This document shows, piece by piece, positions 1 to 64,000 of a stretch of 64,000 nucleotides of DNA. The stretch is from an uncultured Gammaproteobacteria bacterium (GTDB lineage: Bacteria > Patescibacteriota > Patescibacteriia > UBA1558 > S5-K13). The position numbers and the translations under genes are program-made. The stretch covers positions 12,538-76,537 of the forward strand of contig CAZAOE010000001.1 of NCBI GenBank assembly GCA_964486685.1, read 5' to 3'. Each line of letters begins with the position of its first letter. Position 1 is the first letter of the stretch. The notes under the pieces are model-generated. The model did no database searches. It was not told the origin of the DNA and saw only the letters and a program-made list of their open reading frames with translations.

Positions 1-1
1 T

Positions 2-274
2 TATGGAATTGTACGGGATTTAGTTGGACATGGTGTGGGCTATAAAGTTCATGAAGAGCCCAAAATATATAATTTTAAGTCCAAAGAAAAAGGAGAAAAA
101 CTAAGACCAGGTATGGTTTTGGCCATTGAACCAATGATTAATTTAGGCGGTCCGGAAATCAAAGCTAAAGATAATGGTTGGGATATTATTACCCAAGATG
201 GCTCTATTTCGGCTCATTTTGAGCACACAGTGGTGATTACAAAAAATGGTTGTCGAGTTTTAACTAAAGTTTAA
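2..274 (+). CDS. map: Methionine aminopeptidase type I, C-terminal part (5' end lies outside the window)
   Basis: In-frame translation from nt 2 reads YGIVRDLVGHGVGYKVHEEP...HFEHTVVITKNGCRVLTK, the conserved MetAP C-terminus. A terminator follows. Confidence 0.8.
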   Translation, partial: YGIVRDLVGHGVGYKVHEEPKIYNFKSKEKGEKLRPGMVLAIEPMINLGGPEIKAKDNGWDIITQDGSISAHFEHTVVITKNGCRVLTKV

Positions 275-290
275 CCTCACCCCCTCTAAT

Positions 291-329
291 CCCCCTCTCC
301 TAAAATTAGGAGAGGGGGAGGGAGTTTTT
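291..329 (+). terminator. GC-rich hairpin plus T-run (rho-independent terminator) after map
   Basis: CCCCCTCTCCT aaaatt AGGAGAGGGGG stem followed by agggagTTTTT. Confidence 0.5.
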
Positions 330-402
330 GAATAATATTAAATATATATGAGATTTTTGGCCCCTCGACAAGCTCGGGACTTAATACTTAATTAAATAAC
401 AA

Positions 403-786
403 ATGTCTAGATTTTTAGGAATAGATCATGGAGATAAAAAGATTGGCTTGGCGCTTGGTGAAAACGAAGCTAATTTTGCTTTACCTTATAAAATTATTAA
501 AACCAAAGTTTTTTTTCAAGAAATAAAAGAGATTATTAAAGAAGAAAATATTGAGGAAATTGTTTTGGGCTTGCCTAAAAATTTAAATAATGAAGAAACC
601 CAACAGACCCAAAAGGTTTACGATTTTTTAAACGAATTAAGAAAAATAATCAATTTACCCATACATTTAGAAGACGAAAGAATGACTTCTCGGCAAGCTA
701 AAAATTTAATGATTGATAAAAAAGACGAGGATGCCTCAGCAGCAGCTATAATTTTAGATTCATTTTTAAAAAGAAACTGTAGTTAA
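403..786 (+). CDS. ruvX: Holliday junction resolvase-like YqgF/RuvX
   Basis: N-terminus LGIDHGDKKIGLALGE matches the YqgF/RuvX catalytic motif, and the length (~127 aa) fits. Confidence 0.8.
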   Translation: MSRFLGIDHGDKKIGLALGENEANFALPYKIIKTKVFFQEIKEIIKEENIEEIVLGLPKNLNNEETQQTQKVYDFLNELRKIINLPIHLEDERMTSRQAKNLMIDKKDEDASAAAIILDSFLKRNCS

Positions 787-963
787 ATTTGCAATTACCA
801 ATTACCAATTATCATTTATCAATTTTCATTAAATTTTTAATTAAACAATTACCAATTATCAAATTCTGTCTTTTTGAAAATTGGTTATTAAATGTAAATT
901 TCAAATTGTTAATTGTTTATTTAATGAAAATTTTAAATTTCAAATTGAAAATTAAAAAAATTT
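787..963. repeat. ~170-bp intergenic element, copy A (second copy at 54076-54238)
   Basis: The two copies share atcaattaccaattatcaatttt ... attggttattaaatg ... aatgaaaatttaaaatttcaaattgaaaattaaa. The element ends 0-3 nt before the ATG of the downstream gene with no SD. ORF 789-971 lies inside it and is judged spurious. Confidence 0.6.
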
Positions 964-2043
964 ATGCTTAGAATTATTATATATTTATTAGCTTTTTTTG
1001 CATCTCTTGGTTTGAGTTATTTTTTGGCTATATTTTTTAAAAAACTTTCTTTTAAATTGAATATTATTGATTTTCCAGACGCAGATAGAAAAATTCATGA
1101 ACGACCAGTCGCTTTATTGGGTGGTTGGGCAATTTATTTTAGTTTTGTTTTTTTAATTTTATGTTTGCTCATATTTTTCCCTCAGATAATTTTAACGCAT
1201 GGCATTAGCATTACTCAAATTGGAGGAATAATTATAGCTGGTCTGATTTTAATGCTGAGCGGAACTTTTGATGATAAAAAAAATATAAAACCAATTTGGC
1301 AAATTTTTTGGGTGGCCATTTCCTGTTTAGTTATTATTTTTTCTGGAATAACCATTAAGTTTATCACCAGACCTGGAGGAGGGATTATAGATTTAACAGG
1401 TCCAGAAATAAGCATTTTAGGGCAAAATATTTATTCTTTAGGAGCCCTTTTAACTTTTATTTGGTTGTTGATAATCACTAATACTACCAAACTTTTAGAT
1501 GGAGTAGACGGTTTGGCTAGTGGCGTAACTGGCATTGGAATGATTATTTTATTTATGGTTTCTCTTTTTTGGGACAAACCGCAGAGCGGAACCTCAATAA
1601 TGATTTTAATATTTGCTGGAAGTATTATGGGATTTTTATTATTGAATTTTTATCCAGCTAAAATATTTTTAGGTAATGGTGGTAGTAATTTATTGGGTTT
1701 AATGTTGGGCGTTTTGGCAATTATTAGTGGAGCTAAAATTGCGGCGGCTTTATTAGTTATGGCTCTGCCACTATTAGATATGCTCTGGGTAATTTTGCAG
1801 AGATTAAAAAAAGGAGAGTCGCCTTTTAAACATGCGGATAAAAAACATTTCCATTTTCGGTTATTAAATTTGGGCTTTTCCAAAAAGCAGGCTGTTTTAA
1901 TAATTTATTTAATATCTTTTATCTTTGGCCTAATAGCTTTATTTCAAGAAACTATTGGAAAATTATTTAGTTTAGGGGTTTTAATAATTTTTATATTAAT
2001 TATATTTTATTTTGTATATAAGAAAGATGAAAAAAATATTTAG
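964..2043 (+). CDS. Glycosyltransferase family 4 polyprenyl-phosphate sugar-1-phosphate transferase (MraY/WecA family)
   Basis: Polytopic membrane protein with LLDGVDGLASG (the DGxDGLA motif of the MraY/WecA family); ~359 aa. Confidence 0.65.
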   Translation: MLRIIIYLLAFFASLGLSYFLAIFFKKLSFKLNIIDFPDADRKIHERPVALLGGWAIYFSFVFLILCLLIFFPQIILTHGISITQIGGIIIAGLILMLSGTFDDKKNIKPIWQIFWVAISCLVIIFSGITIKFITRPGGGIIDLTGPEISILGQNIYSLGALLTFIWLLIITNTTKLLDGVDGLASGVTGIGMIILFMVSLFWDKPQSGTSIMILIFAGSIMGFLLLNFYPAKIFLGNGGSNLLGLMLGVLAIISGAKIAAALLVMALPLLDMLWVILQRLKKGESPFKHADKKHFHFRLLNLGFSKKQAVLIIYLISFIFGLIALFQETIGKLFSLGVLIIFILIIFYFVYKKDEKNI

Positions 2044-2458
2044 TTTGATTTTAATTTGTTTATTTTTGACTGCCTGTTTTAATGGTAGCCAATTTGTTAA
2101 TTTAAAAATAAAAGATACTAATATTCAAGCTGAATTAGTAGTTAATTTAAAACAAAAAGCCCAAGGTCTTTCCGGTCGGGAAAGTTTAGCAGATAATCAG
2201 GGAATGTTATTTTTATATCAAGAACCTGGTCGATATTCTTTTTGGATGAAGGGAATGAATTTCCCTTTAGATATAATTTATATTTATAATAATGAAATAA
2301 TAGAGATATTTAAAAATGTCCCTTTGAAAACAGAGGGTGAAATAACGGAAATTTTTCCAGCTCAAATAGCTGATAAAATTTTAGAAGTAAACGCTGGATT
2401 TTGTGATTTACATAATATCCAAATTAGTGATAAGATAGAGTTTAAAGATTTAGATTAG
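2012..2458 (+). CDS. DUF192-family secreted protein
   Basis: Signal peptide plus SFWMKGMNFPLDIIYI, resembling the DUF192 core motif (FWMKnT.iPLDiiF). Confidence 0.45.
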   Translation: MYIRKMKKIFSLILICLFLTACFNGSQFVNLKIKDTNIQAELVVNLKQKAQGLSGRESLADNQGMLFLYQEPGRYSFWMKGMNFPLDIIYIYNNEIIEIFKNVPLKTEGEITEIFPAQIADKILEVNAGFCDLHNIQISDKIEFKDLD

Positions 2459-2487
2459 CTTTATTTTAAAAATAATATATAAAAAAT

Positions 2488-3684
2488 ATGCACCTATCTC
2501 AAAGAGCAGAACGAATTCAGGAATCACCAATTCGGAAATTAAAACCTTATGCCGACCAAGCCCAAATTAAAGGATTAAAAATTTATTATTTAAATATTGG
2601 CCAGCCAGACATTCCCACTCCGCCAGAAATAATGGAGGCCTATAAAAATTATCCGGAAGAAATTTTAGCTTATGGTCCGGCCCAGGGTTTAGATTTTTAC
2701 AGGAAAAATTTAGTTAATTATTATAAGAATAATGGAATAAGAATAGAAGCCGATGATATTATAGTAACTAATTCTGGCTCTGAGGCAATTATTTTTGCCA
2801 TTTTGGCAATAGCCAATCCCGGAGAAGAAATAATTATTCCCGAGCCATTTTATACTAATTATAATGGTTTCGCTGATATGGCTGATATTAAAATTAAAGC
2901 GCTAACTACGCGTATTGAAAATAGTTACCAATTACCTAGCGACAAGGAGATCAAGAGTTTAATTAATCCAAAAACTAAGGCGATTTTAATTTGCAATCCC
3001 AATAATCCTACGGGTGCGGTTTATCCGCAAGCAGATTTACAAAGAATTATTAAAATTGCCCAAGAACATGATTTATTTATCATTTCCGACGAGGTTTATC
3101 GGGAATTTGTTTATGACAATTTAAAACATTATAGTTTTTTAAATTTTCTAGAAGCCCAAGACAGAGTAATTATGGTTGATAGTATTTCTAAAAGATATAG
3201 CGCTTGTGGAGCGCGAATAGGTTGCTTAATTTCTAAAAATAAAGAAGTTATGAAGTCAGTTTTAAAATTTGCTCAAGCTCGTTTATGTCCCCCAACTATT
3301 GATCAGTGGGCAGCTAATCAAGCAATTAGTTTGGGCGAGGAGTATTTCCAAAAGATTTTAGCTGAATATGATGCCCGACGCAATTTGGTTTTTGATGAAT
3401 TGAATAAAATAGAGGGTGTTGTTTGTCAAAAACCAGAAGGGGCTTTTTATGTTATGGCTAAATTGCCGATAGAAAATGCTGAAGATTTTGTAATTTGGTT
3501 ATTGCAAGATTTTAATATAAATAATGAAACCCTGATGTTGGCCCCAGCAGAGAATTTTTATGCCACTCCTGGATTAGGAAAAAACGAAGTTAGAATTGCT
3601 TATATTTTAAATCAAAAGGATTTGCAAAAAGCTTTAAATATTTTAAAGCAGGGCTTAGAAGAATATAAGAATATAAAAAAATAA
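2488..3684 (+). CDS. Class I/II PLP-dependent aminotransferase (aspartate aminotransferase-like)
   Basis: Fold-type I pattern with PLP-lysine motif SKRYSACGARIG and NPNNPTG. Confidence 0.8.
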   Translation: MHLSQRAERIQESPIRKLKPYADQAQIKGLKIYYLNIGQPDIPTPPEIMEAYKNYPEEILAYGPAQGLDFYRKNLVNYYKNNGIRIEADDIIVTNSGSEAIIFAILAIANPGEEIIIPEPFYTNYNGFADMADIKIKALTTRIENSYQLPSDKEIKSLINPKTKAILICNPNNPTGAVYPQADLQRIIKIAQEHDLFIISDEVYREFVYDNLKHYSFLNFLEAQDRVIMVDSISKRYSACGARIGCLISKNKEVMKSVLKFAQARLCPPTIDQWAANQAISLGEEYFQKILAEYDARRNLVFDELNKIEGVVCQKPEGAFYVMAKLPIENAEDFVIWLLQDFNINNETLMLAPAENFYATPGLGKNEVRIAYILNQKDLQKALNILKQGLEEYKNIKK

Positions 3685-3702
3685 AAAAGACAGGAGGCTA
3701 AG

Positions 3703-3873
3703 GTGATTACAATAGAAAAAGAGGAAAATGGTAAGGGATTGGGTGTTTTGGCTATTATTATAGTAATTTTGATAATTATCGCGATAATTACTTATCAAAT
3801 AATTCCTAGTTTTCATTTTTTTGTAGAAAAAATTGCTACCGATCTATATTGTTGGACAACCATTCCTCGCTAG
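3703..3873 (+). CDS. Small (56 aa) membrane protein with a GTG start
   Basis: AGGAGG SD (3692-3697) lies 5 nt before the GTG. A hydrophobic helix (LGVLAIIIVILIIIAIITY) is present. A perfect 10-bp hairpin terminator follows. The ORF is below the track's length cutoff. Confidence 0.4.
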   Translation: MITIEKEENGKGLGVLAIIIVILIIIAIITYQIIPSFHFFVEKIATDLYCWTTIPR

Positions 3874-3884
3874 AGCTACTTTTT

Positions 3885-3918
3885 AATTCCCAGATTATGG
3901 TCTGGGAATTTTCTTTTT
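3885..3918 (+). terminator. Rho-independent terminator
   Basis: AATTCCCAGA ttatgg TCTGGGAATT followed by ttcttttt. Confidence 0.55.
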
Positions 3919-4054
3919 AATCGGTCTTGACTTAATCTTCTACTTATAGTAAAATTTTATTACTTATTAATTAGTAACAAGTTAAAAGTTGCAAGTTGCA
4001 AGTATTATATTTAGATTGCTTTGGAATTTGTAACTGTAAGACAATAATTATATT

Positions 4055-4357
4055 ATGAAAATCGCTGTAGTAAAAACCGGTGGAAAACAATATAAAGTGC
4101 AAGTCGGTGATAAAATTAAAGTAGAAAAGTTAATTGGCAAAGAGGGCAAAGCCGTTAATTTAGAGGTGCTTTTGGTTGCTGAAGGCGATAAAGTTGATTT
4201 AGGCACTCCAAAATTAGAAGATAAAGTTGAGGCCAAAATTATCAAGCAATTTAGAGATAAAAAAATTAGAGTTGTTAAATATAAGAACAAAATTAGATAC
4301 CATAAAGTTTACGGCCATCGACAACATCTGACGGAGTTGGAAGTTACAAGTATTTAA
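4055..4357 (+). CDS. rplU: 50S ribosomal protein L21
   Basis: MKIAVVKTGGKQYKVQVGDKIKVEKL is the canonical L21 N-terminus; length 100 aa. Confidence 0.9.
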   Translation: MKIAVVKTGGKQYKVQVGDKIKVEKLIGKEGKAVNLEVLLVAEGDKVDLGTPKLEDKVEAKIIKQFRDKKIRVVKYKNKIRYHKVYGHRQHLTELEVTSI

Positions 4358-4375
4358 GTTACAAGTATTTTAAAA

Positions 4376-4406
4376 TAAAAATCCCGGTGTGAATCGGGGT
4401 TTTTTG
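4376..4406 (+). terminator. Rho-independent terminator after rplU
   Basis: aaatcccggtgtgaatcgggg hairpin followed by TTTTTT. Confidence 0.6.
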
Positions 4407-4416
4407 ATTTTAAATT

Positions 4417-4887
4417 TTAAAGTCTTAATAATATTTTGTCTATTGTTTCGGTTATAGATAGTTTAGTATTATCTATTTCAATTCCTTCTTTAATTTTGTT
4501 AGTAATTGAATAAACATATCTAACAGAACCCTCGCCATATACTTTTTTTCTTTGAGCATCTCTTTCAATACATTTTTCAACATTACTTATTAAGGAAAAG
4601 AATATTATATCATTTGGAAATTTGTTTTTTAAATCATTTATTTGTTTTTGATAATAAAAGCATCCATCAATGATGAATGTATTCGTACTGCCTTTAATTA
4701 TTTTTAGAATAATATTATTTGCTTGGAGAAAATTTTCAATTGGAATACCATCTTTTTTTTCTAAATTATTGTCTTTTAAAATCTGATCTAGTGATAAATA
4801 ATGAGCATTAATTTTTTTAGCTAGGAGTTTAGCAATAGTTGTTTTCCCAACCCCCAAGGGTCCGCGAATGACTATTATTTTTTTCAT
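4417..4887 (-). CDS. Small P-loop NTPase / nucleoside(-tide) kinase-like protein
   Basis: Walker A IRGPLGVGKTT at the N-terminus; ~156 aa kinase-sized protein. Confidence 0.55.
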   Translation of the reverse strand: MKKIIVIRGPLGVGKTTIAKLLAKKINAHYLSLDQILKDNNLEKKDGIPIENFLQANNIILKIIKGSTNTFIIDGCFYYQKQINDLKNKFPNDIIFFSLISNVEKCIERDAQRKKVYGEGSVRYVYSITNKIKEGIEIDNTKLSITETIDKILLRL

Positions 4888-4896
4888 GATTTATTT

Positions 4897-5454
4897 TTAT
4901 TTAAATAACTTACTAATAGTTTTAAATTCATCAGTACCAGCTTTTTTTAATAGTTGGAAAGTAAGCATTTCAGTAGATGAAATAAAAGCTTCGGTTTGTT
5001 CGATTCTTTTGATAGCAATATTTTTATTTTTTAATGTTCGAGATGATATAGCATCAGTGATTAAATGAATTTGGATATTGTTTTCTAAAGCATCTAGAAC
5101 GGTTTGTAATACACAAATATGAGCTTCTATGCCAGCAATAAAGAGGGTATCAATTTTCATATTCTTTATCAAAGTAGTAAATTCATCAGATCCAAAACAA
5201 CTAAAACTAATTTTTTCAATAATTTTTGTGTTTTTAGGTAAAGTGATTTTTTCAGTAGTATGACCTAAGCCCTGGGGATATTGTTCCGTAACAATTAAAG
5301 GGATATTAAGAGTTTCAGAGACTTTGCTGAGAATATTAATATTAGAAATGACTTGTTCAATATTGTCAATTACCGGAATAAAATTTTCCTGAACATCAAT
5401 AATTAAAAAAGCATTTTTATTTTTTTCCAATGAAGGAATTCCTAAATTATTCAT
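4897..5454 (-). CDS. Isochorismatase-family cysteine hydrolase (possible nicotinamidase-like)
   Basis: Isochorismatase/YcaC-like motif IAGIEAHICVLQT and N-terminal IIDVQENF; 185 aa. Confidence 0.75.
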   Translation of the reverse strand: MNNLGIPSLEKNKNAFLIIDVQENFIPVIDNIEQVISNINILSKVSETLNIPLIVTEQYPQGLGHTTEKITLPKNTKIIEKISFSCFGSDEFTTLIKNMKIDTLFIAGIEAHICVLQTVLDALENNIQIHLITDAISSRTLKNKNIAIKRIEQTEAFISSTEMLTFQLLKKAGTDEFKTISKLFK

Positions 5455-5497
5455 ATTATTTTATTTTAATTTTTTTATAATTTTGAAATTATTTTAT

Positions 5498-6052
5498 TTA
5501 ATATTTCAATGTTGATTTAATAATTTTGAATATTGAAACATAATCAATTTTACTAAAATTAGTAGTATCGATTTTGTAGACCTTACTACCAATATTTAAA
5601 GCAGGATATTCTTCTTTTAAGAGTGTCTTTTTAAATTCATTATAATTTAAATGATCAACGTGTCCAGGATGTCTCTCGCTAGATTCGGATCTTTTTTTAA
5701 AACGTTCAAAAAGAATCTCACCTTTAGTTTCACAAATTATTTGGAGTATTTCGAAATTATATTTGTTTTTTAGAGTATTGAATTTTTGATCAGCAAATTT
5801 TGGTTCAAAGTTATTTTCGACAATAAAGGTTTTGTTTGTTTGAAGAAGTAACTCGAGTGTTTGATATAATATTTTATAACTTGCAATACCAAGTTTTTTA
5901 GACCATTCTCGGTCTTTAATTCCTAAAGAATCAAAAAGAGATTCTTTAATATCGTCTTTACTAATCAATGGTAATTTAAATTTAGTAGATATTTTTTGGG
6001 CAAGAGTTGTTTTTCCAGTACAAGGAGCACCAGATATGATAATTAATTGCAT
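5498..6052 (-). CDS. Small P-loop NTPase / kinase-like protein
   Basis: Walker A ISGAPCTGKTT at the N-terminus. Confidence 0.55.
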   Translation of the reverse strand: MQLIIISGAPCTGKTTLAQKISTKFKLPLISKDDIKESLFDSLGIKDREWSKKLGIASYKILYQTLELLLQTNKTFIVENNFEPKFADQKFNTLKNKYNFEILQIICETKGEILFERFKKRSESSERHPGHVDHLNYNEFKKTLLKEEYPALNIGSKVYKIDTTNFSKIDYVSIFKIIKSTLKY

Positions 6053-6150
6053 GTTATTTTAATTATGATTTATTTATATTGTTTAATAAAATTTTCAATT
6101 CCTAGTTTTTTAAGTTTTTTATTATTTTTATGTCAAAGTCCATAAATTTA

Positions 6151-6173
6151 AATAATTTTATTTAGCTCGTGAA
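6151..6173. repeat. 23-bp direct repeat (left copy) flanking a 357-bp cassette
   Basis: aataattttatttagctcgtgaa; the partner aataatttaatttagctcgtgaa lies at 6531-6553. Confidence 0.5.
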
Positions 6174-6199
6174 TTTGAATATATGTTGTTATGTATTTA

Positions 6200-6526
6200 T
6201 TATTTTTTCTTTGGTCTGAATGGAGACATAAGAATATTGCCCATTGTTTCAAGTACGGGTAAGACTTTTAAGATATATTTTATTATAAAGAGTAATACTG
6301 CATATTGCCAATTTATAAATAGTAAGGCAATAAAGATTCCCCAACCTAAATATATAAATATGGCGACCCATGAAGGTAACATAGGGTCATCAGGTGTAAG
6401 TCTACCTGCTCGCTTTGCCTGTATAAGCCTGATGTCAAAAGCTACAATTGATTCAGCAATAAAATATATAATTGTAAGAATAATTATAGTGGGTGACTGT
6501 ATTACTGTTTTAAATAGTTCAACCAT
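6200..6526 (-). CDS. Small polytopic membrane protein (108 aa) of unknown function
   Basis: Three predicted TM helices. It fills the space between the two 23-bp direct repeats. The overlapping + strand ORF 6183-6545 looks less protein-like. Confidence 0.35.
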   Translation of the reverse strand: MVELFKTVIQSPTIIILTIIYFIAESIVAFDIRLIQAKRAGRLTPDDPMLPSWVAIFIYLGWGIFIALLFINWQYAVLLFIIKYILKVLPVLETMGNILMSPFRPKKK

Positions 6527-6530
6527 AAAA

Positions 6531-6553
6531 AATAATTTAATTTAGCTCGTGAA
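6531..6553. repeat. 23-bp direct repeat (right copy)
   Basis: aataatttaatttagctcgtgaa. Confidence 0.5.
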
Positions 6554-6567
6554 CTAGAGATACGCTG

Positions 6568-7038
6568 TTATATGAAGTGTTGTTTTTTTATTTGGTTAAA
6601 AATTTTATCAGTTGATATTATATCTGTATTAAAAATTAATTCATTTTTTAGTTTGTCTACTCGTTTACTAAACTGGTGTTTAATAGTTTTGGAACTCAGA
6701 TTATTTTTTCTAGATATAGCTGTTTTTTCACTACATTCTAATAATATATGTTGTATTTTATACTTCTTTATATTTTCAATCATTTGTAAGAATGTATTAA
6801 GATGTTTTTTGTCTAAGAAAGCTTCTTCGACAACAATGTTTTTACCCTGTTTTAATAATTCATTTGCCCTTTTACCGGCTTCTTTGAATATAGTTTCAGT
6901 GCGATTCGGCATCTTTGGTATTTCTTTTTTAATCTCATCAATAATTACCTTTTCAAATTTTAACTCTTGGGAAATTTTATTAACAAAACATGTTTTACCA
7001 GAGCCCATCCTACCCCTAATTATTATTATTTTTATCAT
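6568..7038 (-). CDS. Small P-loop NTPase / kinase-like protein
   Basis: Walker A IRGRMGSGKT at the N-terminus. Confidence 0.55.
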   Translation of the reverse strand: MIKIIIIRGRMGSGKTCFVNKISQELKFEKVIIDEIKKEIPKMPNRTETIFKEAGKRANELLKQGKNIVVEEAFLDKKHLNTFLQMIENIKKYKIQHILLECSEKTAISRKNNLSSKTIKHQFSKRVDKLKNELIFNTDIISTDKIFNQIKKQHFI

Positions 7039-7044
7039 GGGTTA

Positions 7045-7578
7045 TTATTTTAATTTTGTAGCCTCGGGCAGATATTCTAAAAATTGACGTCTATTATTAA
7101 AATCAAGTTTTAAATTAATGGTTGATTTTAGTATAGCTTTTCTATAATCGTCATTAAATATATCTGGATTTTTGGTACAAAACCACATTCTATAAATTAA
7201 TATTAATGGTGTGTGTTCATTAGTTATGTTTTGATACATAAAACAAGAGTCCCAAAGCAAGAATTCGGTTTGTTCTGTAATAAATTCTAATAATTTATTT
7301 GGATCTTTGTCGGCGTGTTTTAAAAAGTTTTCAGCTTCATTCCATTTATTTATACAACGTTTACGGTGCTCTGGTTTTACAAATTTTAGCATATAATCTT
7401 TCATATAGGATTCTTTTCCTTGTTTTTTTGACAAATCCCTGAGTATAGAATGTCCTGCTACGGTAAGAGTATGAATAGCTACTATATCAGAGTTATTCAT
7501 AAATAGTCTAATGGCAATTTCTAATTGTCTTTTGGCCGCATCTAGTTTGGATATATAAATATAATTAATCTTTTTCAT
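7045..7578 (-). CDS. Hypothetical protein
   Basis: 177-aa ORF with no recognisable motif. It is packed 6 nt from the upstream kinase gene. Confidence 0.4.
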   Translation of the reverse strand: MKKINYIYISKLDAAKRQLEIAIRLFMNNSDIVAIHTLTVAGHSILRDLSKKQGKESYMKDYMLKFVKPEHRKRCINKWNEAENFLKHADKDPNKLLEFITEQTEFLLWDSCFMYQNITNEHTPLILIYRMWFCTKNPDIFNDDYRKAILKSTINLKLDFNNRRQFLEYLPEATKLK

Positions 7579-7729
7579 ATTTTTAATTTAATTCAAACTT
7601 TTTAAAAATTTGATATGTGGATAAGTTATTTGACTTTTTTAGAGAATTGACGTATATTGAAAATACAGTATTTGGAATGAGGCGCCGACCGTTAGGACGG
7701 TGGCTTTTTTCCTTTTTAGGCGACTATTT

Positions 7730-8521
7730 TTAGTCGTTTTTGTATTTAAAGGATAATCTTTGTTTTAAATCTTGGTCAACAAAAATATTAAATTTTTTAT
7801 TACGAAATCCCTCAGTAAAGTTTTTCGTTCCTATATTTTCTTTAATAAATTTTACTAACTCTTTCTTATATTTATCTCCTTTACCAATAATGCCAGTGGC
7901 AATTTTTAGATCGTAGTTTATTGCTCCAATAAAAAGATCAACGACTTGTAATAAATCATTACCCCTGGAATCGAATCGACAAACTCCAGCCATTGCTAAT
8001 CTATTAGCTTTTTTATTTATTTTTTCTTTTACAGAAACTTCATAATGAATATTTTTAGGTGTTGTTACGTGGTCTGCTAAAAGTATTAAAATTTCATTTG
8101 GTGAAAGAGATGATTCTGCTAGTCGAATAGAAATTTGTTCGTAAGCAATCCATGGATTATTGTTAAATTTTTTTTGAAAATAATTTCCTTGTTTATCAAT
8201 TGTATAAGAATAAAACCAAATGCTCCTGGTGTCTAAAAAAGAATCAATAGCAAATTTAGCGAAATCAATATTAAGTCTAGATAATTTATTAAATTTCATT
8301 TCATCATGAAAGTTTCTTTTATTTCTTTCATAAGTTAATTTACTATATAAATAATAAGGTTGGCTACATTTTATTAGACCAATTGTAAAAAATGGAGCAG
8401 TTTTAGGATCGAGGCTTCCACTTTCATCAAGAAAACAAAATTTTGTCCAAATTTTGTCATAGTCTTTAAGTTTGATTTCCCCCGTTTCTTTTATTTTAAT
8501 TTTGTTCTTTCTAAAAAGCAT
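7730..8521 (-). CDS. DUF3800-family protein
   Basis: N-terminal FCFLDESGSL resembles the DUF3800 signature (y.DESG). Confidence 0.45.
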   Translation of the reverse strand: MLFRKNKIKIKETGEIKLKDYDKIWTKFCFLDESGSLDPKTAPFFTIGLIKCSQPYYLYSKLTYERNKRNFHDEMKFNKLSRLNIDFAKFAIDSFLDTRSIWFYSYTIDKQGNYFQKKFNNNPWIAYEQISIRLAESSLSPNEILILLADHVTTPKNIHYEVSVKEKINKKANRLAMAGVCRFDSRGNDLLQVVDLFIGAINYDLKIATGIIGKGDKYKKELVKFIKENIGTKNFTEGFRNKKFNIFVDQDLKQRLSFKYKND

Positions 8522-8530
8522 ATTTTTATT

Positions 8531-9124
8531 TTAATCCAACCTTTTCCTATTTTCCAAAGCAGAGGAAAGAGTGATTTCATCAGTATATTCAATATCTGAA
8601 CCCATGGGAATTCCACGAGCAAGACGGGAAATGGTTATATTAGAGTTTTTAAATATATTTTTGAGATAAGTGGTCGTGGCTTCGCCCTGGATATTAGAAT
8701 TAAAGGCCAGAATTAATTCTTTGGTCTGTTCATTTTTAACTCGATTGACCAATTCTTTAATAAAAAGTTTATCAGGAGTAATTCCAGAAAGAGGATCAAT
8801 TAAACCACCAAGAATATGATAAACACCATTAAATTTTCCAGTAGATTCCATAACTTCTAAATCACTGCTATTAGCAACAATACAAATAGTATCTTTTTGA
8901 CGACTAGCATCACTACAAATAGCACATGGGTTAGTATCTGAAAAATTATTGCATAATTGGCAGACCTTTAATTCCTTAGTATCGTCGATGCTTTTTATAA
9001 AATCATTAATTTTAGATTCTGGTTTAGAAGCCAAAAAAAGAGCAAGACGCTCAGCTGTTTTGGGTCCAATGCCCGGCAGAGTCATTAATTGCTCTATTAA
9101 GTTTTTTATTATGTTTGGATACAC
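8531..9124 (-). CDS. recR: Recombination protein RecR
   Basis: LPGIGPKTAERLALFL helix-hairpin-helix, C4 zinc finger CQLCNN...CAICSD and Toprim region; classic ybaB-recR synteny. Confidence 0.9.
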   Translation of the reverse strand: MYPNIIKNLIEQLMTLPGIGPKTAERLALFLASKPESKINDFIKSIDDTKELKVCQLCNNFSDTNPCAICSDASRQKDTICIVANSSDLEVMESTGKFNGVYHILGGLIDPLSGITPDKLFIKELVNRVKNEQTKELILAFNSNIQGEATTTYLKNIFKNSNITISRLARGIPMGSDIEYTDEITLSSALENRKRLD

Positions 9125-9189
9125 TTTGTGTAAATTTTAAATTTTAAGTTATAAATTTTAAATGAAAGGAAGGATTTGTGTAAATTTTA

Positions 9190-9266
9190 AATGAAAGGAA
9201 ATATTATATTAACCCCCACCATCTCCCCCTTACTAAGGGGGAGGGAGAGGGGGTGAATTTTAAATT
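9190..9266. repeat. 77-bp exact repeat (copy 1), containing a GC-rich palindromic hairpin
   Basis: aatgaaaggaaatattatattaacccccaccatctcccccttactaagggggagggagagggggtgaattttaaatt is identical to 29869-29945; core hairpin CTCCCCCTT act AAGGGGGAG. Confidence 0.7.
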
Positions 9267-9552
9267 AAAAATTGAAATTTGGCATGGATATTTCTCCATT
9301 CTTCATTTTTTCAGCCATTATTTTTTGAATTTTTTTAGTAGCATCATTAAATAATTCCGGAAGTGTATTTTCAATTGTTGAGTTTTCCATATCTTCAGGA
9401 ATTTTTATAGAGAGAACCGTTTGATTGCCATCCATTTTTAAAACAATTCCTTTTTTTTCTACTGCTACATTTTCTTGAGATAAGGCGTTTTGCATGTTTT
9501 TGGCCTGGGTCCTTAAATCTTTAATTTGATTTAGTTTTGAGAACATATTCAT
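9265..9552 (-). CDS. ybaB: Nucleoid-associated protein YbaB/EbfC
   Basis: 95-aa protein, MNMFSKLNQIKDLRTQAKNMQNALSQE..., with YbaB-like composition, located next to recR. Confidence 0.8.
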   Translation of the reverse strand: MNMFSKLNQIKDLRTQAKNMQNALSQENVAVEKKGIVLKMDGNQTVLSIKIPEDMENSTIENTLPELFNDATKKIQKIMAEKMKNGEISMPNFNF

Positions 9553-9811
9553 CCCGTTAGATATTATTTATTAAATGTTGATAAATTTAATCCCCTTCAG
9601 TTATATTAATTAGTCCCGTTTGTAAGATATAATTTTTATCTAACGGGATTCATATACAAATGTGTTAATACTAATATACTAATAATGCTAATAATACAAA
9701 TAGATTATACTAATAATACAAATGAATTCATATGATTGGTATATTACCCGCCATAATTTTATAAAAATTAAGGCGGGATTAGCATCACTTAATTCTCGTA
9801 TCATTAGTATT

Positions 9812-11209
9812 TTATTCTTCGGGTGGTGCAATGTCAGCGTGTTTTTCTAAGCTTTTAAAGCTAACCGTTTCTTCGTCAAAAAATAATTTAATCATGCCCG
9901 TAGGACCATTACGATGTTTGGCTATGTGAATTTCAGCAATGCCCTTTTCTTCTGCGCTTAAATCTTCAAATCTGTAACTTCTATCTGCTGCTTTGCGGTA
10001 AATAAACATAACGACATCTGCGTCTTGTTCTATTGTACCAGATTCTCGTAAATGAGACAGTTTAGGAATAGCGGGTTTGCTCATTTCTACAGCTCGAGAT
10101 AATTGAGATAAAGCAATAATTGGAATATTTAATTCCCGAGCAATATTTTTGAGACCTCTAGTGATTTCAGCTACTTCTTGAACCCGAGATTCTTTATTAC
10201 TATTACTTTCCATTAATTGTAAATAATCAACTATCAATAAAGAAAGGTTATGTTCTAATTTTAAACGGCGGGCCTTGGTTCTAATTTGCATAATATTTAA
10301 ACTGGCTGAGTCATCAATAAATATTTTAGCATCAGCTAAGGTACCCATGGCATTACCAATGCGTGGGAAATCATCATGTTCAGCACTGTCAGAAAGTTTG
10401 CCAGTGCGCATTTTCCATAAAGATACTCCAGCCTCAGAGCAAAGTATTCTATCTACTAATTCTTCTTTGCTCATTTCTAAAGAAAAGAGTCCTACCACTT
10501 CTTTATTTTTAATAGCGGCATGACGGGCTATATCTAAGGCCAAAGTAGTTTTACCTACACTGGGTCGGGAGGCAATAATGATTAAATTAGAATTTTGTAG
10601 GCCAGCTAATTTATTGTCTAAATCTGTATAGCCAGTAGGAATACCTCTTAATTTGCCTTTATTTTTATGAAGTTCGTCAATTCTTTCAAAAGTTTCATTT
10701 AAAATATTGGAAATGGGAATAAAATTTTCTCTGAGGAATTTTTGCGAAATTTGAAAAAGACTTCTTTCAGATTTATCTAAAATATCATCTACGGCCTCTT
10801 TTTCATTATAAGCCATGCCAGTTATTTCGGCAGAGGCCTTGATTAATTTTCTGAGAGTAGATTTTTTTTGTACTATTTCCGCATAATGTTTAACATTGCT
10901 GGCCGTAACTACGGCATTAGTTAAACTGGCTAAATATGATTTTCCACCCACCATTTTTGATTCTTTTCTTTCTTCTAAAAGATTACTAATGGATAAAATA
11001 TCTAAGGGTTCTCTTTTATCATATAAACTTAAACAACATTCAAATATTTTTTGATGGGATTGTTTATAAAAATCCTCAGGATTAATAATATCCGCTATTT
11101 TGTTCATAGCTTCATTGTCAATCAAAATAGAGCCCAAAACATTGGCCTCGGCCTCTAAATTATGAGGGGGTATTTTATCAATAGATTGTGAGTTTTGATT
11201 ATTAACCAT
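9812..11209 (-). CDS. dnaB: Replicative DNA helicase DnaB
   Basis: N-terminal PHNLEAEANVLGSILID, Walker A GKTT, Walker B DYLQLM and the RecA-like fold signature; 465 aa. Confidence 0.95.
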   Translation of the reverse strand: MVNNQNSQSIDKIPPHNLEAEANVLGSILIDNEAMNKIADIINPEDFYKQSHQKIFECCLSLYDKREPLDILSISNLLEERKESKMVGGKSYLASLTNAVVTASNVKHYAEIVQKKSTLRKLIKASAEITGMAYNEKEAVDDILDKSERSLFQISQKFLRENFIPISNILNETFERIDELHKNKGKLRGIPTGYTDLDNKLAGLQNSNLIIIASRPSVGKTTLALDIARHAAIKNKEVVGLFSLEMSKEELVDRILCSEAGVSLWKMRTGKLSDSAEHDDFPRIGNAMGTLADAKIFIDDSASLNIMQIRTKARRLKLEHNLSLLIVDYLQLMESNSNKESRVQEVAEITRGLKNIARELNIPIIALSQLSRAVEMSKPAIPKLSHLRESGTIEQDADVVMFIYRKAADRSYRFEDLSAEEKGIAEIHIAKHRNGPTGMIKLFFDEETVSFKSLEKHADIAPPEE

Positions 11210-11400
11210 AGTATTCCCATTTTAACAGAAAAAATTTATCTTTCAAGTATTTTTATGGACAGTTTATCCACTAAGTATAAACACTTGATTTTTTATAATA
11301 TCTATGTTATATTTTTATGTATAAAAATACAACTATTTGTGTTTTTTTGTTATAATTTAGTAGTCAGCGGTTGGTAGTATTTATGTATTCAAAATGTATT

Positions 11401-11665
11401 AAAAATTAAATATAGTTAATTAAGCGCCGTTAGCTCCCCCCTTCGCCAAAGCTACGGAGGGCAGGCAGTTGGTACCCAACTTCGCTAACAAAGTATATTG
11501 TAATAATTTTATATAGATATTAAAAATTAAATATAGTTAATTAAGCGCCGTTAGCTCCCCCCTTCGCCAAAGCTACGGAGGGCAGGCAGTTGGTACCCAA
11601 CTTCGCTAACAAAGTATATTGTAATAATTTTATATAGATATTAAAAATTAAATATAGTTAATTAA
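11401..11665 (+). repeat. Tandem array of 121-bp units (2.2 copies), each carrying the tRNA-Lys promoter and first 13 nt of the tRNA
   Basis: Units start at 11401, 11522 and 11643. Each has aaaaattaaatatagttaattaaGCGCCGTTAGCTC followed by a 53-nt GC-rich insert (ccccccttcgccaaagctacggagggcaggcagttggtacccaacttcgctaac). The third unit continues into the intact tRNA. Confidence 0.8.
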
Positions 11666-11741
11666 GCGCCGTTAGCTCAGTTGGTAGAGCAGCAGCCTTT
11701 TAAGCTGATGGTCGCAGGTTCGAATCCTGCACGGCGTACCA
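11666..11741 (+). tRNA. tRNA-Lys (anticodon UUU), with encoded CCA
   Basis: GCGCCGT-TA-GCTC-AGTTGGT-AGAGC-A-GCAGC-CTTTTAA-GCTGA-TGGTC-GCAGG-TTCGAAT-CCTGC-ACGGCGT-A-CCA. Cloverleaf with perfect D and T stems; 7-nt anticodon loop C-U-UUU-A-A. Confidence 0.9.
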
Positions 11742-11743
11742 TA

Positions 11744-11815
11744 AACCACTCACTGCGTTCGGGTTTATGGTAAACCATAAATTACTCACTGCGTTCGGGT
11801 TTATGGTAAACCATA
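11744..11815 (+). repeat. Tandem 35-bp repeat (x2) with internal hairpin, directly 3' of the tRNA
   Basis: ccactcactgcgttcgggtttatggtaaaccataa appears twice; tttatggtaaaccataaa is palindromic. Confidence 0.6.
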
Positions 11816-11957
11816 ACACATTTATTTTTGTAATATATTTCTCGATTTTATTTTCTCCACTCCGGTCGAAATTTTTGGCGGGATTTTTTTTATTCCCTTT
11901 TTTAAAATTAAGAGTATAATTAATTTTATTAAAAGTTAATAATTAAAATTTAATTAG

Positions 11958-13241
11958 ATGAATAAAAATTTTTTGTTTATATCCATTACTGGTTTAATAT
12001 CAGATATTGCTTGGATAGTTTCTAAAGAAGGAAATAATGTTAAATTCTATATTGCCGATAAAGAGGACCGAGATATTGGCATGGGCTTTGTGGAAAAAAT
12101 TGATGATTGGAGAGCAGAAGTTGGCTGGGCAGATGTGATTGTTTTTGATGATGTTCTTGGGCATGGTAAATTAGCTCAAGAATTAAGAGGACAGGGTAAA
12201 ATAGTAGTCGGTGGCACAGAATACACGGATTTATTAGAGGATGACCGGACCTTTGGACAAGAAGAATTAAAAAAATATGGCGTTAGTATTATTCCTTATC
12301 AAAATTTTATTTCTTTTGATGAGGCGATTAATTTTGTTAAACAAAATCCTTCTCGTTATGTAATTAAACCCTGTGGCGATGCTCCGAAAAAATTATTATT
12401 TGTCGGAGATGAAGATAACGGCCAGGACATTATTCAGGTTTTAGAGGGCTATAAAACTACTTGGTCAAATAAAATTAAAGTTTTTCAATTACAAAAAAGA
12501 GTGACTGGAGTAGAGGTAGCTGTTGGTGCCTTTTTTAACGGTAATGAATTTTTATATCCAATTAATGTTAATTTTGAAAATAAAAGAATGTTTGCCGGTA
12601 ATATCGGGCCCTCCACTGGAGAGATGGGCACCAGTATGTTTTGGAGTATGCCAAATAAAATTTTTAATGCTACCTTAAAAAAATTAGAAACAAAATTAGC
12701 TGAAGAAAATTTTGTTGGCTATATTGATGTTAATTGTATTGTGAATGGTAATGGTATTTATCCCTTGGAATTTACTTCCCGGTTTGGCTATCCAACTATA
12801 TTTATTCAGCAAGAAGGAATTAATATGCCGATGGGAGAATTTTTTTATCGTATGGCTAATGGAGAAAATTTTACTATTAAAACTAAAAGTGGTTTTCAGG
12901 TTGGAGTAAGAATTTTAATGCCTCCTTATCCTTTTGACGATGAAGAAACTTTTAATACTTATTCTAAAGACGCAGCTATAATTTTTAAAAAGCCAAATTA
13001 TGAGGGGGCGCATATTGAAGATGCAAAAATGATAGATGGTCAGTGGACAGTGGCTGGTAGTGCGGGTGTGGTTTTAACAATAGTAGGCACGGGTCAGACC
13101 ATGAGGCAGGCTCAATCCCAGGTTTATAATCGGATTACTAATATTTTAATTCCCAATATGTATTATCGGACTGATATTGGTGACCGCTGGTATGAAGATA
13201 GCGACCGTTTGCATAATTGGGGTTATTTGCGGGACTTTTAA
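11958..13241 (+). CDS. PurD-like ATP-grasp enzyme (phosphoribosylamine--glycine ligase family)
   Basis: Collinear with PurD: N-domain, then YVIKPCGDAPKK, NKRMFAGNIGPSTGEMG and EFTSRFGYP ATP-grasp motifs. Confidence 0.5.
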   Translation: MNKNFLFISITGLISDIAWIVSKEGNNVKFYIADKEDRDIGMGFVEKIDDWRAEVGWADVIVFDDVLGHGKLAQELRGQGKIVVGGTEYTDLLEDDRTFGQEELKKYGVSIIPYQNFISFDEAINFVKQNPSRYVIKPCGDAPKKLLFVGDEDNGQDIIQVLEGYKTTWSNKIKVFQLQKRVTGVEVAVGAFFNGNEFLYPINVNFENKRMFAGNIGPSTGEMGTSMFWSMPNKIFNATLKKLETKLAEENFVGYIDVNCIVNGNGIYPLEFTSRFGYPTIFIQQEGINMPMGEFFYRMANGENFTIKTKSGFQVGVRILMPPYPFDDEETFNTYSKDAAIIFKKPNYEGAHIEDAKMIDGQWTVAGSAGVVLTIVGTGQTMRQAQSQVYNRITNILIPNMYYRTDIGDRWYEDSDRLHNWGYLRDF

Positions 13242-13259
13242 ACTTTTGACTTTTGACTT

Positions 13260-14216
13260 TTAATCATTTTCATCTTCAATTTCACCAACGATTTCTTCTA
13301 ATATGTCTTCTAAAGTCACAATTCCTAATAATTGGTCTTCTCTATACACTAAAGCAATATGGTTTTTTTCTTTTTGCATTTTTCTAAATATAGTATCAAT
13401 TTTTTGCTCGGCTCGAACTTTTAAAATGGGCTGAACATATTTTTCAATAGTATTTTCTCGATGGTCACTATTTAATATTTTCATAATATCAATTAAATGT
13501 ACATAGCCGATAATATTATCTTCTTGATTGTGAAAAACCGGATAACGGCTTAGGCCCTCATGAGCCATAAAATAAGCAATTTGGTCTATTTCCGTATCGG
13601 CATTGACTATGGACATTTTATAGCGCGGAGTCATTATTTCTTTAGCGGTTTTATCATTGAATTTTAAAATATTCATAATCATTTCATGTTCTTGAAATTC
13701 AATTTCGCCCTCTTCTACAGCTAAACGGCTAAAGGCCTTTAATTCTTTTTCAGAAACGATTTTTTCGGGTTTGTTTTTGGTTATTAGTAATAATAATTTT
13801 TCCAAAATAATTATAATTGGAAAAGTTACAATTTCTAATATATATACAAGAGGACTAAAGAAAAGAGCCATTTTTTCAGCATTAATTTGAAAATATACCT
13901 TAGGATACATTTCTCCAAAGATTAATATTAAAAGAGTCATGACACCAATAGCCACACCTAAGGTAGCAGAACCTAATTTTTCTTGAATCCATAAAGTAGC
14001 CGCACTAGCTGCGGCAATATTGACTAAATTGTTTCCCAATAAAATAGTTACTAATAATCTTTTTTTATTTTTTAGCAGTTTTTGTAATAAATGGGAATTT
14101 TTTTTCTGAGCTAAAACCAAAGATTTAACTTTTGAAGCCGATAAAGAAAAAAGAGCTATTTCCATGCCCGAGAACCAGGCAGACAAACAAATTAAAATTA
14201 TAATTGCTAAAATCAT
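13260..14216 (-). CDS. DUF21 (CNNM) transmembrane domain plus tandem CBS domain protein (HlyC/CorC-type)
   Basis: N-terminal 4-TM DUF21 (LAIIILICLSAWFSGMEIALFSLS) followed by two CBS modules. Confidence 0.7.
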   Translation of the reverse strand: MILAIIILICLSAWFSGMEIALFSLSASKVKSLVLAQKKNSHLLQKLLKNKKRLLVTILLGNNLVNIAAASAATLWIQEKLGSATLGVAIGVMTLLILIFGEMYPKVYFQINAEKMALFFSPLVYILEIVTFPIIIILEKLLLLITKNKPEKIVSEKELKAFSRLAVEEGEIEFQEHEMIMNILKFNDKTAKEIMTPRYKMSIVNADTEIDQIAYFMAHEGLSRYPVFHNQEDNIIGYVHLIDIMKILNSDHRENTIEKYVQPILKVRAEQKIDTIFRKMQKEKNHIALVYREDQLLGIVTLEDILEEIVGEIEDEND

Positions 14217-14430
14217 TGTTTTGTTTTAAGGTTTTAATAGTTTAATCATAGCGGATAAATAGATTTAGGTAAAATAGATTTTTTTGTTATAATGAGGTTA
14301 GTTTAGGGTTATCTGCCTACGCCAATACTTCTCCCTGCGCTAAAGCTTCTCCCTGCGCTAAAGCTTCGGGAGACAGGTTGGGAGACAGGTCGGGAGACAG
14401 GAAAGTTAAAAATAAAAAGTTTTTAAGAGT

Positions 14431-17130
14431 ATGAAAAAAAATTATCACAGTTTAGAAACCAAAAAAGTTTTAGATATTTTAAAATCAAACGAACAAGGAC
14501 TTAGCGAAGACGAAGCCCAGAAGAGATTAAAAAAATACGGACCTAATAAAATTATAGAGCAAAAAAAGATTTCTAAATTGTTAATATTTTTTAGCCAGTT
14601 TAATAATATTTTAATTTATATTTTATTATTGGCTTCTTTAATTTCTTTTATTTTTGGTGAACATATTGATGCCGCAGTTATTTTAGTTGCGGTATTTTTA
14701 AATACTATTATTGGTTATTTTCAAGAAAGCAGGGCGCAGAGTGATCTTTCTAAATTAAGGCATTATATTAAACAGCAGGTTTTTGTCCGGCGTAATAATC
14801 GACAATATTTAATCAATGTTGAAGAATTAGTTCCTGGAGATATTATTTTAGTTCAATCTGGGTCGCGCGTGGCGGCTGATGCCCGAGTTTTAGAGGCCAA
14901 TGAATTAAAAGCACATGAAGCGGCCTTGACCGGCGAATCAATTGCAGTTGATAAAAGTTTAGAAAAAGTAGCTGTGGGAGCAGTAACTAGTGACCGAACC
15001 AATATGTTATATATGGGTACAAGTATTGTGCGCGGTAATGCTGTTGCCGTAGTTACGGCCACTGCTATGGAGACAGAAATAGGAAAAATTGCTGGTTATA
15101 TTAGCGAAACTGAAGATGAACAAACTCCTTTACAAATTAGATTAAAAAAATTAGGAACGATTATTGGAATTTTTTCTTTAATTGCCTGTAGTTTAATTTT
15201 TATTTTAGGAATTGTTTCAGGTCGAAGTGCTTTAGAAATGTTTTTAATTAGCGTCGCCATTGCGGTTTCTTCTATTCCCGAGGGTTTGCCAGTAGCAATT
15301 ACGGTTATTTTAGCAATTGGCATGCAAAGGATTTTGAAAAAAAAGTCCTTGGTGCGTAGATTAGTAGCTGCGGAAACTTTGGGCTCAACTACGGTTATTT
15401 GTACAGATAAAACCGGTACTTTAACGGTTGGGCAAATGGCGGTTAGCAATATTATTTTAGACAATGAAATCGTTGATATTCTTTCTAAAAAAGACCAGAC
15501 CCTTTCTAACAGAGTTAAAGAAATTTTAAGGATTGGTTTTTTGTGCAATGATGCTTTTTTAGAAGAGCAAGATTTATCCCAAGAATTATTAAAAGAATTA
15601 AAAATGTCTGGTTCACCAACTGACCAGGCCTTGTTATCAGCTGGTTTGGATTTTGGCTTTTCTTTAGATGAAGAAAAAAAGAATTATCCGCAATTAGCTG
15701 AAGTTACCTTTGATAGTGCTAAAAAATACATGTTAAGTTTACATGAAAATAAAGCCGAACAAGTTAATGACCGGGTGATTTTTTGTAAGGGAGCTCCCGA
15801 AGTAATTTTAGAACATTGTAGTTTCATTAATACTAAAGACGGAGTTAAAAAATTAACCGACAAACAAAAACAAAAAATTATTGCTACGCAGAATAGTTTT
15901 ACCGCCAAGGGCTTGCGTTTATTAGCAGTTGCGGAAAGAAGGATGAGCAGTAAAATCTTAAAAGAAAATTTAGATGATAATTTTGAGCATTTAGTTTTAC
16001 TGGGTCTGATTACTTTAAAAGATCCTTTGCGTCAATCATCCAAAGAAACTATTCAAGTTTGTCTGCGGGCAGGCATTAGGCCAATCATTATTACTGGCGA
16101 CCATAAATTAACTGCCAAGGCCATTGCTTTAGAATTGGGTTTAAAGGCCAAGGAAGAGCATATTTTAAGTGGTGAAGATTTAGATAAATTAAATGATGAT
16201 GATTTAAGAGAAAAGGTGAAAACTGTTAATTTATATGTTCGAGTTAATCCGCATCATAAATTAAGAATTGTTCAGGCCTTGCAGGAAAATAATGAAGTAG
16301 TGGCTATGGCTGGAGATGGAATTAACGATGCTCCGGCAATCCAAATGGCCGATATTGGCATTGCTTTAGGTTCAGGAACAGACATTGCCAAAGAGACCGC
16401 GGAGATTGTGCTTTTAGAAAATAATTTTTCGGTGATTGTAGAGGCGGTTAAGCAGGGTCGAATAATTTTTGATAATTTGAAAAAAATTGTGGTCTATTTA
16501 TTGTCAGATTCTTTTTCGGGTATGCTTTTAATTTCCACGGCCATTATTATGGGTCTGCCCTTGCCTTTATTACCAGCGCAGATTTTATGGATTAATATTG
16601 TCAACGATGCTTTACCCAACTTTGCTTTGGCTTTTGAAAAAGGAGACAAAGATACTATGCAGAGAAAGCCCTTGCCTAAGCATGCTCCGATTTTAGATAA
16701 GGAAATGAAGTTTTTAATTTTTGTAATTGGGGTTTTTACAGATATTGGAATTATTGTTTTATTTTTATATTTATTAAAATCTGGTCATGATATTGAACAT
16801 GTCCGAACTTTTATGTTTGCCGCCCTAGGAATTGATTCTTTGATTTATGTTTATTCTTGTAAAAATTTACGCAGGTCAATTTGGAATTATAAATTGTTTG
16901 ATAATAAATTTTTAATATTAGGCACCTTAATTAGTTTTATGCTTTTAATGATAGGTCTTTATGTTCCTTTTTTCCAAACTGTTTTGCGTACAGTTCCTTT
17001 GGGGGCAGAGGGTTGGACCATTATGCTCGTTGTAGCTGTTTTTGAAGTAATTTCCATTGAGTTTGGGAAGTGGCTGTTTATACGTCGCAGTGGAGAGGTT
17101 AATGGTCAAAGGTCAAAGGTCAACGCTTAA
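14431..17130 (+). CDS. P-type cation-transporting ATPase (P2-type, Ca2+/cation)
   Basis: DKTGTLT phosphorylation motif, TGES, MAGDGINDAPA hinge and 10 TM segments; 899 aa. Confidence 0.9.
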   Translation: MKKNYHSLETKKVLDILKSNEQGLSEDEAQKRLKKYGPNKIIEQKKISKLLIFFSQFNNILIYILLLASLISFIFGEHIDAAVILVAVFLNTIIGYFQESRAQSDLSKLRHYIKQQVFVRRNNRQYLINVEELVPGDIILVQSGSRVAADARVLEANELKAHEAALTGESIAVDKSLEKVAVGAVTSDRTNMLYMGTSIVRGNAVAVVTATAMETEIGKIAGYISETEDEQTPLQIRLKKLGTIIGIFSLIACSLIFILGIVSGRSALEMFLISVAIAVSSIPEGLPVAITVILAIGMQRILKKKSLVRRLVAAETLGSTTVICTDKTGTLTVGQMAVSNIILDNEIVDILSKKDQTLSNRVKEILRIGFLCNDAFLEEQDLSQELLKELKMSGSPTDQALLSAGLDFGFSLDEEKKNYPQLAEVTFDSAKKYMLSLHENKAEQVNDRVIFCKGAPEVILEHCSFINTKDGVKKLTDKQKQKIIATQNSFTAKGLRLLAVAERRMSSKILKENLDDNFEHLVLLGLITLKDPLRQSSKETIQVCLRAGIRPIIITGDHKLTAKAIALELGLKAKEEHILSGEDLDKLNDDDLREKVKTVNLYVRVNPHHKLRIVQALQENNEVVAMAGDGINDAPAIQMADIGIALGSGTDIAKETAEIVLLENNFSVIVEAVKQGRIIFDNLKKIVVYLLSDSFSGMLLISTAIIMGLPLPLLPAQILWINIVNDALPNFALAFEKGDKDTMQRKPLPKHAPILDKEMKFLIFVIGVFTDIGIIVLFLYLLKSGHDIEHVRTFMFAALGIDSLIYVYSCKNLRRSIWNYKLFDNKFLILGTLISFMLLMIGLYVPFFQTVLRTVPLGAEGWTIMLVVAVFEVISIEFGKWLFIRRSGEVNGQRSKVNA

Positions 17131-17157
17131 GGATTAAGGTGTTTTATAGTTATTATT

Positions 17158-17186
17158 AATCTCGTTTGTTAGCGGGATTTTTTTGT
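17158..17186 (+). terminator. Rho-independent terminator after the P-type ATPase
   Basis: AATCTCG tttgttag CGGGATT followed by TTTTTTT. Confidence 0.5.
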
Positions 17187-17389
17187 TTATCCCTCACCAT
17201 TTTTACTAAAATAGTGAAGGATTTACAAAACAAGCTAAAAGTTATATTCTTTAAATATAATAATGTTAATTAAATAAGATTAAATAAAAAAATATGGATT
17301 TGCGGGAGTTTAAGAAATAATTTATATGCGAAGAATTAGAAATTACAGAAGATTATGGAAGAATTTTTTCTTTTATAGATTTTTCTAAT

Positions 17390-17959
17390 GTGAATAATTG
17401 GTTTGAAAAAGATAATCAAGATTGGAACAATAAATTACTTACTGAAGATGAAAAAATAAAAATAGACCTTGAAAAATTAAAATCATTTACAGATATCTTT
17501 AGCGATAGAATTAAAATATACTATGGTGAAGATCCAAAAAATACTGGTTCGCTTAATTTTACTTATGCAATTAGAAAAATATTTGGTAAACGCAATACTA
17601 TAACGAAAGATTTACAAAGAATAAAACATTATCTTGATTTAAATGAATCACAAAATAATAGTCCATATATATCTGTAGATAAAAATGGTAAAAAATATAT
17701 AGAAATTAGAAAATGTAATTTTGATGTGGAAATTTCCGTTGATGCTATTAAAATGTTGAAAAATTATAATACTTTTTGTATTTTTTCAAGTGATGCGGAT
17801 TTTGTTTATTTAAATAGATTTTTGAAGATAAATAATAAAAAAATTATTATTGTTAAGGGTGGATATATCACCACTAAATTAAAAGAAACAGCTGATTTAG
17901 TTATTAATGCCCAAAAAATTAAAAAGCACATAGCTAAGATAGAAAAAACAAAAACCTGA
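17390..17959 (+). CDS. NYN/PIN-like domain protein
   Basis: C-terminal FCIFSSDADFVYLNRFLKINNKKIIIVKGG resembles the NYN (LabA-like) core; GTG start. Confidence 0.35.
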   Translation: MNNWFEKDNQDWNNKLLTEDEKIKIDLEKLKSFTDIFSDRIKIYYGEDPKNTGSLNFTYAIRKIFGKRNTITKDLQRIKHYLDLNESQNNSPYISVDKNGKKYIEIRKCNFDVEISVDAIKMLKNYNTFCIFSSDADFVYLNRFLKINNKKIIIVKGGYITTKLKETADLVINAQKIKKHIAKIEKTKT

Positions 17960-18184
17960 CATAGTCAGGCCCTTGTGGAAAGTTTTCCCGAATTAACCTC
18001 GGGCAGGTATAAATTAAATATAGTCAATTAAGTCAATTAAGTCAATTAAGTTATCCACAATTAAAATAAAAAATAAATTTAAATATATGGCTGATAAAAA
18101 ATTAGAACAAATTTTAATTAATTTAAGGAAAAAGGGGTTGACTAATCGTATATAATCGTATATAATCAGATATATATAAAATGT

Positions 18185-19264
18185 ATGATTAAAAACAGAC
18201 TAAATCAAAGAATAAAGATTTCTCATGAAATAATTTTAAAAGTTTCTCAAATTGATGAATTAAAGGGACAGTGGAATGGCTCTTTGGTTTTGAATCCTAA
18301 AATTTTATATCAATTACAAAAATCAGTGGTGATTACTAGCTCGGCTTCTTCCACTCGAATTGAAGGAGCACAGATGACCGATCAAGAAGTGGAGCGTTTT
18401 CTGCGTGGCATTAAGCAAAAAACTCCTCAAAACAGAGATGAGGCAGAAGTGGCTGGTTATGCTGACTTATTGGGTAGGGTTTTTGATAATTATTCCAGCT
18501 TAGAGATTACTGAAGGCCAAATTTTGGGGTTTCATAAAATCATGTTATCTTTTTCAGAAAAGGATAAAGAACATTGCGGAAAGTATAAAAACAAAAATAA
18601 TACCGTCGCTATTATTGAACAGGGTAAAATTAAAAAAATTCTTTTTCAACCTACTCTGCCTTACTTAGTTAAAAAAGAAATGGATGATTTATTAGTATGG
18701 TGGCAAGAAAGACAGGGGAATAATGATTTGCATCCTTTGGTGATGATTGCTAATTTTATTTTTGAATTTTTAGCTATCCATCCTTTTGTTGACGGCAACG
18801 GCCGTCTCTCGCGAATTTTGATTAATTTATTAATGTTGCAAAAAGGTTATGGTTTTGTTCCTTATGTTTCTTTAGAAGAAATTTTTGAGGAAAGGCAGTC
18901 AGAATATTATTTAGCTCTAAGAAAAACCCAAAAAAGTCATAAAACTAAAAATGAAGATATTACACCTTGGTTAAATTTTTTTCTTGATGTTATTTTAGTA
19001 CAAACCAAAAAAGCTTTGAATTTATTGGCAGGGAATGAAAACAGAAAATTGCTTTCTGAAGCACAAGAAAAAGTTTATAATTTATTTGTTGATGGTATTG
19101 AATTGAAGGTTTCTGAAATTCAAAAGGAAATAAAAATTCCATTACCAACAGTGAAGCAATCTATGTCTAAATTAGTAGAATATAAATTAGTTGAAAAAAA
19201 TGGACAAGGTCCAGCAACCAGATATAAAAAGATAAAAAAGATTCTAGAGAAAGATAAAAAATGA
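18185..19264 (+). CDS. Fic family protein (Fic/DOC AMPylation fold) with C-terminal winged-helix
   Basis: Canonical Fic motif HPFVDGNGRLSR. Confidence 0.85.
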   Translation: MIKNRLNQRIKISHEIILKVSQIDELKGQWNGSLVLNPKILYQLQKSVVITSSASSTRIEGAQMTDQEVERFLRGIKQKTPQNRDEAEVAGYADLLGRVFDNYSSLEITEGQILGFHKIMLSFSEKDKEHCGKYKNKNNTVAIIEQGKIKKILFQPTLPYLVKKEMDDLLVWWQERQGNNDLHPLVMIANFIFEFLAIHPFVDGNGRLSRILINLLMLQKGYGFVPYVSLEEIFEERQSEYYLALRKTQKSHKTKNEDITPWLNFFLDVILVQTKKALNLLAGNENRKLLSEAQEKVYNLFVDGIELKVSEIQKEIKIPLPTVKQSMSKLVEYKLVEKNGQGPATRYKKIKKILEKDKK

Positions 19265-19341
19265 TTGTTTAGAAAGTTTTATGAAGGTTGAAAATAGTAA
19301 ATTGATTAATTAAATAATTTAAATAATTAAAAATATTAAAT

Positions 19342-22300
19342 ATGTTTAAAGAATATTTTAAGAATATTTTAAAAACTTTAAAGCCTGGAGATGCCCGAGA
19401 AGAAAGTTTTTATCCAGCATTAAAGATATTTATAGAAAATCTCAGTGAGTTTGAAAATAAAAAAATTAGCGTTACATTATTACCCAAAAAACACGAGGGG
19501 CAGAGTCCAGATTTTAGGATTAGAGAAGGCAACAAGATCATTGGTTATATTGAAGCAAAGGATTTTCAAAAACACTCAGATGATCTTGATGAAATAGAGG
19601 ACAGTAATCAGTTGAAAAGATATAAAAAGGCATTTCCTAATTTAATATTGACTAATTTTTTTGAATTTAGATTGTATAGAAAGGGTATATTAGCAGATAA
19701 GGTACGGATTGGGCGACCTTTTATATCATATGAATTAAAAGTAGTGCCCCCAGTTGAAAATGAAAAAAAATTTATATCACTAATATCGGAGTTTTTTGCT
19801 TTTTCCATTCCAGAAATAAAAAAACCAAAAGAATTGGCCATTGAACTTGGCAATAGAACGCATTTTTTAAAAGAAAAAATATTAGAAGAAATAAAAAACG
19901 ACAATTCAGAAATTATTGGTTTTTATCAAGCATTTAAAAAGCATTTGATTATTAATTTAACAGAAGATCAATTCGCTGATCTTTATGCTCAAACCATTAC
20001 TTATGGTTTATTCACAGCCAGAACGCGGACTGCATGTAAAGAATTTAGGAGGGAAACAGCGGTAAAATTTATTCCTCAAAGCATTCCATTGCTTAAAAAA
20101 ATATTTGCTTTTATCTCGTCTGAAGAATTGCCAAAATCAATGGAATGGATTGTAGATGAAATTTCGCAAGTATTAGCCGTCGCTAATATATCTAAAATAA
20201 TAAAGGATTTTTATAAGAAAGGAAAAGGCACCGACCCTATTATCCATTTCTATGAAACATTTTTAGGTGAGTATGATCCCAAAGAAAGAGAGAAGAGGGG
20301 AGTTTATTATACACCAGAGCCAGTTGTTTCTTATATTGTTCGCTCAGTTAATCAAATTTTAAAAGAAAAATTTAATAAAAAGGATGGGTTTGCTACTTCA
20401 TCTGTAACGGTTTTAGACCCAGCTGCTGGTACGCTCACTTTTCCGGCTGAAGCAATAAAATTAGCTAAAAAGGAGATTCAAAAAAAGTATGGACCTGGTA
20501 TTTGGCAAAGCACTGTAAAGGGTCATATTTTAAAAAATTTTTATGCCTTTGAACTTTTAATGGCACCGTATGTCATAGGACACTTAAAAATTTCTTTACT
20601 TCTCGAAGAATTAGGTTATAAGATGAGAAATGATGATAAATTTAATTTTTATCTTACAAACACTTTGGAAAATGAAGCACCTGACCCAAATCAATTTCCG
20701 GGTATTTTTGAAAGAGTTTTGGCTAAAGAATCAGAGCAAGCATTAGAGGTTAAAGAAAAAATTCCCATTATGGTAGTTATGGGCAATCCACCATATTCTG
20801 GAGTTTCTGAAAATAAAGGGGACTGGATTTTGGAACAGATTAAAGAATATAGACAAATTAGGGGTAAACCACTTGGCGAAAGAAAAGATTGGCTACAGGA
20901 TGATTATGTAAAATTTTTTCGCTTTGCCCAGTGGAAAATTGAAAAATTAGGAACTGGTATTTTGGGCTTTATTACTAATCATGCCTGGATTGATAATCCA
21001 ACTTTTAGGGGAATGCGTTATTCTTTAATGAAAACATTTGATGAAATTTATATTCTTAATTTGCATGGTAGTGTTTTAAAAAAAGAAAAAACGCCAGAAG
21101 GCCAAAAAGACGAAAATGTTTTTGATATTCAACCAGGTGTAGCAATTACAATTTGTATAAAACATCAAGAAAAAATTGATGAAAAAAAAGTTTTATATGC
21201 TGAACTTTGGGGATTACGGGGAGACATTAATAAACCAAAGACGAAATATTATTATTTAAATAAGAATGATGTTAAATCGACGAAGTGGCAACCAATTATT
21301 CCTAAAAAGCCTTACTATTTTTTTGTTCCAAAATCAGAAAAAGGACATAAAGAGTATGATAAGTTTTGGAAAATTACAAACATCTTTCCTATAAATAGTA
21401 CTGGTATTGTTACTGCCCATGATCATTTTGCTATTGATTTTAAATATGAAGAATTGAAAAATAAAATTAGCGCTTTTAAATTTTCACCGCACGATGATAA
21501 TTACGTAAAAAAAGATTATCAACTTAAAGAAAATTATGCATGGCGTGTCTCTAAAGCAAGATATGAGTTAAAACAAGTTGATAACTGGCAGAATTATTTT
21601 ACTAAAATTTTGTATCGTCCTTTTGATGAACGATGGATTTATTATCATTCTTCTGTGGTCTGGCGAGTTAGAAAAAATGTTATGAAACATATGTTAAAAC
21701 AGAATTTAGCCCTTACTACTTGCCGCCAACAATCAATTGCTGGATTTCAGCACGTATTAGTAACTAATTTAATTACAGAATCTTGTTATGTCTCAAACAG
21801 AACAAAAGAGATAGGATATGTTTTTCCCCTATACCTTTACTCTTCTGAAAATAAGCAACAAACTATCCTTGATGGACAAGAAAAATTAGATTTAAAGGGA
21901 GCTCAACATAAATTAAAAATTAAGAAAGAAAAAGAACCAAATATCAATCCAGAATTATTTGACGCGCTTAAAAGTTGTTTTGACAAAGAGCCAACGCCGG
22001 AAGAAATTTTTTATTACATTTATGGTACCCTGTATTCAAATACATATAGGAAAAAATATGAGGAATTTCTTAAAATTGATTTTCCGAAAGTTCCTTTTAC
22101 AAAGGATTACAAATTATTCAAAAAAATTTCTAAACTTGGTGAGGAGTTAGTGAATTTACATCTACTAAAATCACCAAAATTGAATAAACCGTTAGCTAAA
22201 TTTTATGGAAAGAATGATAATAGTGTAAAAATCCGTAAATATGATAAAAATAAAAGACGAATCTATATAAATGAAAAGCAATATTTTGAACCAATAAATA

Positions 22301-22497
22301 AAGAAATTTGGGAATATATGATTGGAGGATATCAAGTTTTGGATAAATGGCTTAAATATAAAAAAGGCGAAACTCTGTCTACTGATGACATAAAACATTA
22401 TTGCCGGATTGCCACAACCCTAGTGGAAACAATTAAAATACAGAAAGAAATAGATAATATCTATCCTGAGATTGAAAAAAAATTAATTAATTCATGA
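19342..22497 (+). CDS. Type IIG/IIL single-chain restriction-modification enzyme (MmeI-like)
   Basis: N-terminal PD-(D/E)xK (PDFRI ... GYIEAKD), then gamma-class N6-adenine methyltransferase motifs (VLDPAAGTLTF as motif I, VVMGNPPYSG as motif IV) and a long C-terminal target-recognition region; 1051 aa. Confidence 0.6.
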   Translation: MFKEYFKNILKTLKPGDAREESFYPALKIFIENLSEFENKKISVTLLPKKHEGQSPDFRIREGNKIIGYIEAKDFQKHSDDLDEIEDSNQLKRYKKAFPNLILTNFFEFRLYRKGILADKVRIGRPFISYELKVVPPVENEKKFISLISEFFAFSIPEIKKPKELAIELGNRTHFLKEKILEEIKNDNSEIIGFYQAFKKHLIINLTEDQFADLYAQTITYGLFTARTRTACKEFRRETAVKFIPQSIPLLKKIFAFISSEELPKSMEWIVDEISQVLAVANISKIIKDFYKKGKGTDPIIHFYETFLGEYDPKEREKRGVYYTPEPVVSYIVRSVNQILKEKFNKKDGFATSSVTVLDPAAGTLTFPAEAIKLAKKEIQKKYGPGIWQSTVKGHILKNFYAFELLMAPYVIGHLKISLLLEELGYKMRNDDKFNFYLTNTLENEAPDPNQFPGIFERVLAKESEQALEVKEKIPIMVVMGNPPYSGVSENKGDWILEQIKEYRQIRGKPLGERKDWLQDDYVKFFRFAQWKIEKLGTGILGFITNHAWIDNPTFRGMRYSLMKTFDEIYILNLHGSVLKKEKTPEGQKDENVFDIQPGVAITICIKHQEKIDEKKVLYAELWGLRGDINKPKTKYYYLNKNDVKSTKWQPIIPKKPYYFFVPKSEKGHKEYDKFWKITNIFPINSTGIVTAHDHFAIDFKYEELKNKISAFKFSPHDDNYVKKDYQLKENYAWRVSKARYELKQVDNWQNYFTKILYRPFDERWIYYHSSVVWRVRKNVMKHMLKQNLALTTCRQQSIAGFQHVLVTNLITESCYVSNRTKEIGYVFPLYLYSSENKQQTILDGQEKLDLKGAQHKLKIKKEKEPNINPELFDALKSCFDKEPTPEEIFYYIYGTLYSNTYRKKYEEFLKIDFPKVPFTKDYKLFKKISKLGEELVNLHLLKSPKLNKPLAKFYGKNDNSVKIRKYDKNKRRIYINEKQYFEPINKEIWEYMIGGYQVLDKWLKYKKGETLSTDDIKHYCRIATTLVETIKIQKEIDNIYPEIEKKLINS

Positions 22498-22547
22498 ATT
22501 TTTAGGAATTAATGGAGGTGGGAGGGAATTTAAAGTAAACAATAATC

Positions 22548-23135
22548 ATGGAAATAAAAAAAGCAAAATATCAAATAGAAATTACTACTATAGCTACCGA
22601 CCACAGGCTTATTAGGGATAAGTGGTTGAATATAAAAAGAATTCTTGATGCAATTTATAAAGAACTTTCTCCATTAATAGATGATCAACAAACGATATCT
22701 ATAAATAAATTTTTTTTGCCAATAGAACAGAAAAAATTATTTCAATCTGTGCTAGAAAAAATGTGGGAAGATAATATAATAGATTATTATAATTACGAAA
22801 CACCTGGTATAACAACTTCTGAATCGATTCGTAAATTTTTAAGAGGCGAAAATTTTGTAGTAAAAAATAGAAATATTTTTGAAAATTACAGAAAAAAAAT
22901 TTCAGAGTTTTATGATTTTATTGAAAAAGATGGGAGAAAAAGATTTCCAGAAGTATATAGTATAACACAATCAAACAGTAAAAAAATAATAAATAATAAA
23001 TTAGCAGACACTAATCAACAAAACAGAAAAATTGAACCAAAATGGTGGGAAAAAACTTGGATACAAATTATAGTATTACTGGGTTCATGCGCTGGAATTA
23101 TTGGATTGTTTTTTTTGTTTACAAGTAAAAAGTGA
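22548..23135 (+). CDS. Hypothetical tail-anchored membrane protein
   Basis: Single C-terminal TM helix (IQIIVLLGSCAGIIGLFFLF); sits immediately upstream of the ftsK-like ORFs. Confidence 0.4.
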   Translation: MEIKKAKYQIEITTIATDHRLIRDKWLNIKRILDAIYKELSPLIDDQQTISINKFFLPIEQKKLFQSVLEKMWEDNIIDYYNYETPGITTSESIRKFLRGENFVVKNRNIFENYRKKISEFYDFIEKDGRKRFPEVYSITQSNSKKIINNKLADTNQQNRKIEPKWWEKTWIQIIVLLGSCAGIIGLFFLFTSKK

Positions 23136-23150
23136 TTTAGAAAAAATAAC

Positions 23151-24236
23151 ATGATAGTTGAACTACAAAAAGCTTTTGAATCAAAACAATTTCAAAATCG
23201 TCAAACAGAAACTTTAATTCCTATTGGGGTAAGTTTTAATTTTGAATATGTTTTTGAGGATTTAAAAGATTTAAGATCTATAATAATAGCTGGAGCCACT
23301 GGTTCTGGAAAATCAACCTTTAATCATTGTTTAATAACTAGTTTATTAAAACAAAATAATAATATTTCTCTGATTTTATATGATGCTAAAAGAGTAGAGC
23401 TTTTCCCTTATAATGGAATAGAATGTTTGTTGGGAGAGGTTACTACTAAGACAGATGATATAAAAGAGCAATTTGAATATTTAGAAAAAGAATTTTCTAT
23501 TAGATCTGCTAGTAAAAAAGAAGGTGTTGATATATATAAAAATTATGATCCTATAATTATAGTTATTGAAGAATGTTCGAGTATTATGTGTCAGCAAGGA
23601 GAGTATTTTAATCAAATAATTCCTAAAATCGCCAAGGAGGGTCCAGATTTGAATATGTATATAATTATATCTACTGCCCGACCAGCGATCAATGTTTTTA
23701 CTGAAGAAATAAAAGAATCCTTTTTCGCTAAAATAGCTTTTGCCACCGCTAGTTTAGATAATTCAGACACTATAATAGGAGAAACTGGAGCAGAAAAACT
23801 TTTAGGTGAGGGAGATATGTTATTTAAAAAAGGAGACGAGCCCATAAGAAGATTACAGGGTTTTTATGTTAGTGATGAAGAGGTGAAAAATGTTGTTAAT
23901 GAGGATATGGCTGGGCAGAAAGGATTAAATAATGAGCAAGATGAAATAAAAAATGAATTGGAACCAATTGATTCTAAAATTGATATTAGTAAAGAAAGAA
24001 TTAAAAGAACATTTGATCATTTTGATATTAAAGTGAAAATGGGGAAAGTTAATATTGGTCCAATGGTAACTCAATTTATAATAAAGCCTAAAAATGGAGT
24101 TAAATTATCTAAAATAATGGCCCTAGAAAATGTTTTAGCTATGAATCTAACAGCAAGGAGTGTTAGAATAGATGTTTCTTTTTTTGAAAAAGGTTTAATT
24201 AGTATTGAAGTGTCTAATTATAATTTAACTAAATAA
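23151..24236 (+). CDS. FtsK/SpoIIIE-family DNA translocase fragment: intact motor (beta) domain followed by an alpha domain
   Basis: Walker A IIIAGATGSGKST, Walker B IIIVIEE and the beta-domain end motif GEGDMLFKKGDEPIRRLQGFYVSDEEV. The C-terminal KVNIGPMVTQFIIKPKNGVKLSKIMALENVLAMNLTARSVRID matches the FtsK alpha-domain signature. Confidence 0.7.
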   Translation: MIVELQKAFESKQFQNRQTETLIPIGVSFNFEYVFEDLKDLRSIIIAGATGSGKSTFNHCLITSLLKQNNNISLILYDAKRVELFPYNGIECLLGEVTTKTDDIKEQFEYLEKEFSIRSASKKEGVDIYKNYDPIIIVIEECSSIMCQQGEYFNQIIPKIAKEGPDLNMYIIISTARPAINVFTEEIKESFFAKIAFATASLDNSDTIIGETGAEKLLGEGDMLFKKGDEPIRRLQGFYVSDEEVKNVVNEDMAGQKGLNNEQDEIKNELEPIDSKIDISKERIKRTFDHFDIKVKMGKVNIGPMVTQFIIKPKNGVKLSKIMALENVLAMNLTARSVRIDVSFFEKGLISIEVSNYNLTK

Positions 24237-24237
24237 T

Positions 24238-25266
24238 ATGCCTCATATAGATATAAATAAAAAGAGAAATGACCCCAATGCTAGAGTACCTCTGAGTTTG
24301 GCTTGGAAAGAGGAAATAATGCATTTAAATAAAGATGAACTTATAATCCCCCTAGGAAGAGACAAAAGTCAAAAACTGCATTTTATAAATTTAAAAGAAT
24401 GGCTTCATATTTTAAGTGCGGGAATGGCTCTTTCTGGTGTGGGTATGTTTAGTAGGGTTACTCTTTTTTCTCTAATTAAACAAAGATCTCATCAAGATTT
24501 AAGAATTATTTTAATTGATCCTATTCGTAGATTTAGTAATTTTAATAATATTTCTCATTTATTATTTCCAATTATTCATAAAGCTAAAAAAGCTTTATCG
24601 GCTTTAGAATGGTGCGTTTTTGAAATAGAAAGAAGATATCAGATATTATTTAAAACAAGGAAAAAAGATATATATTCTTATAATGAAAAGGGAAATCAAG
24701 TTGTATTTCCTAATATTGTAATATTTATTAGTGAGTTAGGAGAACTTATGCCCGATAGAGATATAGAAACAGCTTTGGTTAGAATAGCACAAATGGCTAA
24801 GGCCGTAGGAATACATCTTATCATAGGAACCCAGATGTTAAATAAAGAAATTATTACCGATTTAATATTTTCTAATATATCAGTTAGGGTAGGATTTCAA
24901 GTCCCTTCAGAAGAAGAAGCAGAGGTTTTAGAAATATCTGGAATGGAAACACTTATTGGTCAAGGAGATATGATTTATCAAGATTATAATGGTAAGAGAT
25001 TAGAATTACAAGGATTCCATATTAGTGATGAAGAAATAGAAGAATTTATTAAAAATGAAATTACAGATGATAGAGTGAATGAAGAATGGTTATATAAAAA
25101 AGCTAAGAAAATTATTTTAGACCAAAAGCAAGCTTCGGCTACTCTTTTACAGAGAAGATTGAGTATTGGTTATGCTAAAGCCTCTAGAATAATTGACAAA
25201 ATGGAAGAAGAAGGTTTAGTGAGTCCTCAGAATGGTCCTAAACCACGAAAGATTTTAAAACAATGA
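24238..25266 (+). CDS. FtsK-family fragment: beta domain with degenerate Walker A plus a gamma (winged-helix KOPS-binding) domain
   Basis: LHILSAGMALSGVGMFS stands where AGTTGSGKS is expected (no Lys). IILIDPI, GQGDMIYQ...LQGFHISDEE and a C-terminal ATLLQRRLSIGYAKASRIIDKMEEEGLVSP gamma motif are present. It starts 1 nt after the stop of the previous ORF. Confidence 0.7.
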   Translation: MPHIDINKKRNDPNARVPLSLAWKEEIMHLNKDELIIPLGRDKSQKLHFINLKEWLHILSAGMALSGVGMFSRVTLFSLIKQRSHQDLRIILIDPIRRFSNFNNISHLLFPIIHKAKKALSALEWCVFEIERRYQILFKTRKKDIYSYNEKGNQVVFPNIVIFISELGELMPDRDIETALVRIAQMAKAVGIHLIIGTQMLNKEIITDLIFSNISVRVGFQVPSEEEAEVLEISGMETLIGQGDMIYQDYNGKRLELQGFHISDEEIEEFIKNEITDDRVNEEWLYKKAKKIILDQKQASATLLQRRLSIGYAKASRIIDKMEEEGLVSPQNGPKPRKILKQ

Positions 25267-25628
25267 ATATCTATCTTGACATTGATGGTGTCTTATTAAA
25301 AAAGCATGGCGAACCCGCTGACAATGTTTTAGATTTTTTAAAAGAAATGACAGATAATCACGATTGCTATTGGCTAACTACTCATTGTCGTAATGGTGAA
25401 AGTAATGCCGTAGAATATTTAGAAGATAAATTACCCAATGAAGCTTTAGAATATCTAAATAAAATAAAACCAGCTTATTGGGATACTTTAAAAACTGAGG
25501 CCATAGATTTTTCAAAGAAGTTTAAATGGTATGATGATTATATAATGGAAGCAGAGGAGAGCGTTTTAAAAGAAAATAATTGTTTGGATAGTTTTGTGAG
25601 GGTTGAGAATAGTAAATTAATATATTAA
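25263..25628 (+). CDS. Small HAD-like protein
   Basis: N-terminal IYLDIDGVLL resembles HAD motif I (DxDGVL); 121 aa; overlaps the upstream stop by 4 nt. Confidence 0.3.
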   Translation: MNIYLDIDGVLLKKHGEPADNVLDFLKEMTDNHDCYWLTTHCRNGESNAVEYLEDKLPNEALEYLNKIKPAYWDTLKTEAIDFSKKFKWYDDYIMEAEESVLKENNCLDSFVRVENSKLIY

Positions 25629-25632
25629 ATAT

Positions 25633-26046
25633 ATGTCTAAAAAATTAAAATTGTTTTTTATAGTGGCTTTGTTTTTTATTATATTAACTCCCCAAATTTC
25701 TCAAGCTACAATGGCAGTTAATGAAATGATTATTAATCCCGAAACTAAAGAGTGTACTTGGTTTAATAGTGGAGATGAATGTCAGGAATGTGAAAAGCCT
25801 AGAGGGTGGGTAACTTATTCAGGGGGTGATGAAAGTTATGTAGAAGGAGAAGAATGTCCGCTGGGATATAAAAGGATCAAAGATTTAAAAATAAATTGTC
25901 ATGTTCGAGATTGGAGAGCTTTTTCTAATGCGATGTGTTCTGGTTTTATTGCTAGTAGATATGCCTTCTGGTATAAAATTTTCCCTATCATTTTAATAGG
26001 ATTAATAATAATTTTAATTATATTTTTGAAGAAAAGAAAAAAATAA
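25633..26046 (+). CDS. Cys-rich secreted protein with C-terminal membrane anchor
   Basis: Signal peptide, eight Cys in the ectodomain and a C-terminal TM IFPIILIGLIIILIIFL followed by KKRKK. Confidence 0.4.
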   Translation: MSKKLKLFFIVALFFIILTPQISQATMAVNEMIINPETKECTWFNSGDECQECEKPRGWVTYSGGDESYVEGEECPLGYKRIKDLKINCHVRDWRAFSNAMCSGFIASRYAFWYKIFPIILIGLIIILIIFLKKRKK

Positions 26047-26061
26047 AATAATTTTTCAAAA

Positions 26062-26097
26062 ATCACTTCAAGTAATATGTCTGAGGTGATTTTTTTG
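26062..26097 (+). terminator. Hairpin plus T-run terminator
   Basis: AATCACTTCAAG ... CTGAGGTGATT followed by TTTTTTT. Confidence 0.4.
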
Positions 26098-26112
26098 TTT
26101 ACTATTGAATTC

Positions 26113-26160
26113 TGTCAAGTTTAAGTTTTATTGACAAGTTGTTAATAATTAAGATACAAT
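26113..26160 (+). promoter_or_regulatory. Sigma70-like promoter (TTGACA-18-TACAAT) overlapped by inverted repeat TGTCAA-N12-TTGACA; candidate autoregulatory operator
   Basis: The -35 TTGACA at 26131-26136 is the right half of the inverted repeat; the -10 TACAAT lies at 26155-26160. Confidence 0.35.
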
Positions 26161-26169
26161 TAAATTAGG

Positions 26170-26946
26170 GTGTGGATAAGTAATAATTTTAAAAATATGC
26201 ATAAAATACAACAAAAAATTCTAAATCTTGCTGGAGACAAAAACTTGGCAAATTTAACTTTGCGTAAAATAGGAGAATTTATCGGAGAAAAAGGAAGTCC
26301 GCAAAAGATAAAACATCATTTAGAAAAATTAAAAGAAAAAGGGCTTTTGATTCAAAGTATTGATGGCAAAGAGATTAAAAGAATAAGTTCAAATAATATT
26401 GATAAAAACACGAAGTTAATATCATTACCAATTTATGGCTCGGCTAATTGTGGGCAGGCCTTGGAATTGGCTAATAATACTATAGAAGAATATTTGAAAG
26501 TTTCTAAAAGCATTTTGGGAGAGAGTTTGCTTAAAAAAATTAAAGATTTATTTGTTTTAAAAGCAGTAGGGAATTCTATGAATCAAGCCAATATTGATGG
26601 TGATTCAATTGAAGATGGAGATTATGTTATTATTGATAGAAAACAAAAAAGTCCAGATAATAGCGATTATGTTGTTTCGATAATTGATGGGGCTGCAAAT
26701 ATAAAAAAGTTTTTTGTTGATAAAAATAATAAACAAGTTGTCTTGGTTTCGGAGTCATTTTCTGATACTGCTCCAATACATATACATAAAAATGATTTAA
26801 ATGATTATTCTATTTGTGGTCGAGTGGTAAAAGTAATGAAAAGACCAGAAAATTTAGAGGCCTGGCATAATGCCGGAGCTAAGGATACTTTAAAAAATTT
26901 AGGCCCCATATCCAAAGAAGAACATAAGTATTATATGAATTTATAA
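26170..26946 (+). CDS. LexA-like repressor (N-terminal winged-helix plus S24 peptidase domain)
   Basis: LexA-type N-terminal DNA-binding domain (KIQQKILNLA...TLRKIGEFIG...HHLEKLKEKGLL). C-terminal S24 Ser/Lys dyad context (AVGNSMNQANIDGDSIEDGDYVIIDR ... ANIKKF). Confidence 0.7.
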   Translation: MWISNNFKNMHKIQQKILNLAGDKNLANLTLRKIGEFIGEKGSPQKIKHHLEKLKEKGLLIQSIDGKEIKRISSNNIDKNTKLISLPIYGSANCGQALELANNTIEEYLKVSKSILGESLLKKIKDLFVLKAVGNSMNQANIDGDSIEDGDYVIIDRKQKSPDNSDYVVSIIDGAANIKKFFVDKNNKQVVLVSESFSDTAPIHIHKNDLNDYSICGRVVKVMKRPENLEAWHNAGAKDTLKNLGPISKEEHKYYMNL

Positions 26947-27281
26947 AACAGAAGGAAATTTGGTTAGTTCAATATCCCCAAGATTCAGTCGGTCATGAAT
27001 ATCGAAAAGAACGGCCGGCTTTGGTTATTGAATCTGATTCACAAATAAAAAGAACGAAGGTTTTTAGTGTTATTCCCTTGACTTCAAATTTAAATAATAA
27101 AACCAGGGATGATATTTTAGTTAAAACAAATAAGAATAATAATTTATTCCGTGATTCAATTTTAAAAGTTCACCATTTAGAATCCTTTGATCAATTTAGA
27201 TTTATTAAAAAAATAGGCGAGATTAATGATAAGATTTTAGATAAAGTAAAAAATTATTTAAAAATTCATTTTGATTTTTGA
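26928..27281 (+). pseudogene. MazF/PemK-family toxin homolog with no canonical start codon
   Basis: The in-frame reading EIWLVQYPQDSVGHEYRKERPALVIESD...VIPLTS matches MazF (IWlVdf.P..G.E..K.RPalVis...ViPiTs). The frame opens after a TAA at 26925-26927 and has no ATG/GTG/TTG until the TTG at 27021, which is already inside the conserved core. The 5' end overlaps the lexA-like stop. Confidence 0.5.
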
Positions 27282-27443
27282 TATATTTATACATAAAAAG
27301 CGGTAATCTTTAAGCTATAAGCCATAAGAAAGATGGTCAATCCTGTTTAACGATGGGATTTTTTGATTTGATTTCTTCCAATATTTATGTTAGAATATGA
27401 GCACTTTTAGTAAAAAAAAGATTATTTTTTAGTATAAAATAGC

Positions 27444-28070
27444 ATGAAAAACAAAGCAGAAAAAGATTTAACAGCAATAGAAACAACTGAGAAAAAAAGC
27501 CATTTTTGGAAATCATCGCTCAGTTTTGTTTTAGAAATTGTTAAAACCGTGATTATATCTTTAGCTATTATTTTACCAATTAGATATTTTATTATTCAGC
27601 CCTTTATGGTAGATGGGGCCTCTATGGAGCCCAATTTTTTTGATAATGAATATTTAATTATTAATGAAATTTCCTATCGTTTCACTGAACCACAAAGAGG
27701 AGATGTAATAGTATTTAAAAATCCAGAAAACGAGACCCAATTTTTTATAAAAAGAGTAATTGCTTTGCCTAAAGAAACTATTAAAATAGAAGAAGGAGAT
27801 ATTTATATTAGAACTCAAGGGGAAGAGAACTTTATTAAAATAAATGAAAGTGATTATTTGCCAGAGATTACAAAAACATTTGGTAATATAAAAGAAATTA
27901 AATTAACAAATGATGAATATTTTGTTTTAGGTGATAATCGTAAGAATAGTAAGGATTCTCGAATCATCGGGCCGATTAAGGAAAATTTAATTATGGGTAA
28001 GGCCTGGATTAGGGGTTTTCCGATAGATAGAATTTCTGTTTTTAAAACAAATTATAATTATGGTTTTTAA
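27444..28070 (+). CDS. lepB: Signal peptidase I
   Basis: S26 motifs GASMEPNF (catalytic Ser) and GDNRKNSKDSR (catalytic Lys box), with an N-terminal TM. Confidence 0.85.
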   Translation: MKNKAEKDLTAIETTEKKSHFWKSSLSFVLEIVKTVIISLAIILPIRYFIIQPFMVDGASMEPNFFDNEYLIINEISYRFTEPQRGDVIVFKNPENETQFFIKRVIALPKETIKIEEGDIYIRTQGEENFIKINESDYLPEITKTFGNIKEIKLTNDEYFVLGDNRKNSKDSRIIGPIKENLIMGKAWIRGFPIDRISVFKTNYNYGF

Positions 28071-28072
28071 AT

Positions 28073-29458
28073 ATGTCTAAAACTAAATCAAAAGTAAAAA
28101 AAATGAGTTTGCCTAAAGCCAAAGCCAGGACTAAATCAAATAAATCTAAAGCCAAAGCGAATAAAAATAGAAAATATTTTTTAGTAAAGGGTTTTAGGGA
28201 CATTCTTCCTGAAGAGCAAAAATATTGGGATTTTATTCGCGATAAAGTAATTAGTATTGCTCGGGCCTATGGTTTTAAAAGAATAGATTTACCTGTTTTA
28301 GAAGATGCGGGACTTTTTGTAAAAGGAGTGGGTCCAGATACAGATATTGTAAGTAATGAAATGTTTTCTTTTAGTACTTTGGGTAGGGAGAGGGTAAGTT
28401 TAAGACCAGAGGGAACAGCAGGCATTGTTCGGGCTTATATCCAACATGGAATGTTAAACAAACCCAAGCCAGTAAAATTATTTTATATTGGTCCAATGTT
28501 TAGATATGATAAGCCCCAAGCCGGAAGATATAGACAATTCTATCAATTTGGAGCAGAAGTTTTTGGAACAGATGATCCGATTATAGATGCTCAATTGATA
28601 TATATGATTTATCAAATTTATCAGGCCCTTAAGATACCTATTAATATTCAGATTAATAGCATTGGATGTAAAATTTGTCGTAATAGATATGCCAAGGCCT
28701 TAAAAAATTATTTAAAAAAGAATCGTTCTAAATTATGCGCAAATTGTAAGGCCAGATACATTAAAAATACTTTAAGAGTTTTAGATTGTAAGCAAAAAAA
28801 ATGTCAAGAGCTTATTTTAGAGGCCCCGCAAATTGTAGATTATTTATGTGAAGATTGTAATAAACATTTTGTTAAGGTTTTGGAATATTTAGAAGATATT
28901 GAAGTTCCTTATATTTTAAATCCATTTATTGTTCGGGGCTTAGATTATTATAATAGAACTACTTTTGAAATTTTTCCCCAAAACGAAGAAGCTGGTAGTC
29001 AAAGTGCTTTAGCCGGTGGTGGTCGTTATGATAAATTAGTTAAGAATTTAAAGGGGCAAGATACTCCAGCCATAGGATTTTCAATGGGCTTAGAAAGAAC
29101 AATAAATAGTTTGAAAAAAGTTGAGAATTTAAAAATAAAATCTAAGGATAAATGTGATATATTTATTGCTCAATTAGGCGAAAGAGCTAAAAAAAAGGTT
29201 TTGGTTTTATTTGAGAAATTAAGACAAGCTGGTTTTAAAATAGCAGAAAATATTTCTAAAGCAGATTTAAAATCGCAGTTAGAAAGCGCTAATAAATTAA
29301 ATGTTAAATTAGCATTAATTATTGGTCAAAAAGAAATTTTAGACAATACAATTTTAATTAGAGATATGGAAAGCGGAAACCAAGAAGTAGTGCCAGAGGA
29401 TAAGATAAATAAAGTTTTAAAAAGGCGTTTAAAAAGTTTAAATATTAAAAAGAAGTAA
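28073..29458 (+). CDS. hisS: Histidyl-tRNA synthetase (class II) with Lys-rich N-terminal extension and a Cys-rich insertion
   Basis: Motif 1/2 region FRYDKPQAGRYRQFYQFGAEVFG, HisA-like GGGRYD and a C-terminal anticodon-binding domain. The insertion has eight Cys (CKICRN...CANCK...CKQKKCQE...CEDCNKH). Confidence 0.9.
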   Translation: MSKTKSKVKKMSLPKAKARTKSNKSKAKANKNRKYFLVKGFRDILPEEQKYWDFIRDKVISIARAYGFKRIDLPVLEDAGLFVKGVGPDTDIVSNEMFSFSTLGRERVSLRPEGTAGIVRAYIQHGMLNKPKPVKLFYIGPMFRYDKPQAGRYRQFYQFGAEVFGTDDPIIDAQLIYMIYQIYQALKIPINIQINSIGCKICRNRYAKALKNYLKKNRSKLCANCKARYIKNTLRVLDCKQKKCQELILEAPQIVDYLCEDCNKHFVKVLEYLEDIEVPYILNPFIVRGLDYYNRTTFEIFPQNEEAGSQSALAGGGRYDKLVKNLKGQDTPAIGFSMGLERTINSLKKVENLKIKSKDKCDIFIAQLGERAKKKVLVLFEKLRQAGFKIAENISKADLKSQLESANKLNVKLALIIGQKEILDNTILIRDMESGNQEVVPEDKINKVLKRRLKSLNIKKK

Positions 29459-29620
29459 GCGATACCAATATAGCGATACCAATATACGAATTTACCCTTG
29501 AACCAGAAATCGGTTCAGGGTGAATACGAATTATACTAATATACCAATCATTAGTATTTAATTAGTATATTAGTATCACAATATTAGTATTATTAGTATA
29601 GAAAGGAAGGTAAAAATAAA

Positions 29621-29839
29621 GTGGTAGAAGTTAAACAAAAAATTAATGAATCTTTTGAAAAATTAATTAGAAGATTTACTAAAAAAATAATCCAGAGCGG
29701 TAAATTATTGCAGGCCCGAAAGGTTAGATTTCAAAACGAAAGAAAAAATAAAAGAAAATTTAAGTCCGCGGCCATTTATCGTTTAAAAGCCCAAGACCAA
29801 AGAGATTACTTGAAAAAAATTGGCAAAATAGAAGAATAA
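29621..29839 (+). CDS. rpsU: 30S ribosomal protein S21
   Basis: 72 aa, basic, S21-like FEKLIRRFTKK...KRKFKSAAIYRLKA. Confidence 0.7.
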   Translation: MVEVKQKINESFEKLIRRFTKKIIQSGKLLQARKVRFQNERKNKRKFKSAAIYRLKAQDQRDYLKKIGKIEE

Positions 29840-29868
29840 GAAATAATTTTGAATTACGAATGAAAGGA

Positions 29869-29945
29869 AATATTATATTAACCCCCACCATCTCCCCCTT
29901 ACTAAGGGGGAGGGAGAGGGGGTGAATTTTAAATTTAAAATTAAT
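29869..29945. repeat. 77-bp exact repeat (copy 2) with GC-rich hairpin
   Basis: Identical to 9190-9266; lies 30 nt after rpsU. Confidence 0.7.
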
Positions 29946-29956
29946 AATTCAAAGAA

Positions 29957-30406
29957 ATGTCTTTAAAAGAGAAAATTGAAAAAGATTGTATTCAGGCCTT
30001 AAAATTAAGAAACCAGGACGAGCTGGGAGTTTTAAGATTGTTAAAAAGTGCTATTCAGAATAAAGAAATAGAAAAAAAAGCAAAATTAAAAGATGAGGAT
30101 ATTATTAAAATTTTAATGTCTGAGATAAAAAAGAGAAAGGATAGCATTGAGCAGTTTAAAAAAGGCGAACGCAATGATTTAGTATCTAAAGAAGAAAAAG
30201 AGATTAAAATCATTGACCAATATTTGCCGGAAATGAAATCTAAGGAAGAGATAAAAAAAATTATTTGTGATATAATAAAAAGAGAGAATATAGAGAGGTC
30301 TGTAAGCAATTTTGGACAACTAATGAAATTGGCTATGCAAGAATTATCTGGTCAGGCCGAAGGAAATTTTGTTTCGCAGATTGTTAAGGAAGAATTGAAT
30401 AAATGA
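29957..30406 (+). CDS. GatB/YqeY domain protein
   Basis: ~149 aa K/E-rich helical protein with a YqeY-like N-terminus (LKEKIEKDCIQALKLRNQDELGVLRLLKSAIQN). Confidence 0.65.
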   Translation: MSLKEKIEKDCIQALKLRNQDELGVLRLLKSAIQNKEIEKKAKLKDEDIIKILMSEIKKRKDSIEQFKKGERNDLVSKEEKEIKIIDQYLPEMKSKEEIKKIICDIIKRENIERSVSNFGQLMKLAMQELSGQAEGNFVSQIVKEELNK

Positions 30407-30502
30407 GTTGCGAGCTGTAAGTTTCAAGTTTTAGGTCAAAGATTTGGGGGTCAAAAGTCAAAGATTAATTAGTTATTTAAAATTAGACATTATATTATAA
30501 TA

Positions 30503-32188
30503 ATGTTATTAAAAGCAAAAATAAAAAATAGTTTTAACTTTTCTAAAATAACTGTTGTCAGTTTAGTTTTAATGTCAGCGGTTATTTTTTTATTACCCAG
30601 CATTTCTCAAGCCCAAATTTTAGTTCCCCAAGTAGATAATTTAAGTACGGGCAGTATTGAAGAGATAGCTGGGACTGTTATTCAATTGGTTTTGGGCTTA
30701 TTGGGCTTAATTGCTTTAGTTATTGTTTTATATGCCGGTTTTATGTGGATGACTTCTGGAGGAAATGAAGAAAAAATATCTAAGGCCAAAAAAATCTTAA
30801 GTGCTGGAGTAATTGGACTTTTAATTATTTTGGCCTCTTATGCTATCACCAGCTTTATTTTACAAGTAGCTCAAGGAGGAGGTGGCGGTGGTGGTGGACA
30901 CGGAGATTATACGGAAGGATTGGGTGGATTTGGCGGAGGAGCATTAGGCGGAGGGGTAATTGAATATCATTATCCGGCTCGAGATGCTACTAATATTCCG
31001 CGTAATACTTTAATTATGATTAGTTTTAAAGTTAGGGTTGCTACTAGTAGTGTAATAGCAGAATCTTTTACTGATAATCCGGGGCTTGGGCTTTGTAATA
31101 ATTATACAGAAAACAACACTAATGGTAATGAATGTGGAATTTTAAGTAGCGATATAGAGATAATTGATTATGGTTCTGAAAATATTCCCTTGGATCCAGA
31201 AGATGTAGTTGCTGTTTTAACTGCAGATGGAAAAAATATTTTACTTAGGCCCATAGAGTATTTAGGAAACGGAGAAAATTCTACTGATACAATTGTGTAT
31301 TTGGGAGCAGGAATGGTAACTGCTGATGGTAAGGACTTATTTGGCGGTTTAGAAAATGGATATGCTTGGCAATTTGAAGTCAGTACTTTTTTAGATCTTA
31401 CGCCTCCAACTGTTAGTTTTGTCTGGCCAGGGCAAGACCAGATAGTGGCACGTAATGCTATTATTCAAGTTAATTTTTCGGAACCCATAAATATTTTAAG
31501 CGTAGATGGAAATATTATTGTTACAAATTTACCAGATGAAATTTTAGCAGGAGAATTAAAAATTAGTAATCAGTATAAAACAATAGAATTTTTAGCTGCT
31601 GGAGACTGCGGAGGAGCAAGGGTTAATTCCTGCGGTGAAGAAATATTTTGTTTACCAGCTTTGGCAAATATTGAAACTTTAGTTGAAGCCGGAGAAGCCG
31701 ACGATCCTTTAAGTGGAATTAGTGATGCGGCTGGTAATTTATTGGCAGAAGATTATATTTGGGATTTTAATACTACTAATAATGTTTATACTATTTCTCC
31801 AATAATAGAATCTACTGGTCCAGTTAATAATGAAGAAAATGTTCAGCTGAATCCAAATATTTGGGCTTTATTTGATTTAACAGATGTCAATATTTCGCCT
31901 AGTTCTTTAAATACAGATAGTTTTTATATTTATGATGCTGATAGTTGTGTTGATTTAGGTCAAGACGATCCAGATTTAGAAGCTGGGCACAAAGAAAATA
32001 TTGCTGGAGATAATTGTTTCCCAGCTTATTCCGTTTACATGAGCGATGACAATAAGAAGTGTAATATTCAAATATATAATGCCTTAGAAAATAATATTCT
32101 TTATTATCCGCGAATTACTTCTGAAATTAAGGATTCTTATGGAAATTGTTTTAATCCAGCTGAGGGTCCAGGCGGGAGCGAGCGGTAA
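30503..32188 (+). CDS. Surface protein with VirB2/TrbC-like pilin-type N-terminal anchor domain, poly-Gly linker and Ig-like (Big) extracellular domains
   Basis: Signal peptide, then two hydrophobic helices separated by a short charged loop (VIQLVLGLLGLIALVIVLYAGFMWM - TSGGNEEKISKAKKIL - SAGVIGLLIILASYAITSFIL), which is VirB2/TrbC topology. GGGGGGGG linker follows. TPPTVSFVWPGQDQIV...VNFSEPIN is an SbsA/Big_5-like Ig domain. Confidence 0.55.
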   Translation: MLLKAKIKNSFNFSKITVVSLVLMSAVIFLLPSISQAQILVPQVDNLSTGSIEEIAGTVIQLVLGLLGLIALVIVLYAGFMWMTSGGNEEKISKAKKILSAGVIGLLIILASYAITSFILQVAQGGGGGGGGHGDYTEGLGGFGGGALGGGVIEYHYPARDATNIPRNTLIMISFKVRVATSSVIAESFTDNPGLGLCNNYTENNTNGNECGILSSDIEIIDYGSENIPLDPEDVVAVLTADGKNILLRPIEYLGNGENSTDTIVYLGAGMVTADGKDLFGGLENGYAWQFEVSTFLDLTPPTVSFVWPGQDQIVARNAIIQVNFSEPINILSVDGNIIVTNLPDEILAGELKISNQYKTIEFLAAGDCGGARVNSCGEEIFCLPALANIETLVEAGEADDPLSGISDAAGNLLAEDYIWDFNTTNNVYTISPIIESTGPVNNEENVQLNPNIWALFDLTDVNISPSSLNTDSFYIYDADSCVDLGQDDPDLEAGHKENIAGDNCFPAYSVYMSDDNKKCNIQIYNALENNILYYPRITSEIKDSYGNCFNPAEGPGGSER

Positions 32189-32204
32189 TAGTTTAATTGT
32201 TAAA

Positions 32205-32301
32205 CCCCTCACCTTTTGATTAAGAATATATTATTTTATTTTCTAATATTTTTTAAAAATAATAATGCTTAATATAATTTATTTTAGAAAAGGTGATGGG
32301 G
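32205..32301. mobile_element. MITE-like non-coding element (97 bp) with 13-bp terminal inverted repeats and a 10-bp flanking direct repeat
   Basis: TIRs cccctcacctttt ... aaaaggtgatgggg. Flanks aattgttaaa (32195-32204) and aattgttaaa (32304-32313). A second copy in inverse orientation lies at 60322-60419. Confidence 0.55.
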
Positions 32302-32340
32302 TAAATTGTTAAAATTAAGAGTAACTTGTAACTAATTATC

Positions 32341-35300
32341 ATGCTTAAGAAAAGAAAAAATTTATTTTTAATCTTTATACTATTTATAGTAATAGGTTTT
32401 GTATTACCAAATATTTCATCTGCTCAAATTTTAGTTCCACAAGTAGATAATCTTAGTACAGGTAGCATTGAAGAGATAGCTGGGACTGTTATTCAATTGG
32501 TTTTGGGCTTATTGGGCTTAATTGCTTTAGTTATTGTTTTATATGCCGGTTTTATGTGGATGACTTCTGGAGGAAATGAAGAAAAAATATCTAAGGCCAA
32601 AAAAATCTTAAGTGCCGGAGTAATTGGTCTGATTATTATTTTGGCCTCTTATGCTATAACCAGCTTTATTTTACAAGCAGCCCAAGGAGGAGGTGGCGGT
32701 GGAGGCGGTGGAGGTCAAGGATGTACTCCTAATGAATGTACGGGTTGTTATCGGTGTGATCTTGATGGTAATTCTCATTATGACGAGACTTGTCCTACCT
32801 GTGGTTCTGGTGGGGAAACATATAATTTTAGTGTAATTACTAATAGTCCTCAAGGAGAAAATATTTCTTTGTGCAGTTTAATTCAAGTTAAATTTAATAA
32901 TATTGTTGATGAAACTACAGTTAATTCTCAAAATTTTGGTTTATATGACTGTGGAGCCAATTCTTGTGCTGGCAATTTAATCAACAATTTAACGCCAGAT
33001 GGACAGTTTATAATAGAAGAAGATATAATTCAGTTTATTTTAGGAGAGGATTATGAGCAGAAGCATTATTATGCAGTTAATATCATACATGATGGGATTG
33101 CAGATGAAGACGGAGAGGCCTTGTTAGTAGATTATTATTGGGAGTTTAAAACTGGGAATGAAACAGATACAGAGCCACCTACTGTTATTTCAGTATTTCC
33201 TAAAGATGATCAAGAAGATGTTTGTTTAACTTCATATATTACCGCCGAATTTTCAGAAGATATGGATATGCTTTCTTTAAGAAATGCCTCGTCCTTTTAT
33301 TTATATGAAGACATTGACACTCTATCAGATATAGATTTTTTTCATCAGGTTTATAATGACTCCTTAATTTTATATCCTAACTCTAACTATGAAGCAGTTG
33401 AAGATTACTTCCCTTTATTAAATGGCAGTATTATTAAAGATACTTGTGGTAATTATTTAGATGGTGATGGTGATGGCACTCATCAAGATTCAGATATTGA
33501 TAATTATCCTTCAGAAGGTCCTAGTGAAGAATGGAATTTTATTACCGGAGATAATTTATATTGTACGCCAGAAATTACTGGAGTTGAAAATAATCAAACC
33601 TATTATGACGCCACAGAGAATTTAATTATTTCTGGTCATTATTTAGGGAATAATCCAGTTTTAATTTTTGATAATTCCATAGTCGTAAACCAAACAAGTA
33701 ATTTATGTATGGGAAATGAATATTGGTATGATGGCGCTTGTGTTATTTGGGCCTGGACAGAAGAAGAAATAAAAGTAGCTATACCAGTGACTGGGGGCGA
33801 TAATAACGGAGTTAGGGCCGGAGAAAATTTAGTGGAAGTGCAAACTGATGAAGGCAATGTTAGCGCTAATTTTGATTTATTAAGTCCGCGTATTAATGCT
33901 TTATATCCAGACCAAGGTGGAGTTGGACAATTTATCAGTATTTGGGGAATAAATTTTAAAGAAGATGAAAACATTAATTTAAGTGCTTCCGAGGTTTATT
34001 TTCGTTTTAATCAAGATGAATACATAGAAGCAGATTTACCTTGTGGCCAAGATGCCTGGGAAGATGAACAAATTATTATTTCTGCTCCTAATAATTTGAA
34101 TATAAATAATGTTTATGCTGTGCAAATTAAAAAAGTTTATGATGACGGTACAGAGCGCTGGAGTAATTTAGCGGATTTTTATTTTAATGATGAAGAAGCT
34201 GGACCAGGTCTATGCTCTATTGATAAGGATGAGCTTTTTTTTGAAGACGAATTTAATTTAAATGGAATTAAATTAGGGGACGATATCTTTTATAATAGAG
34301 AAGTAATTTTAGGCGATGATTATAGTTCCATACAAGCTGATGTCTTAGAGTGGACCGGAAACGATGGTGATGGACACAATACAGATGTTGAGGCCATAAC
34401 TCCCTTAATGGGTTCGGCTACAGGAGTAGGCGTTAGAGTAATGGTAGAGGAAACAGCAGGTGAACAAAGATTTAGTAATTATTTAAATGTAGAGATATTG
34501 GCAGATGAATCAACAAATTTTTATATAAATTATACTTCTCCAACCTCAACTCCAATAGGGGGCTATGTGACGATTTATGGTTCTGGGTTTGGAAATAGCC
34601 AAGATGATAAGATGGTTAAGTTTAATATAGGCGGAGATGATTGGACAGATGGAGATTTTGATTTTCCAGATGAATGTTCTACGGCTTTTTGGAGTGATGA
34701 ACAAGTAATTGTTAAAGTACCGGAAACATTTAATGGTTTTGGGTTTCCATTTTCTTCAAAAATAAAAATTATAGATTCAGCTAATTATTTAGAAACTAAT
34801 GCAGTAAATTTTGAAGTTAATAATGAAGGACTTGCTCCTTGTATTTGTAGTGTAAACCCTGAATTTGGAACAAAAGAAAATGAAATTGAAATTGCTGGTG
34901 AGTATTTTGAAGATCCCGATGATGTAGATAACTTTTACTTTAACACAATTTTTGATAACAGCGGAAATTTTATATCTGGAGATTATGCGGATTTTATTAT
35001 AGATTCAGATGAGTTAATGTTTGTAACAGTAACATCAACGCAAACTGGTTTAATTTCAGCTCGCAATATTAATGGCTATGGCAATACTTGGAATTTTGAA
35101 TATATTGAAGCAGGAGCAGACATAACAGGTGTTTGGGATTTTTATGGCTGGAATTTTACTACTTGTGCAGATTGTGAAAATCCAAGAGTGAGTAGAAAAA
35201 TATGTAATTCTAATAACGGTATATCTTTTCCTTCGCCAGAACCAGGAAGTACAGATGTACCACAAGACACTAAACAGGTTTATGCGGCTTTTGAATATCC

Positions 35301-38300
35301 TAGTAGTATGGCCTTACAGATGGACACCAATACCTTGATTACAAATAATATTAATGTTTATAAATGTGCTAGTGGAGAAAATCCAGGAGATTGTAATGCC
35401 CGTGTTTCAATTGATAATATAACAGCAACTCCTATATTTTTATTGTTTAAAACCGTTAATTCTTTAGAAGCAGATTATTGGTATAAGATAGAATTAAACA
35501 CAGACATTACCGATAATGAGGGCTCTAGTTTAATTCCTAATAATAGTGATAATAATGCTTATGAATGGTATTTTCATATAAATAAAGAGGGCGGGCAATG
35601 TGAACCAGAGCAACTAAGTATTGTTCCTGAAAATTATAGTTTGGCTTATCTGACCCCCAAATCAATTTTATATAAAGGATTTTTAATTGATGATGGTTGC
35701 TATATATGTAATGATAGTGGATATAATTATGTATGGGATAAAGATGATCCAAACGGCTTGGTTAATTTTTCAAGTCGTTCGGGTGTTAGTTCTGAAATCA
35801 GTGTTCATCTAAACCAAAATTATAAAATTGGTGATTTACAAATTAGTGCAACATCAACGGATGCTGGTGGCAACGGACAAGAATTATTTGATAAAACTAA
35901 TTTATATATTACAGCAAATTGTGCTTTATTTAATGATGATTGGTCGTCTTGTATTGATAATAATGCTCATCAGGGCTTTGCTTGTTGTTGGGATGATATT
36001 AGTAGTCAATGTGTGAATGATGGTAGCCCAATTTGTATGCGACCATTTGTAAAAGAAATTGCTTGTCAGCCCACTATCACATTAGGTTCGCCTTCCCCAG
36101 TAGCTAGTAGCACAGATGTAGTTAGTAATGCTTTAATTTATATGGAATTTGCTAAAAGCGGAACCAGCACAGTTGATATGGATTTAAACACATATACTGA
36201 TAATTTAGAAATTTATAATTGTACTGATGTTAATGGCAGTTTTGCTGATGATATTTGCGGAAATAATTTATATAATAATTTAAGTTTTAATTATGATGCC
36301 ATTCAAAGCAGTAATTCAGTAGTTTTATATAATCATAATAATTTTATTTTAAACACTTGGTATAAATTAATTGCTACAGAAAATATTCAAGATAAATATG
36401 GTAGTAGTTTACAACCCAAAGAATGGCATTTTAAAGTTGGGGCTGGTTTATGTGACCCAACTAATTTAGAAGTTTCACCAAGTAATTGGACTTTAGAAAT
36501 TGATGAGTCAAAAAAATATACTACCTATTGTTATGACGAACAATGTAATGTTTGTTTGAATAATTATACTTATGAATGGGAGGTGGCAAATCCTAGTATA
36601 GCAGAGCTTAATCCAGATCCAGGTACTAATTCTAGTGCCACTAGCACAGGAAAGGCAATTGGATTTACGCAGATTACTGCTACAACAACCATTAACGGAG
36701 AAGAAATTTCTGACTTTGGAGATTTAACAGTTACTGCTAGTATTGATAATTGTTCTAATTATGGTAGTATAACTCCTTGTAATAACAGTGGTAGTTGTTG
36801 CTGGGATGGTAGTGATTGTTTAACGGGTGTAGGTAATCCAGCTTGCGATGATGAAGAATCATGTAATGATTATGGTGATGAAACAGCGTGTAATGATAGT
36901 CATGGTAGCGATCATCCAAGTCTTAATTGTTGCTGGGCTTTGGACGGTTATTGTACAAGTAATTTATCGGTCTGTGAAATATTTTATAATTGTTCTCAAT
37001 TTAAAGAAGCACTTGATTGTGAACATAGTATAAATAATTGTTGTTGGGGAGAAGACGGTGAATGTTATGGAGACGGCTCGCCAATGTGTAGTAATTTTAA
37101 AGTAATAGAAAATTATCCAGAAGACGCAAGCACAGAGGTTTGTCCAAATACTTTAATTAGAGCCATATTTAATAAAGTTTTAGACGCTGATAGCTTAGCA
37201 GGAAACGTAAATTTATATGTTGAGGAGGGTGTAGGAAATTGGAGTAGTGTAACAACAACTCTTAATTTGTATAATAATTTTGCTGGGCAAGCAGTTTTAA
37301 AAATAATACCAGAATTTTTATTAGATAAAAATGCTGATTATAAAGTTGAATTAACTGATGGAGCAGACGGAATTAAATCAACTTATGGAAATGTTTTAAA
37401 TTGTAGTAATGGAAAATGTTCTTGGATTTTTGCAACAGCAAATACTGTATGCGAATTAAATTATATAGAAATTATAGATCCAATAGATAAGTATTATTTA
37501 TTTACCCAGCCAAATGAGGACAAAAATTTTATAGCGGAAGGAAGAGATATAAATGGAAATACGATAGTATCAATGGCAGGTTATGACTGGTCTTGGTATT
37601 GGGAATCACTTGATGAAGATTTAGTTGATTTGGGAGGCCCATATTCTGATAATGTTACTGCTACAGCTGAAAATGCTAATGGTAATACCATCGTAAGAGT
37701 AAGCGCCCTACCCATACCATCGGAATTAAGGTGTTCGCAAATTGTTAACCAAATTCAATGTGAAGGCGACTCTTGTTGTTGGTTTAATGGGGCTTGTATG
37801 GCTGATTTTACGGAATGTCAAAATACTTGTTCGGTTTTAACAACAGAAGACGATTGTTTAATTAATGATAATTGTATTTGGCAAGACAATATGTGTCATT
37901 TTGAAAACAAGTGGGATTATGATAATAAAGATGGGTATAAAAGTGGGTTAGTTTATCCGGATGAGGCAGAAGTAGAATTATTTATGTGTGAGAATATATG
38001 GCCGAATGTAGGTTCTTTTGAAGATGACGAATATCATTTTAGATTAAAATATTGTCGGGATGGAGGATTGGGTTATTTAGCAACTACCCAGGCAGAAGGT
38101 TTAATAACTACGAATGGGGACGGAAATGAATTATTAAGAGAATATATTTTTAAATATAATAACCCTGTGGCCTTGGAGCTAGAAGATATGAAAGACGAAA
38201 AAACAATTTTAGCTCAAGTAGGATTTTTAGAATTATTTGATAGTCGTTTGAGTTGGAAATTATTGGGTCGAATGTTTGGCCAGTTTATTGATTTATTTAA

Positions 38301-41157
38301 AGGAACCAGTGTTTATGCCCAAGAAAATAACAATGATATTATTGGTTTGAGAATATATCAGAACTTAAAACATTTATCACCTTTAGATTGGTATTATGAG
38401 TCAGCGCCAGTAATTAAGGGAAATCCTCAACCAATAAAAGTTGGTTCTTATAATGGTTTGCAAGATGGCCGGACAGTTTATGTGAATGTGGGTGAATTAG
38501 GTAATGATGGTAATTTATATACTAATATGTTATTAATATCTCATTCTCAGGATGTCAGTCCAGCTACTATTAATATATTTAATCAATTAATTGATAATTG
38601 GGATTTTAATATTAATATAGACGACTTAGACCAAAGAAATGAATTGGTAGATGATGTACAAAGATGGCAAGATATAAGAAGTATTGAGAAAAAATTAAAT
38701 GATTATGCTGATGGAAATAAATTTTGTGCTTATGTAACTGATCCATTAGGGGCTTCCTGTCCATCAGGTTATCATCATTTTGATATAAATGGTGATGGAG
38801 TGATTGATGATGAAGAATGTTATGATGTTTCTTCAAATGTAACTTGTAGATGGGATTCTGATTGTGAAAAGCATGAAATGGGTTTTCAGAAATGTGTGGG
38901 TGTATATCCAGAATTAAATGATGGTAGTTTTTTACAAGGTATTTCAACATCTAAATGGCCTTCTTGGGCATCTACTTTAGGTAATGATTTGGGTTCTGTT
39001 TTGCCCCATGATCCTATAAATGAATTTAATAGTTGTCCGACAGATTATGATGAACAAACTTGCTGGCATTCTGTTAATGAAGAGTTTTATTGTGCTTTTG
39101 GTTCACAAATTTACTATTATAGGGCTGATGGTAAAGAAGATTTAGATAATAGAGCTTTGGGTTTTGATTTATTTTCTGAATTTAATTCTCAAGAAAATTG
39201 GAATGGCCCATCATCATCATTAACAAATCATGCTTTAGATTTATATAATACTATTAAAATTGATAATCAAGATGTTTGTGATGATGGAGAAATTGGTATC
39301 TTATGTGGTAATGGAAGTTTGGATACTGGCGAACAATGCGATTATAGTAGTGCTAATAACACTTTAACATTATGTTCTGGTGGTTATAATGAAAGAACAG
39401 TTGGCTGTGATAGTAATTGTCAATGGCCTGATTATGTAGAATCCTATCAATGTTTAAGCTGTGGTGATGGATTGTTTAGCCCTCTTTATGAAGAATGTGA
39501 AATCGGATGGGGCGATATGATTTGTGCAGATGGCTGGAATCCACAACCCGTAAATTGTGTTGCTTGTGAATGGGACTCAGCAGTGGATCCTTGTGAATAT
39601 TGTGGTGATAATATTTGTCAAAATGGTACTAATAGTACTAATGATTATGGGGAAAATTATTCTACATGCATACAAGATTGTCATTGTCAGATTGGAGCTG
39701 ATATTGGTATTTGTCAACCAGCGTATGGTGAAAATAGTGAAGTCACTAGTCTGGGATATTGCGATGATTGTTCTTGTGGAGATGGAGTAGTTGATTCTAC
39801 AGAGGATTGTGATGATATGATTAGTATTGGTGAAGTTTGTGAAATTGATGATTATGCCGGGCATATAGATTGTATAGGTTGTGCTTGGGATGGTTGTTTA
39901 GCAGACGGAGAATGTGGGGATAATGTTGTTGATGGAAATGAACTTTGTGAAATTGGAGAAATAACTATTTGTAAGGAAGAGACAACTGGATATTTTGGTG
40001 AGAAGGCATGTCTAGCGGGTTGTTTAGCTTGGGGAAATTGTGTGGCTACAGAATGGTGTGGAGATGATATTATAAATGGCCCTGAAGGCCTTGAAGAATG
40101 TGATGATGGAATGCATTGTGAGAATGGAGATTCTTGTTTTGACAATTCTGTATGTAATGGTATTGGTGATGGACTTTGCAAGCCTCGGAATAATGATGGC
40201 TGTGATGCAAATTGCAAGATTGAACCTGTTTGCGGTGATGGTGTTAAAGAAGGAGCAGAACAATGTGATGATGGAAATACTAATGATTGTGATGGATGTA
40301 AAGGAGATTGTTTAAGAGTTGATAATGTTTGTGGTGATACAAATCTAGAATGCGAGGAAGTTTGCGATGATGGAAATACAAAAACTGAACGATGTGGAGA
40401 TGGAGAAAAAAATGATGGTGATTTTTGTAATGCTAATTGTACAGAGGGGTTTACTTTAAATGAACAATGTGATGATGAAGTTATGGGCCCAGATGATGAT
40501 ACTTATCATATTGAAGATTCAGGCGATGATGATGGAGCTTGTGTAATTGATTATATGCATTCATATTATTCATGTAAGAACAACGTATGTGGAGATGGAT
40601 ATTTAGATTTAAGCTCTGAAGAATGTGATTTTGGAGAGTATCCTGCTCCTAATGATGGATGTAATGACAGTAGTTGCGAGATTGAACCTGTTTGTGGAGA
40701 TGGCGTTCCTGGGCTAGGCGAACAATGTGATGATGGAGATGATCAAGATACAGTTTATACACTTGATCCTAATAATAATGATGGAGTTTGTGTAATTGAT
40801 TACACAAATTGGAATATTTCTTGTAAAATCAATATATGTGGTGATGGATATTTAAATCAAGTTTTTGAGAAGTGTGATGATGGAAATAGAATTTTTGGTG
40901 ATGGCTGTGATGCAGATTGTGATATTGAGCCCTGTAATGATTTAAATATAAATAATTGGGGCGCTTTTTTCTATGCGTCCAATAGTAGTGTTTGTGAGAA
41001 TTTACAAAATTGTCATTGTGTGTGGTGGGGTGAATGTTGTTGTGATTGTTTAAATAGTGGTGGGTGTAATCCCGCATTTTCTTGTAGTTGTACTGGTATT
41101 AATTGTGAGCCACCAACTTGGACTCCTAATCAATATTGTGTTTGTACTGAAAATTAA
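32341..41157 (+). CDS. Giant (2938 aa) surface protein: pilin-like N-terminal anchor, poly-Gly linker, multiple Ig-like domains and a C-terminal array of Cys-rich CGDG...CDDGN repeats
   Basis: The N-terminal ~120 aa are near-identical to the 30503 protein. Big-like domains (PPTVISVFPKDDQEDV...). Many C-terminal repeats of the 'Myxococcus cysteine-rich repeat' type (CGDGVKEGAEQCDDGNTNDCDGC, CGDGVPGLGEQCDDGD, CGDGYLNQVFEKCDDGN ...). The 8.8-kb ORF is uninterrupted. Confidence 0.7.
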   Translation: MLKKRKNLFLIFILFIVIGFVLPNISSAQILVPQVDNLSTGSIEEIAGTVIQLVLGLLGLIALVIVLYAGFMWMTSGGNEEKISKAKKILSAGVIGLIIILASYAITSFILQAAQGGGGGGGGGGQGCTPNECTGCYRCDLDGNSHYDETCPTCGSGGETYNFSVITNSPQGENISLCSLIQVKFNNIVDETTVNSQNFGLYDCGANSCAGNLINNLTPDGQFIIEEDIIQFILGEDYEQKHYYAVNIIHDGIADEDGEALLVDYYWEFKTGNETDTEPPTVISVFPKDDQEDVCLTSYITAEFSEDMDMLSLRNASSFYLYEDIDTLSDIDFFHQVYNDSLILYPNSNYEAVEDYFPLLNGSIIKDTCGNYLDGDGDGTHQDSDIDNYPSEGPSEEWNFITGDNLYCTPEITGVENNQTYYDATENLIISGHYLGNNPVLIFDNSIVVNQTSNLCMGNEYWYDGACVIWAWTEEEIKVAIPVTGGDNNGVRAGENLVEVQTDEGNVSANFDLLSPRINALYPDQGGVGQFISIWGINFKEDENINLSASEVYFRFNQDEYIEADLPCGQDAWEDEQIIISAPNNLNINNVYAVQIKKVYDDGTERWSNLADFYFNDEEAGPGLCSIDKDELFFEDEFNLNGIKLGDDIFYNREVILGDDYSSIQADVLEWTGNDGDGHNTDVEAITPLMGSATGVGVRVMVEETAGEQRFSNYLNVEILADESTNFYINYTSPTSTPIGGYVTIYGSGFGNSQDDKMVKFNIGGDDWTDGDFDFPDECSTAFWSDEQVIVKVPETFNGFGFPFSSKIKIIDSANYLETNAVNFEVNNEGLAPCICSVNPEFGTKENEIEIAGEYFEDPDDVDNFYFNTIFDNSGNFISGDYADFIIDSDELMFVTVTSTQTGLISARNINGYGNTWNFEYIEAGADITGVWDFYGWNFTTCADCENPRVSRKICNSNNGISFPSPEPGSTDVPQDTKQVYAAFEYPSSMALQMDTNTLITNNINVYKCASGENPGDCNARVSIDNITATPIFLLFKTVNSLEADYWYKIELNTDITDNEGSSLIPNNSDNNAYEWYFHINKEGGQCEPEQLSIVPENYSLAYLTPKSILYKGFLIDDGCYICNDSGYNYVWDKDDPNGLVNFSSRSGVSSEISVHLNQNYKIGDLQISATSTDAGGNGQELFDKTNLYITANCALFNDDWSSCIDNNAHQGFACCWDDISSQCVNDGSPICMRPFVKEIACQPTITLGSPSPVASSTDVVSNALIYMEFAKSGTSTVDMDLNTYTDNLEIYNCTDVNGSFADDICGNNLYNNLSFNYDAIQSSNSVVLYNHNNFILNTWYKLIATENIQDKYGSSLQPKEWHFKVGAGLCDPTNLEVSPSNWTLEIDESKKYTTYCYDEQCNVCLNNYTYEWEVANPSIAELNPDPGTNSSATSTGKAIGFTQITATTTINGEEISDFGDLTVTASIDNCSNYGSITPCNNSGSCCWDGSDCLTGVGNPACDDEESCNDYGDETACNDSHGSDHPSLNCCWALDGYCTSNLSVCEIFYNCSQFKEALDCEHSINNCCWGEDGECYGDGSPMCSNFKVIENYPEDASTEVCPNTLIRAIFNKVLDADSLAGNVNLYVEEGVGNWSSVTTTLNLYNNFAGQAVLKIIPEFLLDKNADYKVELTDGADGIKSTYGNVLNCSNGKCSWIFATANTVCELNYIEIIDPIDKYYLFTQPNEDKNFIAEGRDINGNTIVSMAGYDWSWYWESLDEDLVDLGGPYSDNVTATAENANGNTIVRVSALPIPSELRCSQIVNQIQCEGDSCCWFNGACMADFTECQNTCSVLTTEDDCLINDNCIWQDNMCHFENKWDYDNKDGYKSGLVYPDEAEVELFMCENIWPNVGSFEDDEYHFRLKYCRDGGLGYLATTQAEGLITTNGDGNELLREYIFKYNNPVALELEDMKDEKTILAQVGFLELFDSRLSWKLLGRMFGQFIDLFKGTSVYAQENNNDIIGLRIYQNLKHLSPLDWYYESAPVIKGNPQPIKVGSYNGLQDGRTVYVNVGELGNDGNLYTNMLLISHSQDVSPATINIFNQLIDNWDFNINIDDLDQRNELVDDVQRWQDIRSIEKKLNDYADGNKFCAYVTDPLGASCPSGYHHFDINGDGVIDDEECYDVSSNVTCRWDSDCEKHEMGFQKCVGVYPELNDGSFLQGISTSKWPSWASTLGNDLGSVLPHDPINEFNSCPTDYDEQTCWHSVNEEFYCAFGSQIYYYRADGKEDLDNRALGFDLFSEFNSQENWNGPSSSLTNHALDLYNTIKIDNQDVCDDGEIGILCGNGSLDTGEQCDYSSANNTLTLCSGGYNERTVGCDSNCQWPDYVESYQCLSCGDGLFSPLYEECEIGWGDMICADGWNPQPVNCVACEWDSAVDPCEYCGDNICQNGTNSTNDYGENYSTCIQDCHCQIGADIGICQPAYGENSEVTSLGYCDDCSCGDGVVDSTEDCDDMISIGEVCEIDDYAGHIDCIGCAWDGCLADGECGDNVVDGNELCEIGEITICKEETTGYFGEKACLAGCLAWGNCVATEWCGDDIINGPEGLEECDDGMHCENGDSCFDNSVCNGIGDGLCKPRNNDGCDANCKIEPVCGDGVKEGAEQCDDGNTNDCDGCKGDCLRVDNVCGDTNLECEEVCDDGNTKTERCGDGEKNDGDFCNANCTEGFTLNEQCDDEVMGPDDDTYHIEDSGDDDGACVIDYMHSYYSCKNNVCGDGYLDLSSEECDFGEYPAPNDGCNDSSCEIEPVCGDGVPGLGEQCDDGDDQDTVYTLDPNNNDGVCVIDYTNWNISCKINICGDGYLNQVFEKCDDGNRIFGDGCDADCDIEPCNDLNINNWGAFFYASNSSVCENLQNCHCVWWGECCCDCLNSGGCNPAFSCSCTGINCEPPTWTPNQYCVCTEN

Positions 41158-41352
41158 TAAGAATGAAATAATTTTGGTTTGAAAATAAAATTATAAAGAA
41201 TAATAGTGTTTATAATGATTAATTAAAATTAATGAAATAAATTGTTTTTTATATTATTAATTTATCCCCACACTTATTTCTAAGTCGTGGGGATTTATCC
41301 CCACTACCTTTTCAAGGTGTGAGGATATATGTTATAATAAAATCACTAATAA

Positions 41353-42579
41353 GTGATTTTTATGTTTGAAGATTTAGAGCCAGAAAAGGATTTTTCACAA
41401 AATAAATTGAACAATAAATTAGTTCAACCGGAAAATGAAAATATCGGCGATTTTTCACATTCTCAAAAAAATAAGTCCTATCAAGAGAAATTAAAAGATA
41501 CTCAATTTTCTGAAAATAAAAAAAATACTGAAGATATTTTTGCAGACACAGAAGGAAGTACTGCTGCTCAAAAAAATGTCAAACTTCCTAATGTTTTACC
41601 TTCTAAAGAAGGTCTTTCCCCAGTCCAGCCCTTAAAAGATTATCAGGAATTAATTACTGCTGGAGACAGTATTCAAGGAGATAAAATAAAGCCCCATTAT
41701 TTTATTTTGGGTTTGATTATTATTTTAATTTTTTTAGGTAGTTTTGGCGTTTGGGCCTATCAAAAATTATTTACGGGTGAAAATAATACTGGAAATATAA
41801 TTTTAAATACTGAGCCAGAAATTATAGATTTAGTAGAGCAAAAGGAGGAAAAAATAGTAGAAGAAGGTATTAGTGTCAATGAGCCAGCAATTCCCAATGA
41901 TATTGATGGTGATGGTCTTAGTAATGAAGAAGAAGAGGCCCTAGGCACCAACCCTAAAGACGCAGATACAGATGGTGATGGATTATCTGACCGAGAAGAA
42001 GTCAAAATTTATCATACAGAAGCGCTAGAGTGGGATACAGATGGAGACTCTTATTCTGACGGAGAAGAAGTAGCAGCGGGCTATGATCCTTTGGGCCCAG
42101 GAAGATTATTTGATTTTAGTTTGATTACCGGTGATAATTCCGCCAAAGAAAAAATTAAATCTCTAATCTATCCAGAAATAGATATATCAGAATGGAATAA
42201 TTTTAATAGTGAAAAGTTTAATTTTTCTTTTAAATATCCAAATACTTGGGAAATTCAGGAAAAAGATAATAAAGTTATTATTAATAAAGATGGTTCTAAT
42301 TTTATTGAGATTGAATTAAGAGAAAATAAATTAGAGTTAGATTTAGTTGATTGGATTGTTACCCAAAATGATTATCCAGATTTTATACAAGACCAAATAT
42401 ATGTTCATGAAAAACTCTCTCTTTTAGTTAATAGTAATGATCCGGATTGGTTGGCCCAGAGCTCTATATTTATCGGGGTTGGGGACAGAGTTTACAATTA
42501 TAATCTTTTTTCTGACGATGGTTCTGAGGAAAATTTTAATATATTTCAGGCCCTAATATTATCAACAAATTTTAAATAA
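41353..42579 (+). CDS. Single-pass membrane protein with thrombospondin-type-3-like Ca-binding repeats
   Basis: N-terminal cytoplasmic part, a TM ([22 protein letters not shown]), then [34 protein letters not shown]...[19 protein letters not shown] (DxDxDG repeats). Confidence 0.5.
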
Positions 42580-42580
42580 T

Positions 42581-44080
42581 ATGGATATTGAACAAAAAAA
42601 TATTGAAAGCGAAGACATTTTTAAAAAAACCGATTTAGAGCCGGAAAATATTCAAGTTAATAATTTAAATTCTCCCCAAAATCAATTCAATATACCCACT
42701 AAGACCCCAAATAATAATGGTTTAGAAAATAATAAAGTTATTTTTAAAGAAGCTGATGAAAAAGTATTTAATCAAGAAGAGGGGGCTTCGGAGGTTGAAG
42801 AGGGGGCTTCGGAGGTTAAAGATTCTAATATTCATAGCATGCCAGATAAATTTTTAAAACCAGAAAAAGAAAATCAAGAAAAAAATTGGTTTTTGATAAT
42901 TGGGATTGCTTTAGTTTTTGTGATTATTTTAGCGGTAGCTGGATTTGCCTTTTTTGTCTTAAGAGATAAGGATAATCCAGACGAGATATTAAATATTGAA
43001 AATAAAACAAACCAAAATGTCAATACAAACACTGATTCAGCTGATGAAAATGAGTTTAATTTAGATACAGCAAGGGGTAGAGACGAGAAACGATTAAATG
43101 ATATTTTGGACATTAAAAACGCCTTAAGTTTTTATTATCATGATCATACAGAATATCCGGCTAATTTATCATCTTTACTAGATAAATATTTGAAAGATTC
43201 TCCTAAAAATCCTCAACCCGGTGGCGAGGCCTATGATTATCAAAGACAAGAAGATGGTCAAAATTATATATTAGTTTTTAGTTTAGAATCTGGTGGCAAT
43301 TTTGGAAATTTAGTTTTAGGAGAGGGTAAATATGAATTAACATCAATAGATGGAATTCAAATTTATTCAGAAGATGAAGAAGAAGATGAAAATGAAAATA
43401 ATAATTTAGAAAATAACGAAAATAACGAAAATACAAATGTTAATAATACCAATACCAACCAGGAGCTTATAATTCCGCCCAAGGGTCCAGATAGCGATAA
43501 TGATGGTTTAACCAATGCCGAAGAAATTTTATTTGGAACAAAATTTGATTTACCAGATAGTGATTTTGATGGCTATATTGATGGTGAAGAGCTTCTTGCG
43601 CTTTATGACCCAAATACAGCTGACCAAAGATTGGCTAATAATATAGATTTAGTGCGAGTTTATAATAATGATATTTATAAATATTCAGTTTTATATCCAG
43701 CCAAATGGTTGGCCACAGAAAAAACTTCAGAATTTGATGAAACGACTTTTTATGATAATGAGAATGGGGATTTTTTTAACATTCAAGTAGAAGAAAATCC
43801 TCAGGGCCTAAGTTTGCAAAAATGGTATTTATATTTTTCCCCAGGAGCCCAAATAGGACATTTAGAATATTTTCAAAATCCTAATGTTTCTGGATTAAAA
43901 ACTAAAGATGGGTTTAATATTTATATTGCTAATGAGGATAAAATATATGTAATTTCTTATATTTTAGTTGACATAGAAGAGTTAAATTATTTTAGAACTT
44001 TTGAAATGTTAGTCCAAAGTTTTAGATTTATAAATCAACAAGCAGGAGACGAAGAAGGTGGAGGAGACGAGGAAATATAA
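42581..44080 (+). CDS. Paralogous single-pass membrane protein with TSP3-like Ca-binding repeats
   Basis: TM (WFLIIGIALVFVIILAVAGFAFFVL), then PDSDNDGLTNAEEILFGTKFDLPDSDFDGYIDGEELLALYDP. Architecture is parallel to 41353-42579. Confidence 0.5.
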   Translation: MDIEQKNIESEDIFKKTDLEPENIQVNNLNSPQNQFNIPTKTPNNNGLENNKVIFKEADEKVFNQEEGASEVEEGASEVKDSNIHSMPDKFLKPEKENQEKNWFLIIGIALVFVIILAVAGFAFFVLRDKDNPDEILNIENKTNQNVNTNTDSADENEFNLDTARGRDEKRLNDILDIKNALSFYYHDHTEYPANLSSLLDKYLKDSPKNPQPGGEAYDYQRQEDGQNYILVFSLESGGNFGNLVLGEGKYELTSIDGIQIYSEDEEEDENENNNLENNENNENTNVNNTNTNQELIIPPKGPDSDNDGLTNAEEILFGTKFDLPDSDFDGYIDGEELLALYDPNTADQRLANNIDLVRVYNNDIYKYSVLYPAKWLATEKTSEFDETTFYDNENGDFFNIQVEENPQGLSLQKWYLYFSPGAQIGHLEYFQNPNVSGLKTKDGFNIYIANEDKIYVISYILVDIEELNYFRTFEMLVQSFRFINQQAGDEEGGGDEEI

Positions 44081-44081
44081 T

Positions 44082-44519
44082 ATGAAAGATAATTTAAATT
44101 TATTGGCCAATAAAAGAATTGAATTGGATTTTAATAAGATTAGAAAATGGTTAGAAAAAAAGATTAAGGCCTTGGAAAAATTAGAAAAAATTAAAGCAGA
44201 ACAGATATCTATAGTTATTACTGATGATAAAAATATAAAATTTTTAAATCAGAAATATCGTCAACAAAATAAAATTACAGATGTTTTAAGTTTTGTTCAA
44301 TCTGATATTAAAGAAGATTTAAAAACAACCTTGGATAATTTTTTAGGAGAAATATTTATAAATTTTGAACAAGCCCAAAGACAGTCCGACAATCTTCAAG
44401 AAGAATTAATAAAATTATTAGTACATGGTTATTTGCACGCTCGAGGTTATTTGCACAAGACAGAGAAACAAAGAAAAGATATGGATGGACGAGCTAAGGA
44501 AATTATTTTAAAGTTATGA
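44082..44519 (+). CDS. ybeY: rRNA maturation endoribonuclease YbeY
   Basis: Metal-binding motif HGYLHARGYLH (H..H.....H). The ATG at 44082 with a GAGGA SD 8 nt upstream is preferred over the track's GTG at 44058, which overlaps the upstream gene. Confidence 0.7.
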   Translation: MKDNLNLLANKRIELDFNKIRKWLEKKIKALEKLEKIKAEQISIVITDDKNIKFLNQKYRQQNKITDVLSFVQSDIKEDLKTTLDNFLGEIFINFEQAQRQSDNLQEELIKLLVHGYLHARGYLHKTEKQRKDMDGRAKEIILKL

Positions 44520-44890
44520 GTTTTTTTAATATTAAAAAATTTGTGGGAAGCATAAAATTTGCTTTTCGAGGATTGAAATCTGTTTGTAAAACAGAACAGA
44601 ATTTTAGATTTCAGGTAGCAATTTCTATTCTAGTAATAATTTTAATGTTTGCTTTTCAGGTTAGTAAAAAAGAGTCCGTGGTTTTAATTTTAATGATTGC
44701 CTTTGTTTTAGTAATGGAGTTGATTAATTCTGTTTTTGAAAAAATGGCTGATATGATGCAACCTCGAGTTCATATTTATGCAGAATTAATAAAGAATATT
44801 ATGTCGGGAGTCGTTCTTATTTCCGCCCTAGCTTCTTTGATTATTGGTTTAATGATTTTTATTCCTTATTTTGAAAAATTATTCGTTTAA
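44516..44890 (+). CDS. dgkA: Diacylglycerol kinase family (DgkA/undecaprenol kinase-like)
   Basis: ~124 aa, three TM helices, conserved ELINSVFE (E..N.aiE) pattern. ybeY-dgkA synteny with a 4-nt overlap. Confidence 0.6.
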   Translation: MSFFNIKKFVGSIKFAFRGLKSVCKTEQNFRFQVAISILVIILMFAFQVSKKESVVLILMIAFVLVMELINSVFEKMADMMQPRVHIYAELIKNIMSGVVLISALASLIIGLMIFIPYFEKLFV

Positions 44891-45027
44891 GAAAGTAAAA
44901 AATCAAGGAATTAAGAAAGTAATTTGATTTTTTGTTCAATTGATTTATTGATTATTTGAGCCAATGGTTTAACAATTAATTTTATTTAATATATAATTAA
45001 TATAACAAATAAATATTATTTAAAAAT

Positions 45028-46269
45028 ATGAGCAGAACTAATATTATAACAGGTTTAGATGTAGGTTCTAATAAGATTAGAGTTGTTGTCGGCCAATATG
45101 GCGGAGAGCAAAATGCTTTGCAGATAATTGGTGCTACGGAAAGTGAGTCCCACGGTATTATTAATGGTAATATTGTGAGCATAGAAGATGTGGTAAGTTC
45201 TATATCTATTGCTTTAGAAAAAATAGAAAAAATTATAGGTCTGCCTATTAATAAAGCCGGTGTAGGAATATCAGGTTCAAAAATAAAATCCATTATTAGC
45301 CAGGGCGTGGTGGCTGTGGCTAAGGCCGACGGAGAAATTAAGGATGAAGACATAACGAGAGTAATTGAAGCCGCAGAGGCAGTGTCTACTCCGCCAAATT
45401 ATGAAATTTTACACACCGCCCCTAGAAATTATAAAGTAGATAATCAAGAGGACATTAAAGATCCCATAGGAATGAATGGGGTAAGATTAGAAGTTAATGT
45501 TCAAATTATAATGGTTTTGAGTTCGCAAATAAAAACAATTACTAAATGTATTTATAGAACGGGTGTGGAAGTAAAGGATCTTGTTTTTTCAATTTTAGCA
45601 GATGCTGAGTCGGTTTTAAACAAAGAACAAAAAGAATTAGGATGTGTGCTTGTCAATATTGGTGCCTCTACTACCGATGTAGCCATTTATGAAGAGGGAG
45701 ATTTAATGCACGCAGCTGTTTTGCCAATTGGCAGCTCACATATTACTAATGATTTAGCTATTGGTTTAAGAACATCTATAAAAGTGGCTGAACAAGTTAA
45801 GATAGAATATGCAACTTGTCTGCCGGAAATGATTAGAAAAAGAGAAGAGATTAATTTAAATACCATAGACCCCACGGAAGATAGAAAGGTTCTTGTTTCT
45901 AAATTAGAAATTGCCAAAATAACCCAAGCTAGAGTAGAAGAGATATTTGAATTAGTAGCCGAGGAATTAAAGGCCGTTGATAGATTTGGAATGTTACCGG
46001 CGGGAGTTATTTTAACTGGTGGGGGCTCTAAATTAAATGGTTTAGTTGAGCATGTTAAAAATCAATTAGAGTTGCCTGTTTTTTTAGCCAAACCAATTAA
46101 AATAAATTCTATTGTAGATAAAGTTTATGATTTGTCTTATAGTAATGCTTTGGGTTTGGTTTTATGGCAATATCATAAACAGGGCAAGTGGCCAGGTCGA
46201 AAATCAGATCAGGGCATATTTTCTACAATTATTGATTGGATAAAATCATTAATTCCTAGCAGACATTAA
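45028..46269 (+). CDS. ftsA: Cell division protein FtsA
   Basis: Actin-fold ATPase GLDVGSNKIRVVVG at the N-terminus; lies upstream of ftsZ. Confidence 0.85.
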   Translation: MSRTNIITGLDVGSNKIRVVVGQYGGEQNALQIIGATESESHGIINGNIVSIEDVVSSISIALEKIEKIIGLPINKAGVGISGSKIKSIISQGVVAVAKADGEIKDEDITRVIEAAEAVSTPPNYEILHTAPRNYKVDNQEDIKDPIGMNGVRLEVNVQIIMVLSSQIKTITKCIYRTGVEVKDLVFSILADAESVLNKEQKELGCVLVNIGASTTDVAIYEEGDLMHAAVLPIGSSHITNDLAIGLRTSIKVAEQVKIEYATCLPEMIRKREEINLNTIDPTEDRKVLVSKLEIAKITQARVEEIFELVAEELKAVDRFGMLPAGVILTGGGSKLNGLVEHVKNQLELPVFLAKPIKINSIVDKVYDLSYSNALGLVLWQYHKQGKWPGRKSDQGIFSTIIDWIKSLIPSRH

Positions 46270-46322
46270 TTTTAAAAATTATAAGATAATTTGATTTTTA
46301 ATAAATTAAATAATTAAATAAG

Positions 46323-47510
46323 ATGGTTAAGAAAAATAGAGAAATAAAACCAGATATTGAGACCTTTGCCAAAATTAAAGTAGTGGGGGTTGGTGGTTCG
46401 GGCGGTTCAGCTATCAACAGGATGGTTTCAAATAGAATAAGGGGAGTTGATTTTATTGCAATTAATACTGACGCCCAGGCTTTAAATACCTCTAAGGCTA
46501 AAGAAAATGTTCAGATTGGATTAGAAACTACTAAGGGTTTGGGGGCTGGTATGGATCCAGATATTGGCGCTAGATCGGCTGAAGAAAATATAGAAAATAT
46601 TGAAAAGGTTTTAGATGGTTCAGATATGGTTTTTATTACTTGTGGTTTAGGTGGTGGTACTGGAACAGGAGCAGCTCCTATTATTGCAGATATTGCTAAA
46701 AATCAAGATGCCTTAACAGTGGCAGTAGTAACAAGACCATTTAGTTTTGAAGGAGCCCAAAGAAAAAGCATTGCCGAAAGAGGATTAGCAGAATTAGAAA
46801 GTAGAGTAGATACTATAATTACCATTCCTAATGATAGAATTTTAAATATTATAGATAGAAAAACTTCACTATTAGATTCATTCAAAACAGTAGACGAGGT
46901 TTTGTATCAAGGTATTCAAGGAATATCAGAAATAATAACTGTTCCAGGTTTAGTTAATGTTGATTTTGCAGATGTTAAAGCCATTATGGTGGACGCTGGC
47001 TCAGCCTTAATGGGCATTGGCAAGGCCACTGGTGAGGATAGAGCCAAAAGGGCAGCTAAAGAAGCGATTGATAGCCCTTTGTTAGATGTTTCTATTGCTG
47101 GAGCTAAGGGAATATTATTTACGGTTACTGGTGGTAATGATTTAACTATGTATGAGGTCAATGAAATAGCAGAAATAATCACTGCTTCTGCTGATGGCAA
47201 TGCTAAAATTATTTTTGGAACAGTTATTGACGAAAGTTTAAAAGGAGAAATTAAGGTCATGGTTATTGCTACTGGATTTGAGAGTTTTAATCTTTCTGCT
47301 AAAGAGGTTAGAAAATCAAGCGCTATGCCCTACAGTCCTAATTCTTATATGAATAAAACTCGAGTAGAACAAGTAGAAGATAAGGATGATGAAGACATAG
47401 TAAACGATGGTATAGAAGACGGAGAGGAAGATGAATATATAGAAGACGATTCTGATAAAGTTCAAAATGATTTAGACATCCCGGCCTTTATTCGTCGTAA
47501 GATGAAGTAG
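46323..47510 (+). CDS. ftsZ: Cell division GTPase FtsZ
   Basis: Tubulin signature [10 protein letters not shown], plus [15 protein letters not shown] and the acidic C-terminal tail with DIPAFIRR. Confidence 0.95.
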
Positions 47511-47584
47511 TAACTGAGTAGAAAGGTAAAAGGTGAAGGGTGAAAGTACTTTAAACTTTTACCTTTATACTTTATACTAACTAT

Positions 47585-48046
47585 ATGAAGTGTCCTATTT
47601 GTGGCAATGAAAATACCAAAGTTTTAGATTCTCGGGTCGCTAGCGATGGAATTACTGTTCGGCGACGCAGAGAATGTACAAAAAAACGTTGCGGTTTTCG
47701 TTTTTCCACGATTGAAGAAATAGAAATTTTGGACTTTATTATTATTAAAAGAGATGGCAGAAGAGAGGTTTATAATAAAGAAAAATTAAAAGAAGGCATT
47801 AAAAAGGCCTTAGAAAAAAGACCCTATTCAGAAGAAGATTTTGCTCAATTAATTAGAGATATAGAAATGGATATTCAAAAAATTAGAAAGAATGAAGTAG
47901 AATCTTCTGTAGTAGGAGATATAGTAATGAAACATTTGAAAAAATTTGATAAAATCGCTTATATTCGCTATGCTTCAGTTTATCGTTCTTTTGAAGACGT
48001 TCAAACCTTTGAAAAAGAATTAAAAATTTTAAAAAATGGTAAATAA
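47585..48046 (+). CDS. nrdR: Transcriptional repressor NrdR
   Basis: MKCPICGNENTKVLDSR...RRRECTKKRCGFRFSTIE zinc ribbon plus ATP-cone. Confidence 0.9.
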   Translation: MKCPICGNENTKVLDSRVASDGITVRRRRECTKKRCGFRFSTIEEIEILDFIIIKRDGRREVYNKEKLKEGIKKALEKRPYSEEDFAQLIRDIEMDIQKIRKNEVESSVVGDIVMKHLKKFDKIAYIRYASVYRSFEDVQTFEKELKILKNGK

Positions 48047-48203
48047 ATCCCCACACCTATAATTGAAAAATTATAGTATAAGGGAAAATATATTTAAAAT
48101 TTAAATATCAAACCCAATTTATTAAACCTAATTTACCCCCCACCTTTTAAGAAAGCAAAAAGGTGAGGGATGAAAAAATAATTAGGTGTGGAGATAAGTT
48201 ATC

Positions 48204-48527
48204 ATGGAAAATAAAATCAAAAATAATTTAAAACCAGTTCTTAAGAAAGATAATTTTTCAGAATTTAAGAAACTTTTAGAAGAAAATTTAGTTTTAAATA
48301 GGGCTATTTATGAAAGTTCTAAAAAGACCGAAAAATATATCCATTTTGTAAAGATACTTAATATTATTAAATTTATTTTAATATTTTTACCCATTATTTT
48401 AGGAATACTATATTTAATACCCTTTTTAGGTGAATTTATAGATATGTATAAAGGATTTTTTAATGATGTTTCTGGTCAAGCGGGAATTTTAGAAAATATT
48501 AAAGAAGTACAAAATTTAACTAATTAA
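48204..48527 (+). CDS. Hypothetical small membrane protein
   Basis: 107 aa with a central hydrophobic hairpin (ILIFLPIILGILYLIPFLG). Confidence 0.35.
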   Translation: MENKIKNNLKPVLKKDNFSEFKKLLEENLVLNRAIYESSKKTEKYIHFVKILNIIKFILIFLPIILGILYLIPFLGEFIDMYKGFFNDVSGQAGILENIKEVQNLTN

Positions 48528-48548
48528 AATTTTTGAAGATGTTTTTTT

Positions 48549-48572
48549 CTACCTTTTTCTAGAAAAAGGTAG
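48549..48572. other. Perfect 24-bp palindrome
   Basis: ctacctttttctagaaaaaggtag is its own reverse complement; T-run on the 5' side. Confidence 0.4.
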
Positions 48573-48942
48573 AACTAAAAAGTCGCGAACTGTACAAAAA
48601 TTTAGATAATTTAATCATTCGTCATCCTAAAACTTTGAAACTCGTCGTTTCATTATCATTCCACTCCTCAAACAAGTCAAAGTTTTTTAACGGATGCCTC
48701 ATTCAAATTATAGTTAAATTTTTGTAATGTTCGCAGAAACTATAATTAAATATAATAGCAATAATTAGTCGGTATAATAGAAACAACCAGCCTTTGGCTG
48801 GTTGTAATTCATAATAACTTTTTATATGAGTTCATTGGGATTGGAGTAGTGGATATGAAGTTTTAAAATTTATAGTCATAAACAGTAAAAGTATAGGTAC
48901 CTATAGTATTGGCTTGAATAAAATATTCACCACTGCTGACTG

Positions 48943-49650
48943 TTATAGACCAACCGCATTAGCTCCATACTCTGCTTGTGCTTGTGTAAATTTCTCATAC
49001 AGTAACTGTTCAATCAACCCGCCACGCGAAAATGCTGAATATTCCATATATGATTGGGCTTTCTTAACTGCTTGTTCATTCCAGTTAGCACCACAATTAT
49101 CTGCACCATAAACGGCATCAGCGTGTGAAAATTGTTCGTACTCTAATTGATCAACTAGTCCACCATAGGAAAATGCTGAGTATCCTAAATAAGTTTTTGC
49201 TTTAGCAACTGCATTTTTTTGACTAACCGTTTCACTTGATGTCGGTTCTGGTTCCGGTGTTGGGGTCGGAGCTGGAGTTAATTCTGGCTCCGGCTCTGGT
49301 ATTGGAGTTGGTTCTGGTTCAGGTTGAACTTCTGTAATTACTGGTTCATTCGGCTGTTCTTCGACTAACTGCTCATTATTTTGATTATCTTCTATTGTTT
49401 TCTCGCTGTTATTTATAATTGGTTCTTGTTGGTTTTCTATATTACCTATATCTTGATTTGATAATTGTGGAGTATCTGCGACACCACCGCATATTATAAG
49501 AAACAATACTGTAAAACTACCAAAAGTTAATAGAATCTTTTTTCTATTCGGTTCTTTCTTAAAAAACTTTGATAATGATTTTGGTTTTACTAAACCAACT
49601 ATCAATAACAGAAAACATGCTAAGGATAGTAAAAAAAATAAAACATCCAT
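48943..49650 (-). CDS. Ltp-family (host cell surface-exposed lipoprotein / superinfection-exclusion type) protein with two Ltp repeats
   Basis: N-terminal TM/signal, a Pro/Thr/Glu-rich linker, then two copies of the ...SY.EYSAFS.GGL..QL.YE.F......YG... motif joined by NWNEQAVKKA. This is the Lipoprotein_Ltp repeat pattern. Confidence 0.7.
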   Translation of the reverse strand: MDVLFFLLSLACFLLLIVGLVKPKSLSKFFKKEPNRKKILLTFGSFTVLFLIICGGVADTPQLSNQDIGNIENQQEPIINNSEKTIEDNQNNEQLVEEQPNEPVITEVQPEPEPTPIPEPEPELTPAPTPTPEPEPTSSETVSQKNAVAKAKTYLGYSAFSYGGLVDQLEYEQFSHADAVYGADNCGANWNEQAVKKAQSYMEYSAFSRGGLIEQLLYEKFTQAQAEYGANAVGL

Positions 49651-49680
49651 TTTTTTATTAATTAATTATTATATCTAAGC

Positions 49681-50433
49681 TTATATTATTTGATTATTAT
49701 CTTCAATAAATATCTTTTTTTCGGTCGTTTTTTTCTTTATGATGTTCAATGGCATTTTTGGTTTTATAGAATCAATTTTAGTTGTAATGATTTTATTTAT
49801 TGAATCCAGAATATCATCATCGCCAAATAATAATCCCGTATTCTTTTTCAATATCCTCTTAAGAAACCTTACTATCTCTATTGAATAGAAGTTTTTGCTT
49901 AGATCAGTTGGCTCCAGAGCACTAAACCTTTTCCAAAATTTATCAAGTTCATTTTTGATAACCGCTTTTTTTGTAAGATAAACCAGAAATTCAACAGACT
50001 TCTTTAACTCTTTTAAATCCATTAAATTAAAATTAAAGATCCTTTTATTGTCTATTGGTTTAGCAAAAATAACCTTATGTAATTGAATTTGTCTTCCATT
50101 TGTGAGTAAAACCCAATCTATACCTTCGTTAGCTGCATAATTAAGAGCCTGCCTTAAATGATTTTCCGTTAAATCTATTTGTATTGCTTTTACTTCTACA
50201 ACAAAATGTTTCTTTTTTGCTAGTTGAATAACATAATCTGCATACTCTCCCTTTATTCTATATTCAGTTCTTATTTCTTCTAACTCTACATACCCCAAAA
50301 CATCAATCAGAAAATTATTTACCATTAAACGTGTTGCAGATTCATCTAATTCTGCATACTGTTCCCTTAAATATCTTTTTTTGTAATCGTTTAATTTTTT
50401 ATATAATTTACTTTTTTCTTTTTCTAAATACAT
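49681..50433 (-). CDS. PD-(D/E)xK nuclease-fold protein (HsdR-N/Mrr-like)
   Basis: EYRIKGEYADYVIQ...HFVVEVKAIQ gives a D...E-V-K arrangement on alternating strands, typical of restriction-endonuclease-like folds. Confidence 0.5.
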   Translation of the reverse strand: MYLEKEKSKLYKKLNDYKKRYLREQYAELDESATRLMVNNFLIDVLGYVELEEIRTEYRIKGEYADYVIQLAKKKHFVVEVKAIQIDLTENHLRQALNYAANEGIDWVLLTNGRQIQLHKVIFAKPIDNKRIFNFNLMDLKELKKSVEFLVYLTKKAVIKNELDKFWKRFSALEPTDLSKNFYSIEIVRFLKRILKKNTGLLFGDDDILDSINKIITTKIDSIKPKMPLNIIKKKTTEKKIFIEDNNQII

Positions 50434-50965
50434 AATTTTTTGATTATTAATTAAATAAAAAACTATTAGTTATTGGGAAATTAAAAAAGGTTTCCCAAAC
50501 CAGCTGACAAGTCCTTGCGAAAATGCCACTACACCCTTTCGAGCATAGACCTATCCTACAAGTACTGGTTGGAAAACCATTTTTATGTAGGATAGGATTT
50601 TTAACCATACCTTATGAAAACATAGGGGTTAGGTCAATCTAATCGTTATTTTAATATTAACTCAAAAAATTTTAAAAGTAAAATAAATATATGCCCCTTT
50701 TTCCTAACTAGGAGGAGAAGGGGGTTGGTTTACTAAAAGCGAAATTTATGCGAAAATATATATATAATAAGTTTTTAATTTTCAATTTTTTAATTATCAA
50801 TCCTAAAGACGTTAGGCACCTTTCAGATATTAAACGTTTTTCCAAATTTTATTATTTACTTAGGTTGTATAATTTAAAAAAAGATTAGAGTTATAATTAA
50901 GGACTGGGGGACAGAGAGGTTAATTGGTAATTTGAAATTGTAAATTTTTATTTTTAAATTTAGAT

Positions 50966-51349
50966 ATGAAAGTTAAAGATTTTTGGATGAATGTATTTAA
51001 AATTATCTTTATAGATATAATTTGGGAAGTTTTTTATTTACCTTTTTGGTGGTATTCCCTTGGATTCTATAGGGTTATTGTTTTTTTTATTAAAACAATA
51101 AAAAGGGAATGGTATAATTTGGGAATGGGCATACATTTTAAATTTTTATTTAAACCCATGTATGCTCAGAGAGATTTTGCCGGAAGATTAATCAGCTTTT
51201 TTGCTCGAATAATACAATTAATTTTTAAATTGATTGTATTTTTAATAATATTTTTTATATTTTTAATTTTTTTAATATTGTGGATTCTTTTGCCGGCCAT
51301 TATTGTTTGGCAAATATATATAAATTTCAATTTTATCATAAATGTTTAA
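50966..51349 (+). CDS. Small polytopic membrane protein, translationally coupled to the downstream Clp-family ATPase
   Basis: Three or four TM helices; its stop overlaps the start of 51342. Confidence 0.4.
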   Translation: MKVKDFWMNVFKIIFIDIIWEVFYLPFWWYSLGFYRVIVFFIKTIKREWYNLGMGIHFKFLFKPMYAQRDFAGRLISFFARIIQLIFKLIVFLIIFFIFLIFLILWILLPAIIVWQIYINFNFIINV

Positions 51350-54032
51350 CGAACAAAGAGTAAAAATTATTAGGTGTGATGAATGCGATGGTCAAAATAA
51401 TTGTCCATATTGTTTGAGTCATCAAAATTATATTCTTTTAGGAAAATATCTCATTTATTGGAATAAGTATTATAATGATTTAAGCATTTCCATAGATAAA
51501 ACTAATAAATTTATTAAAATATTTGTTAATACAATTTTATTTTTAATTGCTATTATTGGTTTTGCGGCTCTAGGGTATCATATTTATTTGTTAATAATTA
51601 ATTCGGCAGATTTATTATTTTTAGGTAATTGGCAGGGAAAATATTTGTTTGTTTTTTGGTTGAGTTTAATTTTTGATATGTTTTTATTTTATAGAATCCA
51701 AAGAAATTTTGGCTATTTAGAAAAAGTAGTAGGTCCTCATAATTTAATCTCAGCTGAACATATTATTGTTTCTAAAAAGTTTAAAGAAAAAAATATATAT
51801 GACGCCCTATCTAAAACTTCTCGAAAAATTATCATTGATTCTTGGTTTATTGCTAAAAAGAATAGGCATATTTTAATTAGTCCTTTAGATTTGCTTTTAT
51901 CTGTTTTAAATAACTCAGAAATAATTTTAATTCTAAATCGCTTGGGCATAGATAAAAGAATTTTTAAAGAAAAAATAAAAAGATTAATGGAAACCACCCA
52001 ATTAAGTTATGACAACTTAGATAATTTAGAAATAATTATGTTTAATAGCTATTGGTTTGCTAATCAATCTAGGTCAGAATATATCAGAGTTAGTGATATT
52101 TTAAAAGCCTTAATTTGTGTTAATGAATATGTAATAGATTTATTTTTAGATTCTGGTGTTGGTTATGAACAAGTAATGAATGTTTTGATGTGGATTAAAC
52201 TAGGGGATGAATTAAGAGATAGATATAAAAGATACAAGTCCCGTTCTTTGTTTAGGCCTAAAGGAAGTATGAATAGAGCCATGACAGCTATTGCCACTCC
52301 CTTTCTAGATCATTTTAGTAGAGATTTAACTTCTTTAGCTCAGCGTGGATATTTAGAATTAAGCGTGGCCAGAGAGGAAAAAATTGAAGAAATATATAGA
52401 ATTGTACAAACTAGTAGTAGCTTTGTTTTGGTTGGTTTACCGGGTATAGGTAAGGACAATATAGTTGATGGTTTGGCCAATAGAATGGCGGCCGAAGAGG
52501 TTCCAGATAATTTAAGAGATAAACGTTTAGTTTCCTTATCACTCTCTAGATTAGTTTCCGAATCTTCGGCCTCAGGCAAAATTGAAAAAAATTTAATTAG
52601 AATTGTTAATGAAATTGTTCGGGCCGGCAACATTATATTAGTTATAGAAGATATTCACAATATAGTTGGCGTGACATCTATTGGCACAGAAAATATTGAT
52701 TTATCAGAGGTTTTATCAGATTTAATTACTAAATATAATATCACAGTAATCGGCACTACTAATCCTAGAGATTATACTAAATATTTAGAAAATAATCCTT
52801 TGGCCAGTAATTTATTAAAAATAGAGATACTTGAGCCAGATTTTAATCAGACCGTTCAAATATTAGAGGCCAAAACTTTTGCAGTGGAATATAAATATAA
52901 AGTTTATTTTTCATATCAGGCCCTGGAAAAAATTGTGAAATTAACTAGTAATTATATCCATGACCAATACCAGCCTATTAAGTCCATTAAAATTTTAGAG
53001 GAAGTAGCAGTAATGGTTAAGGAAAAGAAGGGGGCAAATCATTTAGTTACCAAAGAAGATATAGCTAAACTTATTTCGGATAAGATTCATATGCCCTTGA
53101 CCGAAATTAAGGCCTCAGAATCAGAAAAATTAATGCATTTAGAAGAGCTTATTCACCAGAGAATCATTGGACAGGATGAGGCAGTAATTATGGTTGCTTC
53201 AGCATTAAGAAGAGCCAGAACCGAATTAAGAGATCAAGACAAACCTATAACTAATTTATTGTTTTTGGGACCCACTGGTGTAGGTAAGACAGAATTAGCT
53301 AAAACCGTAGCAGAAATATTTTTTAATAGTGAAGATAATATGATTAGATTAGATATGTCTGAATATCAAGAAAAATCTAGTTTATCTCGATTAATAGGAG
53401 CAGAAGGAAGCAATGAGGGAGGAGTTTTAACAGAGGCAATTAGAAAAAGACCATTTTCTTTATTGCTTTTAGATGAAATAGAAAAGGCCCACCCAGATAT
53501 ATTAAATGTATTTTTACAAGTTATGGATGATGGAAGATTAACGGATTCCAGCGGTAGGACGGTTGATTTTTCTAATTGTATAATTATAGCCACTTCTAAT
53601 GCTGCTGCTTTTTATTTGCAAGACAAAATAAGAGAGGGAGTTGCTTTAGAAAAAATTAAAGAAGATTTATTGCAAACAGAATTAAGACCTTATTTTAAAC
53701 CAGAATTTTTAAATCGTTTTAATGGTATTGTTTTATTTAGGCCATTAATGCCTAAAGAAATAGAAAAGATTACTTCTTTAATGCTTAGAAAAGTAGCGAA
53801 AAGATTAGAAGATAAAGGTATTGATTTTAGGGCTTCAGATTTAGCTATTAAAGAGTTGGCCAGCATTGGTTTTTCCAAAGATTTTGGAGCCCGACCATTA
53901 TCCAGAACCATTCAACAAAGAGTTGATGATGCCTTGGCAGATTTTTTATTAACTGGTAAGATTGGTCGCAGAGATAAGGTTATTTTAGAAAAAGGAGGCG
54001 AAATACGCATAGAAAAGGCTCGGAAGCTTTGA
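51342..54032 (+). CDS. Clp/Hsp100-family AAA+ ATPase with N-terminal zinc ribbon and 2 TM helices, degenerate D1 and intact D2
   Basis: CDECDGQNNCPYC, TM LFLIAIIGFAALGYHIYLLII and Clp_N-like repeats. D1 has GLPGIGKD (Walker A Thr replaced by Asp) and IEDIH (Walker B DE swapped). D2 has GPTGVGKTELAK, LLLDEIEKAH and sensor/Arg-finger. Confidence 0.7.
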   Translation: MFNEQRVKIIRCDECDGQNNCPYCLSHQNYILLGKYLIYWNKYYNDLSISIDKTNKFIKIFVNTILFLIAIIGFAALGYHIYLLIINSADLLFLGNWQGKYLFVFWLSLIFDMFLFYRIQRNFGYLEKVVGPHNLISAEHIIVSKKFKEKNIYDALSKTSRKIIIDSWFIAKKNRHILISPLDLLLSVLNNSEIILILNRLGIDKRIFKEKIKRLMETTQLSYDNLDNLEIIMFNSYWFANQSRSEYIRVSDILKALICVNEYVIDLFLDSGVGYEQVMNVLMWIKLGDELRDRYKRYKSRSLFRPKGSMNRAMTAIATPFLDHFSRDLTSLAQRGYLELSVAREEKIEEIYRIVQTSSSFVLVGLPGIGKDNIVDGLANRMAAEEVPDNLRDKRLVSLSLSRLVSESSASGKIEKNLIRIVNEIVRAGNIILVIEDIHNIVGVTSIGTENIDLSEVLSDLITKYNITVIGTTNPRDYTKYLENNPLASNLLKIEILEPDFNQTVQILEAKTFAVEYKYKVYFSYQALEKIVKLTSNYIHDQYQPIKSIKILEEVAVMVKEKKGANHLVTKEDIAKLISDKIHMPLTEIKASESEKLMHLEELIHQRIIGQDEAVIMVASALRRARTELRDQDKPITNLLFLGPTGVGKTELAKTVAEIFFNSEDNMIRLDMSEYQEKSSLSRLIGAEGSNEGGVLTEAIRKRPFSLLLLDEIEKAHPDILNVFLQVMDDGRLTDSSGRTVDFSNCIIIATSNAAAFYLQDKIREGVALEKIKEDLLQTELRPYFKPEFLNRFNGIVLFRPLMPKEIEKITSLMLRKVAKRLEDKGIDFRASDLAIKELASIGFSKDFGARPLSRTIQQRVDDALADFLLTGKIGRRDKVILEKGGEIRIEKARKL

Positions 54033-54075
54033 TATTTTGGTAGAAATAAAATTATTAAGTTATTTTAATAATATG

Positions 54076-54238
54076 GGATTATCAATTACCAATTATCAAT
54101 TTTCAATTCTCATTTAATTTTCAATAATTAAATTTACAATAGTTTTTATGAAATAAATAGCTTAGCAAAAATTGATTATTGTAATATTGGTTATTAAATG
54201 AAAATTTAAAATTTCAAATTGAAAATTAAATAATATAT
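54076..54238. repeat. ~170-bp intergenic element, copy B
   Basis: Homologous to 787-963; ends at the glyS ATG. Confidence 0.6.
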
Positions 54239-55630
54239 ATGTCTAAAAAAGAAGATAATAAAATGGACAAAATTATATCTTTAGCGAAAAGAAGGGGTTT
54301 TGTTTTTCCATCTTCAGAAATCTACGGCGGTTTTGCAGCTGTTTACGATTATGGTCCCTATGGAGTAGAATTGGCTAATAATATTAAAGAGACCTGGTGG
54401 AAAGATATGGTCCAGAATAGAGAAGATATTATTGGTTTAGATTCAGCAATTTTTATGAGTCCTAAGGTTTGGGAAGCCAGTGGCCATGTTAGCGGATTTT
54501 CCGATCCCTTAGCAGAATGTAAAAAATGTCATGCTCGAATTAGAGTGGATGCTCTTTTAGAAGATATTGGTGTGTCAGCTGATGAAAAAATGAGCGAGGA
54601 AGAGATTAATAAATTATTTAAAGAAAATAAAAATAAATTTAAATGTCCAAAATGTGGTCAGAATGATTTCACAGAAGCTAGAAGTTTTAATTTATTAGTT
54701 AAATCTAATCTTGGCAATTTTACTGGCAGGTGGGACAAGAATCCAGTTTATTTAAGAGGAGAGACCTGTCAGGGAATTTATATTAATTTTAAAAATATTT
54801 TGGACTCTACTCGAATGAAAATTCCTTTTGGAATAGCTCAAATCGGCAAGGCCTTTAGAAATGAAATCACTGCTCGACAATTTATTTTTAGAACCCGAGA
54901 GTTTGAACAAATGGAAATGCAATATTTTATTAAGCCAGAAGATGAAATGTCGGAGTATAAAAAATTAAAAGAATATCGCTGGGATTTTTATTTAAATTTA
55001 GGAATAGACAAGAAGAATTTAAAATGGCACAAGCATGAAAATTTAGCTTTTTATGCTCAAGAGGCCTATGATATTGAATATAATTTTCCGTTCGGATTTA
55101 AGGAATTAGAGGGAGTTCATGCTCGCGGTAATTATGATTTAACACAGCATTCCAAATACTCACAAGAAAAATTAGAATATTTAGACCCAGATACTAATGA
55201 AAAATATATTCCACATATAATAGAGGCCTCTGGTGGTGTGGGCCGTACCTTTTTAGCTTTACTATCTGAAGCCTATACAGAAGAAAAGGTTAAAGATGGA
55301 CAAAGAGTAGTATTAAAATTAAAACCAAGTTTAGCCCCAATTAAAATAGCCATATTTCCATTATTAAGGAATAAACCTAAATTAGTTCAAAAAGCTAAAG
55401 AGATTTTTAATAATTTGAAAACCAAGTATATGTGTGAATTTGATGATAATGGCAATGTGGGTAAGAGATATAGAAGGCAAGATGAAATTGGTACGCCATA
55501 TTGTATTACCGTGGATTTTGATAGTTTAGAAAATAATGATGTTACGGTTAGAGATAGAGATAGCATGGAACAGGAGAGGATTAAAGTTGATAAATTAGAA
55601 GAATATTTTAGAAATAAATTTAATGGCTAA
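54239..55630 (+). CDS. glyS: Glycyl-tRNA synthetase, alpha2 (eukaryote/archaeal-like) type
   Basis: RRGFVFPSSEIYGGFAAVYDYGPYG N-terminus and class II motifs; 463 aa. Confidence 0.85.
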   Translation: MSKKEDNKMDKIISLAKRRGFVFPSSEIYGGFAAVYDYGPYGVELANNIKETWWKDMVQNREDIIGLDSAIFMSPKVWEASGHVSGFSDPLAECKKCHARIRVDALLEDIGVSADEKMSEEEINKLFKENKNKFKCPKCGQNDFTEARSFNLLVKSNLGNFTGRWDKNPVYLRGETCQGIYINFKNILDSTRMKIPFGIAQIGKAFRNEITARQFIFRTREFEQMEMQYFIKPEDEMSEYKKLKEYRWDFYLNLGIDKKNLKWHKHENLAFYAQEAYDIEYNFPFGFKELEGVHARGNYDLTQHSKYSQEKLEYLDPDTNEKYIPHIIEASGGVGRTFLALLSEAYTEEKVKDGQRVVLKLKPSLAPIKIAIFPLLRNKPKLVQKAKEIFNNLKTKYMCEFDDNGNVGKRYRRQDEIGTPYCITVDFDSLENNDVTVRDRDSMEQERIKVDKLEEYFRNKFNG

Positions 55631-55640
55631 TATAAAAAAT

Positions 55641-55676
55641 AAAACTAAGTTTCTAGTACTAGAAACTTAGTTTTTT
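55641..55676. terminator. Bidirectional terminator: 34-nt perfect palindrome centred on GTAC, flanked by an A-run and a T-run
   Basis: aaaactaagtttctagtactagaaacttagttttTT sits between the convergent glyS and 55692-56033. Confidence 0.6.
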
Positions 55677-55691
55677 GGTATAAAAATTTAA

Positions 55692-56033
55692 TTATTCTTC
55701 GTACATTAATTCGTTATTTTTCCAAATTTGACAAAGATAAATATCTTCAATATCTTCTTCGCCAGTATAATCATTTGGAATTTGAACAGTTACTTCTACT
55801 TTATCCTCTCCCTCTAAAAATATAAAATATTGATTGTCTTTATCTTTAGTCACACGATTAAATTCAAAGTTTTCGTAATTAGGTAATTTGTGGTAGTCGG
55901 GATCGTCTTTTAAAGCATCCCAGTCAGGTATTTCATCAAGAGAATCCCATACATGTTCTAATAATCCTTTATATTTTTGATTAGTTTCCTTCCTTTCGGT
56001 ATTATTGTTTAGATCTCCCAATTTTTCTTTCAT
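55692..56033 (-). CDS. Hypothetical acidic protein
   Basis: 113-aa ORF with no recognisable motif. Confidence 0.4.
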   Translation of the reverse strand: MKEKLGDLNNNTERKETNQKYKGLLEHVWDSLDEIPDWDALKDDPDYHKLPNYENFEFNRVTKDKDNQYFIFLEGEDKVEVTVQIPNDYTGEEDIEDIYLCQIWKNNELMYEE

Positions 56034-56166
56034 AATTTTTAAATTAATTGTTTAACTCCTTCTTAATTTAAGATTAGCAAAATCTAAAAAAAAAAACAAG
56101 TTTAAAGGGGGTGTTTTAAAAAGATATTATTTGATATACTGAGAATAGTTAAATTAATTGAGTATC

Positions 56167-56202
56167 CAAAGCTTAGCTTCGGGTACCCGAAGCTAAGCTT
56201 TG
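56167..56202. promoter_or_regulatory. Perfect 36-nt palindrome centred on GGGTACCC in the divergent promoter region, 14 nt upstream of the radA ATG
   Basis: caaagcttagcttcgggtacccgaagctaagctttg equals its own reverse complement; no SD before radA. Confidence 0.4.
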
Positions 56203-56215
56203 TTTTATAAATATC

Positions 56216-57559
56216 ATGTCTAAGATAAAAACAATTTATGCTTGTTCTAAATGTGGTGCTCAGACCGCAAAATGGGAAGGGCGTTGTCCAGAATGTGGAG
56301 CTTGGGGTAGTTTAGAAAAAGAAAGCATTGCAGATTCAGACAAAAAAGACAAAGAAAGTCAACTTAAAGATTTAAAAGTTGATTTTATTGATTTAGATAA
56401 GCTTAAGAAAACCGATACCCAAAGATTAAAAACTGGCTTTGATTCTTTTAATGTTGCGATTAATGGTGGAATTGTCCGGGCTTCTTTAGTTTTAATTGGT
56501 GGTAATCCCGGAATTGGTAAATCAACTTTAATTTCACAAATAGTTTCTAATAATTTTAAAACTTTATATGTTTCTGGAGAAGAAACTGCTTCTTCAGTTA
56601 AATCTCGAATAGATAGATTAGGAGCTAAGGTTGGAGATTTAAAGTTTTTAGCAGAAAATAATTTAGAGAAAATATTAGCCGGAGCCATGAAAGCTAAACC
56701 TGATTTATTAATTATTGATTCTATTCAAACCATGTATACTTCCGAAATTGATTCAGATCCCGGAGGTGTTTCTCAAGTGCGGGCTTGTACAGTGAAATTA
56801 ATGGAGATTGCTCGGAAATTAGACATGGCAGTTTTAATAGCCAGTCACGTTAATAAAGCTGGAGATTTAGCTGGCCCAAAGGCCTTAGAGCATTTAGTTG
56901 ATTGTGTTATTTCTCTAGAGGGCGATAGGCTCAATAGATATAGAATGTTAAGGGTTATTAAAAATCGTTATGGAGCAACAGATAATTCCGAGGTTTTGGA
57001 AATGACCAGCAAGGGTTTTAAAAAAGTTTTAAATCCATCGAACATTTATCTTTCTAATACTAGTGTGGATAAAGGAACCGTTATTACTTCAATTGTTGAT
57101 GGAAATCAAGTTTTAATGTTAGAATTACAGGCCTTGGTTAATAAAACAAATTTTGGTTATCCAAAAAGAACTACTTCTGGTTTTGACCAAAAGCGCTTAG
57201 AATTATTATTAGCGGTTTTATCTAAACAAGCCAGTTTAAAATTAGGAGCTTATGATGTGTATATTAATTTAACTGGTGGTTTTAAAGTCAAAGACCGTTC
57301 TTTAGATTTAGCAGTTTGTTTAGCGATTATGTCGGCTTATCATGATAAAGTAGTTAAGGAGAGTACTATTGCTTTTGGAGAGGTTGGTTTAAGTGGCGAG
57401 GTTCGTTCTATACCAAAAACCAAAGAAAGAATTAAAGAAGCAATTGCCTTAGGATTTAAAAATATTATTATTCCTAAATTCGACAAGAAGGTTGATATTA
57501 AAGGAGTTAATTTAATTGAAGTTGAAAAAATTAAGGATTTGGAAAAATATTTGGGATAG
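56216..57559 (+). CDS. radA: DNA repair protein RadA/Sms
   Basis: C4 zinc finger CSKCGAQTAKWEGRCPECGAWGS, RecA-like Walker A GGNPGIGKSTL, KNRYG motif and a Lon-protease-like C-terminal domain. Confidence 0.9.
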   Translation: MSKIKTIYACSKCGAQTAKWEGRCPECGAWGSLEKESIADSDKKDKESQLKDLKVDFIDLDKLKKTDTQRLKTGFDSFNVAINGGIVRASLVLIGGNPGIGKSTLISQIVSNNFKTLYVSGEETASSVKSRIDRLGAKVGDLKFLAENNLEKILAGAMKAKPDLLIIDSIQTMYTSEIDSDPGGVSQVRACTVKLMEIARKLDMAVLIASHVNKAGDLAGPKALEHLVDCVISLEGDRLNRYRMLRVIKNRYGATDNSEVLEMTSKGFKKVLNPSNIYLSNTSVDKGTVITSIVDGNQVLMLELQALVNKTNFGYPKRTTSGFDQKRLELLLAVLSKQASLKLGAYDVYINLTGGFKVKDRSLDLAVCLAIMSAYHDKVVKESTIAFGEVGLSGEVRSIPKTKERIKEAIALGFKNIIIPKFDKKVDIKGVNLIEVEKIKDLEKYLG

Positions 57560-57624
57560 GAATAACGAATTAAGAATTAAGAACTAAGAATTAAAAATTA
57601 AGGATAAAATTAAAATTACTAAAA

Positions 57625-59157
57625 ATGAGAAAACAATTTAACATAGTCCAAATCGTTTCAGAATTTTATCCATTTACAAAAACTGGTGGATTAGCTGATG
57701 TTGTAAAATCATTGTCTGAGGCACAAAAAAGACTTGGATATAATGTTTGCATATTCACTCCATTTTATGAAAAAGTAATTGACCAAAAAAAATACAAATT
57801 CGAGAAAATAATATCAAATTTTAAAATAGATACTTATAAGGGAAAATTAGTAAGAATTAATGTTTTAAAAAATTATTTAATTCCTAATTTGCCAGTTTAT
57901 TTTATTCAAAATACAGAATTTTTTTCTAGAAATAAAAATTTGTACGGCTCTAGTTATGAAAATACAAAATTTTATTTTTTTAATACTGCTTGTATAAAAA
58001 TTATAAAAAAATTAAATATTGAGCCAGATATTATACATTGTCATGATTGGCATCCTGGACTAATTCCTTACTTATTAAAAACTAAATATAAAAAAAGTGA
58101 ATTAAATAAAAAAAGTTCAATTGTATTTACAATACATAATCTTATATTTCAGATGGGGCGTAATTGGTGGAAGATAAGTTTAAAGAAAAGAGATTTTGGA
58201 AAAACCTCACTTCCAAAGCTTGATGATTCGAAAATAGAAAATATAAATTTTACAAAAAGAGCCATACTAAACGCTGATGTAATTAATACTGTTTCAGAGT
58301 CTTATGCTCAAGAAATTATGACTAAAGAGCATGGACAGAATTTAAATAGGATATTATTCAATAGGAGAGAAAGAGTATTTGGAATAGTAAATGGTATTGA
58401 TTATGATGCTTATAATCCGTTAACAGATCCGGGCTTGTATAAAAATTTTAGTTATAAAGAAATATTTTTTAAAAAAAATAACAAATCATATCTCCAAAAA
58501 AAACTTAAATTCAAATTAAGTGAGACAATTCCAGTTATAAGCATGACTTCTAGAATTACTGAACAAAAAGGATTTGAACTTGTTATGGAAAAAATTAATC
58601 ACCTGTTAAAACTTAATCTTCAATTTATAATTATGGGTGACGGTGATAAGAAATATATAAATGAATTTAAAAAATTAAACAAGAAGTACCCAAAAAAATT
58701 TAAATATTTACCTTTTGATAATAATTTTGAAACTTCAATCTATGCTGGTAGCGATCTAATTTTACTGCCATCTCGTTATGAACCATGCGGTATAAATATA
58801 TTAATTGCAATGAGATACGGTTGTATACCCATTGTTTATCCAATAGGCGGTTTAGCTGATATAGTAACTAATTATAGCCCAATAAAAAATATAGGTACTG
58901 GATTCACACTAAAAGATTATTCTGGTAGAGAGCTTTATATTACTGTAGTTAAGGCATTAGAGCATTTTAAGCATAAAAAAGATTGGGAAATTTTTGTAAA
59001 AAAAGTAATGCAAATCTCTACTTCCTGGAAAATACCGGCTAAAAAATATATTAAGCTTTATAGAAAGGCAATAAAATTTCATAAAGCCTCATTGAACAAT
59101 AAAACATTCAATCAGGGTAAAAATAATAATCACTTTAAAAATGGGAAATTGGATTAA
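57625..59157 (+). CDS. Glycogen/starch synthase-like glycosyltransferase (GT5)
   Basis: N-terminal KTGGLADV (K-x-GGL) motif and the GT-B fold C-terminal half. Confidence 0.7.
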   Translation: MRKQFNIVQIVSEFYPFTKTGGLADVVKSLSEAQKRLGYNVCIFTPFYEKVIDQKKYKFEKIISNFKIDTYKGKLVRINVLKNYLIPNLPVYFIQNTEFFSRNKNLYGSSYENTKFYFFNTACIKIIKKLNIEPDIIHCHDWHPGLIPYLLKTKYKKSELNKKSSIVFTIHNLIFQMGRNWWKISLKKRDFGKTSLPKLDDSKIENINFTKRAILNADVINTVSESYAQEIMTKEHGQNLNRILFNRRERVFGIVNGIDYDAYNPLTDPGLYKNFSYKEIFFKKNNKSYLQKKLKFKLSETIPVISMTSRITEQKGFELVMEKINHLLKLNLQFIIMGDGDKKYINEFKKLNKKYPKKFKYLPFDNNFETSIYAGSDLILLPSRYEPCGINILIAMRYGCIPIVYPIGGLADIVTNYSPIKNIGTGFTLKDYSGRELYITVVKALEHFKHKKDWEIFVKKVMQISTSWKIPAKKYIKLYRKAIKFHKASLNNKTFNQGKNNNHFKNGKLD

Positions 59158-60280
59158 TATTCTGCATTTTTATCAACCATTTTGGCAGGATAAAAATACT
59201 TTAGATAAAGTAATAAGAGAAAGCTATTCCTTTCTTTTAAATTTATTAGAAGAATTTCCAACATTTAAAATTACAATAAATTTTTCTGGATCTCTTTTAG
59301 AATTATTAAATGATAGAAAATATTGTAATATTATCAAAAAATTTAATCATTTTGTAAAAAATGGACAAGTAGAGCTAATGGGTAGTGCTATGTATCATCC
59401 CATATTAGCAAAACTTCCAGAAGATGAAATTATTAGACAAATAAAATTGAATGAAAAGATTATAAATAAATATTTTGGTAAAAATAATAAAATTAATGGA
59501 TTTTTTATCCCGGAACTCGCTTATCATCCCAAAGTGGGTAAAATTATAAAAAACCTTGGTTATAAATGGGTAATTCTTGATAGTATATGCGCTAAAGAAA
59601 GAATTTCATATAATACTAAATATATTGATAAAAATTCTAAACTTGATATTATTTTTAGGAATAGAATAATCTCTAAAACTTTTGCTCCAGAATTTTTTTC
59701 TTCTCAAGTGAAATTAAATAAAATCTATATAACTGCAAGTGATGCTGAATTATACGGTCATTGGCATCATGATTGGCAGCAACATTCTCGAAAAGTATTA
59801 AATAATAATTTAATAAAAACAATACATGCTAGTGAATGGCTTGAGATTATAAAAAAGAGTAAACAGATAATTTTAAGGTCGGGCAATTGGGAATCAACAT
59901 TAAAACAAATAAAAAATAAAAATTATTATTTTGTCTGGGATAATTCTGAAAATAAAATTCAAAAAAATTTATGGATTCTATGTAATTTAGCATATAAATC
60001 ATTAAAACAAAATAAAAAAGATTCTAACTTTGATTGGTGTAGAAAGTCAATGGATAAAGCATGGTCAAGCTGTTTTTGGTGGTGGGCTAGTGGGGAAAAA
60101 TTAAGCACTTTTTCTCCTATAGCCTGGCATCCGGATGTTATTATTAGAGGATTAGACATAATGATAAATGTTGTCAGATCTCTTCAGAAGCTAGATAAGA
60201 ACACAAGATTAAAAGCAGAAAGAATTTATGCTAATACCGTTTATTTAATTTGGAAAAAACATTGGACTCAATATCAATAG
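59141..60280 (+). CDS. Glycoside hydrolase family 57-like protein
   Basis: N-terminal ILHFYQPFWQ (GH57 region 1, HxHQP-like) and SDAELYGHWHHDW (GH57 region 4). Confidence 0.6.
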   Translation: MGNWINILHFYQPFWQDKNTLDKVIRESYSFLLNLLEEFPTFKITINFSGSLLELLNDRKYCNIIKKFNHFVKNGQVELMGSAMYHPILAKLPEDEIIRQIKLNEKIINKYFGKNNKINGFFIPELAYHPKVGKIIKNLGYKWVILDSICAKERISYNTKYIDKNSKLDIIFRNRIISKTFAPEFFSSQVKLNKIYITASDAELYGHWHHDWQQHSRKVLNNNLIKTIHASEWLEIIKKSKQIILRSGNWESTLKQIKNKNYYFVWDNSENKIQKNLWILCNLAYKSLKQNKKDSNFDWCRKSMDKAWSSCFWWWASGEKLSTFSPIAWHPDVIIRGLDIMINVVRSLQKLDKNTRLKAERIYANTVYLIWKKHWTQYQ

Positions 60281-60321
60281 AACACAAGAAGATAAAAACA
60301 CTCAAACATTAAAGCAATAAA

Positions 60322-60419
60322 CCCCTCACCTTTTTAAAATAAATTATGCTATGAATTATTATTCTTACTTAATATATTTAAAAATGAAACATTTTATTCT
60401 TAATCAAAAGGTGATGGGG
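60322..60419. mobile_element. MITE-like element (98 bp), inverse-orientation copy of 32205-32301
   Basis: TIRs cccctcacctttt ... aaaaggtgatgggg. The interior is ~70% identical to the reverse complement of the other copy. Flanked by aaagcaa direct repeats and by longer ~35-bp direct repeats (60282-60320 / 60437-60470). Confidence 0.55.
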
Positions 60420-60541
60420 TAAAGCAAGAAATCAATAAAACACAAGAATATTAAAACATTAAAGCATAAAAACAATATAACAATTTACCCCATCAACCCA
60501 GCTTAGCTGGGTGAGGGATTTAATAATTAAACAATTATCCA

Positions 60542-61105
60542 ATGTCTATTCATCTAATTTTCGAAGGAGCAGAATTAACTGGCAAAAGTTTTATAATGAG
60601 TCAGGTTTATGATTTTATTGAAAAAAAGTATAATACAAACAAAAATATTTTAGACGGTTGTTATTGGTTTAATTTAGATATCGGAGTTTTTGGAGGGAAA
60701 TATGCTAATCAATATATAAAACAATATCTACCAATTCTATCTTCACTCAGAGAAAAGAATTTGATTTTAGAAAAATTTTATATAACAGATCAGGTTTATC
60801 AAAAATTTTATAATAATAAAAATGTAAAATATACCACCATTGAACAAAAATTAAAAAGATTAAATTTTAGAATTATATTATGTACTATTGAAAAAAATGA
60901 GGACTTGATTAAGCAAAGGCTAAAAGATAGAATTAATTTATATCCTCATTACAGAAGAATTGCTACAAAACCGAAGGACTACATAAGACAGCAAGAGTTA
61001 TATGTGGAATTCACAAAAAAAAGTAAATTACCTTATTTGGAAGTTAATTTAACAAAATTACCAAACAAAAAAGTAGTAGATAAAATATTAAAGTATGTGC
61101 TGTGA
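60542..61105 (+). CDS. P-loop nucleoside/nucleotide kinase (dTMP kinase/deoxynucleoside kinase-like)
   Basis: LIFEGAELTGKS Walker A in the dTMP-kinase-like context. Confidence 0.45.
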   Translation: MSIHLIFEGAELTGKSFIMSQVYDFIEKKYNTNKNILDGCYWFNLDIGVFGGKYANQYIKQYLPILSSLREKNLILEKFYITDQVYQKFYNNKNVKYTTIEQKLKRLNFRIILCTIEKNEDLIKQRLKDRINLYPHYRRIATKPKDYIRQQELYVEFTKKSKLPYLEVNLTKLPNKKVVDKILKYVL

Positions 61106-61311
61106 AAATGTACTGTATATATTTCAATAAAGTAATAAAACCCGTTAGATAGATATGTTTTGATTGTTCAGGCGGGTTAATGAATTGGATTGCTAATAAA
61201 TAAATCTCCACACTTAATTTAAAAAGTTATATTGATGGGAATAAAATATATGGAAAATAAAAAAGATCTATTTAGGGGGTTGAATCCCGTAAGATACTTA
61301 ATATCAACGGA

Positions 61312-62775
61312 ATGAATAAAATTAGAGTATTAATGACAGCATCTGAATGTTATCCTATCGCTAAGGCTGGCGGTTTAGGTGATGTTTTGAATTCTTTGCC
61401 AAAGGGTTTAATAAAACAAGGAGTAGAAATTAAAATAGCTATACCAAAATATAAATTCATAGACAAAAAATATTCAGGAAAGCTGTTTATGAAAAATATC
61501 AAAACAACTATTGAAAATAAAACAATTTATTTTAATGTCTATAAAACAAAATTGTGTAGAACAGATATTGAGGTATTACTTATAGATAATAAATTACTCA
61601 AAACAAATAAAATATATGTTGGTGTAAGAAAATATATGAAAGGTAAATATTCCAGAGCAGCAAAAGACATTGAAAGATTTACTTTGTTCTCAAAATTAAT
61701 AATGGACTTTTTAATAAAATCAAAATGGCAGCCAGATATTATACATTGTCATGACTGGCATACAGCTTTATTACCTAATTTAATAGATGAATATTATCTT
61801 AAAAATAAAACAGATAAGTATTATAAAACATTATTAACAATACACAACCTAGCGTCTCAAGGAATAGCTAATTTGAATATTTTAGAATATGCTGAGTTGG
61901 AAAATAGTAATTTGCCTGCAATTCTCGAAGATAAATTGGATGATAATCAGATTAATATGCTAAAACTTGGGATATTGTCCGCTGATTTAATCAATACAGT
62001 AAGTCCAACATATTCAAAAGAAATTTTAACCAAAGAATATGGTGCTGGACTTGAAAATTATTTAAAACGCAGAAAAAATGATTTATTTGGAATATTAAAC
62101 GGAATTGATGAAAATTTATTTAATCCAAACCAAGATAATGCATTGAAACAAAAATACAATGCCAAAAATATTATTTCAGGTAAAAAAATTAATAAAAAAT
62201 ATTTACAAAAAAAATTAAATTTAAAACAAGATAAAAATATACCATTATTTGGACTAGTATCAAGATTAGTGCAACAAAAAGGTATTGATGTATTAGTAAA
62301 AGCAATTGAAAAAATAAGAAACAAAAAAGATTTTCAAATTGTAGTATTGGGTTCAGGACAGAAAAAAATAGAAAATGAGCTGGTTAATTTAGCAAAAAAA
62401 TATCCCGACAGAATTTCTGTAAATATAAAATATGATGCAAAACTTGCACAGCAAATATATGCTGGATGTGATTTTTTTCTGATGCCATCAAATTTTGAGC
62501 CCTGTGGATTGGGACAAATGATTGCTTTAAAATACGGAACACTCCCGATTGTAAGATTAACAGGCGGATTAAAAGACACAATTTTAAATTTAAAAAACGG
62601 TTTTACATATAAAAACCAAAAGCCAGAAAATTTAGCAGAAGCAATACAAACCGCAATAAGCACTTTTAAGAATAAGAAAAAAATGCAAAATATGATAAAA
62701 TATGGGATGAAACAGGATTTTTCATGGAACCAAAGCGCGAAAAAATACATAAAACTTTATAAAAAGTTAATATAA
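61312..62775 (+). CDS. glgA: Glycogen synthase (GT5)
   Basis: KAGGLGDV motif and a glycogen synthase-like C-terminus (EPCGLGQMIALKYGTLPIV). Confidence 0.8.
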   Translation: MNKIRVLMTASECYPIAKAGGLGDVLNSLPKGLIKQGVEIKIAIPKYKFIDKKYSGKLFMKNIKTTIENKTIYFNVYKTKLCRTDIEVLLIDNKLLKTNKIYVGVRKYMKGKYSRAAKDIERFTLFSKLIMDFLIKSKWQPDIIHCHDWHTALLPNLIDEYYLKNKTDKYYKTLLTIHNLASQGIANLNILEYAELENSNLPAILEDKLDDNQINMLKLGILSADLINTVSPTYSKEILTKEYGAGLENYLKRRKNDLFGILNGIDENLFNPNQDNALKQKYNAKNIISGKKINKKYLQKKLNLKQDKNIPLFGLVSRLVQQKGIDVLVKAIEKIRNKKDFQIVVLGSGQKKIENELVNLAKKYPDRISVNIKYDAKLAQQIYAGCDFFLMPSNFEPCGLGQMIALKYGTLPIVRLTGGLKDTILNLKNGFTYKNQKPENLAEAIQTAISTFKNKKKMQNMIKYGMKQDFSWNQSAKKYIKLYKKLI

Positions 62776-62804
62776 AATTTACCTTATCGACCCAGCTTAG
62801 CTGG

Positions 62805-63779
62805 GTGAGGGGTTTAATAACACTTAATATCAAATATAATAAAATTATGCTACAAAAATCAGAACTTAGAAAAGATTATATTCAAAACAAATATGTTATT
62901 ATCGCTCCCAAAAGGTCTCAACGTCCTAATATTCATAAAATTAAAAAATTAGGAACAAGAAAAAATAAAGAAGACCAAAAATGTCCCTTTTGTCCTATAA
63001 ATGTTAATAAAGTAAAAGATTTGTTTACAATTGGTTCTAAAAACGATTGGCAGGTTAAAGTAATAAAAAATATATTTCCAGCAGTAAGTTTGGATAATGA
63101 CAAGGCCTACGGACAACAAGAAATAATTATTGACACTCCAGATCATTCATTAGAAATTGAAAATTTACCTATTAAGCAGATTGTAAAAATTTTTGATGCC
63201 TATTCTGAGAGAACAAGAATTATTAGTAAAAATAAAAAAATCAGCTACATTATAATATTTAAAAACAATGGCGGAATAGCCGGGGCTTCTTTAGAACACT
63301 CTCATTCTCAAATTTTTGCAACAAACTTTATCCCCCCGCACTTAGCTGATAAATCACAAAAACAGCAAGAGTATAAATTAAAATATGGAACCTGTATTTA
63401 TTGTGACGTTATTAAGAAAGAATCAAATGGGCCAAGAAAAATATACCAAGATAAAAATATTATTGCATTTTGCCCATATGCTTCTATGTATAATTATGAG
63501 GCCTGGATTATTCCAAAAAGACACTTAGACAACATTACATTATTAAATAAACCCGAAAAAGAATCTTTTGCAAAGGCATTAAAATTAATTTTATCAAAAA
63601 TAAATTTACTAAATTTACCATATAATTTCTATTTTCATCAGGTAATACACGATGAAGACCAACATCTATATATGAAAATAGTTCCTAGAGGAAGCGTATG
63701 GGCTGGATTGGAAGTAGGTTCAGGTGTTGTTATTAACCCAATAGACCCTGATCAGGCTGCTAAATTTTATAGGTCATAA
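62805..63779 (+). CDS. GalT-like HIT-superfamily nucleotidyltransferase (galactose-1-P uridylyltransferase / ADP-glucose phosphorylase family)
   Basis: CPFCP zinc site and H-S-H-S-Q active-site motif (LEHSHSQIFA); 324 aa. Confidence 0.65.
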   Translation: MRGLITLNIKYNKIMLQKSELRKDYIQNKYVIIAPKRSQRPNIHKIKKLGTRKNKEDQKCPFCPINVNKVKDLFTIGSKNDWQVKVIKNIFPAVSLDNDKAYGQQEIIIDTPDHSLEIENLPIKQIVKIFDAYSERTRIISKNKKISYIIIFKNNGGIAGASLEHSHSQIFATNFIPPHLADKSQKQQEYKLKYGTCIYCDVIKKESNGPRKIYQDKNIIAFCPYASMYNYEAWIIPKRHLDNITLLNKPEKESFAKALKLILSKINLLNLPYNFYFHQVIHDEDQHLYMKIVPRGSVWAGLEVGSGVVINPIDPDQAAKFYRS

Positions 63780-63785
63780 AAATGA

Positions 63786-63947
63786 AGAGACGAAGCAGTA
63801 GCTCTAGGTTTTAAAAATATTATCATTCCTAAGTTTGATTTACCCCCACAACTTAGAGGTAAGTGTGGGGGTAAAAAAGTAAATGTTAAAGGAGTTAATT
63901 TAATTGAAGTGGAGAAGATTAAGGATTTGAAGAAATATTTGGGGTAA
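63786..63947 (+). pseudogene. Duplicated 3'-terminal fragment of radA (53 codons), carrying an in-frame 36-nt palindromic insertion
   Basis: Translates RDEAVALGFKNIIIPKFD-LPPQLRGKCGGK-KVNVKGVNLIEVEKIKDLKKYLG*, against the radA C-terminus AIALGFKNIIIPKFDKKVDIKGVNLIEVEKIKDLEKYLG*. It is preceded directly by an in-frame TGA. The insert ttacccccacaacttagaggtaagtgtgggggtaaa (63840-63875) is a hairpin. Confidence 0.6.
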
Positions 63948-64000
63948 GTATTAAGTATTATGTATTAAGAACGTAAAGTAGCAAAGCTACTAACGTTCTT

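Follow-up and report, generated by a model that had tools for sequence, protein, structure and literature searches.

A hairpin repeat downstream of ybaB and rpsU is probably a recently inserted palindromic mobile element

Two small genes in the stretch of DNA analysed here, a window of 64,000 nucleotides, are followed by one and the same 77-nt sequence that folds into a GC-rich hairpin. Is this repeat a regulatory part that both genes share, or an element that has moved into both places? The first-pass annotation, which also pointed to octamer arrays upstream of the two genes, had proposed a portable expression cassette or a strongly conserved regulatory design. We favor a different reading, to which we assign a probability of about 70%: the repeat represents two recent copies of a small selfish palindromic mobile element, resembling REP sequences and Rickettsia palindromic elements (RPE), and not an expression cassette.

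Alignment and blastn delimit an identical run of 77 nt (9190-9266 = 29859-29935). The identity of the two copies and the coordinates of the one at site A, next to ybaB, are as annotated, but the interval given for site B, next to rpsU (29869-29945), is shifted by +10. When one mismatch is allowed, the repeat extends to 84 nt, and the two copies are still 93% identical over 98 nt. Its 47-nt core, AACCCCCACCATCTCCCCCTTACTAAGGGGGAGGGAGAGGGGGTGAA, has exactly two matches in the window, both on the + strand, where shuffled sequences lead one to expect 0. Because both copies lie on the + strand, the one at site A runs against transcription (antisense) and the one at site B with it (sense). Its placement 3' of ybaB and rpsU is borne out: copy A sits between ybaB and recR, sharing 2 nt with the stop codon of ybaB (9265-9267), and copy B begins 19 nt past the stop of the rpsU-like ORF and ends 14 nt short of yqeY. 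The S21 match of this ORF is weak (E 0.054) but covers the full profile length, and the ORF has the usual position beside yqeY. The coordinates of all features are collected in Table 1.

Table 1. Features of the two repeat sites and of a related hairpin, in window coordinates
Feature	Position	Strand	Remarks
Third pyrimidine/purine-arm nested hairpin	275..324	+	same class, different sequence; map-ruvX spacer
recR	8531..9124	-	clear Pfam match; GTG start here, ATG in relatives
Lineage-specific 140-nt insertion	9125..9264	-	exactly between ybaB stop and recR start
AT-rich part of the site A insertion	9125..9192	+	direct repeat and partial 5' end of the unit
Copy A, repeated unit	9190..9273	+	77 nt exact, 84 nt with 1 mismatch
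Copy A, nested hairpin core	9211..9257	+	AACCCCCACC-AT-CTCCCCCTTA-C-TAAGGGGGAG-GGA-GAGGGGGTGAA
ybaB	9265..9552	-	clear Pfam match
Block inverted repeat, dnaB-ybaB spacer	9654..9817	-	gene strand: ATACNAAT units, dnaB hairpin, 7 ATTNGTAT ('TATTAGTA') units
Block inverted repeat, hisS-rpsU spacer	29462..29606	+	6 ATACNAAT around GC hairpin, then 5 ATTAGTAT
rpsU-like ORF (divergent bS21)	29621..29839	+	
Copy B, repeated unit	29859..29942	+	between rpsU and yqeY, sense
Copy B, nested hairpin core	29880..29926	+	
yqeY	29957..30406	+	clear Pfam match

The centre of the unit, about 44 nt long, is a nested hairpin with a 5' arm made of pyrimidines only, a 3' arm made of purines only and outer runs of C5 and G5. 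Its loop has the form TTA-N-TAA, and the flanking runs ACCCCC and GAGGGGGT are present in both window copies, as is a stem of 9-10 bp (CTCCCCCTT/AAGGGGGAG). Calculated folding energies are -30.3 kcal/mol for the + strand and -31.2 kcal/mol for the - strand (z = -2.5 and -3.2). The identity between the copies takes in a further 22 + 17 nt of AT-rich flank. Besides the two identical copies, about 84 kb of the source genome contain three further related hairpins, namely the one in the map-ruvX spacer and two that lie ~9.6 kb past the window end (L215:21088 and 21172). The exact 41-nt hairpin has 0 matches in metagenome contigs, and a search of a viral sequence collection gave a single hit. The window as a whole has a GC content of 30%.

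How old the two copies are can be judged from relatives, whose syntenic loci were reached via homologues of YbaB, RecR and YqeY. The homologues of the window RecR carry the names Patescibacteria or Parcubacteria. In L123 and L128, whose RecR is 83-87% identical, the TAA of ybaB directly abuts the ATG of recR with no spacer at all (...AATTTC TAA ATG TATCCAAA...), and in L126 a tRNA gene is found at this position. The window has 140 nt there. The AT-rich part of this insertion contains an 18-nt exact direct repeat, TTTGTGTAAATTTTAAAT (9125-9142 and 9175-9192), as well as a second partial copy of the 5' end of the unit, AATGAAAGGAA, at 9161. It also carries promoter-like hexamers on the - strand facing recR, such matches being only ~2x as frequent as in shuffled sequence. 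At site B the closest relatives (L129 and L130, YqeY 85% identical) have an 82-nt rpsU-yqeY spacer with ATTGCTAA-type repeats and no hairpin, and in more distant relatives this spacer is 37-51 nt long. Moreover, map and ruvX overlap in L123 where the window has a hairpin spacer. In total, the hairpin is absent from the orthologous junctions in six loci of relatives (L123, L126, L128, L129, L131 and L133). The nearest relatives lack both copies at the orthologous junctions, which makes these copies recent, lineage-specific and identical insertions rather than parts of a conserved design. The comparison of orthologous intergenic regions thus does not support the proposed strongly conserved regulatory design. 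No target-site duplication is visible: neither copy is bracketed by a direct repeat, and the 18-nt duplication at site A is one-sided.

The upstream octamer arrays are real. Units of the types ATACNAAT and ATTNGTAT form only two clusters in the whole window, one before each gene. In both, the stop codon of the preceding gene (dnaB or hisS) is directly followed by a ATACNAAT block with a short GC hairpin inside, and a complementary ATTNGTAT block then reaches ybaB or rpsU, the rpsU array ending at the Shine-Dalgarno sequence of that gene. The arrays are therefore halves of long AT-rich inverted repeats of the form (ATACNAAT)n…(ATTNGTAT)n, in which the TATTAGTA arrays make up the 3' halves. The whole spacers fold as long imperfect hairpins (z = -4.9 and -4.8), and the two array regions are homologous over ~62 nt, including an exact 15-mer, TAATATACCAATCAT. 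The suggestion that the octamers are reiterated -10-like boxes was rejected, because they are arms of these folding inverted repeats and because ATTAGTA is only mildly over-represented in the window (49 observed against 35±6 expected); a promoter role of the arrays is neither supported nor excluded. Throughout the genome, spacers are filled by repeats of period 7 to period 9, and the arrays belong to that habit.

Arrays and hairpins have separate histories. L129 has kept the TATTAGTA array before rpsU and has no hairpin after it. At the ybaB locus, relatives have neither array nor hairpin, and the spacers of more distant relatives measure 21-41 nt and contain no arrays. With the rpsU array conserved in L129 in spite of the missing hairpin, the arrays are older than the hairpin and independent of it. 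Of the portable expression cassette, we can thus retain the portability, but not the cassette, whose 5' and 3' parts are not linked.

The core hairpin of copies A and B is the only portion that they share with other phyla. Its inner 21-mer, CTCCCCCTTACTAAGGGGGAG, was found at more than 119 loci in species-representative genomes (a minimum, among the matches listed), although a palindrome has a low effective complexity and the locus count by itself therefore proves little. The hosts include Nomura-, Falkow- and Kuenenbacteria, cyanobacteria, Aliivibrio, Marinomonas, Nitrospirae, Bacteroidales, Ignavibacteria and Planctomycetes, among others. The flanks, on which the search did not select, tell more: a C-run is found on the 5' side in 42% and a G-run (GAGGGGGT) on the 3' side in 74% of the cases, compared to 8% and 4% for the opposite arrangement. 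Beyond these conserved runs the outer arms show no covariation, the flanks of a copy pairing with each other over 4.2 nt and with those of other copies over 4.8 nt, and for this reason the outer runs are regarded here as conserved motifs rather than as an established helix. Several genomes have many copies of the hairpin. In some variants of the family there is an additional small hairpin or a second one of like style, and there are two-hairpin forms with short spacers. Outside the source genome, similarity to the window unit is limited to the ~44-nt hairpin; the AT-rich flanks are genome-specific, and in other genomes the repeated unit stops at the hairpin. Rfam has no credible family for it at gathering or permissive thresholds, the only matches being far sub-threshold ones to miRNA, snoRNA and CRISPR-repeat models. 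Thus, the hairpin class is widespread across bacterial phyla.

It also tolerates coding contexts. By its construction the hairpin leaves two of its three frames open, and family copies within long ORFs read LPLTKGE/SPLLRGR or, on the other strand, LPLSKGE/SPLVRGR. At least 18 housekeeping genes verified by Pfam hold the hairpin in frame, between or inside domains. They include lepA and the gene for RNase HI, each in two genomes and with the hairpin in the same loop or at the same site, respectively, as well as the genes for MiaA, an RluD-like pseudouridine synthase, CysS, YchF, NifU, KsgA, NusA, ComEC, a UvrD-like helicase, the CCA-adding enzyme, two GT1 glycosyltransferases, AsmA and RecA. 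The two window copies, unlike these family members, are intergenic.

Does the hairpin have a partner gene? To look for recurrent neighbors, ORFs within 3 kb of hairpin matches were clustered. One family recurs across phyla, a protein of ~117-126 aa with a DUF559 domain (PF04480; NCBIfam NF007294, the YcjD equivalog). Among solved structures the closest is 3hrl, termed an 'endonuclease-like protein', and the family has weak PADLOC matches to models of a methyl-directed restriction enzyme and of homing endonucleases. DUF559 has been grouped with Vsr and a group I intron homing endonuclease in one clade of PD-(D/E)XK nucleases (PMC3424549 Table 1). By tblastn, the DUF559 gene is found in 14 of the 119 hairpin-selected loci (among the matches listed), in some cases frameshifted or partial, and hairpins abut it on one or both sides, mostly on both.

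For an independent test, peptide patterns alone were used to retrieve 80 DUF559 loci from metagenome contigs; the query for related loci was an alignment of three DUF559 sequences. To be counted, a hairpin needed a perfect stem (at least 7 bp) whose 5' arm was C-rich and consisted of pyrimidines only and whose 3' arm consisted of purines only, with 3-9 nt in the loop. Such a hairpin lies at most 150 nt upstream of the DUF559 gene in 56 of 71 loci, mostly at -33 to -57, and at most 170 nt downstream in 50 of 73. The background, at least 300 nt away from the gene, is 18 hairpins in 127 kb, or 0.14 per kb. When the proteins are clustered at 90% identity, 56 of the 62 clusters have at least one hairpin. 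The DUF559 loci contain 44 distinct arm sequences, with C/T differences in one arm matched by G/A changes in the other, and both flanking hairpins have the same arm in 20 out of 36 loci (expected 4.0, maximum 10 in 1000 permutations). The hairpins are thus specifically associated with DUF559 genes, as matched flanks. This association is statistical, and it leaves the direction of action between the partners unset.

Individual loci tie the window element to this arrangement. In L134 a hairpin identical to that of the window, CCTCCCCCTTACTAAGGGGGAGG, is found on both sides of the DUF559 gene. Moreover, the metG|tatD junction of Nomurabacteria has a solo nested hairpin in L009 and the complete hairpin-DUF559-hairpin arrangement in L006, L023, L104, L134 and L136. 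The genes next to such cassettes are diverse (80 families among 123 ORFs), which is only weak evidence of mobility, since the loci come from different organisms. In E. coli K-12, nested hairpins of the same architecture lie just downstream of ycjD, a DUF559 gene, and the clearest of them is a dispersed repeat found at a median of 16 places per E. coli genome. No DUF559 gene was found in the ~84 kb of the source genome that were covered (the window, L214 and L215) or in the loci of the relatives; mobilization in the source organism is therefore unproven.

On the reading that we favor, the active part of the element is the ~44-nt nested hairpin, which has inserted at the tight junctions ybaB|recR and rpsU|yqeY. 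In other genomes the family takes three forms: the solo intergenic hairpin, the in-frame insertion and the matched pair flanking a gene of ~120 aa for the Vsr-like PD-(D/E)XK protein DUF559. The last may be the autonomous form, and solo hairpins may be either copies mobilized in trans or remnants of a recombination between the two flanking hairpins that removed the gene. The substrate of the nuclease could be the hairpin as such or a form of it that is cruciform or prone to triplex formation. By analogy, such a system would parallel REP/REPIN sequences and their RAYT partner. In the window, the two insertions are probably either neutral or mildly polar: a stem-loop of -30 kcal/mol in a polycistronic mRNA may shield the 3' end of the upstream message or terminate part of the transcripts. 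Between ybaB and recR, the insertion would have broken the translational coupling of the two genes, and the AT-rich segment that came with it may supply a recR promoter.

Could the repeat instead be a one-off segmental copy, in which gene conversion or illegitimate recombination between AT-rich spacers carried the hairpin along with no dedicated machinery? Gene conversion or segmental duplication is suggested as a possibility by the identical stretch itself, which runs into genome-specific AT-rich flanks, while elsewhere the unit ends at the hairpin. The window has two copies only, no target-site duplication accompanies them, and other spacer pairs of the source genome share sequence too (e.g., 787-963 with 54033-54238). 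None of this would account for the core, which has family members across phyla, many copies in some genomes, copies inserted in frame and one specific partner gene, nor for the fact that three different junctions in the window have gained hairpins of the class. We therefore consider a purely segmental origin unlikely.

The other view to be weighed is that the hairpin is a dedicated bidirectional terminator or an mRNA-stabilizing structure whose identity is kept by selection for small, highly expressed genes. The GC-rich stem folds stably on either strand, each copy lies 3' of a small gene within an operon-like pair, TTTT follows 3 nt past the stem in the + orientation, and intergenic family copies are more frequent in convergent (16) than in divergent (5) gene pairs. 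As small and probably highly expressed genes precede both sites, there is room for selection at the RNA level. However, a promoter/terminator scan called no terminator at either copy, and a U-tract 0-2 nt after the stem is absent (+ strand tail GAATTTTAAATT, - strand tail TTAATATAATATTT); elsewhere in this genome there are canonical terminators with a hairpin and T-run. Furthermore, the hairpin is missing at the same junctions in all relatives examined, the two copies are oppositely oriented relative to transcription, the 5' arrays persist without it, and family members are found in frame within genes, where termination would be lethal. The annotated ability of the GC core to terminate in either orientation is thus weakly founded, and a terminator or stabilizer as the reason for the repeat seems to us just as improbable as a segmental copy. 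Finally, that the unit encodes a product of its own, be it the 21-codon ORF MKGNIILTPTISPLLRGRERG (9191-9256 and 29860-29925), which covers 66 of the 77 identical bases, or a small hairpin RNA made from the promoter-like TTGAAT-16-TATTAT just upstream at site B, is highly improbable and was rejected, as no Shine-Dalgarno sequence lies near enough to be used, site A does not share the -35 region, the ORF runs against the operon at A and along with it at B, its open frames follow from the construction of the hairpin, and no Rfam family matches.

Returning to the mobile element, a broader proposal can be made, which we regard as possible rather than likely. Stand-alone DUF559 endonucleases of the YcjD type, which are Vsr-like, may together with the pyrimidine/purine-arm nested hairpins form an unrecognized pan-bacterial class of mobile elements. 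Its autonomous unit would be hairpin-nuclease-hairpin, its solo or non-autonomous hairpins would lie at gene junctions and, in frame, in essential genes, the BoxC repeats and ycjD of E. coli would represent it in a model organism, and the window copies would be such hairpins soon after insertion.

For the interpretation of other genomes, the two sites hold a warning that identical intergenic hairpins should not be read as designed regulatory parts; here they are insertions that split the translationally coupled ybaB-recR pair and the rpsU-yqeY pair. GC-rich palindromes of this kind are common in Patescibacteria and in other metagenome-assembled genomes. The mobile element offers an origin for those that are seen as spurious 'PLTKGE/SPLLRGR' peptides or as unexplained insertions in LepA, RecA, NusA, RNase H and further proteins. 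DUF559, including E. coli YcjD and the structure 3hrl of no known function, gains a concrete and testable candidate role. If the link were causal, it would amount to a second partnership of the REP/RAYT kind, built on a different nuclease fold and open to study in E. coli or Aliivibrio.

With Rho-independent terminators the window element shares a stable GC-rich stem-loop 3' of a gene, but it has no adjoining U-tract, and its family occurs inside ORFs and in either orientation. Cyanobacteria have STRR heptamer arrays and small dispersed repeats, reportedly described by Mazel et al. in 1990 and Elhai et al. in 2008. They resemble the window in that units of period 7 to period 9 fill spacers and tiny hairpin repeats are embedded in them; phylum and unit sequences differ, and the TATTAGTA arrays of the window are arms of inverted repeats. 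In relation to Vsr and homing endonucleases of the I-Bth0305I type, DUF559 belongs to the same PD-(D/E)XK clade (PMC3424549 Table 1), but no intron or intein accompanies it, and stand-alone DUF559 is a putative nuclease. As in a MITE, the solo form could be derived from a gene-carrying parent by internal deletion, judging by the solo and the hairpin-DUF559-hairpin states of metG|tatD and by the two-hairpin forms with short spacers; the inverted repeats are here the arms of the hairpin, and no target-site duplication brackets the copies. RPE likewise insert into spacers and in frame into genes, where they add a short peptide and leave the host protein intact (PMC1779305, PMC1458961, PMC10969869). 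However, they measure 100-150 bp, are confined to Rickettsiales, are unrelated in sequence and have no known nuclease, whereas the units of the window family measure ~45-55 bp, with a hairpin core of ~44 nt, and occur in many phyla, among them Patescibacteria, Cyanobacteria and Gammaproteobacteria.

In E. coli, the ycjD-adjacent dispersed repeat has the same architecture as the hairpins beside the DUF559 genes of L084 and L092, and its stem sequence differs from that of the window element. BoxC was reportedly discovered next to envM/fabI, by Bergler et al. in 1992, and going by this place of first description the ycjD-adjacent repeat is probably BoxC. The nested pyrimidine/purine-arm hairpin between ycjD and fabI, CCCCTCGCCCCTCTGGGGAGAGGGTTAGGGTGAGGGG, has a length that fits BoxC, a GC-rich repeat of 56 bp (51-59 bp) with 33 copies in K-12 (PMC5172473 Table 1).

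The closest parallel to the proposed system is that of REP/REPIN sequences and RAYT. These, too, are short GC-rich imperfect palindromes, mostly intergenic, often at 3' ends, that occur as singlets and doublets; one small nuclease gene is flanked by cognate copies, and effects on mRNA stability and termination are thought to be secondary (PMC3116915, PMC3479197, PMC3733652). The partner here is different, a DUF559 (PF04480) Vsr-like PD-(D/E)XK nuclease and not an HUH/Y1 transposase. Whereas REP elements have a conserved GTAG or CGTC tag at one end (PMC3733652), neither tag is present where the 47-nt core begins or ends. The 5' arm holds pyrimidines only and the 3' arm purines only, and the copy number in the source organism is low. 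The element is palindromic and dispersed as a REP sequence should be, yet in-frame copies are tolerated, with at least 18 family copies inside genes. The open-access papers searched describe neither the hairpin family nor a link between DUF559 and hairpins; the element is best read as a member of the REP/RPE/MITE kind whose DUF559 partnership is new to that literature.

The spacers upstream of two unrelated genes (starts 964 and 54239) are a further pair of homologous upstream modules, in whose common part CAATTAC/ATTATCA heptamer arrays are followed by TTGGTTATTAAATGAAAATTTnAAATTTCAAATTGAAAATTAAA (94% identical). In the leader of ybaB one segment, CCCGTTAGAT, has two alternative pairing partners, the nearby CAAACGGG or ATCTAACGGG, the latter of which directly adjoins the ATG. 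The pairing of CCCGTTAGAT is possibly a structure that sequesters the start site. The leader is missing in relatives, whose dnaB-ybaB spacers measure 21-107 nt. Close by, recR is immediately followed by a DUF3800 gene; no such gene is found downstream of recR in the relatives L123 and L126, and another DUF3800 gene in the relative L129 belongs to a restriction-modification/defence-like island adjoining lepB-hisS.

Features and repeats in the window and in two comparison loci (L215, same genome beyond the window end; L216, E. coli K-12)
Feature	Position	Strand	Extent and identity
Homologous upstream spacers	787-963; 54033-54238		~170 nt in common
DUF3800 gene	7730-8521	-	
ybaB leader	9553-9645	-	
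tRNA-Lys-associated repeat	11397-11816		121-nt unit, 2.3 copies, 100%
GC-rich repeat within it	11420-11470		
Intact tRNA-Lys(UUU)	11666-11741		
Hairpin unit	11738-11816		36 nt, 2.2 copies
GC-rich spacer repeats	14328-14401		
GC-rich repeats	L215:21205-21320		
T4SS-pilin-like duplication	30586-30885; 32397-32696		300 nt, 92%
Cys-rich repeats	40084-40920		
Long-loop inverted repeats	32200-32310; 60318-60425	opposite	53-nt arms, 81% complementary
LOOT RNA match	50506-50635	-	
ORF 3'-end repeat	57485-57584; 63873-63972		100 nt, 82%
ycjD-fabI spacer	L216:6185-6420		

The initial 13 nt of tRNA-Lys (GCGCCGTTAGCTC) open every unit of the tRNA-Lys-associated repeat; past them the units depart from the tRNA with a GC-rich segment. 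The final unit continues into the intact tRNA, which is followed by the hairpin units. The GC-rich spacer repeats consist of 2.2 copies of CTTCTCCCTGCGCTAAAG and then three of TCGGGAGACAGG, which is partly complementary to CTTCTCCCTGCGCTAAAG. All three GC-rich repeat regions lie within spacers that are AT-rich elsewhere, and relatives of the spacer repeats (GCTAAAGCTTCGG...GACAGG/GGCAGG) adjoin the tRNA repeats, occur in L215 and adjoin a gene of the Vsr-like nuclease family DUF559 in the locus L157.

A second dispersed repeat family has two copies, each a long-loop inverted repeat of the form AAACCCCTCACCTTTT...(~70 nt AT-rich)...AAAAGGTGATGGGGTAAA. The T4SS-pilin-like duplication comprises the N-terminal parts of two neighbouring genes (561 and 2938 aa), the larger of which contains the numerous Cys-rich repeats. 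The 3'-end repeat covers the ends of two ORFs (56216-57559 and the ~62805-63779 region) together with the GAATTAA/TAAGTAT heptamer arrays that follow them. Within a 532-nt spacer between divergent genes, Rfam LOOT RNA (RF03000) is matched over its full length with 72 bits (gathering score 46.4).

In-frame copies of the nested hairpin occupy the same loop in different genomes both in RNase HI (L081, L105) and in LepA (L018, L093), which points either to insertions that are old and inherited or to permissive loops having been used repeatedly. The RNase HI inserts differ solely in the central loop base, changing the peptide SPLLRGR to SPLVRGR. Finally, in the E. coli K-12 ycjD-fabI spacer, a degenerate hairpin is followed by a duplicate of the final ~45 nt of ycjD, whose product belongs to DUF559. 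This arrangement suggests hairpin insertion into, or recombination at, the ycjD 3' end. A complete nested hairpin follows the duplicated end, and the ycjD-fabI repeat is present in 5426/5426 E. coli genomes, nearly exclusively on the chromosome.

Follow-up and report, generated by a model that had tools for sequence, protein, structure and literature searches.

The tRNA-Lys locus and its upstream array

The locus centres on an intact tRNA-Lys(UUU) gene with an encoded CCA end, located on the plus strand at 11666–11741 of the window, the whole 64-kb stretch of DNA analysed here. ARAGORN and Rfam (RF00005, 73.2 bits) both recover it, and, as the earlier note on this DNA had claimed, it is the single intact copy behind a tandem array. 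The note had also placed the locus in the dnaB-upstream region, and dnaB is indeed the divergent neighbour (9812–11209, minus strand). Across the annotated ~19 kb upstream and 5 kb downstream, the neighbours are ribosomal, SecY, DnaB, RecR, GARS-like, CNNM and ATPase genes; no integrase, transposase or element cargo is present in this interval. No further tRNAs of the same genome were found in the 10 kb beyond the right end of the window, and at the left end only contigs that overlap the left side of the window were recovered.

The tandem array upstream of tRNA-Lys is confirmed as a real observation. Tandem Repeats Finder reports a 121-bp unit at 11397–11678 with 100% identity, a score of 564 and a copy count of 2.3, where the note had given 2.2. 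Each unit consists of the first 13 nt of tRNA-Lys, a GC-rich hairpin module and an AT-rich spacer. On the plus strand, the array opens with a partial spacer copy (11397–11423, the last 27 nt of the spacer, identical to 11518–11544 and 11639–11665), followed by the first tRNA-Lys 5′ stub (GCGCCGTTAGCTC, nt 1–13, 11424–11436), the first module (11437–11489; profile E = 3.5e-10, aligned with eight other loci) and the first 55-nt spacer (11490–11544), whose TATAGT hexamer stops 7 nt short of the next stub. The second stub (11545–11557), module (11558–11610, also a profile match) and spacer (11611–11665) follow, the last directly abutting the +1 position of tRNA-Lys.

The 53-nt GC-rich insert occurs exactly twice, where shuffles expect 0, each time directly after GCGCCGTTAGCTC. 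Both stubs are preceded by the same 27 nt as the intact gene, and the tRNA-Lys segment is present three times with 13/13 identity plus 27 identical nucleotides upstream. The DNA between the stub repeats is 108 nt long and has no ORF. The anatomy given in the note, with an AGTTGG-TAC-CCAACT hairpin and GTTAGC/GCTAAC ends, was confirmed in the window module, which also has a CCTTCG/CGGAGG stem and a D-loop mimic, CAGTTGGTA, that is followed by its inverted copy CCAACT. A search with a profile of seven family members, one of them the window copy, found no module beyond these two in the 64-kb window. Other GC hairpin repeats lie at 9183–9280, 14312–14405 and 29852–29949. The 12-nt AAAGTATATTGT after the module was considered as a possible remnant of what natively lies upstream of the tRNA in the related allele L006, but it is more likely a low-complexity coincidence because it aligns with the spacer start in the sister species L008.

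Upstream of the array, a putative native extended −10 motif, TGTTATAAT, lies at 11348–11356 (plus strand), now ~310 nt from the tRNA gene. Promoter activity of this motif is suggested by its placement in relatives: in L006, an allele without the cassette, the TTTTTTGTTATAAT motif precedes tRNA +1 by 15–16 nt, and in L008 it precedes the stub by the same distance. Between this motif and the array, a 40-nt segment containing GTTGGTAG (11357–11396, plus strand) replaces the 15-nt AAAAGTATATATTGT of L006. This segment was rejected as a decayed D-arm, since its 8-nt D-loop match was reached by 45/300 shuffles.

Directly 3′ of the tRNA gene, a second tandem repeat begins at its ACCA end (ACCATAAACC...GGTTTATGGT, 11738–11816, plus strand). 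Its position agrees with the previous description, while its unit is 36 bp rather than 35 bp (Tandem Repeats Finder, 2.2 copies, 95% matches). The repeat is a duplicated 3′ trailer hairpin typical of the lineage: the module folds with z = -3.37, and the same type, CCA|TAAACCACTC.CT...CGGGTTT(A/G)TGG, follows tRNA-Thr(CGU) in L047 and tRNA-Val in L049. Neither the 36-nt trailer nor 11817–12000 could be matched to decayed tRNA-Lys 3′ remnants, as local alignments did not exceed the shuffle level.

The same module at other tRNA genes

A homologous module was found directly after nt 12 of a cognate tRNA 5′ stub in related AT-rich, Patescibacteria-like contigs, in a sample of ~10 loci from one clade that was gathered with a pattern derived from the module itself. 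Of 17 metagenome matches to this pattern, ten were discarded as chance in GC-rich, mostly coding sequence. The module-bearing loci comprise Lys-UUU (the window and the sister species L008/L040), Lys-CUU (L048/L054), Thr-UGU and Thr-GGU (both L045), Thr-CGU (L047), Ala-CGC and Val-CAC (both L049) and Asn-GUU (L051). In these relatives the module always has the same position and orientation, each with its cognate stub, and in most loci a similar AT-rich spacer and then an intact tRNA gene follow. A viral origin was considered and rejected, the module pattern being absent from 2.9 million viral contigs.

The unit as aligned has a left end of TCC(C/T)CCTTCGC, and its right end is the AT-rich spacer. 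Similar spacers follow the module in five tRNA species (Lys, Thr-UGU, Thr-CGU, Ala and Asn) with the same module-spacer junction; the arms of the Thr, Ala and Asn units are nearly identical, and the window spacer, which can be aligned with its counterparts in the Lys, Thr and Ala units of relatives, has diverged the most. The spacers beside the module at Val and Thr-GGU are unrelated, so the two parts do not have to travel as one. Direct repeats of 12–13 nt (tRNA nt 1–12) occur at nine loci, where the inserted DNA of the relatives is 110–190 nt long. The duplicated segment extends upstream by 27 nt in the window and by 34 nt in L047. In the 300 nt that precede the genes at L045 (Thr-UGU), L049 and L051, the cognate 12-mer occurs with no more than one mismatch, and the similarity stops at +1 on the 5′ side. 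Every target tRNA has the D-arm GCT|CAGTTGG, and Leu, Tyr, Trp, Pro and Phe tRNAs, which have other D-arms, are without the module. The tRNA-Ile of L049 has the GCT|CAGTTGG D-arm, yet also lacks it. An ATPase gene also has a related module in its leader, downstream of a promoter of the same type.

Empty sites, decay and copy number

Comparison of alleles provides both states of the Lys locus. The empty site in L006 consists of promoter, 15 nt and tRNA, and in the filled site of L008 the same promoter is followed by 16 nt and then by the stub, module, spacer and tRNA. The more distant relative L065 has a compact cluster without stubs. Stubs are mismatched in L051, L045 and L008, and are split after nt 7 by an extra GC-rich insert in L008, L048 and L047; extra palindromes are nested in the stubs of relatives, which accumulate further GC hairpins, and the orthologous module in L063 is AT-rich. 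Stubs and modules thus decay like non-functional DNA.

As for copy number, which the earlier note had proposed to compare between strains, 0, 1 or 2 cassette copies were found across assemblies. The window and the independent assemblies L005 and L002 are in the two-copy state, and L001/L004 has one copy. The path from module through spacer and stub to a second module requires at least two copies, and its presence in these three assemblies means that part of the population carries at least two. As contigs L002, L003, L007 and L056 end inside the array and the true copy number is not fixable from short-read assemblies, this figure is a lower bound.

Origin of the array

The presence of the same module in the same position at ≥8 other tRNA genes indicates that it is probably a small tRNA-targeted insertion element, previously undescribed, and not a local oddity. 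We consider it slightly more probable than not that the array repeats a miniature cassette without coding capacity, or the scar of one, each 121-bp unit being one copy, and that this cassette is tied to the tRNA 5′ D-arm in this lineage. The cassette would comprise the hairpin module and the AT-rich spacer, lying between a displaced 5′ stub (nt 1–12/13) and the complete gene, and would therefore be flanked by direct repeats of the first 12–13 nt of the tRNA, with the native promoter left upstream of the stub. We infer that GCT|CAGTTGG is the specific site at which the cassette as a whole, or at minimum its hairpin module, inserts and so spreads through an enzyme provided in trans, and that duplication of the first 12 nt lets the tRNA gene survive. 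The resulting 40-bp direct repeats (27 nt of spacer and 13 nt of tRNA) would then allow unequal recombination or slippage in this genome, giving two or more perfect tandem copies and the variation in copy number. The array itself is most likely selfish or neutral DNA. No enzyme, terminal inverted repeats or transposition intermediate was found at the examined loci, and transposases do not usually produce a 12-nt duplication whose first base is precisely tRNA +1.

Other partial tRNA duplications among the relatives are not explained by a simple target-site duplication, and a different process may therefore create the stubs: gene replacement, or recombination anchored on the tRNA, may come first, with hairpins invading later. 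If so, DNA arriving from a relative or an element, with a tRNA copy and its own flank, would recombine at the locus, with the conserved tRNA as the only homology anchor; an illegitimate joint inside a loop of the resident gene would leave its 5′ part upstream, its 3′ part downstream, or both; and GC-rich hairpins would subsequently invade the dead remnants, the array growing by unequal crossing-over. Several observations speak for this reading. In L067, the old tRNA-Thr(GGU) is split in the D-loop by a spacer, a new tRNA and a linker, so that its 3′ part (nt 22–76) lies downstream of a new copy with a different anticodon stem. L061 has 35-nt 5′ halves upstream and 41-nt 3′ halves downstream of tRNA-Thr(UGU), which meet in the anticodon loop and are accompanied by complementary linkers (GCCTGCC/GGCAGGC). 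The stub of L045 matches the functional Thr-UGU gene of L061/L063, while the functional gene of L045 itself has a different acceptor stem. When L006 is compared with the window, identity drops from 100% to 71–86% exactly at tRNA +1, and a stub that starts at +1 would be natural if homology were limited to the tRNA; L006 is, however, possibly a chimeric assembly. What replacement leaves unexplained is the recurrence of the module with a similar spacer at nt 12/13 of Lys, Thr, Ala and Asn, as illegitimate joints should vary from locus to locus, and no tRNA-Lys 3′ remnant is detectable downstream in the window. Stubs left by gene replacement rather than by a mobile cassette are rather unlikely.

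The suggestion in the earlier note that the array is a scar of recombination at a tRNA attachment site came closer than its small-RNA idea and is partly right, but not as an ordinary integrase att scar: the same module follows nt 12 at ≥8 tRNA genes. Classical scars, left by a plasmid or phage that used a 5′ att site in the tRNA, accreted in tandem and lost its interior, are improbable. Direct repeats of a tRNA segment around foreign DNA beside an intact tRNA are the hallmark of such events, tandem units with identical 40-bp repeats resemble accretion, and a tRNA-Thr 5′ fragment in Caldiarchaeum provides a precedent (PMC3293823). The ~10 loci nevertheless have neither integrase nor cargo, the neighbouring genes are housekeeping genes, and the 'element' is merely 110–190 nt long with one module-spacer junction at five tRNA species. 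If the element carried nt 1–12, that copy would also need re-tailoring for each tRNA, whereas the Thr, Ala and Asn arms are nearly identical.

It is quite improbable that the units are functional, either as small structured RNAs with their own promoters or as a multi-promoter leader tuning tRNA-Lys expression or processing. GC-rich islands in a genome of 30% GC often mark structured RNAs, the module sequence is conserved across loci, the folds of longer family members are more stable than those of shuffles (z = -3.0 and -2.6), and each stub, like the tRNA itself, is preceded by a TATAGT hexamer whose end lies 7 nt away; the related module in the ATPase gene leader likewise has the same promoter type upstream. 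The idea that each unit is a small-RNA gene with its own promoter nevertheless found no support. Promoter-like matches to the consensus numbered 8 against 4.8 ± 2.3 expected, which is not above background, and the distance from hexamer to +1 varies across units. The 66-nt module of the window folds no better than shuffles (z = -0.85), RNAalifold found compensatory changes at 0/19 consensus pairs across nine units, and the only Rfam families matched by the locus and six related loci, whether at the gathering threshold or at E ≤ 10, were tRNA, LOOT and 16S. Stubs and modules also decay and accept nested insertions, and the L006 and L065 alleles lack them altogether. The array might still have a side effect on the transcription of tRNA-Lys, either by giving it a longer structured leader or through the additional promoter-like spacers.

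A meaningless local slippage or assembly artefact is highly improbable and, for the unit itself, largely refuted: short reads struggle with perfect 121-bp tandem repeats, several contigs stop within the array and a single copy is present in one assembly, but the path through two modules recurs in the window, L005 and L002, and the single-unit architecture is common to other species and other tRNAs, so the unit is neither an artefact nor a private slippage.

Implications

Mobile DNA classically lands in tRNA genes, and the known cases are large integrase elements or introns inside the gene. What recurs here is a gene-less cassette of ~110–190 nt at one precise nucleotide of many tRNAs, with an intact gene behind the stub. 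If the cassette is mobile, it would represent a new, minimal parasitism of essential single-copy genes in very small genomes, and would point to a site-specific enzyme not yet described. The arrays account for assembly breaks at the tRNA loci of these genomes and serve as copy-number markers between strains. By moving the native promoter ~300 nt away, they may also alter tRNA expression.

More tentatively, the loci could reflect an undescribed class of miniature elements together with processes that remodel tRNA genes in Patescibacteria-like bacteria. In one form, insertion into the D-arm would displace the first 12 nt as a stub, and the gene would be rebuilt behind a new AT-rich spacer. In the other, seen in relatives, a complete tRNA copy with short complementary GC-rich linkers lies inside a loop of the resident one, which gives nested arrays with 5′ pieces upstream and 3′ pieces downstream. 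If this is true, the element would make itself indispensable by destroying a resident essential gene and supplying the sole working copy, and these loci would be a living model for the origin of split and permuted tRNA genes. The arrays, with the nested tRNA halves of relatives, offer a testable route to the origin of disrupted tRNA genes.

Comparison with known systems

The architecture of stub and module was not found described in the literature searched, the nearest cases being group I tRNA introns in Patescibacteria, the Caldiarchaeum fragment and organellar GC hairpins. Most bacterial integrative elements use the 3′ part of a tRNA, whereas the stub here is the 5′ end and no integrase is nearby. 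The likeness to att scars and accretion lies in a tRNA fragment that forms a direct repeat, in foreign DNA before an intact gene and in the possibility of tandem growth, and in the window an identical tRNA segment does lie at both ends of the insert. Neither integrase nor cargo lies between or beside these repeats, and the intervening DNA differs from that of att scars in its length (108 nt in the window, 110–190 nt in relatives), its lack of an ORF and the presence of the same module at many tRNAs. In Caldiarchaeum, by comparison, the tRNA-Thr 5′ fragment lies 1.8 kb upstream, with a recombinase-encoding element between (PMC3293823).

Like MITEs, the cassette is small and non-coding and has several related copies. 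A short direct target repeat may also flank it, although the repeat reaches 27–34 nt further upstream in the window and in L047, and relatives have repeats of 35 and 41 nt. Unlike in MITEs, that repeat is 12–13 nt long and begins at precisely the first nucleotide of the tRNA. The alignment of nine units has no terminal inverted repeats of the MITE type, and no autonomous transposase-encoding partner was found among annotated neighbours in ~0.5 Mb of related sequence.

As a class, group I introns are large ribozymes. Those of Patescibacteria interrupt the functional tRNA gene in the anticodon loop (PMC13011429), and the two cases share the broad host group and an element inserted in tRNA genes. 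The present module differs in its 53-nt size, its position at 12/13 in the D-arm of a dead stub and its lack of an Rfam intron match. The split, permuted and multi-intron tRNA genes of Archaea (reviewed in PMC4033280 and PMC3978253) are similar in that tRNA pieces are followed by GC-rich sequence, that disruption points lie in cloverleaf loops and that the halves in L061 have complementary linkers. In the window and at all related loci, however, an intact, uninterrupted tRNA gene lies directly downstream, and the pieces are therefore not needed to build a tRNA; the host, moreover, is bacterial (DnaB, RecR and YbaB, with a bacterial 16S in L049).

Finally, the module resembles REP/BIME sequences and the GC-rich hairpins of AT-rich organelle genomes, namely the GC clusters of yeast mitochondria (PMC4478555) and the repetitive hairpin-forming elements of sponges (PMC2800124). 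All are short GC-rich imperfect palindromes in AT-rich intergenic DNA, often nested or in tandem, that have no coding capacity and whose mobilisation is unexplained or trans-acting. The module is likewise palindromic and extragenic, with two family copies in the 64 kb of the window, and no RAYT (Y1 transposase) was found among its annotated neighbours. In contrast to REP/BIME and organellar hairpins, it has a precise target in the tRNA D-arm, a fixed orientation and a duplication of the first 12 nt of the tRNA, and in contrast to the organellar hairpins it resides in a bacterial chromosome of the Patescibacteria type.

A tandem cassette array upstream of tRNA-Lys

The repeat structure that an earlier sequence-only note described at tRNA-Lys is present in all its parts, with two small corrections from Tandem Repeats Finder. 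The 121-bp unit, 100% identical between copies, is repeated 2.3 rather than 2.2 times (11397-11678), and the unit of the repeat 3' of the tRNA is 36 rather than 35 bp (2.2 copies, 95% matches, 11738-11816). Each 121-bp unit consists of tRNA nucleotides 1-13 (GCGCCGTTAGCTC; the stub), the 53-nt GC-rich insert, or module, and a 55-nt AT-rich spacer, and the final 27 nt of spacer, together with the 13-nt stub that follows, make up a 40-bp block found three times in the array. The insert occurs exactly twice in the window, where none would be expected by chance, and the genome has a GC content of ∼30%. As the note had stated, the gene is intact only after the last unit, and both ARAGORN and Rfam find one tRNA-Lys(UUU) at the locus (11666-11741). 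The array is divergent to dnaB (9812-11209), and 11958 is the start of a GARS-like ATP-grasp gene. Between dnaB and the tRNA promoter is a DnaA-box-like TTATCCAC (11264-11271), whose position is kept as TTATACAC in related contigs L006 and L008. Gene content of the window is bacterial (DnaB, RecR, YbaB), and the nearest loci elsewhere come from Patescibacteria-type and similar uncultivated genomes.

The window's species has been recovered in several public assemblies, and alleles were compared across these. Copy number, which the earlier note had suggested comparing between strains, differs among the assemblies: contigs L005 and L002 carry two inserts, as in the window; L001 and L004 carry one and are otherwise 100% identical to it; and L006 has none, with 15 nt separating the promoter motif TTTTTTGTTATAAT from the tRNA. 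Four contigs end within the array (L002, L003, L007, and L056). Because a perfect 121-bp repeat forms a cycle in a k-mer graph, the assemblies do not fix the exact copy number. The path from module through spacer and stub to a further module requires at least two copies, so part of the population carries two or more. The 121-bp unit itself is real, and assembly artefact, as raised in the note, is a very unlikely account of the tandem. Relative to the window, L006 is 100% identical from the first tRNA base (+1) across 5.6 kb downstream and just 71-86% identical upstream, with the switch (L006 1-452 versus window 11081-11665) located exactly at +1. Either L006 recombined naturally with a breakpoint at the tRNA, or its assembly is chimeric; under either origin, its left part shows an empty site in a close relative.

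The trailer repeat (ACCATAAACC...GGTTTATGGT), in which the encoded CCA end pairs with downstream sequence, folds significantly better than shuffled sequences (z = -3.4). Since trailers of the same type follow tRNA-Thr(CGU) in L047 and tRNA-Val in L049, the 36-bp unit is a lineage-typical trailer or terminator-like hairpin that was duplicated in the window. L004 and L006 also have 2.2 trailer units, with one and zero upstream cassettes respectively, indicating that the two arrays vary independently.

A family of stub-plus-hairpin cassettes

A sister species (L008/L040; GARS protein 92% identical, coding DNA ∼80-87%) has the same promoter at its Lys locus. After 16 nt comes a decayed stub in which an extra GC palindrome separates GCGTCGT from TAGCT; a homologous GC-rich module and an AT-rich spacer then lead up to tRNA-Lys. 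A ∼190-nt block of nested GC-rich hairpins (TACCTGCC...TTCGC...GGCAGGCAGGTTGGTA; L040 3655-3840), absent from the window, lies there between dnaB and the tRNA promoter region. Metagenome contigs were scanned once with the conserved hairpin CAGTTGGTNCCCAACTTCGC, which recovered seven AT-rich loci alongside ten unrelated chance matches, and orthologous tRNA clusters were added later. A stub of cognate nucleotides 1-12, module, spacer, and intact tRNA were found at Lys-UUU, Lys-CUU, Thr-UGU, Thr-CGU, Thr-GGU, Ala-CGC, Val-CAC, and Asn-GUU. At these loci the module always starts with TCC(C/T)CCTTCGC immediately past tRNA nucleotide 12 and is oriented as the tRNA, and similarity between stub and gene begins exactly at +1 in L008, L048, L045, L049, and L051. 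All target tRNAs share the D-arm GCT|CAGTTGG. No module was present on these contigs at tRNAs with other D-arms (Leu, Tyr, Trp, Pro, Phe), nor at a tRNA-Ile in L049 that has this D-arm. Spacers are also alignable at Lys, Thr-UGU, Thr-CGU, Ala, and Asn, with AATTAGATTTTAAATA...ATAATATA.AGTTAA within those of the Lys, Thr, and Ala units; at Val and Thr-GGU the module is accompanied by unrelated spacers. A module profile scored the window copies at E = 3.5e-10 and found no copy in the window beyond the two in the array. The window feature is one of a family of stub-plus-hairpin cassettes at tRNA genes that had not been described before. It is a reduced member, with the middle hairpin missing and the most diverged spacer.

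The cassettes resemble unconstrained DNA

The earlier note proposed that each unit carries its own promoter and could be transcribed as a small RNA. Promoter-like hexamers in the array are no commoner than in shuffled sequence, and their distance to +1 differs among units. Shuffled versions fold as well as the 66-nt module itself (z = -0.85), none of 19 consensus pairs is compensatory in an alignment of nine sequences, and Rfam contains no matching family. None of these four lines gives evidence of a selected RNA. Stubs mismatch their own genes in L051, L045, and L008; stub position 7/8 holds extra nested GC palindromes in L048, L008, and L047; and a second module type is inserted in real or mimic D-loops, behind their CAG(TT), in L049, L045, and L061. 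In L063, the orthologous Thr-GGU module has drifted and is now AT-rich, and empty sites occur in L006 and in the compact cluster of L065, with its 22-30-nt spacers. In these respects the cassette parts behave like unconstrained DNA. Such decay, nesting, and absence indicate that the perfect identity of the window units reflects recent amplification as opposed to constraint, and the array most likely consists of selfish or neutral DNA that was multiplied by unequal recombination.

Proposed origin of the array

The first unit may have arisen by a site-specific insertion process that duplicated the first 12 nt of the tRNA, which would explain how the essential gene survives. In favour of such a process are the joint recurring at nucleotides 12/13, the constant orientation, and the near-identity of modules between non-homologous tRNAs. 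Once in place, the first cassette would be flanked by the 40-bp direct repeat, and unequal crossing-over or slippage between these repeats could add or remove whole 121-bp units, a model that fits both the zero-, one-, and two-copy alleles and the 100% identity.

The main rival is gene replacement, followed by hairpin invasion of the remnants, and it is kept because partial duplications in three relatives fit short target duplication less well. In L061 (5669-5924), tRNA-Thr(UGU) has the appearance of a gene nested in its own copies. Upstream lie 2.0 perfect copies of a 51-nt unit, the 5' half with a linker, and downstream 2.8 perfect copies of a 56-nt unit, a linker with the 3' half; the anticodon loop is where the two arrays meet, and GCCTGCC/GGCAGGC in their linkers are complementary. 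In L067 (3925-4345), the D-loop of an old tRNA-Thr(GGU) is interrupted by a 49-nt spacer, then a functional new copy whose anticodon stem differs, then a linker. Nucleotides 22-76, the 3' part of the old gene, follow downstream and are themselves broken up by three GC-rich inserts. The stub of L045 corresponds to the functional Thr-UGU of L061 and L063, while its working gene has another acceptor stem. Breakpoints fall at 7/8, 12/13, 15-17, 20-22, 34-36, and about 55, positions that are all unpaired in the cloverleaf. These cases fit a working tRNA copy placed inside a resident gene, which a tRNA-carrying element or recombination anchored on the conserved tRNA could achieve. Against gene replacement, no 3' remnant of tRNA-Lys is detectable in the window, and it leaves unexplained the module joint recurring at 12/13, which the window locus shares. 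Taken as a set, the relatives suggest active tRNA-gene remodelling in the clade.

For the insertion process, no enzyme was found; the ∼25 kb around the locus contain housekeeping genes. Small ORFs lie in or beside remodelled tRNA clusters of relatives (L049 1232-1492; L067 4417-4779; L063 about 5184-5544; L051 2608-2958). One is an 86-aa GIY-YIG-like protein, judged by eye; that of L067 matches Pfam 23S_rRNA_IVP, and those of L063, apparently interrupted, and L051 resemble it. This GIY-YIG-like protein and the 23S_rRNA_IVP four-helix-bundle proteins are the only recurrent small ORFs inside these clusters, and are possible leads to an enzyme or a passenger.

Other repeats and RNAs in the window

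A P-type ATPase gene has GC-rich tandem hairpin modules (CTTCTCCCTGCGCTAAAG twice, then GGGAGACAGGT three times; 14312-14405) in its 5' leader, directly behind a TTTTTTGTTATAAT promoter motif identical to the one that precedes the tRNA array. Their similarity to the tRNA-linked module, judged by eye, is roughly 75% over some 40 nt; in the sister species (L008 3200-3315) an unrelated and AT-richer hairpin takes their place. A 98-nt dispersed repeat containing the GC palindrome CTCCCCCTTACTAAGGGGGAG (9183-9280 and 29852-29949, 93% identical) has one copy between recR and ybaB. A 300-nt direct repeat (30586-30885 and 32397-32696, ∼1.8 kb apart, 92% identical) lies in a Gly-rich GC-island region, and a LOOT RNA (Rfam RF03000) is on the minus strand at 50506-50635 (72 bits versus a gathering score of 46.4).

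Comparison with known systems

No description of a stub-plus-hairpin arrangement at tRNA genes was found in the literature searched. The loci are not split tRNAs, as an intact gene is always there. Group I introns were recently reported in Patescibacteria tRNAs (PMC13011429), and this identity was rejected for the module. MITEs have inverted termini, which the cassette does not. The note's other suggestion, a recombination scar at a tRNA attachment site, is partly supported. The architecture is similar to the att scars of integrative elements, including one described in Caldiarchaeum, where a fragment from the 5' end of tRNA-Thr lies upstream of an element (PMC3293823); unlike those, the array has no integrase or cargo in the ∼25 kb around it, and its architecture recurs at many tRNAs. 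The module itself is like REP elements and the GC-rich hairpin elements of AT-rich organelle genomes (PMC4478555, PMC2800124), but differs from both in its precise tRNA target and stub. The cassettes are akin to known tRNA-targeted insertions on one side and to GC-rich hairpin repeats on the other.

Follow-up and report, generated by a model that had tools for sequence, protein, structure and literature searches.

Defence-island hotspots between conserved core genes have been described in other bacteria. BBQ67 (plasmid lp56) and BBE02 (plasmid lp25) of the spirochaete Borrelia burgdorferi are bifunctional, single-gene restriction-modification (R-M) enzymes; their short asymmetric target motifs, CGRKA (BBQ67) and GNAAYG, are methylated on one strand, and incoming foreign DNA is restricted (bioRxiv 10.1101/375352). 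The methylation by these Borrelia enzymes alters transcription, and their paralogue BBH09 is intact, yet it showed no methylation in culture (bioRxiv 10.1101/375352). The mechanism of DrdV, a Type IIL enzyme with solved structures (PDB 7LO5, 7LVV), is also described (bioRxiv 10.1101/2021.01.06.425610). SoFic is a class 2 Fic protein that acts as a single-protein defence (PMC12249575).

We analysed a stretch of 64,000 nucleotides (the window) from an uncultured Gammaproteobacteria bacterium (GCA_964486685.1, CAZAOE010000001.1:12538-76537). Judged by gene content and by the naming of one relative as Candidatus Komeilibacteria, the host is probably a member of the candidate phyla radiation (Patescibacteria). 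A first reading, made from the sequence only, had described three consecutive plus-strand ORFs in this window as a defence-type islet, and that description largely holds. The three ORFs were recovered at exactly the coordinates given: an NYN ORF (17390-17959, 189 aa, GTG start), a Fic ORF (18185-19264, 359 aa) and an R-M enzyme ORF (19342-22497, 1051 aa). In profile searches, the NYN ORF matched Pfam NYN (PF01936, 2.3e-11, from profile position 30 only) and the Fic ORF matched Pfam Fic (3.2e-16). The R-M enzyme matched Pfam Type_ISP_C (1.2e-85) and N6_Mtase (1.9e-7). PADLOC matches confirmed the defence-type content for Fic (SoFic profile, 1.2e-46, full length) and for the R-M enzyme (REase_MTase_IIG, PDLC03610, 2.6e-269; also PDLC03631, 3.6e-115, spanning aa 16-834). 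All of these matches were well above chance level, and the three proteins are members of ordinary, already known kinds.

The segment between the P-type ATPase and lepB genes

The three genes lie in a variable segment, from about 17287 to about 27350, which is absent from relatives and also holds two FtsK-like ORFs and one gene each of the HAD-like, S24 and MazF kinds. On its left side, the P-type ATPase gene is followed by a terminator-like hairpin with a T-run in the conserved flank (17158-17186, plus strand; 9-bp stem, z = -2.3, 85% conserved in the relative L005). A 68-nt leader in common with L005 comes next (17219-17286, plus strand; 88% identity). The left junction lies just after it: the L005 homology ends at 17286, 7 nt before the ATG of the NYN gene, and the matching leader of L005 ends 1 nt before the ATG of a Type III mod gene. 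On the right side, the homology restarts at 27366 (93%) and lepB starts at 27444. This flank (27339-27443, plus strand) includes a hairpin with a T-run (27339-27369), which was no more stable than shuffled sequences (z = -0.83). The sequence-only reading had suspected an indel at 17.2-22.5 kb, bordered by ftsK-like genes. The indel is real, but its extent is larger, and the ftsK-like genes are inside the variable segment, whose boundary is lepB at 27.4 kb.

The cargo at this site was different in every relative compared. In L005 it consists of genes for Type III Mod, Shedu SduA, DUF3800 and Type III Res, in L007 of a DpnI-family enzyme, and in L009 of a hypothetical gene and GpsA. The site is empty in L006, with no gene separating the ATPase from lepB. 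The flanking CNNM-ATPase and lepB-hisS genes were kept in L005, L006 and L009; L007, whose contig stops short of any lepB, kept CNNM-ATPase. The site resembles known defence-island hotspots in its fixed core flanks, its sharp junctions, a restriction or abortive-infection cargo that changes from genome to genome and the presence of one empty site. It differs from them in that it occurs in a lineage with small genomes, probably of the candidate phyla radiation, that it is defined by five related genomes only and that no integrase was found. With a probability of roughly 0.8, we consider the sequence from 17287 to about 27350 to be strain-specific hotspot cargo between the CNNM/P-type ATPase and lepB/hisS core blocks, including three unrelated single-gene modules.

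The restriction-modification enzyme

The R-M gene (plus strand) encodes four regions in one polypeptide. An N-terminal PD-(D/E)xK endonuclease domain (19342-19746, aa 1-135) is followed by an all-helical connector (19747-20235, aa 136-298; helices H141-H292 in the model). Next come a gamma-class N6-adenine methyltransferase domain (20236-21381, aa 299-680), with DPAAGT at 359-364 (motif I) before NPPY at 482-485 (motif IV), and, at the C-terminus, a target recognition domain (Type ISP/DrdV kind; aa 681-1051; 21382-22497 with the stop codon). The Type_ISP_C match (PF18135) in the last domain covers 338 of the 342 profile positions. More than 7,900 homologues were found, and the best 120 were full length, with 51-65% identity, and came from several phyla. 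The full AF2 model had a pLDDT of 81 and aligned end-to-end with DrdV (Foldseek 3.8e-39, 1136 columns). On sequence and model together, we take the protein to be an intact single-polypeptide Type IIG/IIL member of the DrdV/BBQ67 family.

The three motifs that had been picked out from the sequence (PD-(D/E)xK, DPAAGT and NPPY) proved to be invariant: P56, D57, E71 and K73 (D57...E71-x-K73 at the N-terminus), D359-T364 and N482-Y485 were the same in all 30 homologues compared. The nuclease-domain residues Q90, R93 and Y94 were likewise invariant among these homologues, which come from several phyla. Such invariance points to selection on the nuclease. The nuclease fold, for which a structural check had been proposed, was predicted with high confidence and resembles those of DrdV and BpuSI. 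An orphan or regulatory methyltransferase, serving epigenetic marking only and without restriction, would agree with the many homologues annotated merely as 'DNA methyltransferase' or 'N-6 DNA methylase' and with the transcriptional effect of methylation in Borrelia, and silent intact family members such as BBH09 do exist. Judging by BBH09, conserved catalytic residues alone would be no proof of restriction activity. Nevertheless, the invariant nuclease residues from P56 to Y94, the predicted nuclease fold and the location of the gene, at a site where relatives have other restriction systems, make this reading quite improbable, and we prefer that of a complete R-M enzyme.

The protein had been called an MmeI-like single-chain type IIG enzyme. 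The class was correct, as it is a single-chain Type IIG/IIL enzyme, but the family was not, since its kin are DrdV and BBQ67 and its specificity domain is of the Type ISP kind. None of the Pfam models MmeI_N, MmeI_hel, MmeI_Mtase, MmeI_TRD and MmeI_C matched the whole protein or its first 300 aa at E<=10, and the MmeI family was rejected. MmeI (Type IIL; PDB 5HR4) is similar in having a single chain, an N-terminal nuclease, a gamma methyltransferase, a C-terminal recognition domain and the one-strand methylation class. However, it is of a separate family, and its Foldseek match to our model (1.3e-12, 12% identity) was 26 orders of magnitude weaker than that of DrdV. Although the fold of DrdV aligned along the whole model, its identity to the R-M enzyme is only about 20%, and the phmmer alignment begins at aa 302, the N-terminal likeness being at the fold level only. 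Among relatives of characterised function, BBQ67, with 37.5% identity over 99% of the protein, was the closest that sequence comparison found; unlike our enzyme, BBQ67 and BBE02 are on plasmids, in a spirochaete. The recognition domain is the least conserved part of the enzyme (mean identity 42% for aa 690-870, versus 64% for the methyltransferase domain). Because the core of this domain is the most divergent, the specificity probably differs from those of BBQ67 and BBE02. A k-mer scan of the 64-kb window gave no assignable recognition site.

Many members of the family are named 'type ISP restriction/modification enzyme' by NCBI. The Type ISP enzymes LlaBIII and LlaGI (PDB 4XQK, 5FFJ) indeed have homologous methyltransferase and recognition domains (phmmer 4.2e-47, aa 255-1004; Foldseek 3.8e-36 for LlaBIII). 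However, the R-M enzyme has no RecA-like ATPase/translocase between nuclease and methyltransferase. Its alignment to LlaBIII starts at LlaBIII residue 790, profile searches found no family match to an ATPase or helicase domain, and aa 136-298 form the all-helical connector, with no translocase domain. Type ISP membership was rejected on this ground, and the label is a misnomer for this family. As the translocase is missing, a mechanism of translocation and collision is impossible.

By analogy with DrdV and BBQ67, the enzyme would bind a short asymmetric site and, using AdoMet, methylate a single adenine in only one of the two strands of the host DNA. Incoming DNA that is unmethylated would be cut a short, constant distance away from this site, after several site-bound molecules had joined their nuclease domains. 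No translocase would take part.

The Fic and NYN genes

The Fic gene (18185-19264, plus strand) seems to encode a class II, SoFic-like AMPylase. The inhibitory helix motif (S/T)xxxE(G/N) is present as STRIEG at aa 56, the active-site motif HxFx(D/E)GNGRxxR as HPFVDGNGRLSR at aa 199, and a winged-helix region lies at aa 290-350. In SoFic, too, an N-terminal inhibitory [ST]xxxE[GN] motif is combined with the canonical HPFx(D/E)GNGRxxR and, at the C-terminus, with a helical/winged-helix domain. This likeness has its limits, however. Against the NCBIfam SoFic equivalog NF046030, the protein scored 57.1 bits, well under the cut-off of 550, and the nearest solved structure was the Fido protein 8UQU (6.9e-35), versus 1.5e-10 for SoFic structures. 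Also, no AS1-like small gene is found downstream of the Fic gene in the window; the 77-nt spacer contains a gene remnant. This remnant (19256-19316, plus strand) begins at the Fic stop codon and corresponds to the 3′ end of the HAD-like gene hyp121. The sequence at 25573-25631 repeats it directly, with 85% identity along 59 nt, and the remnant reads KNDCLESFMKVENSKLIN before the stop, versus ENNCLDSFVRVENSKLIY in the intact copy. The Fic protein would be kept inactive by its own N-terminal inhibitory helix and, once activated, might act as an abortive-infection toxin.

The spacer between NYN and Fic contains a perfect 9-nt tandem repeat, AGTCAATTA (18022-18051, plus strand; 3.3 copies, 100% matches, score 60), and a 10-nt tandem repeat, TAATCGTATA (18143-18167, plus strand; 2.5 copies). 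Both had been noticed before, though slightly misplaced (the former at 18030-18056). The region's best promoter-like site, TTGACT-17-TATAAT (18138-18174, plus strand; 11/12 matches), overlaps the TAATCGTATA repeats, and its end is 19 nt 5′ of the Fic ATG. The 9-nt repeat is possibly an operator. Alternatively, Fic could be a housekeeping or toxin-antitoxin-type regulator, autoregulating through a DNA-binding domain, and no anti-phage effector. The triple repeat and the repeated -10 box, which could be operators, the C-terminal winged-helix match (TrmB, 24.5 bits versus a cut-off of 25.6) and the weak likeness to SoFic proper are consistent with such a role. We regard it as unlikely, given the full-length PADLOC match to SoFic, the position of the gene within a hotspot that relatives fill with restriction genes and its absence from the same site in four related genomes. 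The hairpins that were thought to separate the genes are present after NYN (17955-17972 and 17987-18003), but they were no more stable than shuffled sequences (z = -1.3) and have no T-run.

The NYN profile match supported the NYN-like protein of the sequence-only reading, but the gene has a nonsense codon. The annotated ORF is the 3′ part of an NYN/LabA-like gene of 222 codons (17294-17959, plus strand), to which homologues align collinearly from the ATG at 17294; its ninth codon is an in-frame TAA (17318-17320). Homologues have 220-221 aa and the N-terminus MDLxELKK. Their invariant residues D29, F30, N32 and V33 fall between the TAA and the GTG restart, and no canonical restart codon other than this GTG exists, so that D29 is upstream of any restart. 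No uninterrupted NYN frame including the N-terminal strand with the catalytic Asp was found. The true start being at 17294 and codon 9 being a TAA, the invariant catalytic Asp is missing from the 189-aa ORF as annotated. The sequence with the TAA was identical in three independent assemblies; TAA is the commonest stop codon within the window. We infer that the gene is knocked out by this codon. Its product would be at best N-terminally truncated, without the catalytic Asp. We read the gene as a single-gene module that is transferred horizontally among these bacteria.

Homologues of the R-M enzyme (56-61% identity) stood alone beside housekeeping genes at three of three loci, and NYN, Fic and FtsK genes were absent from these three contexts. 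Homologues of NYN (66-76% identity) were found within an operon for Type I R-M, next to RecQ and among hypothetical genes; none of the three contexts included Fic. As the R-M enzyme and NYN homologues never keep these neighbours, NYN, Fic and the R-M enzyme are best read as unrelated, separate single-gene modules, the contexts compared being those of the R-M enzyme and NYN homologues. The three genes are adjacent and share one strand, Fic and the R-M gene are not separated by a terminator, and PADLOC associates each of the three families with defence. They might, then, form one co-evolved defence system, for instance one in which two abortive-infection effectors back up a restriction enzyme and all are controlled in common. 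Besides the contexts of the homologues, the nonsense mutation in NYN and the remnant of an unrelated gene between Fic and the R-M gene argue against such a system, which is highly improbable and already largely refuted.

The distal part of the segment

Downstream of the R-M gene is a hypothetical protein gene, hyp195 (22548-23135, plus strand; 195 aa, C-terminal transmembrane helix), which had no family match and is absent at this site in relatives. The two FtsK-like ORFs follow (23151-25266, plus strand). In the first (23151-24236), a beta domain whose Walker A is intact precedes an alpha domain; in the second (24238-25266), the beta domain has lost the P-loop lysine and is followed by a gamma domain (Walker A and P-loop were read from the translations). 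The HAD-like hyp121 (121 aa, DIDGV motif) and hyp137, a membrane or secreted Cys-rich protein of 137 aa, occupy 25263-26046 (plus strand). Beyond them are an S24 peptidase (LexA/CI-like) repressor gene (26170-26946, plus strand) and a PemK/MazF toxin gene (26943-27281, plus strand). The expected start of the latter is an ATA at 26943, which overlaps the S24 stop codon (ATAA). Its first canonical start, at 27021, costs 25 profile positions: read from 26943 the gene matched profile positions 1-109 with 73.3 bits, versus 26-109 with 41.4 bits for the called ORF. The MazF gene is accordingly listed here as a predicted start-damaged gene.

FtsK1, FtsK2, hyp121 and S24 recur in L062, a Patescibacteria contig, with identities of 58, 52, 73 and 51%, respectively. 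There, hyp121 neighbours the FtsK pair, and the genes adjoin a large serine recombinase and a ParB-methyltransferase. Based on this one homologous locus, the distal cargo (hyp195, the split FtsK-like pair, the HAD-like gene, the S24 repressor and the damaged-start MazF) is apparently of mobile-element origin. The whole 10-kb segment might even be a single decaying integrated element, prophage- or ICE-like, with the defence genes as its cargo, in place of independent insertions into a hotspot. The 5′ point lesions in two toxin-type genes would agree with decay, and the internal 59-nt repeat suggests rearrangement. However, the window's island yielded no recombinase or att site and its borders no integrase, att repeats or tRNA, no relatives were found in viral contigs, and the unrelated defence cargo of relatives at identical junctions fits a hotspot with cassette turnover. 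A single element is thus possible but rather doubtful. It is compatible with the hotspot reading, which we prefer, and the two are not mutually exclusive.

The string of genes from Fic to hyp137 is closed by hyp121 and hyp137 and followed by a terminator-like hairpin with a T-run (26058-26100, plus strand; z = -3.65). A strong promoter-like site (26131-26160) precedes the S24 gene.

A predicted Type IIL enzyme of the DrdV/BBQ67 family

The window has a G+C content of about 30%. Three consecutive plus-strand ORFs, which a sequence-only reading had taken for a defence islet, were all found where it had placed them: NYN as annotated (17390-17959, 189 aa, GTG start), Fic (18185-19264, 359 aa) and a large protein (19342-22497, 1051 aa). 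The NYN, Fic and N6_Mtase profiles expected from that reading all matched. NYN was recovered by Pfam at 2.3e-11, Fic by Pfam at 3.2e-16 and by PADLOC SoFic at 1.2e-46 over its full length, and the large protein by PADLOC 'REase_MTase_IIG' (2.6e-269), Pfam Type_ISP_C (1.2e-85) and N6_Mtase (1.9e-7). As profile matches, these are far above chance.

The large protein is predicted, from sequence and an AF2 model, to be an intact single-chain Type IIG/IIL enzyme of the DrdV/BBQ67 family. The proposed N-terminal PD-(D/E)xK nuclease and N6-adenine methyltransferase (DPAAGT, NPPY) were borne out by a 30-sequence alignment, in which the PD...ExK residues P56, D57, E71 and K73 were invariant, as were Q90, R93 and Y94, motif I (D359-P-A-x-G-T364) and motif IV (N482-P-P-Y485). 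In the AF2 model (pLDDT 81.1, pTM 0.68), the nuclease fold on which that proposal hinged was predicted to be present, as two helices and a beta-sheet in the PD-(D/E)xK alpha/beta layout. It is followed by an all-helical connector (aa ~136-298), the methyltransferase and a C-terminal domain. A Foldseek search against the PDB placed DrdV at the top with an end-to-end alignment (3.8e-39), followed by LlaBIII and LlaGI (~4e-36), MmeI (1.3e-12 at 12% identity) and BpuSI (6.6e-10). MmeI-specific Pfam models did not match the large protein even at E<=10. The label 'MmeI-like' was thus right about the functional class and wrong about the family. In a plasmid collection search, BBQ67 of B. burgdorferi lp56 was 37.5% identical over 99% of the length of the large protein.

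DrdV, a Type IIL enzyme of 1029 aa, is made of four parts, and its methyltransferase and recognition domains have a common origin with Type ISP enzymes (bioRxiv 10.1101/2021.01.06.425610). The large protein has the same four parts. However, a translocase is a feature of Type ISP enzymes and the large protein has none: no ATPase or helicase domain was found in it, and the LlaBIII alignment begins at LlaBIII residue 790. The database label 'type ISP' is therefore wrong for this protein.

We counted at least 7,994 homologous proteins at E<=1e-10, a very large and well conserved family with members in several phyla. The best 120 were full length (~1020-1090 aa) and 51-65% identical to the large protein; those with named organisms came from Patescibacteria, Chloroflexota, Nitrospirota, Deltaproteobacteria and Nanoarchaeia. 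The core of the recognition domain (aa 690-870) was the least conserved part, with a mean identity of 42% versus 64% for the methyltransferase, as would fit divergent specificities. Our finding is mainly an annotation correction. A family of thousands of members in several phyla, commonly labelled 'type ISP' or just 'DNA methyltransferase', is a helicase-less, DrdV/BBQ67-like Type IIL family with a conserved nuclease. The known workings of such systems are left unchanged.

At its 7-bp site DrdV either methylates a single strand or, once assembled on several sites, cuts 10/8 bp downstream (bioRxiv 10.1101/2021.01.06.425610). Both BBQ67 and the paralogous BBE02 act against foreign DNA by restriction, and each methylates one strand of its motif, CGRKA for BBQ67 and GNAAYG for BBE02 (bioRxiv 10.1101/375352). 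By analogy with DrdV and BBQ67, the enzyme in the window would protect host sites by m6A on one strand, and would cleave unmodified DNA near the site in a multi-site, translocase-independent manner.

Under-represented motifs, suggested earlier as a trace of restriction, were surveyed with a maximal-order Markov scan of 5- to 7-mers over the 64-kb window, a length at which the scan is underpowered. Low words were seen, and an asymmetric 6-7-nt candidate was not. The low words were strongly depleted and of the palindromic types AGNCT, GCWGC and GATATC, none attributable to the restriction enzyme in this underpowered scan. AGACT occurred 17 times versus 53 expected, AGCCT 30 versus 71, GCWGC 27 versus 54 and GATATC 14 versus 40. 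Such depletion could stem from other restriction systems, in the host or in its community, whose sites are avoided. For the large protein itself avoidance is not expected, because a Type IIL enzyme methylates its own sites.

A nonsense lesion in NYN, and its Fic neighbour

The Pfam match of the annotated NYN ORF begins only at profile position 30. Homologues numbered 290 representative proteins at E<=1e-3 in an exhaustive representative search and 636 proteins in a word-indexed search. They are 220-230 aa long and share the N-terminus MDLxELKK...FIDFxNVN. The window encodes the same N-terminus from an ATG at 17294, with a TAA at codon 9 (17318-17320), after which the frame stays open to 17959. 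The invariant residues D29, F30, N32 and V33 fall between this TAA and the GTG of the 189-aa ORF, so the GTG-started product would lack the first catalytic strand and the catalytic Asp D29. Judged from its reading frame, the NYN gene is a nonsense mutant, and its inactivation looks recent because the remaining frame is intact. The earlier call of an NYN-like protein thus survives as a profile match to the 3′ part of a gene, not as an intact gene.

Three other explanations of the lesion were rejected. A frameshift or slippage in the T6 run at 17364-17369, as a way to rescue the start, was dismissed because homologues place the start at the ATG at 17294 and the frame is broken by an in-frame TAA. 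An assembly error was discarded since the sequence is the same in the JGI, ENA and Logan assemblies. Stop-codon reassignment also fails: TAA, TGA and TAG each terminate long ORFs in the window, and TAA is its most used stop codon (19 of 30 long ORFs).

Between NYN and Fic lie the tandem repeats AGTCAATTA (x3.3, 18022-18051) and TAATCGTATA (x2.5, 18143-18167), which had been noticed before at positions a few bases off. The latter coincides in part with TTGACT-17-TATAAT (18138-18166), the region's best sigma-70-like site, which ends 19 nt upstream of the Fic ATG. Of the hairpins said to separate the genes, two were present 3′ of NYN, with no stability above that of shuffled sequences. An Rfam scan of 16900-27700 matched no RNA family.

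In Fic, HPFVDGNGRLSR lies at residue 199 and STRIEG, the inhibitory-helix motif, at residue 56, which is the class II arrangement. A C-terminal winged-helix match was marginal in the profile search. Its best solved relative was the Fido-domain protein 8UQU (6.9e-35), with SoFic structures at 1.5e-10, and it missed the NCBIfam SoFic equivalog cut-off (57 bits versus 550). SoFic-type class 2 Fic proteins have been reported to AMPylate targets and to work as abortive-infection defences of a single protein each, and in E. coli a downstream 47-aa antitoxin, AS1, has been described for them (PMC12249575). By analogy with SoFic, the Fic of the window may act by abortive-infection AMPylation. No AS1-like small ORF lies 3′ of its gene.

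The contexts of restriction-enzyme and NYN homologues argue that NYN, Fic and the restriction enzyme are not one system. In all three loci surveyed, restriction-enzyme homologues (56-61% identity) were solitary, with tRNA synthetases, PolA and comparable genes around them. In the three contexts surveyed for NYN, its homologues were found within a Type I hsdM-hsdS-hsdR operon, next to RecQ or surrounded by hypothetical genes; none had Fic as a neighbour. Identities of 66-76% between NYN homologues of different candidate-phyla-radiation lineages suggest that the family spread horizontally among them. In two Yonathbacteria-type contigs (L066 and L068, 3204-10666), a 68% identical NYN homologue sits inside a Type I R-M operon in the order hsdM, NYN, 151-aa ORF, hsdS, 329-aa ORF, hsdR.

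A variable segment between the P-type ATPase and lepB

Searching species-representative genomes with the P-type ATPase revealed four relatives (72-84% identity). All four keep the upstream CNNM-ATPase pair, and lepB-hisS is kept downstream in L005, L006 and L009, the three whose contigs reach far enough. The ATPase-lepB interval differs in each. L006 (Candidatus Komeilibacteria, ATPase identity 82%) has no cargo and a spacer of 273 nt. L005 (84%) holds Type III Mod, Shedu SduA, a 149-aa ORF without a family match, DUF3800 and Type III Res; Shedu, the 149-aa ORF and DUF3800 lie between mod and res (6224-13348). L007 (72%) has a methyltransferase fragment and a DpnI-family endonuclease before its contig ends short of any lepB; the endonuclease is methyl-directed and adjoins the truncated fragment (8967-9957). 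L009 (72%) has a hypothetical gene and GpsA. L005 and L009 (CAZXCJ010000024.1 and CAYRHT010000004.1) are titled 'uncultured Gammaproteobacteria'. Their gene order matches that of the window at 72-92% protein identity, and the other close relative is L006, which suggests that both bins are taxonomically mislabelled.

Nucleotide homology to L005 runs up to 17286, where a 68-nt common leader ends 7 nt 5′ of the NYN ATG, and resumes at 27366. The strain-specific segment therefore spans ~17287-27350 (~10 kb). The earlier idea of an indel was right in that the cargo differs in each relative, but its extent of 17.2-22.5 kb was too short. Nor does the islet end at the ftsK-like genes: both lie inside the segment, together with hyp195 (22548-23135), a HAD-like gene of 121 aa, a membrane protein of 137 aa (hyp137), an S24 repressor and PemK/MazF. 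Hairpins with T-runs occur at 17158-17186, 26058-26100 and 27339-27369, the last not exceeding shuffled sequences in stability (z -0.83). Taken with the top two promoter-like sites, they point to three transcription units, namely NYN, Fic through hyp137, and S24-MazF. No att-type repeats or tRNA were found at the island borders, which share similar terminator hairpins as their only common feature, and the window contains no integrase. Within the 3′ end of the P-type ATPase gene, an AGGTCAA x4 tandem repeat (17096-17123) encodes the non-conserved C-terminal tail; homology to relatives ends at residue 886.

As an arrangement, this is a variable defence hotspot of the usual type, and all its components are of described kinds. 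Candidate-phyla-radiation bacteria are reported to rely on restriction-modification rather than CRISPR. The window offers a clean hotspot example in a small-genome, probably candidate-phyla-radiation bacterium, with restriction cargo turning over at fixed junctions beside core genes. Our direct observations cover domain composition, conserved catalytic residues, nuclease fold, family placement, the NYN lesion, and the hotspot with its junctions.

Distal cargo and the FtsK-like pair

The FtsK-like arrangement at 23151-25266 is unusual in extending over two ORFs. In ORF one, a beta domain with an intact Walker A (GATGSGKST) precedes an alpha domain; in ORF two, the beta domain lacks the P-loop lysine (GMALSGVGM) and precedes a gamma domain. 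Their closest relatives retain this split architecture (58% and 48% identity); in L062, another Patescibacteria contig, it lies at 10001-12614. The block of both FtsK-like ORFs and the HAD-like gene recurs in L062 together with the S24 gene (58, 52, 73 and 51% identity), with a large serine recombinase and a ParB-N6/N4 methyltransferase as neighbours, which suggests a mobile-element origin of the distal cargo. Viral-contig scans found no relatives of the first FtsK-like ORF or the HAD-like gene, and a metagenome scan found only generic relatives of the second FtsK-like ORF (~35% identity).

The DrdV-like enzyme lacks a translocase and shares an apparently terminator-free gene string with hyp195 and the FtsK-like pair, a split and duplicated motor which weakly matches the FtsK-like SspH and mad8 components in PADLOC. 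Together these genes could form a two-component, translocase-assisted restriction system, either a trans-acting Type ISP analogue or a new FtsK-based defence resembling SspH and mad8. However, FtsK was absent from all three restriction-enzyme homologue contexts, and the restriction enzyme from both FtsK-pair homologue contexts, so we consider such a coupling very improbable.

A 59-nt direct repeat (85% identity; 19258-19316 and 25573-25631) flanks the restriction enzyme, hyp195, both FtsK-like ORFs and most of the HAD-like gene. The copy at 19258-19316, which begins exactly at the Fic stop codon, is a remnant in which the 3′ end of the HAD-like gene can still be read. The repeat is a record of an earlier rearrangement.

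PemK/MazF (26943-27281) matched its whole Pfam profile only when read from an ATA at 26943, which stands in place of the expected ATG and overlaps the S24 stop as ATAA (73.3 bits versus 41.4 for the called ORF). Its first canonical start costs 25 of 109 profile positions. Read this way, MazF joins NYN as a toxin-type gene hit by a point lesion at its 5′ end, and both genes are decaying through single point mutations there. The S24 repressor and MazF may be a toxin-antitoxin-like pair.

Beyond the segment, downstream of hisS and yqeY, two ORFs of 561 and 2938 aa (30503-41157) with T4SS_pilin and Big_5 domains encode giant surface or pilin-like proteins.
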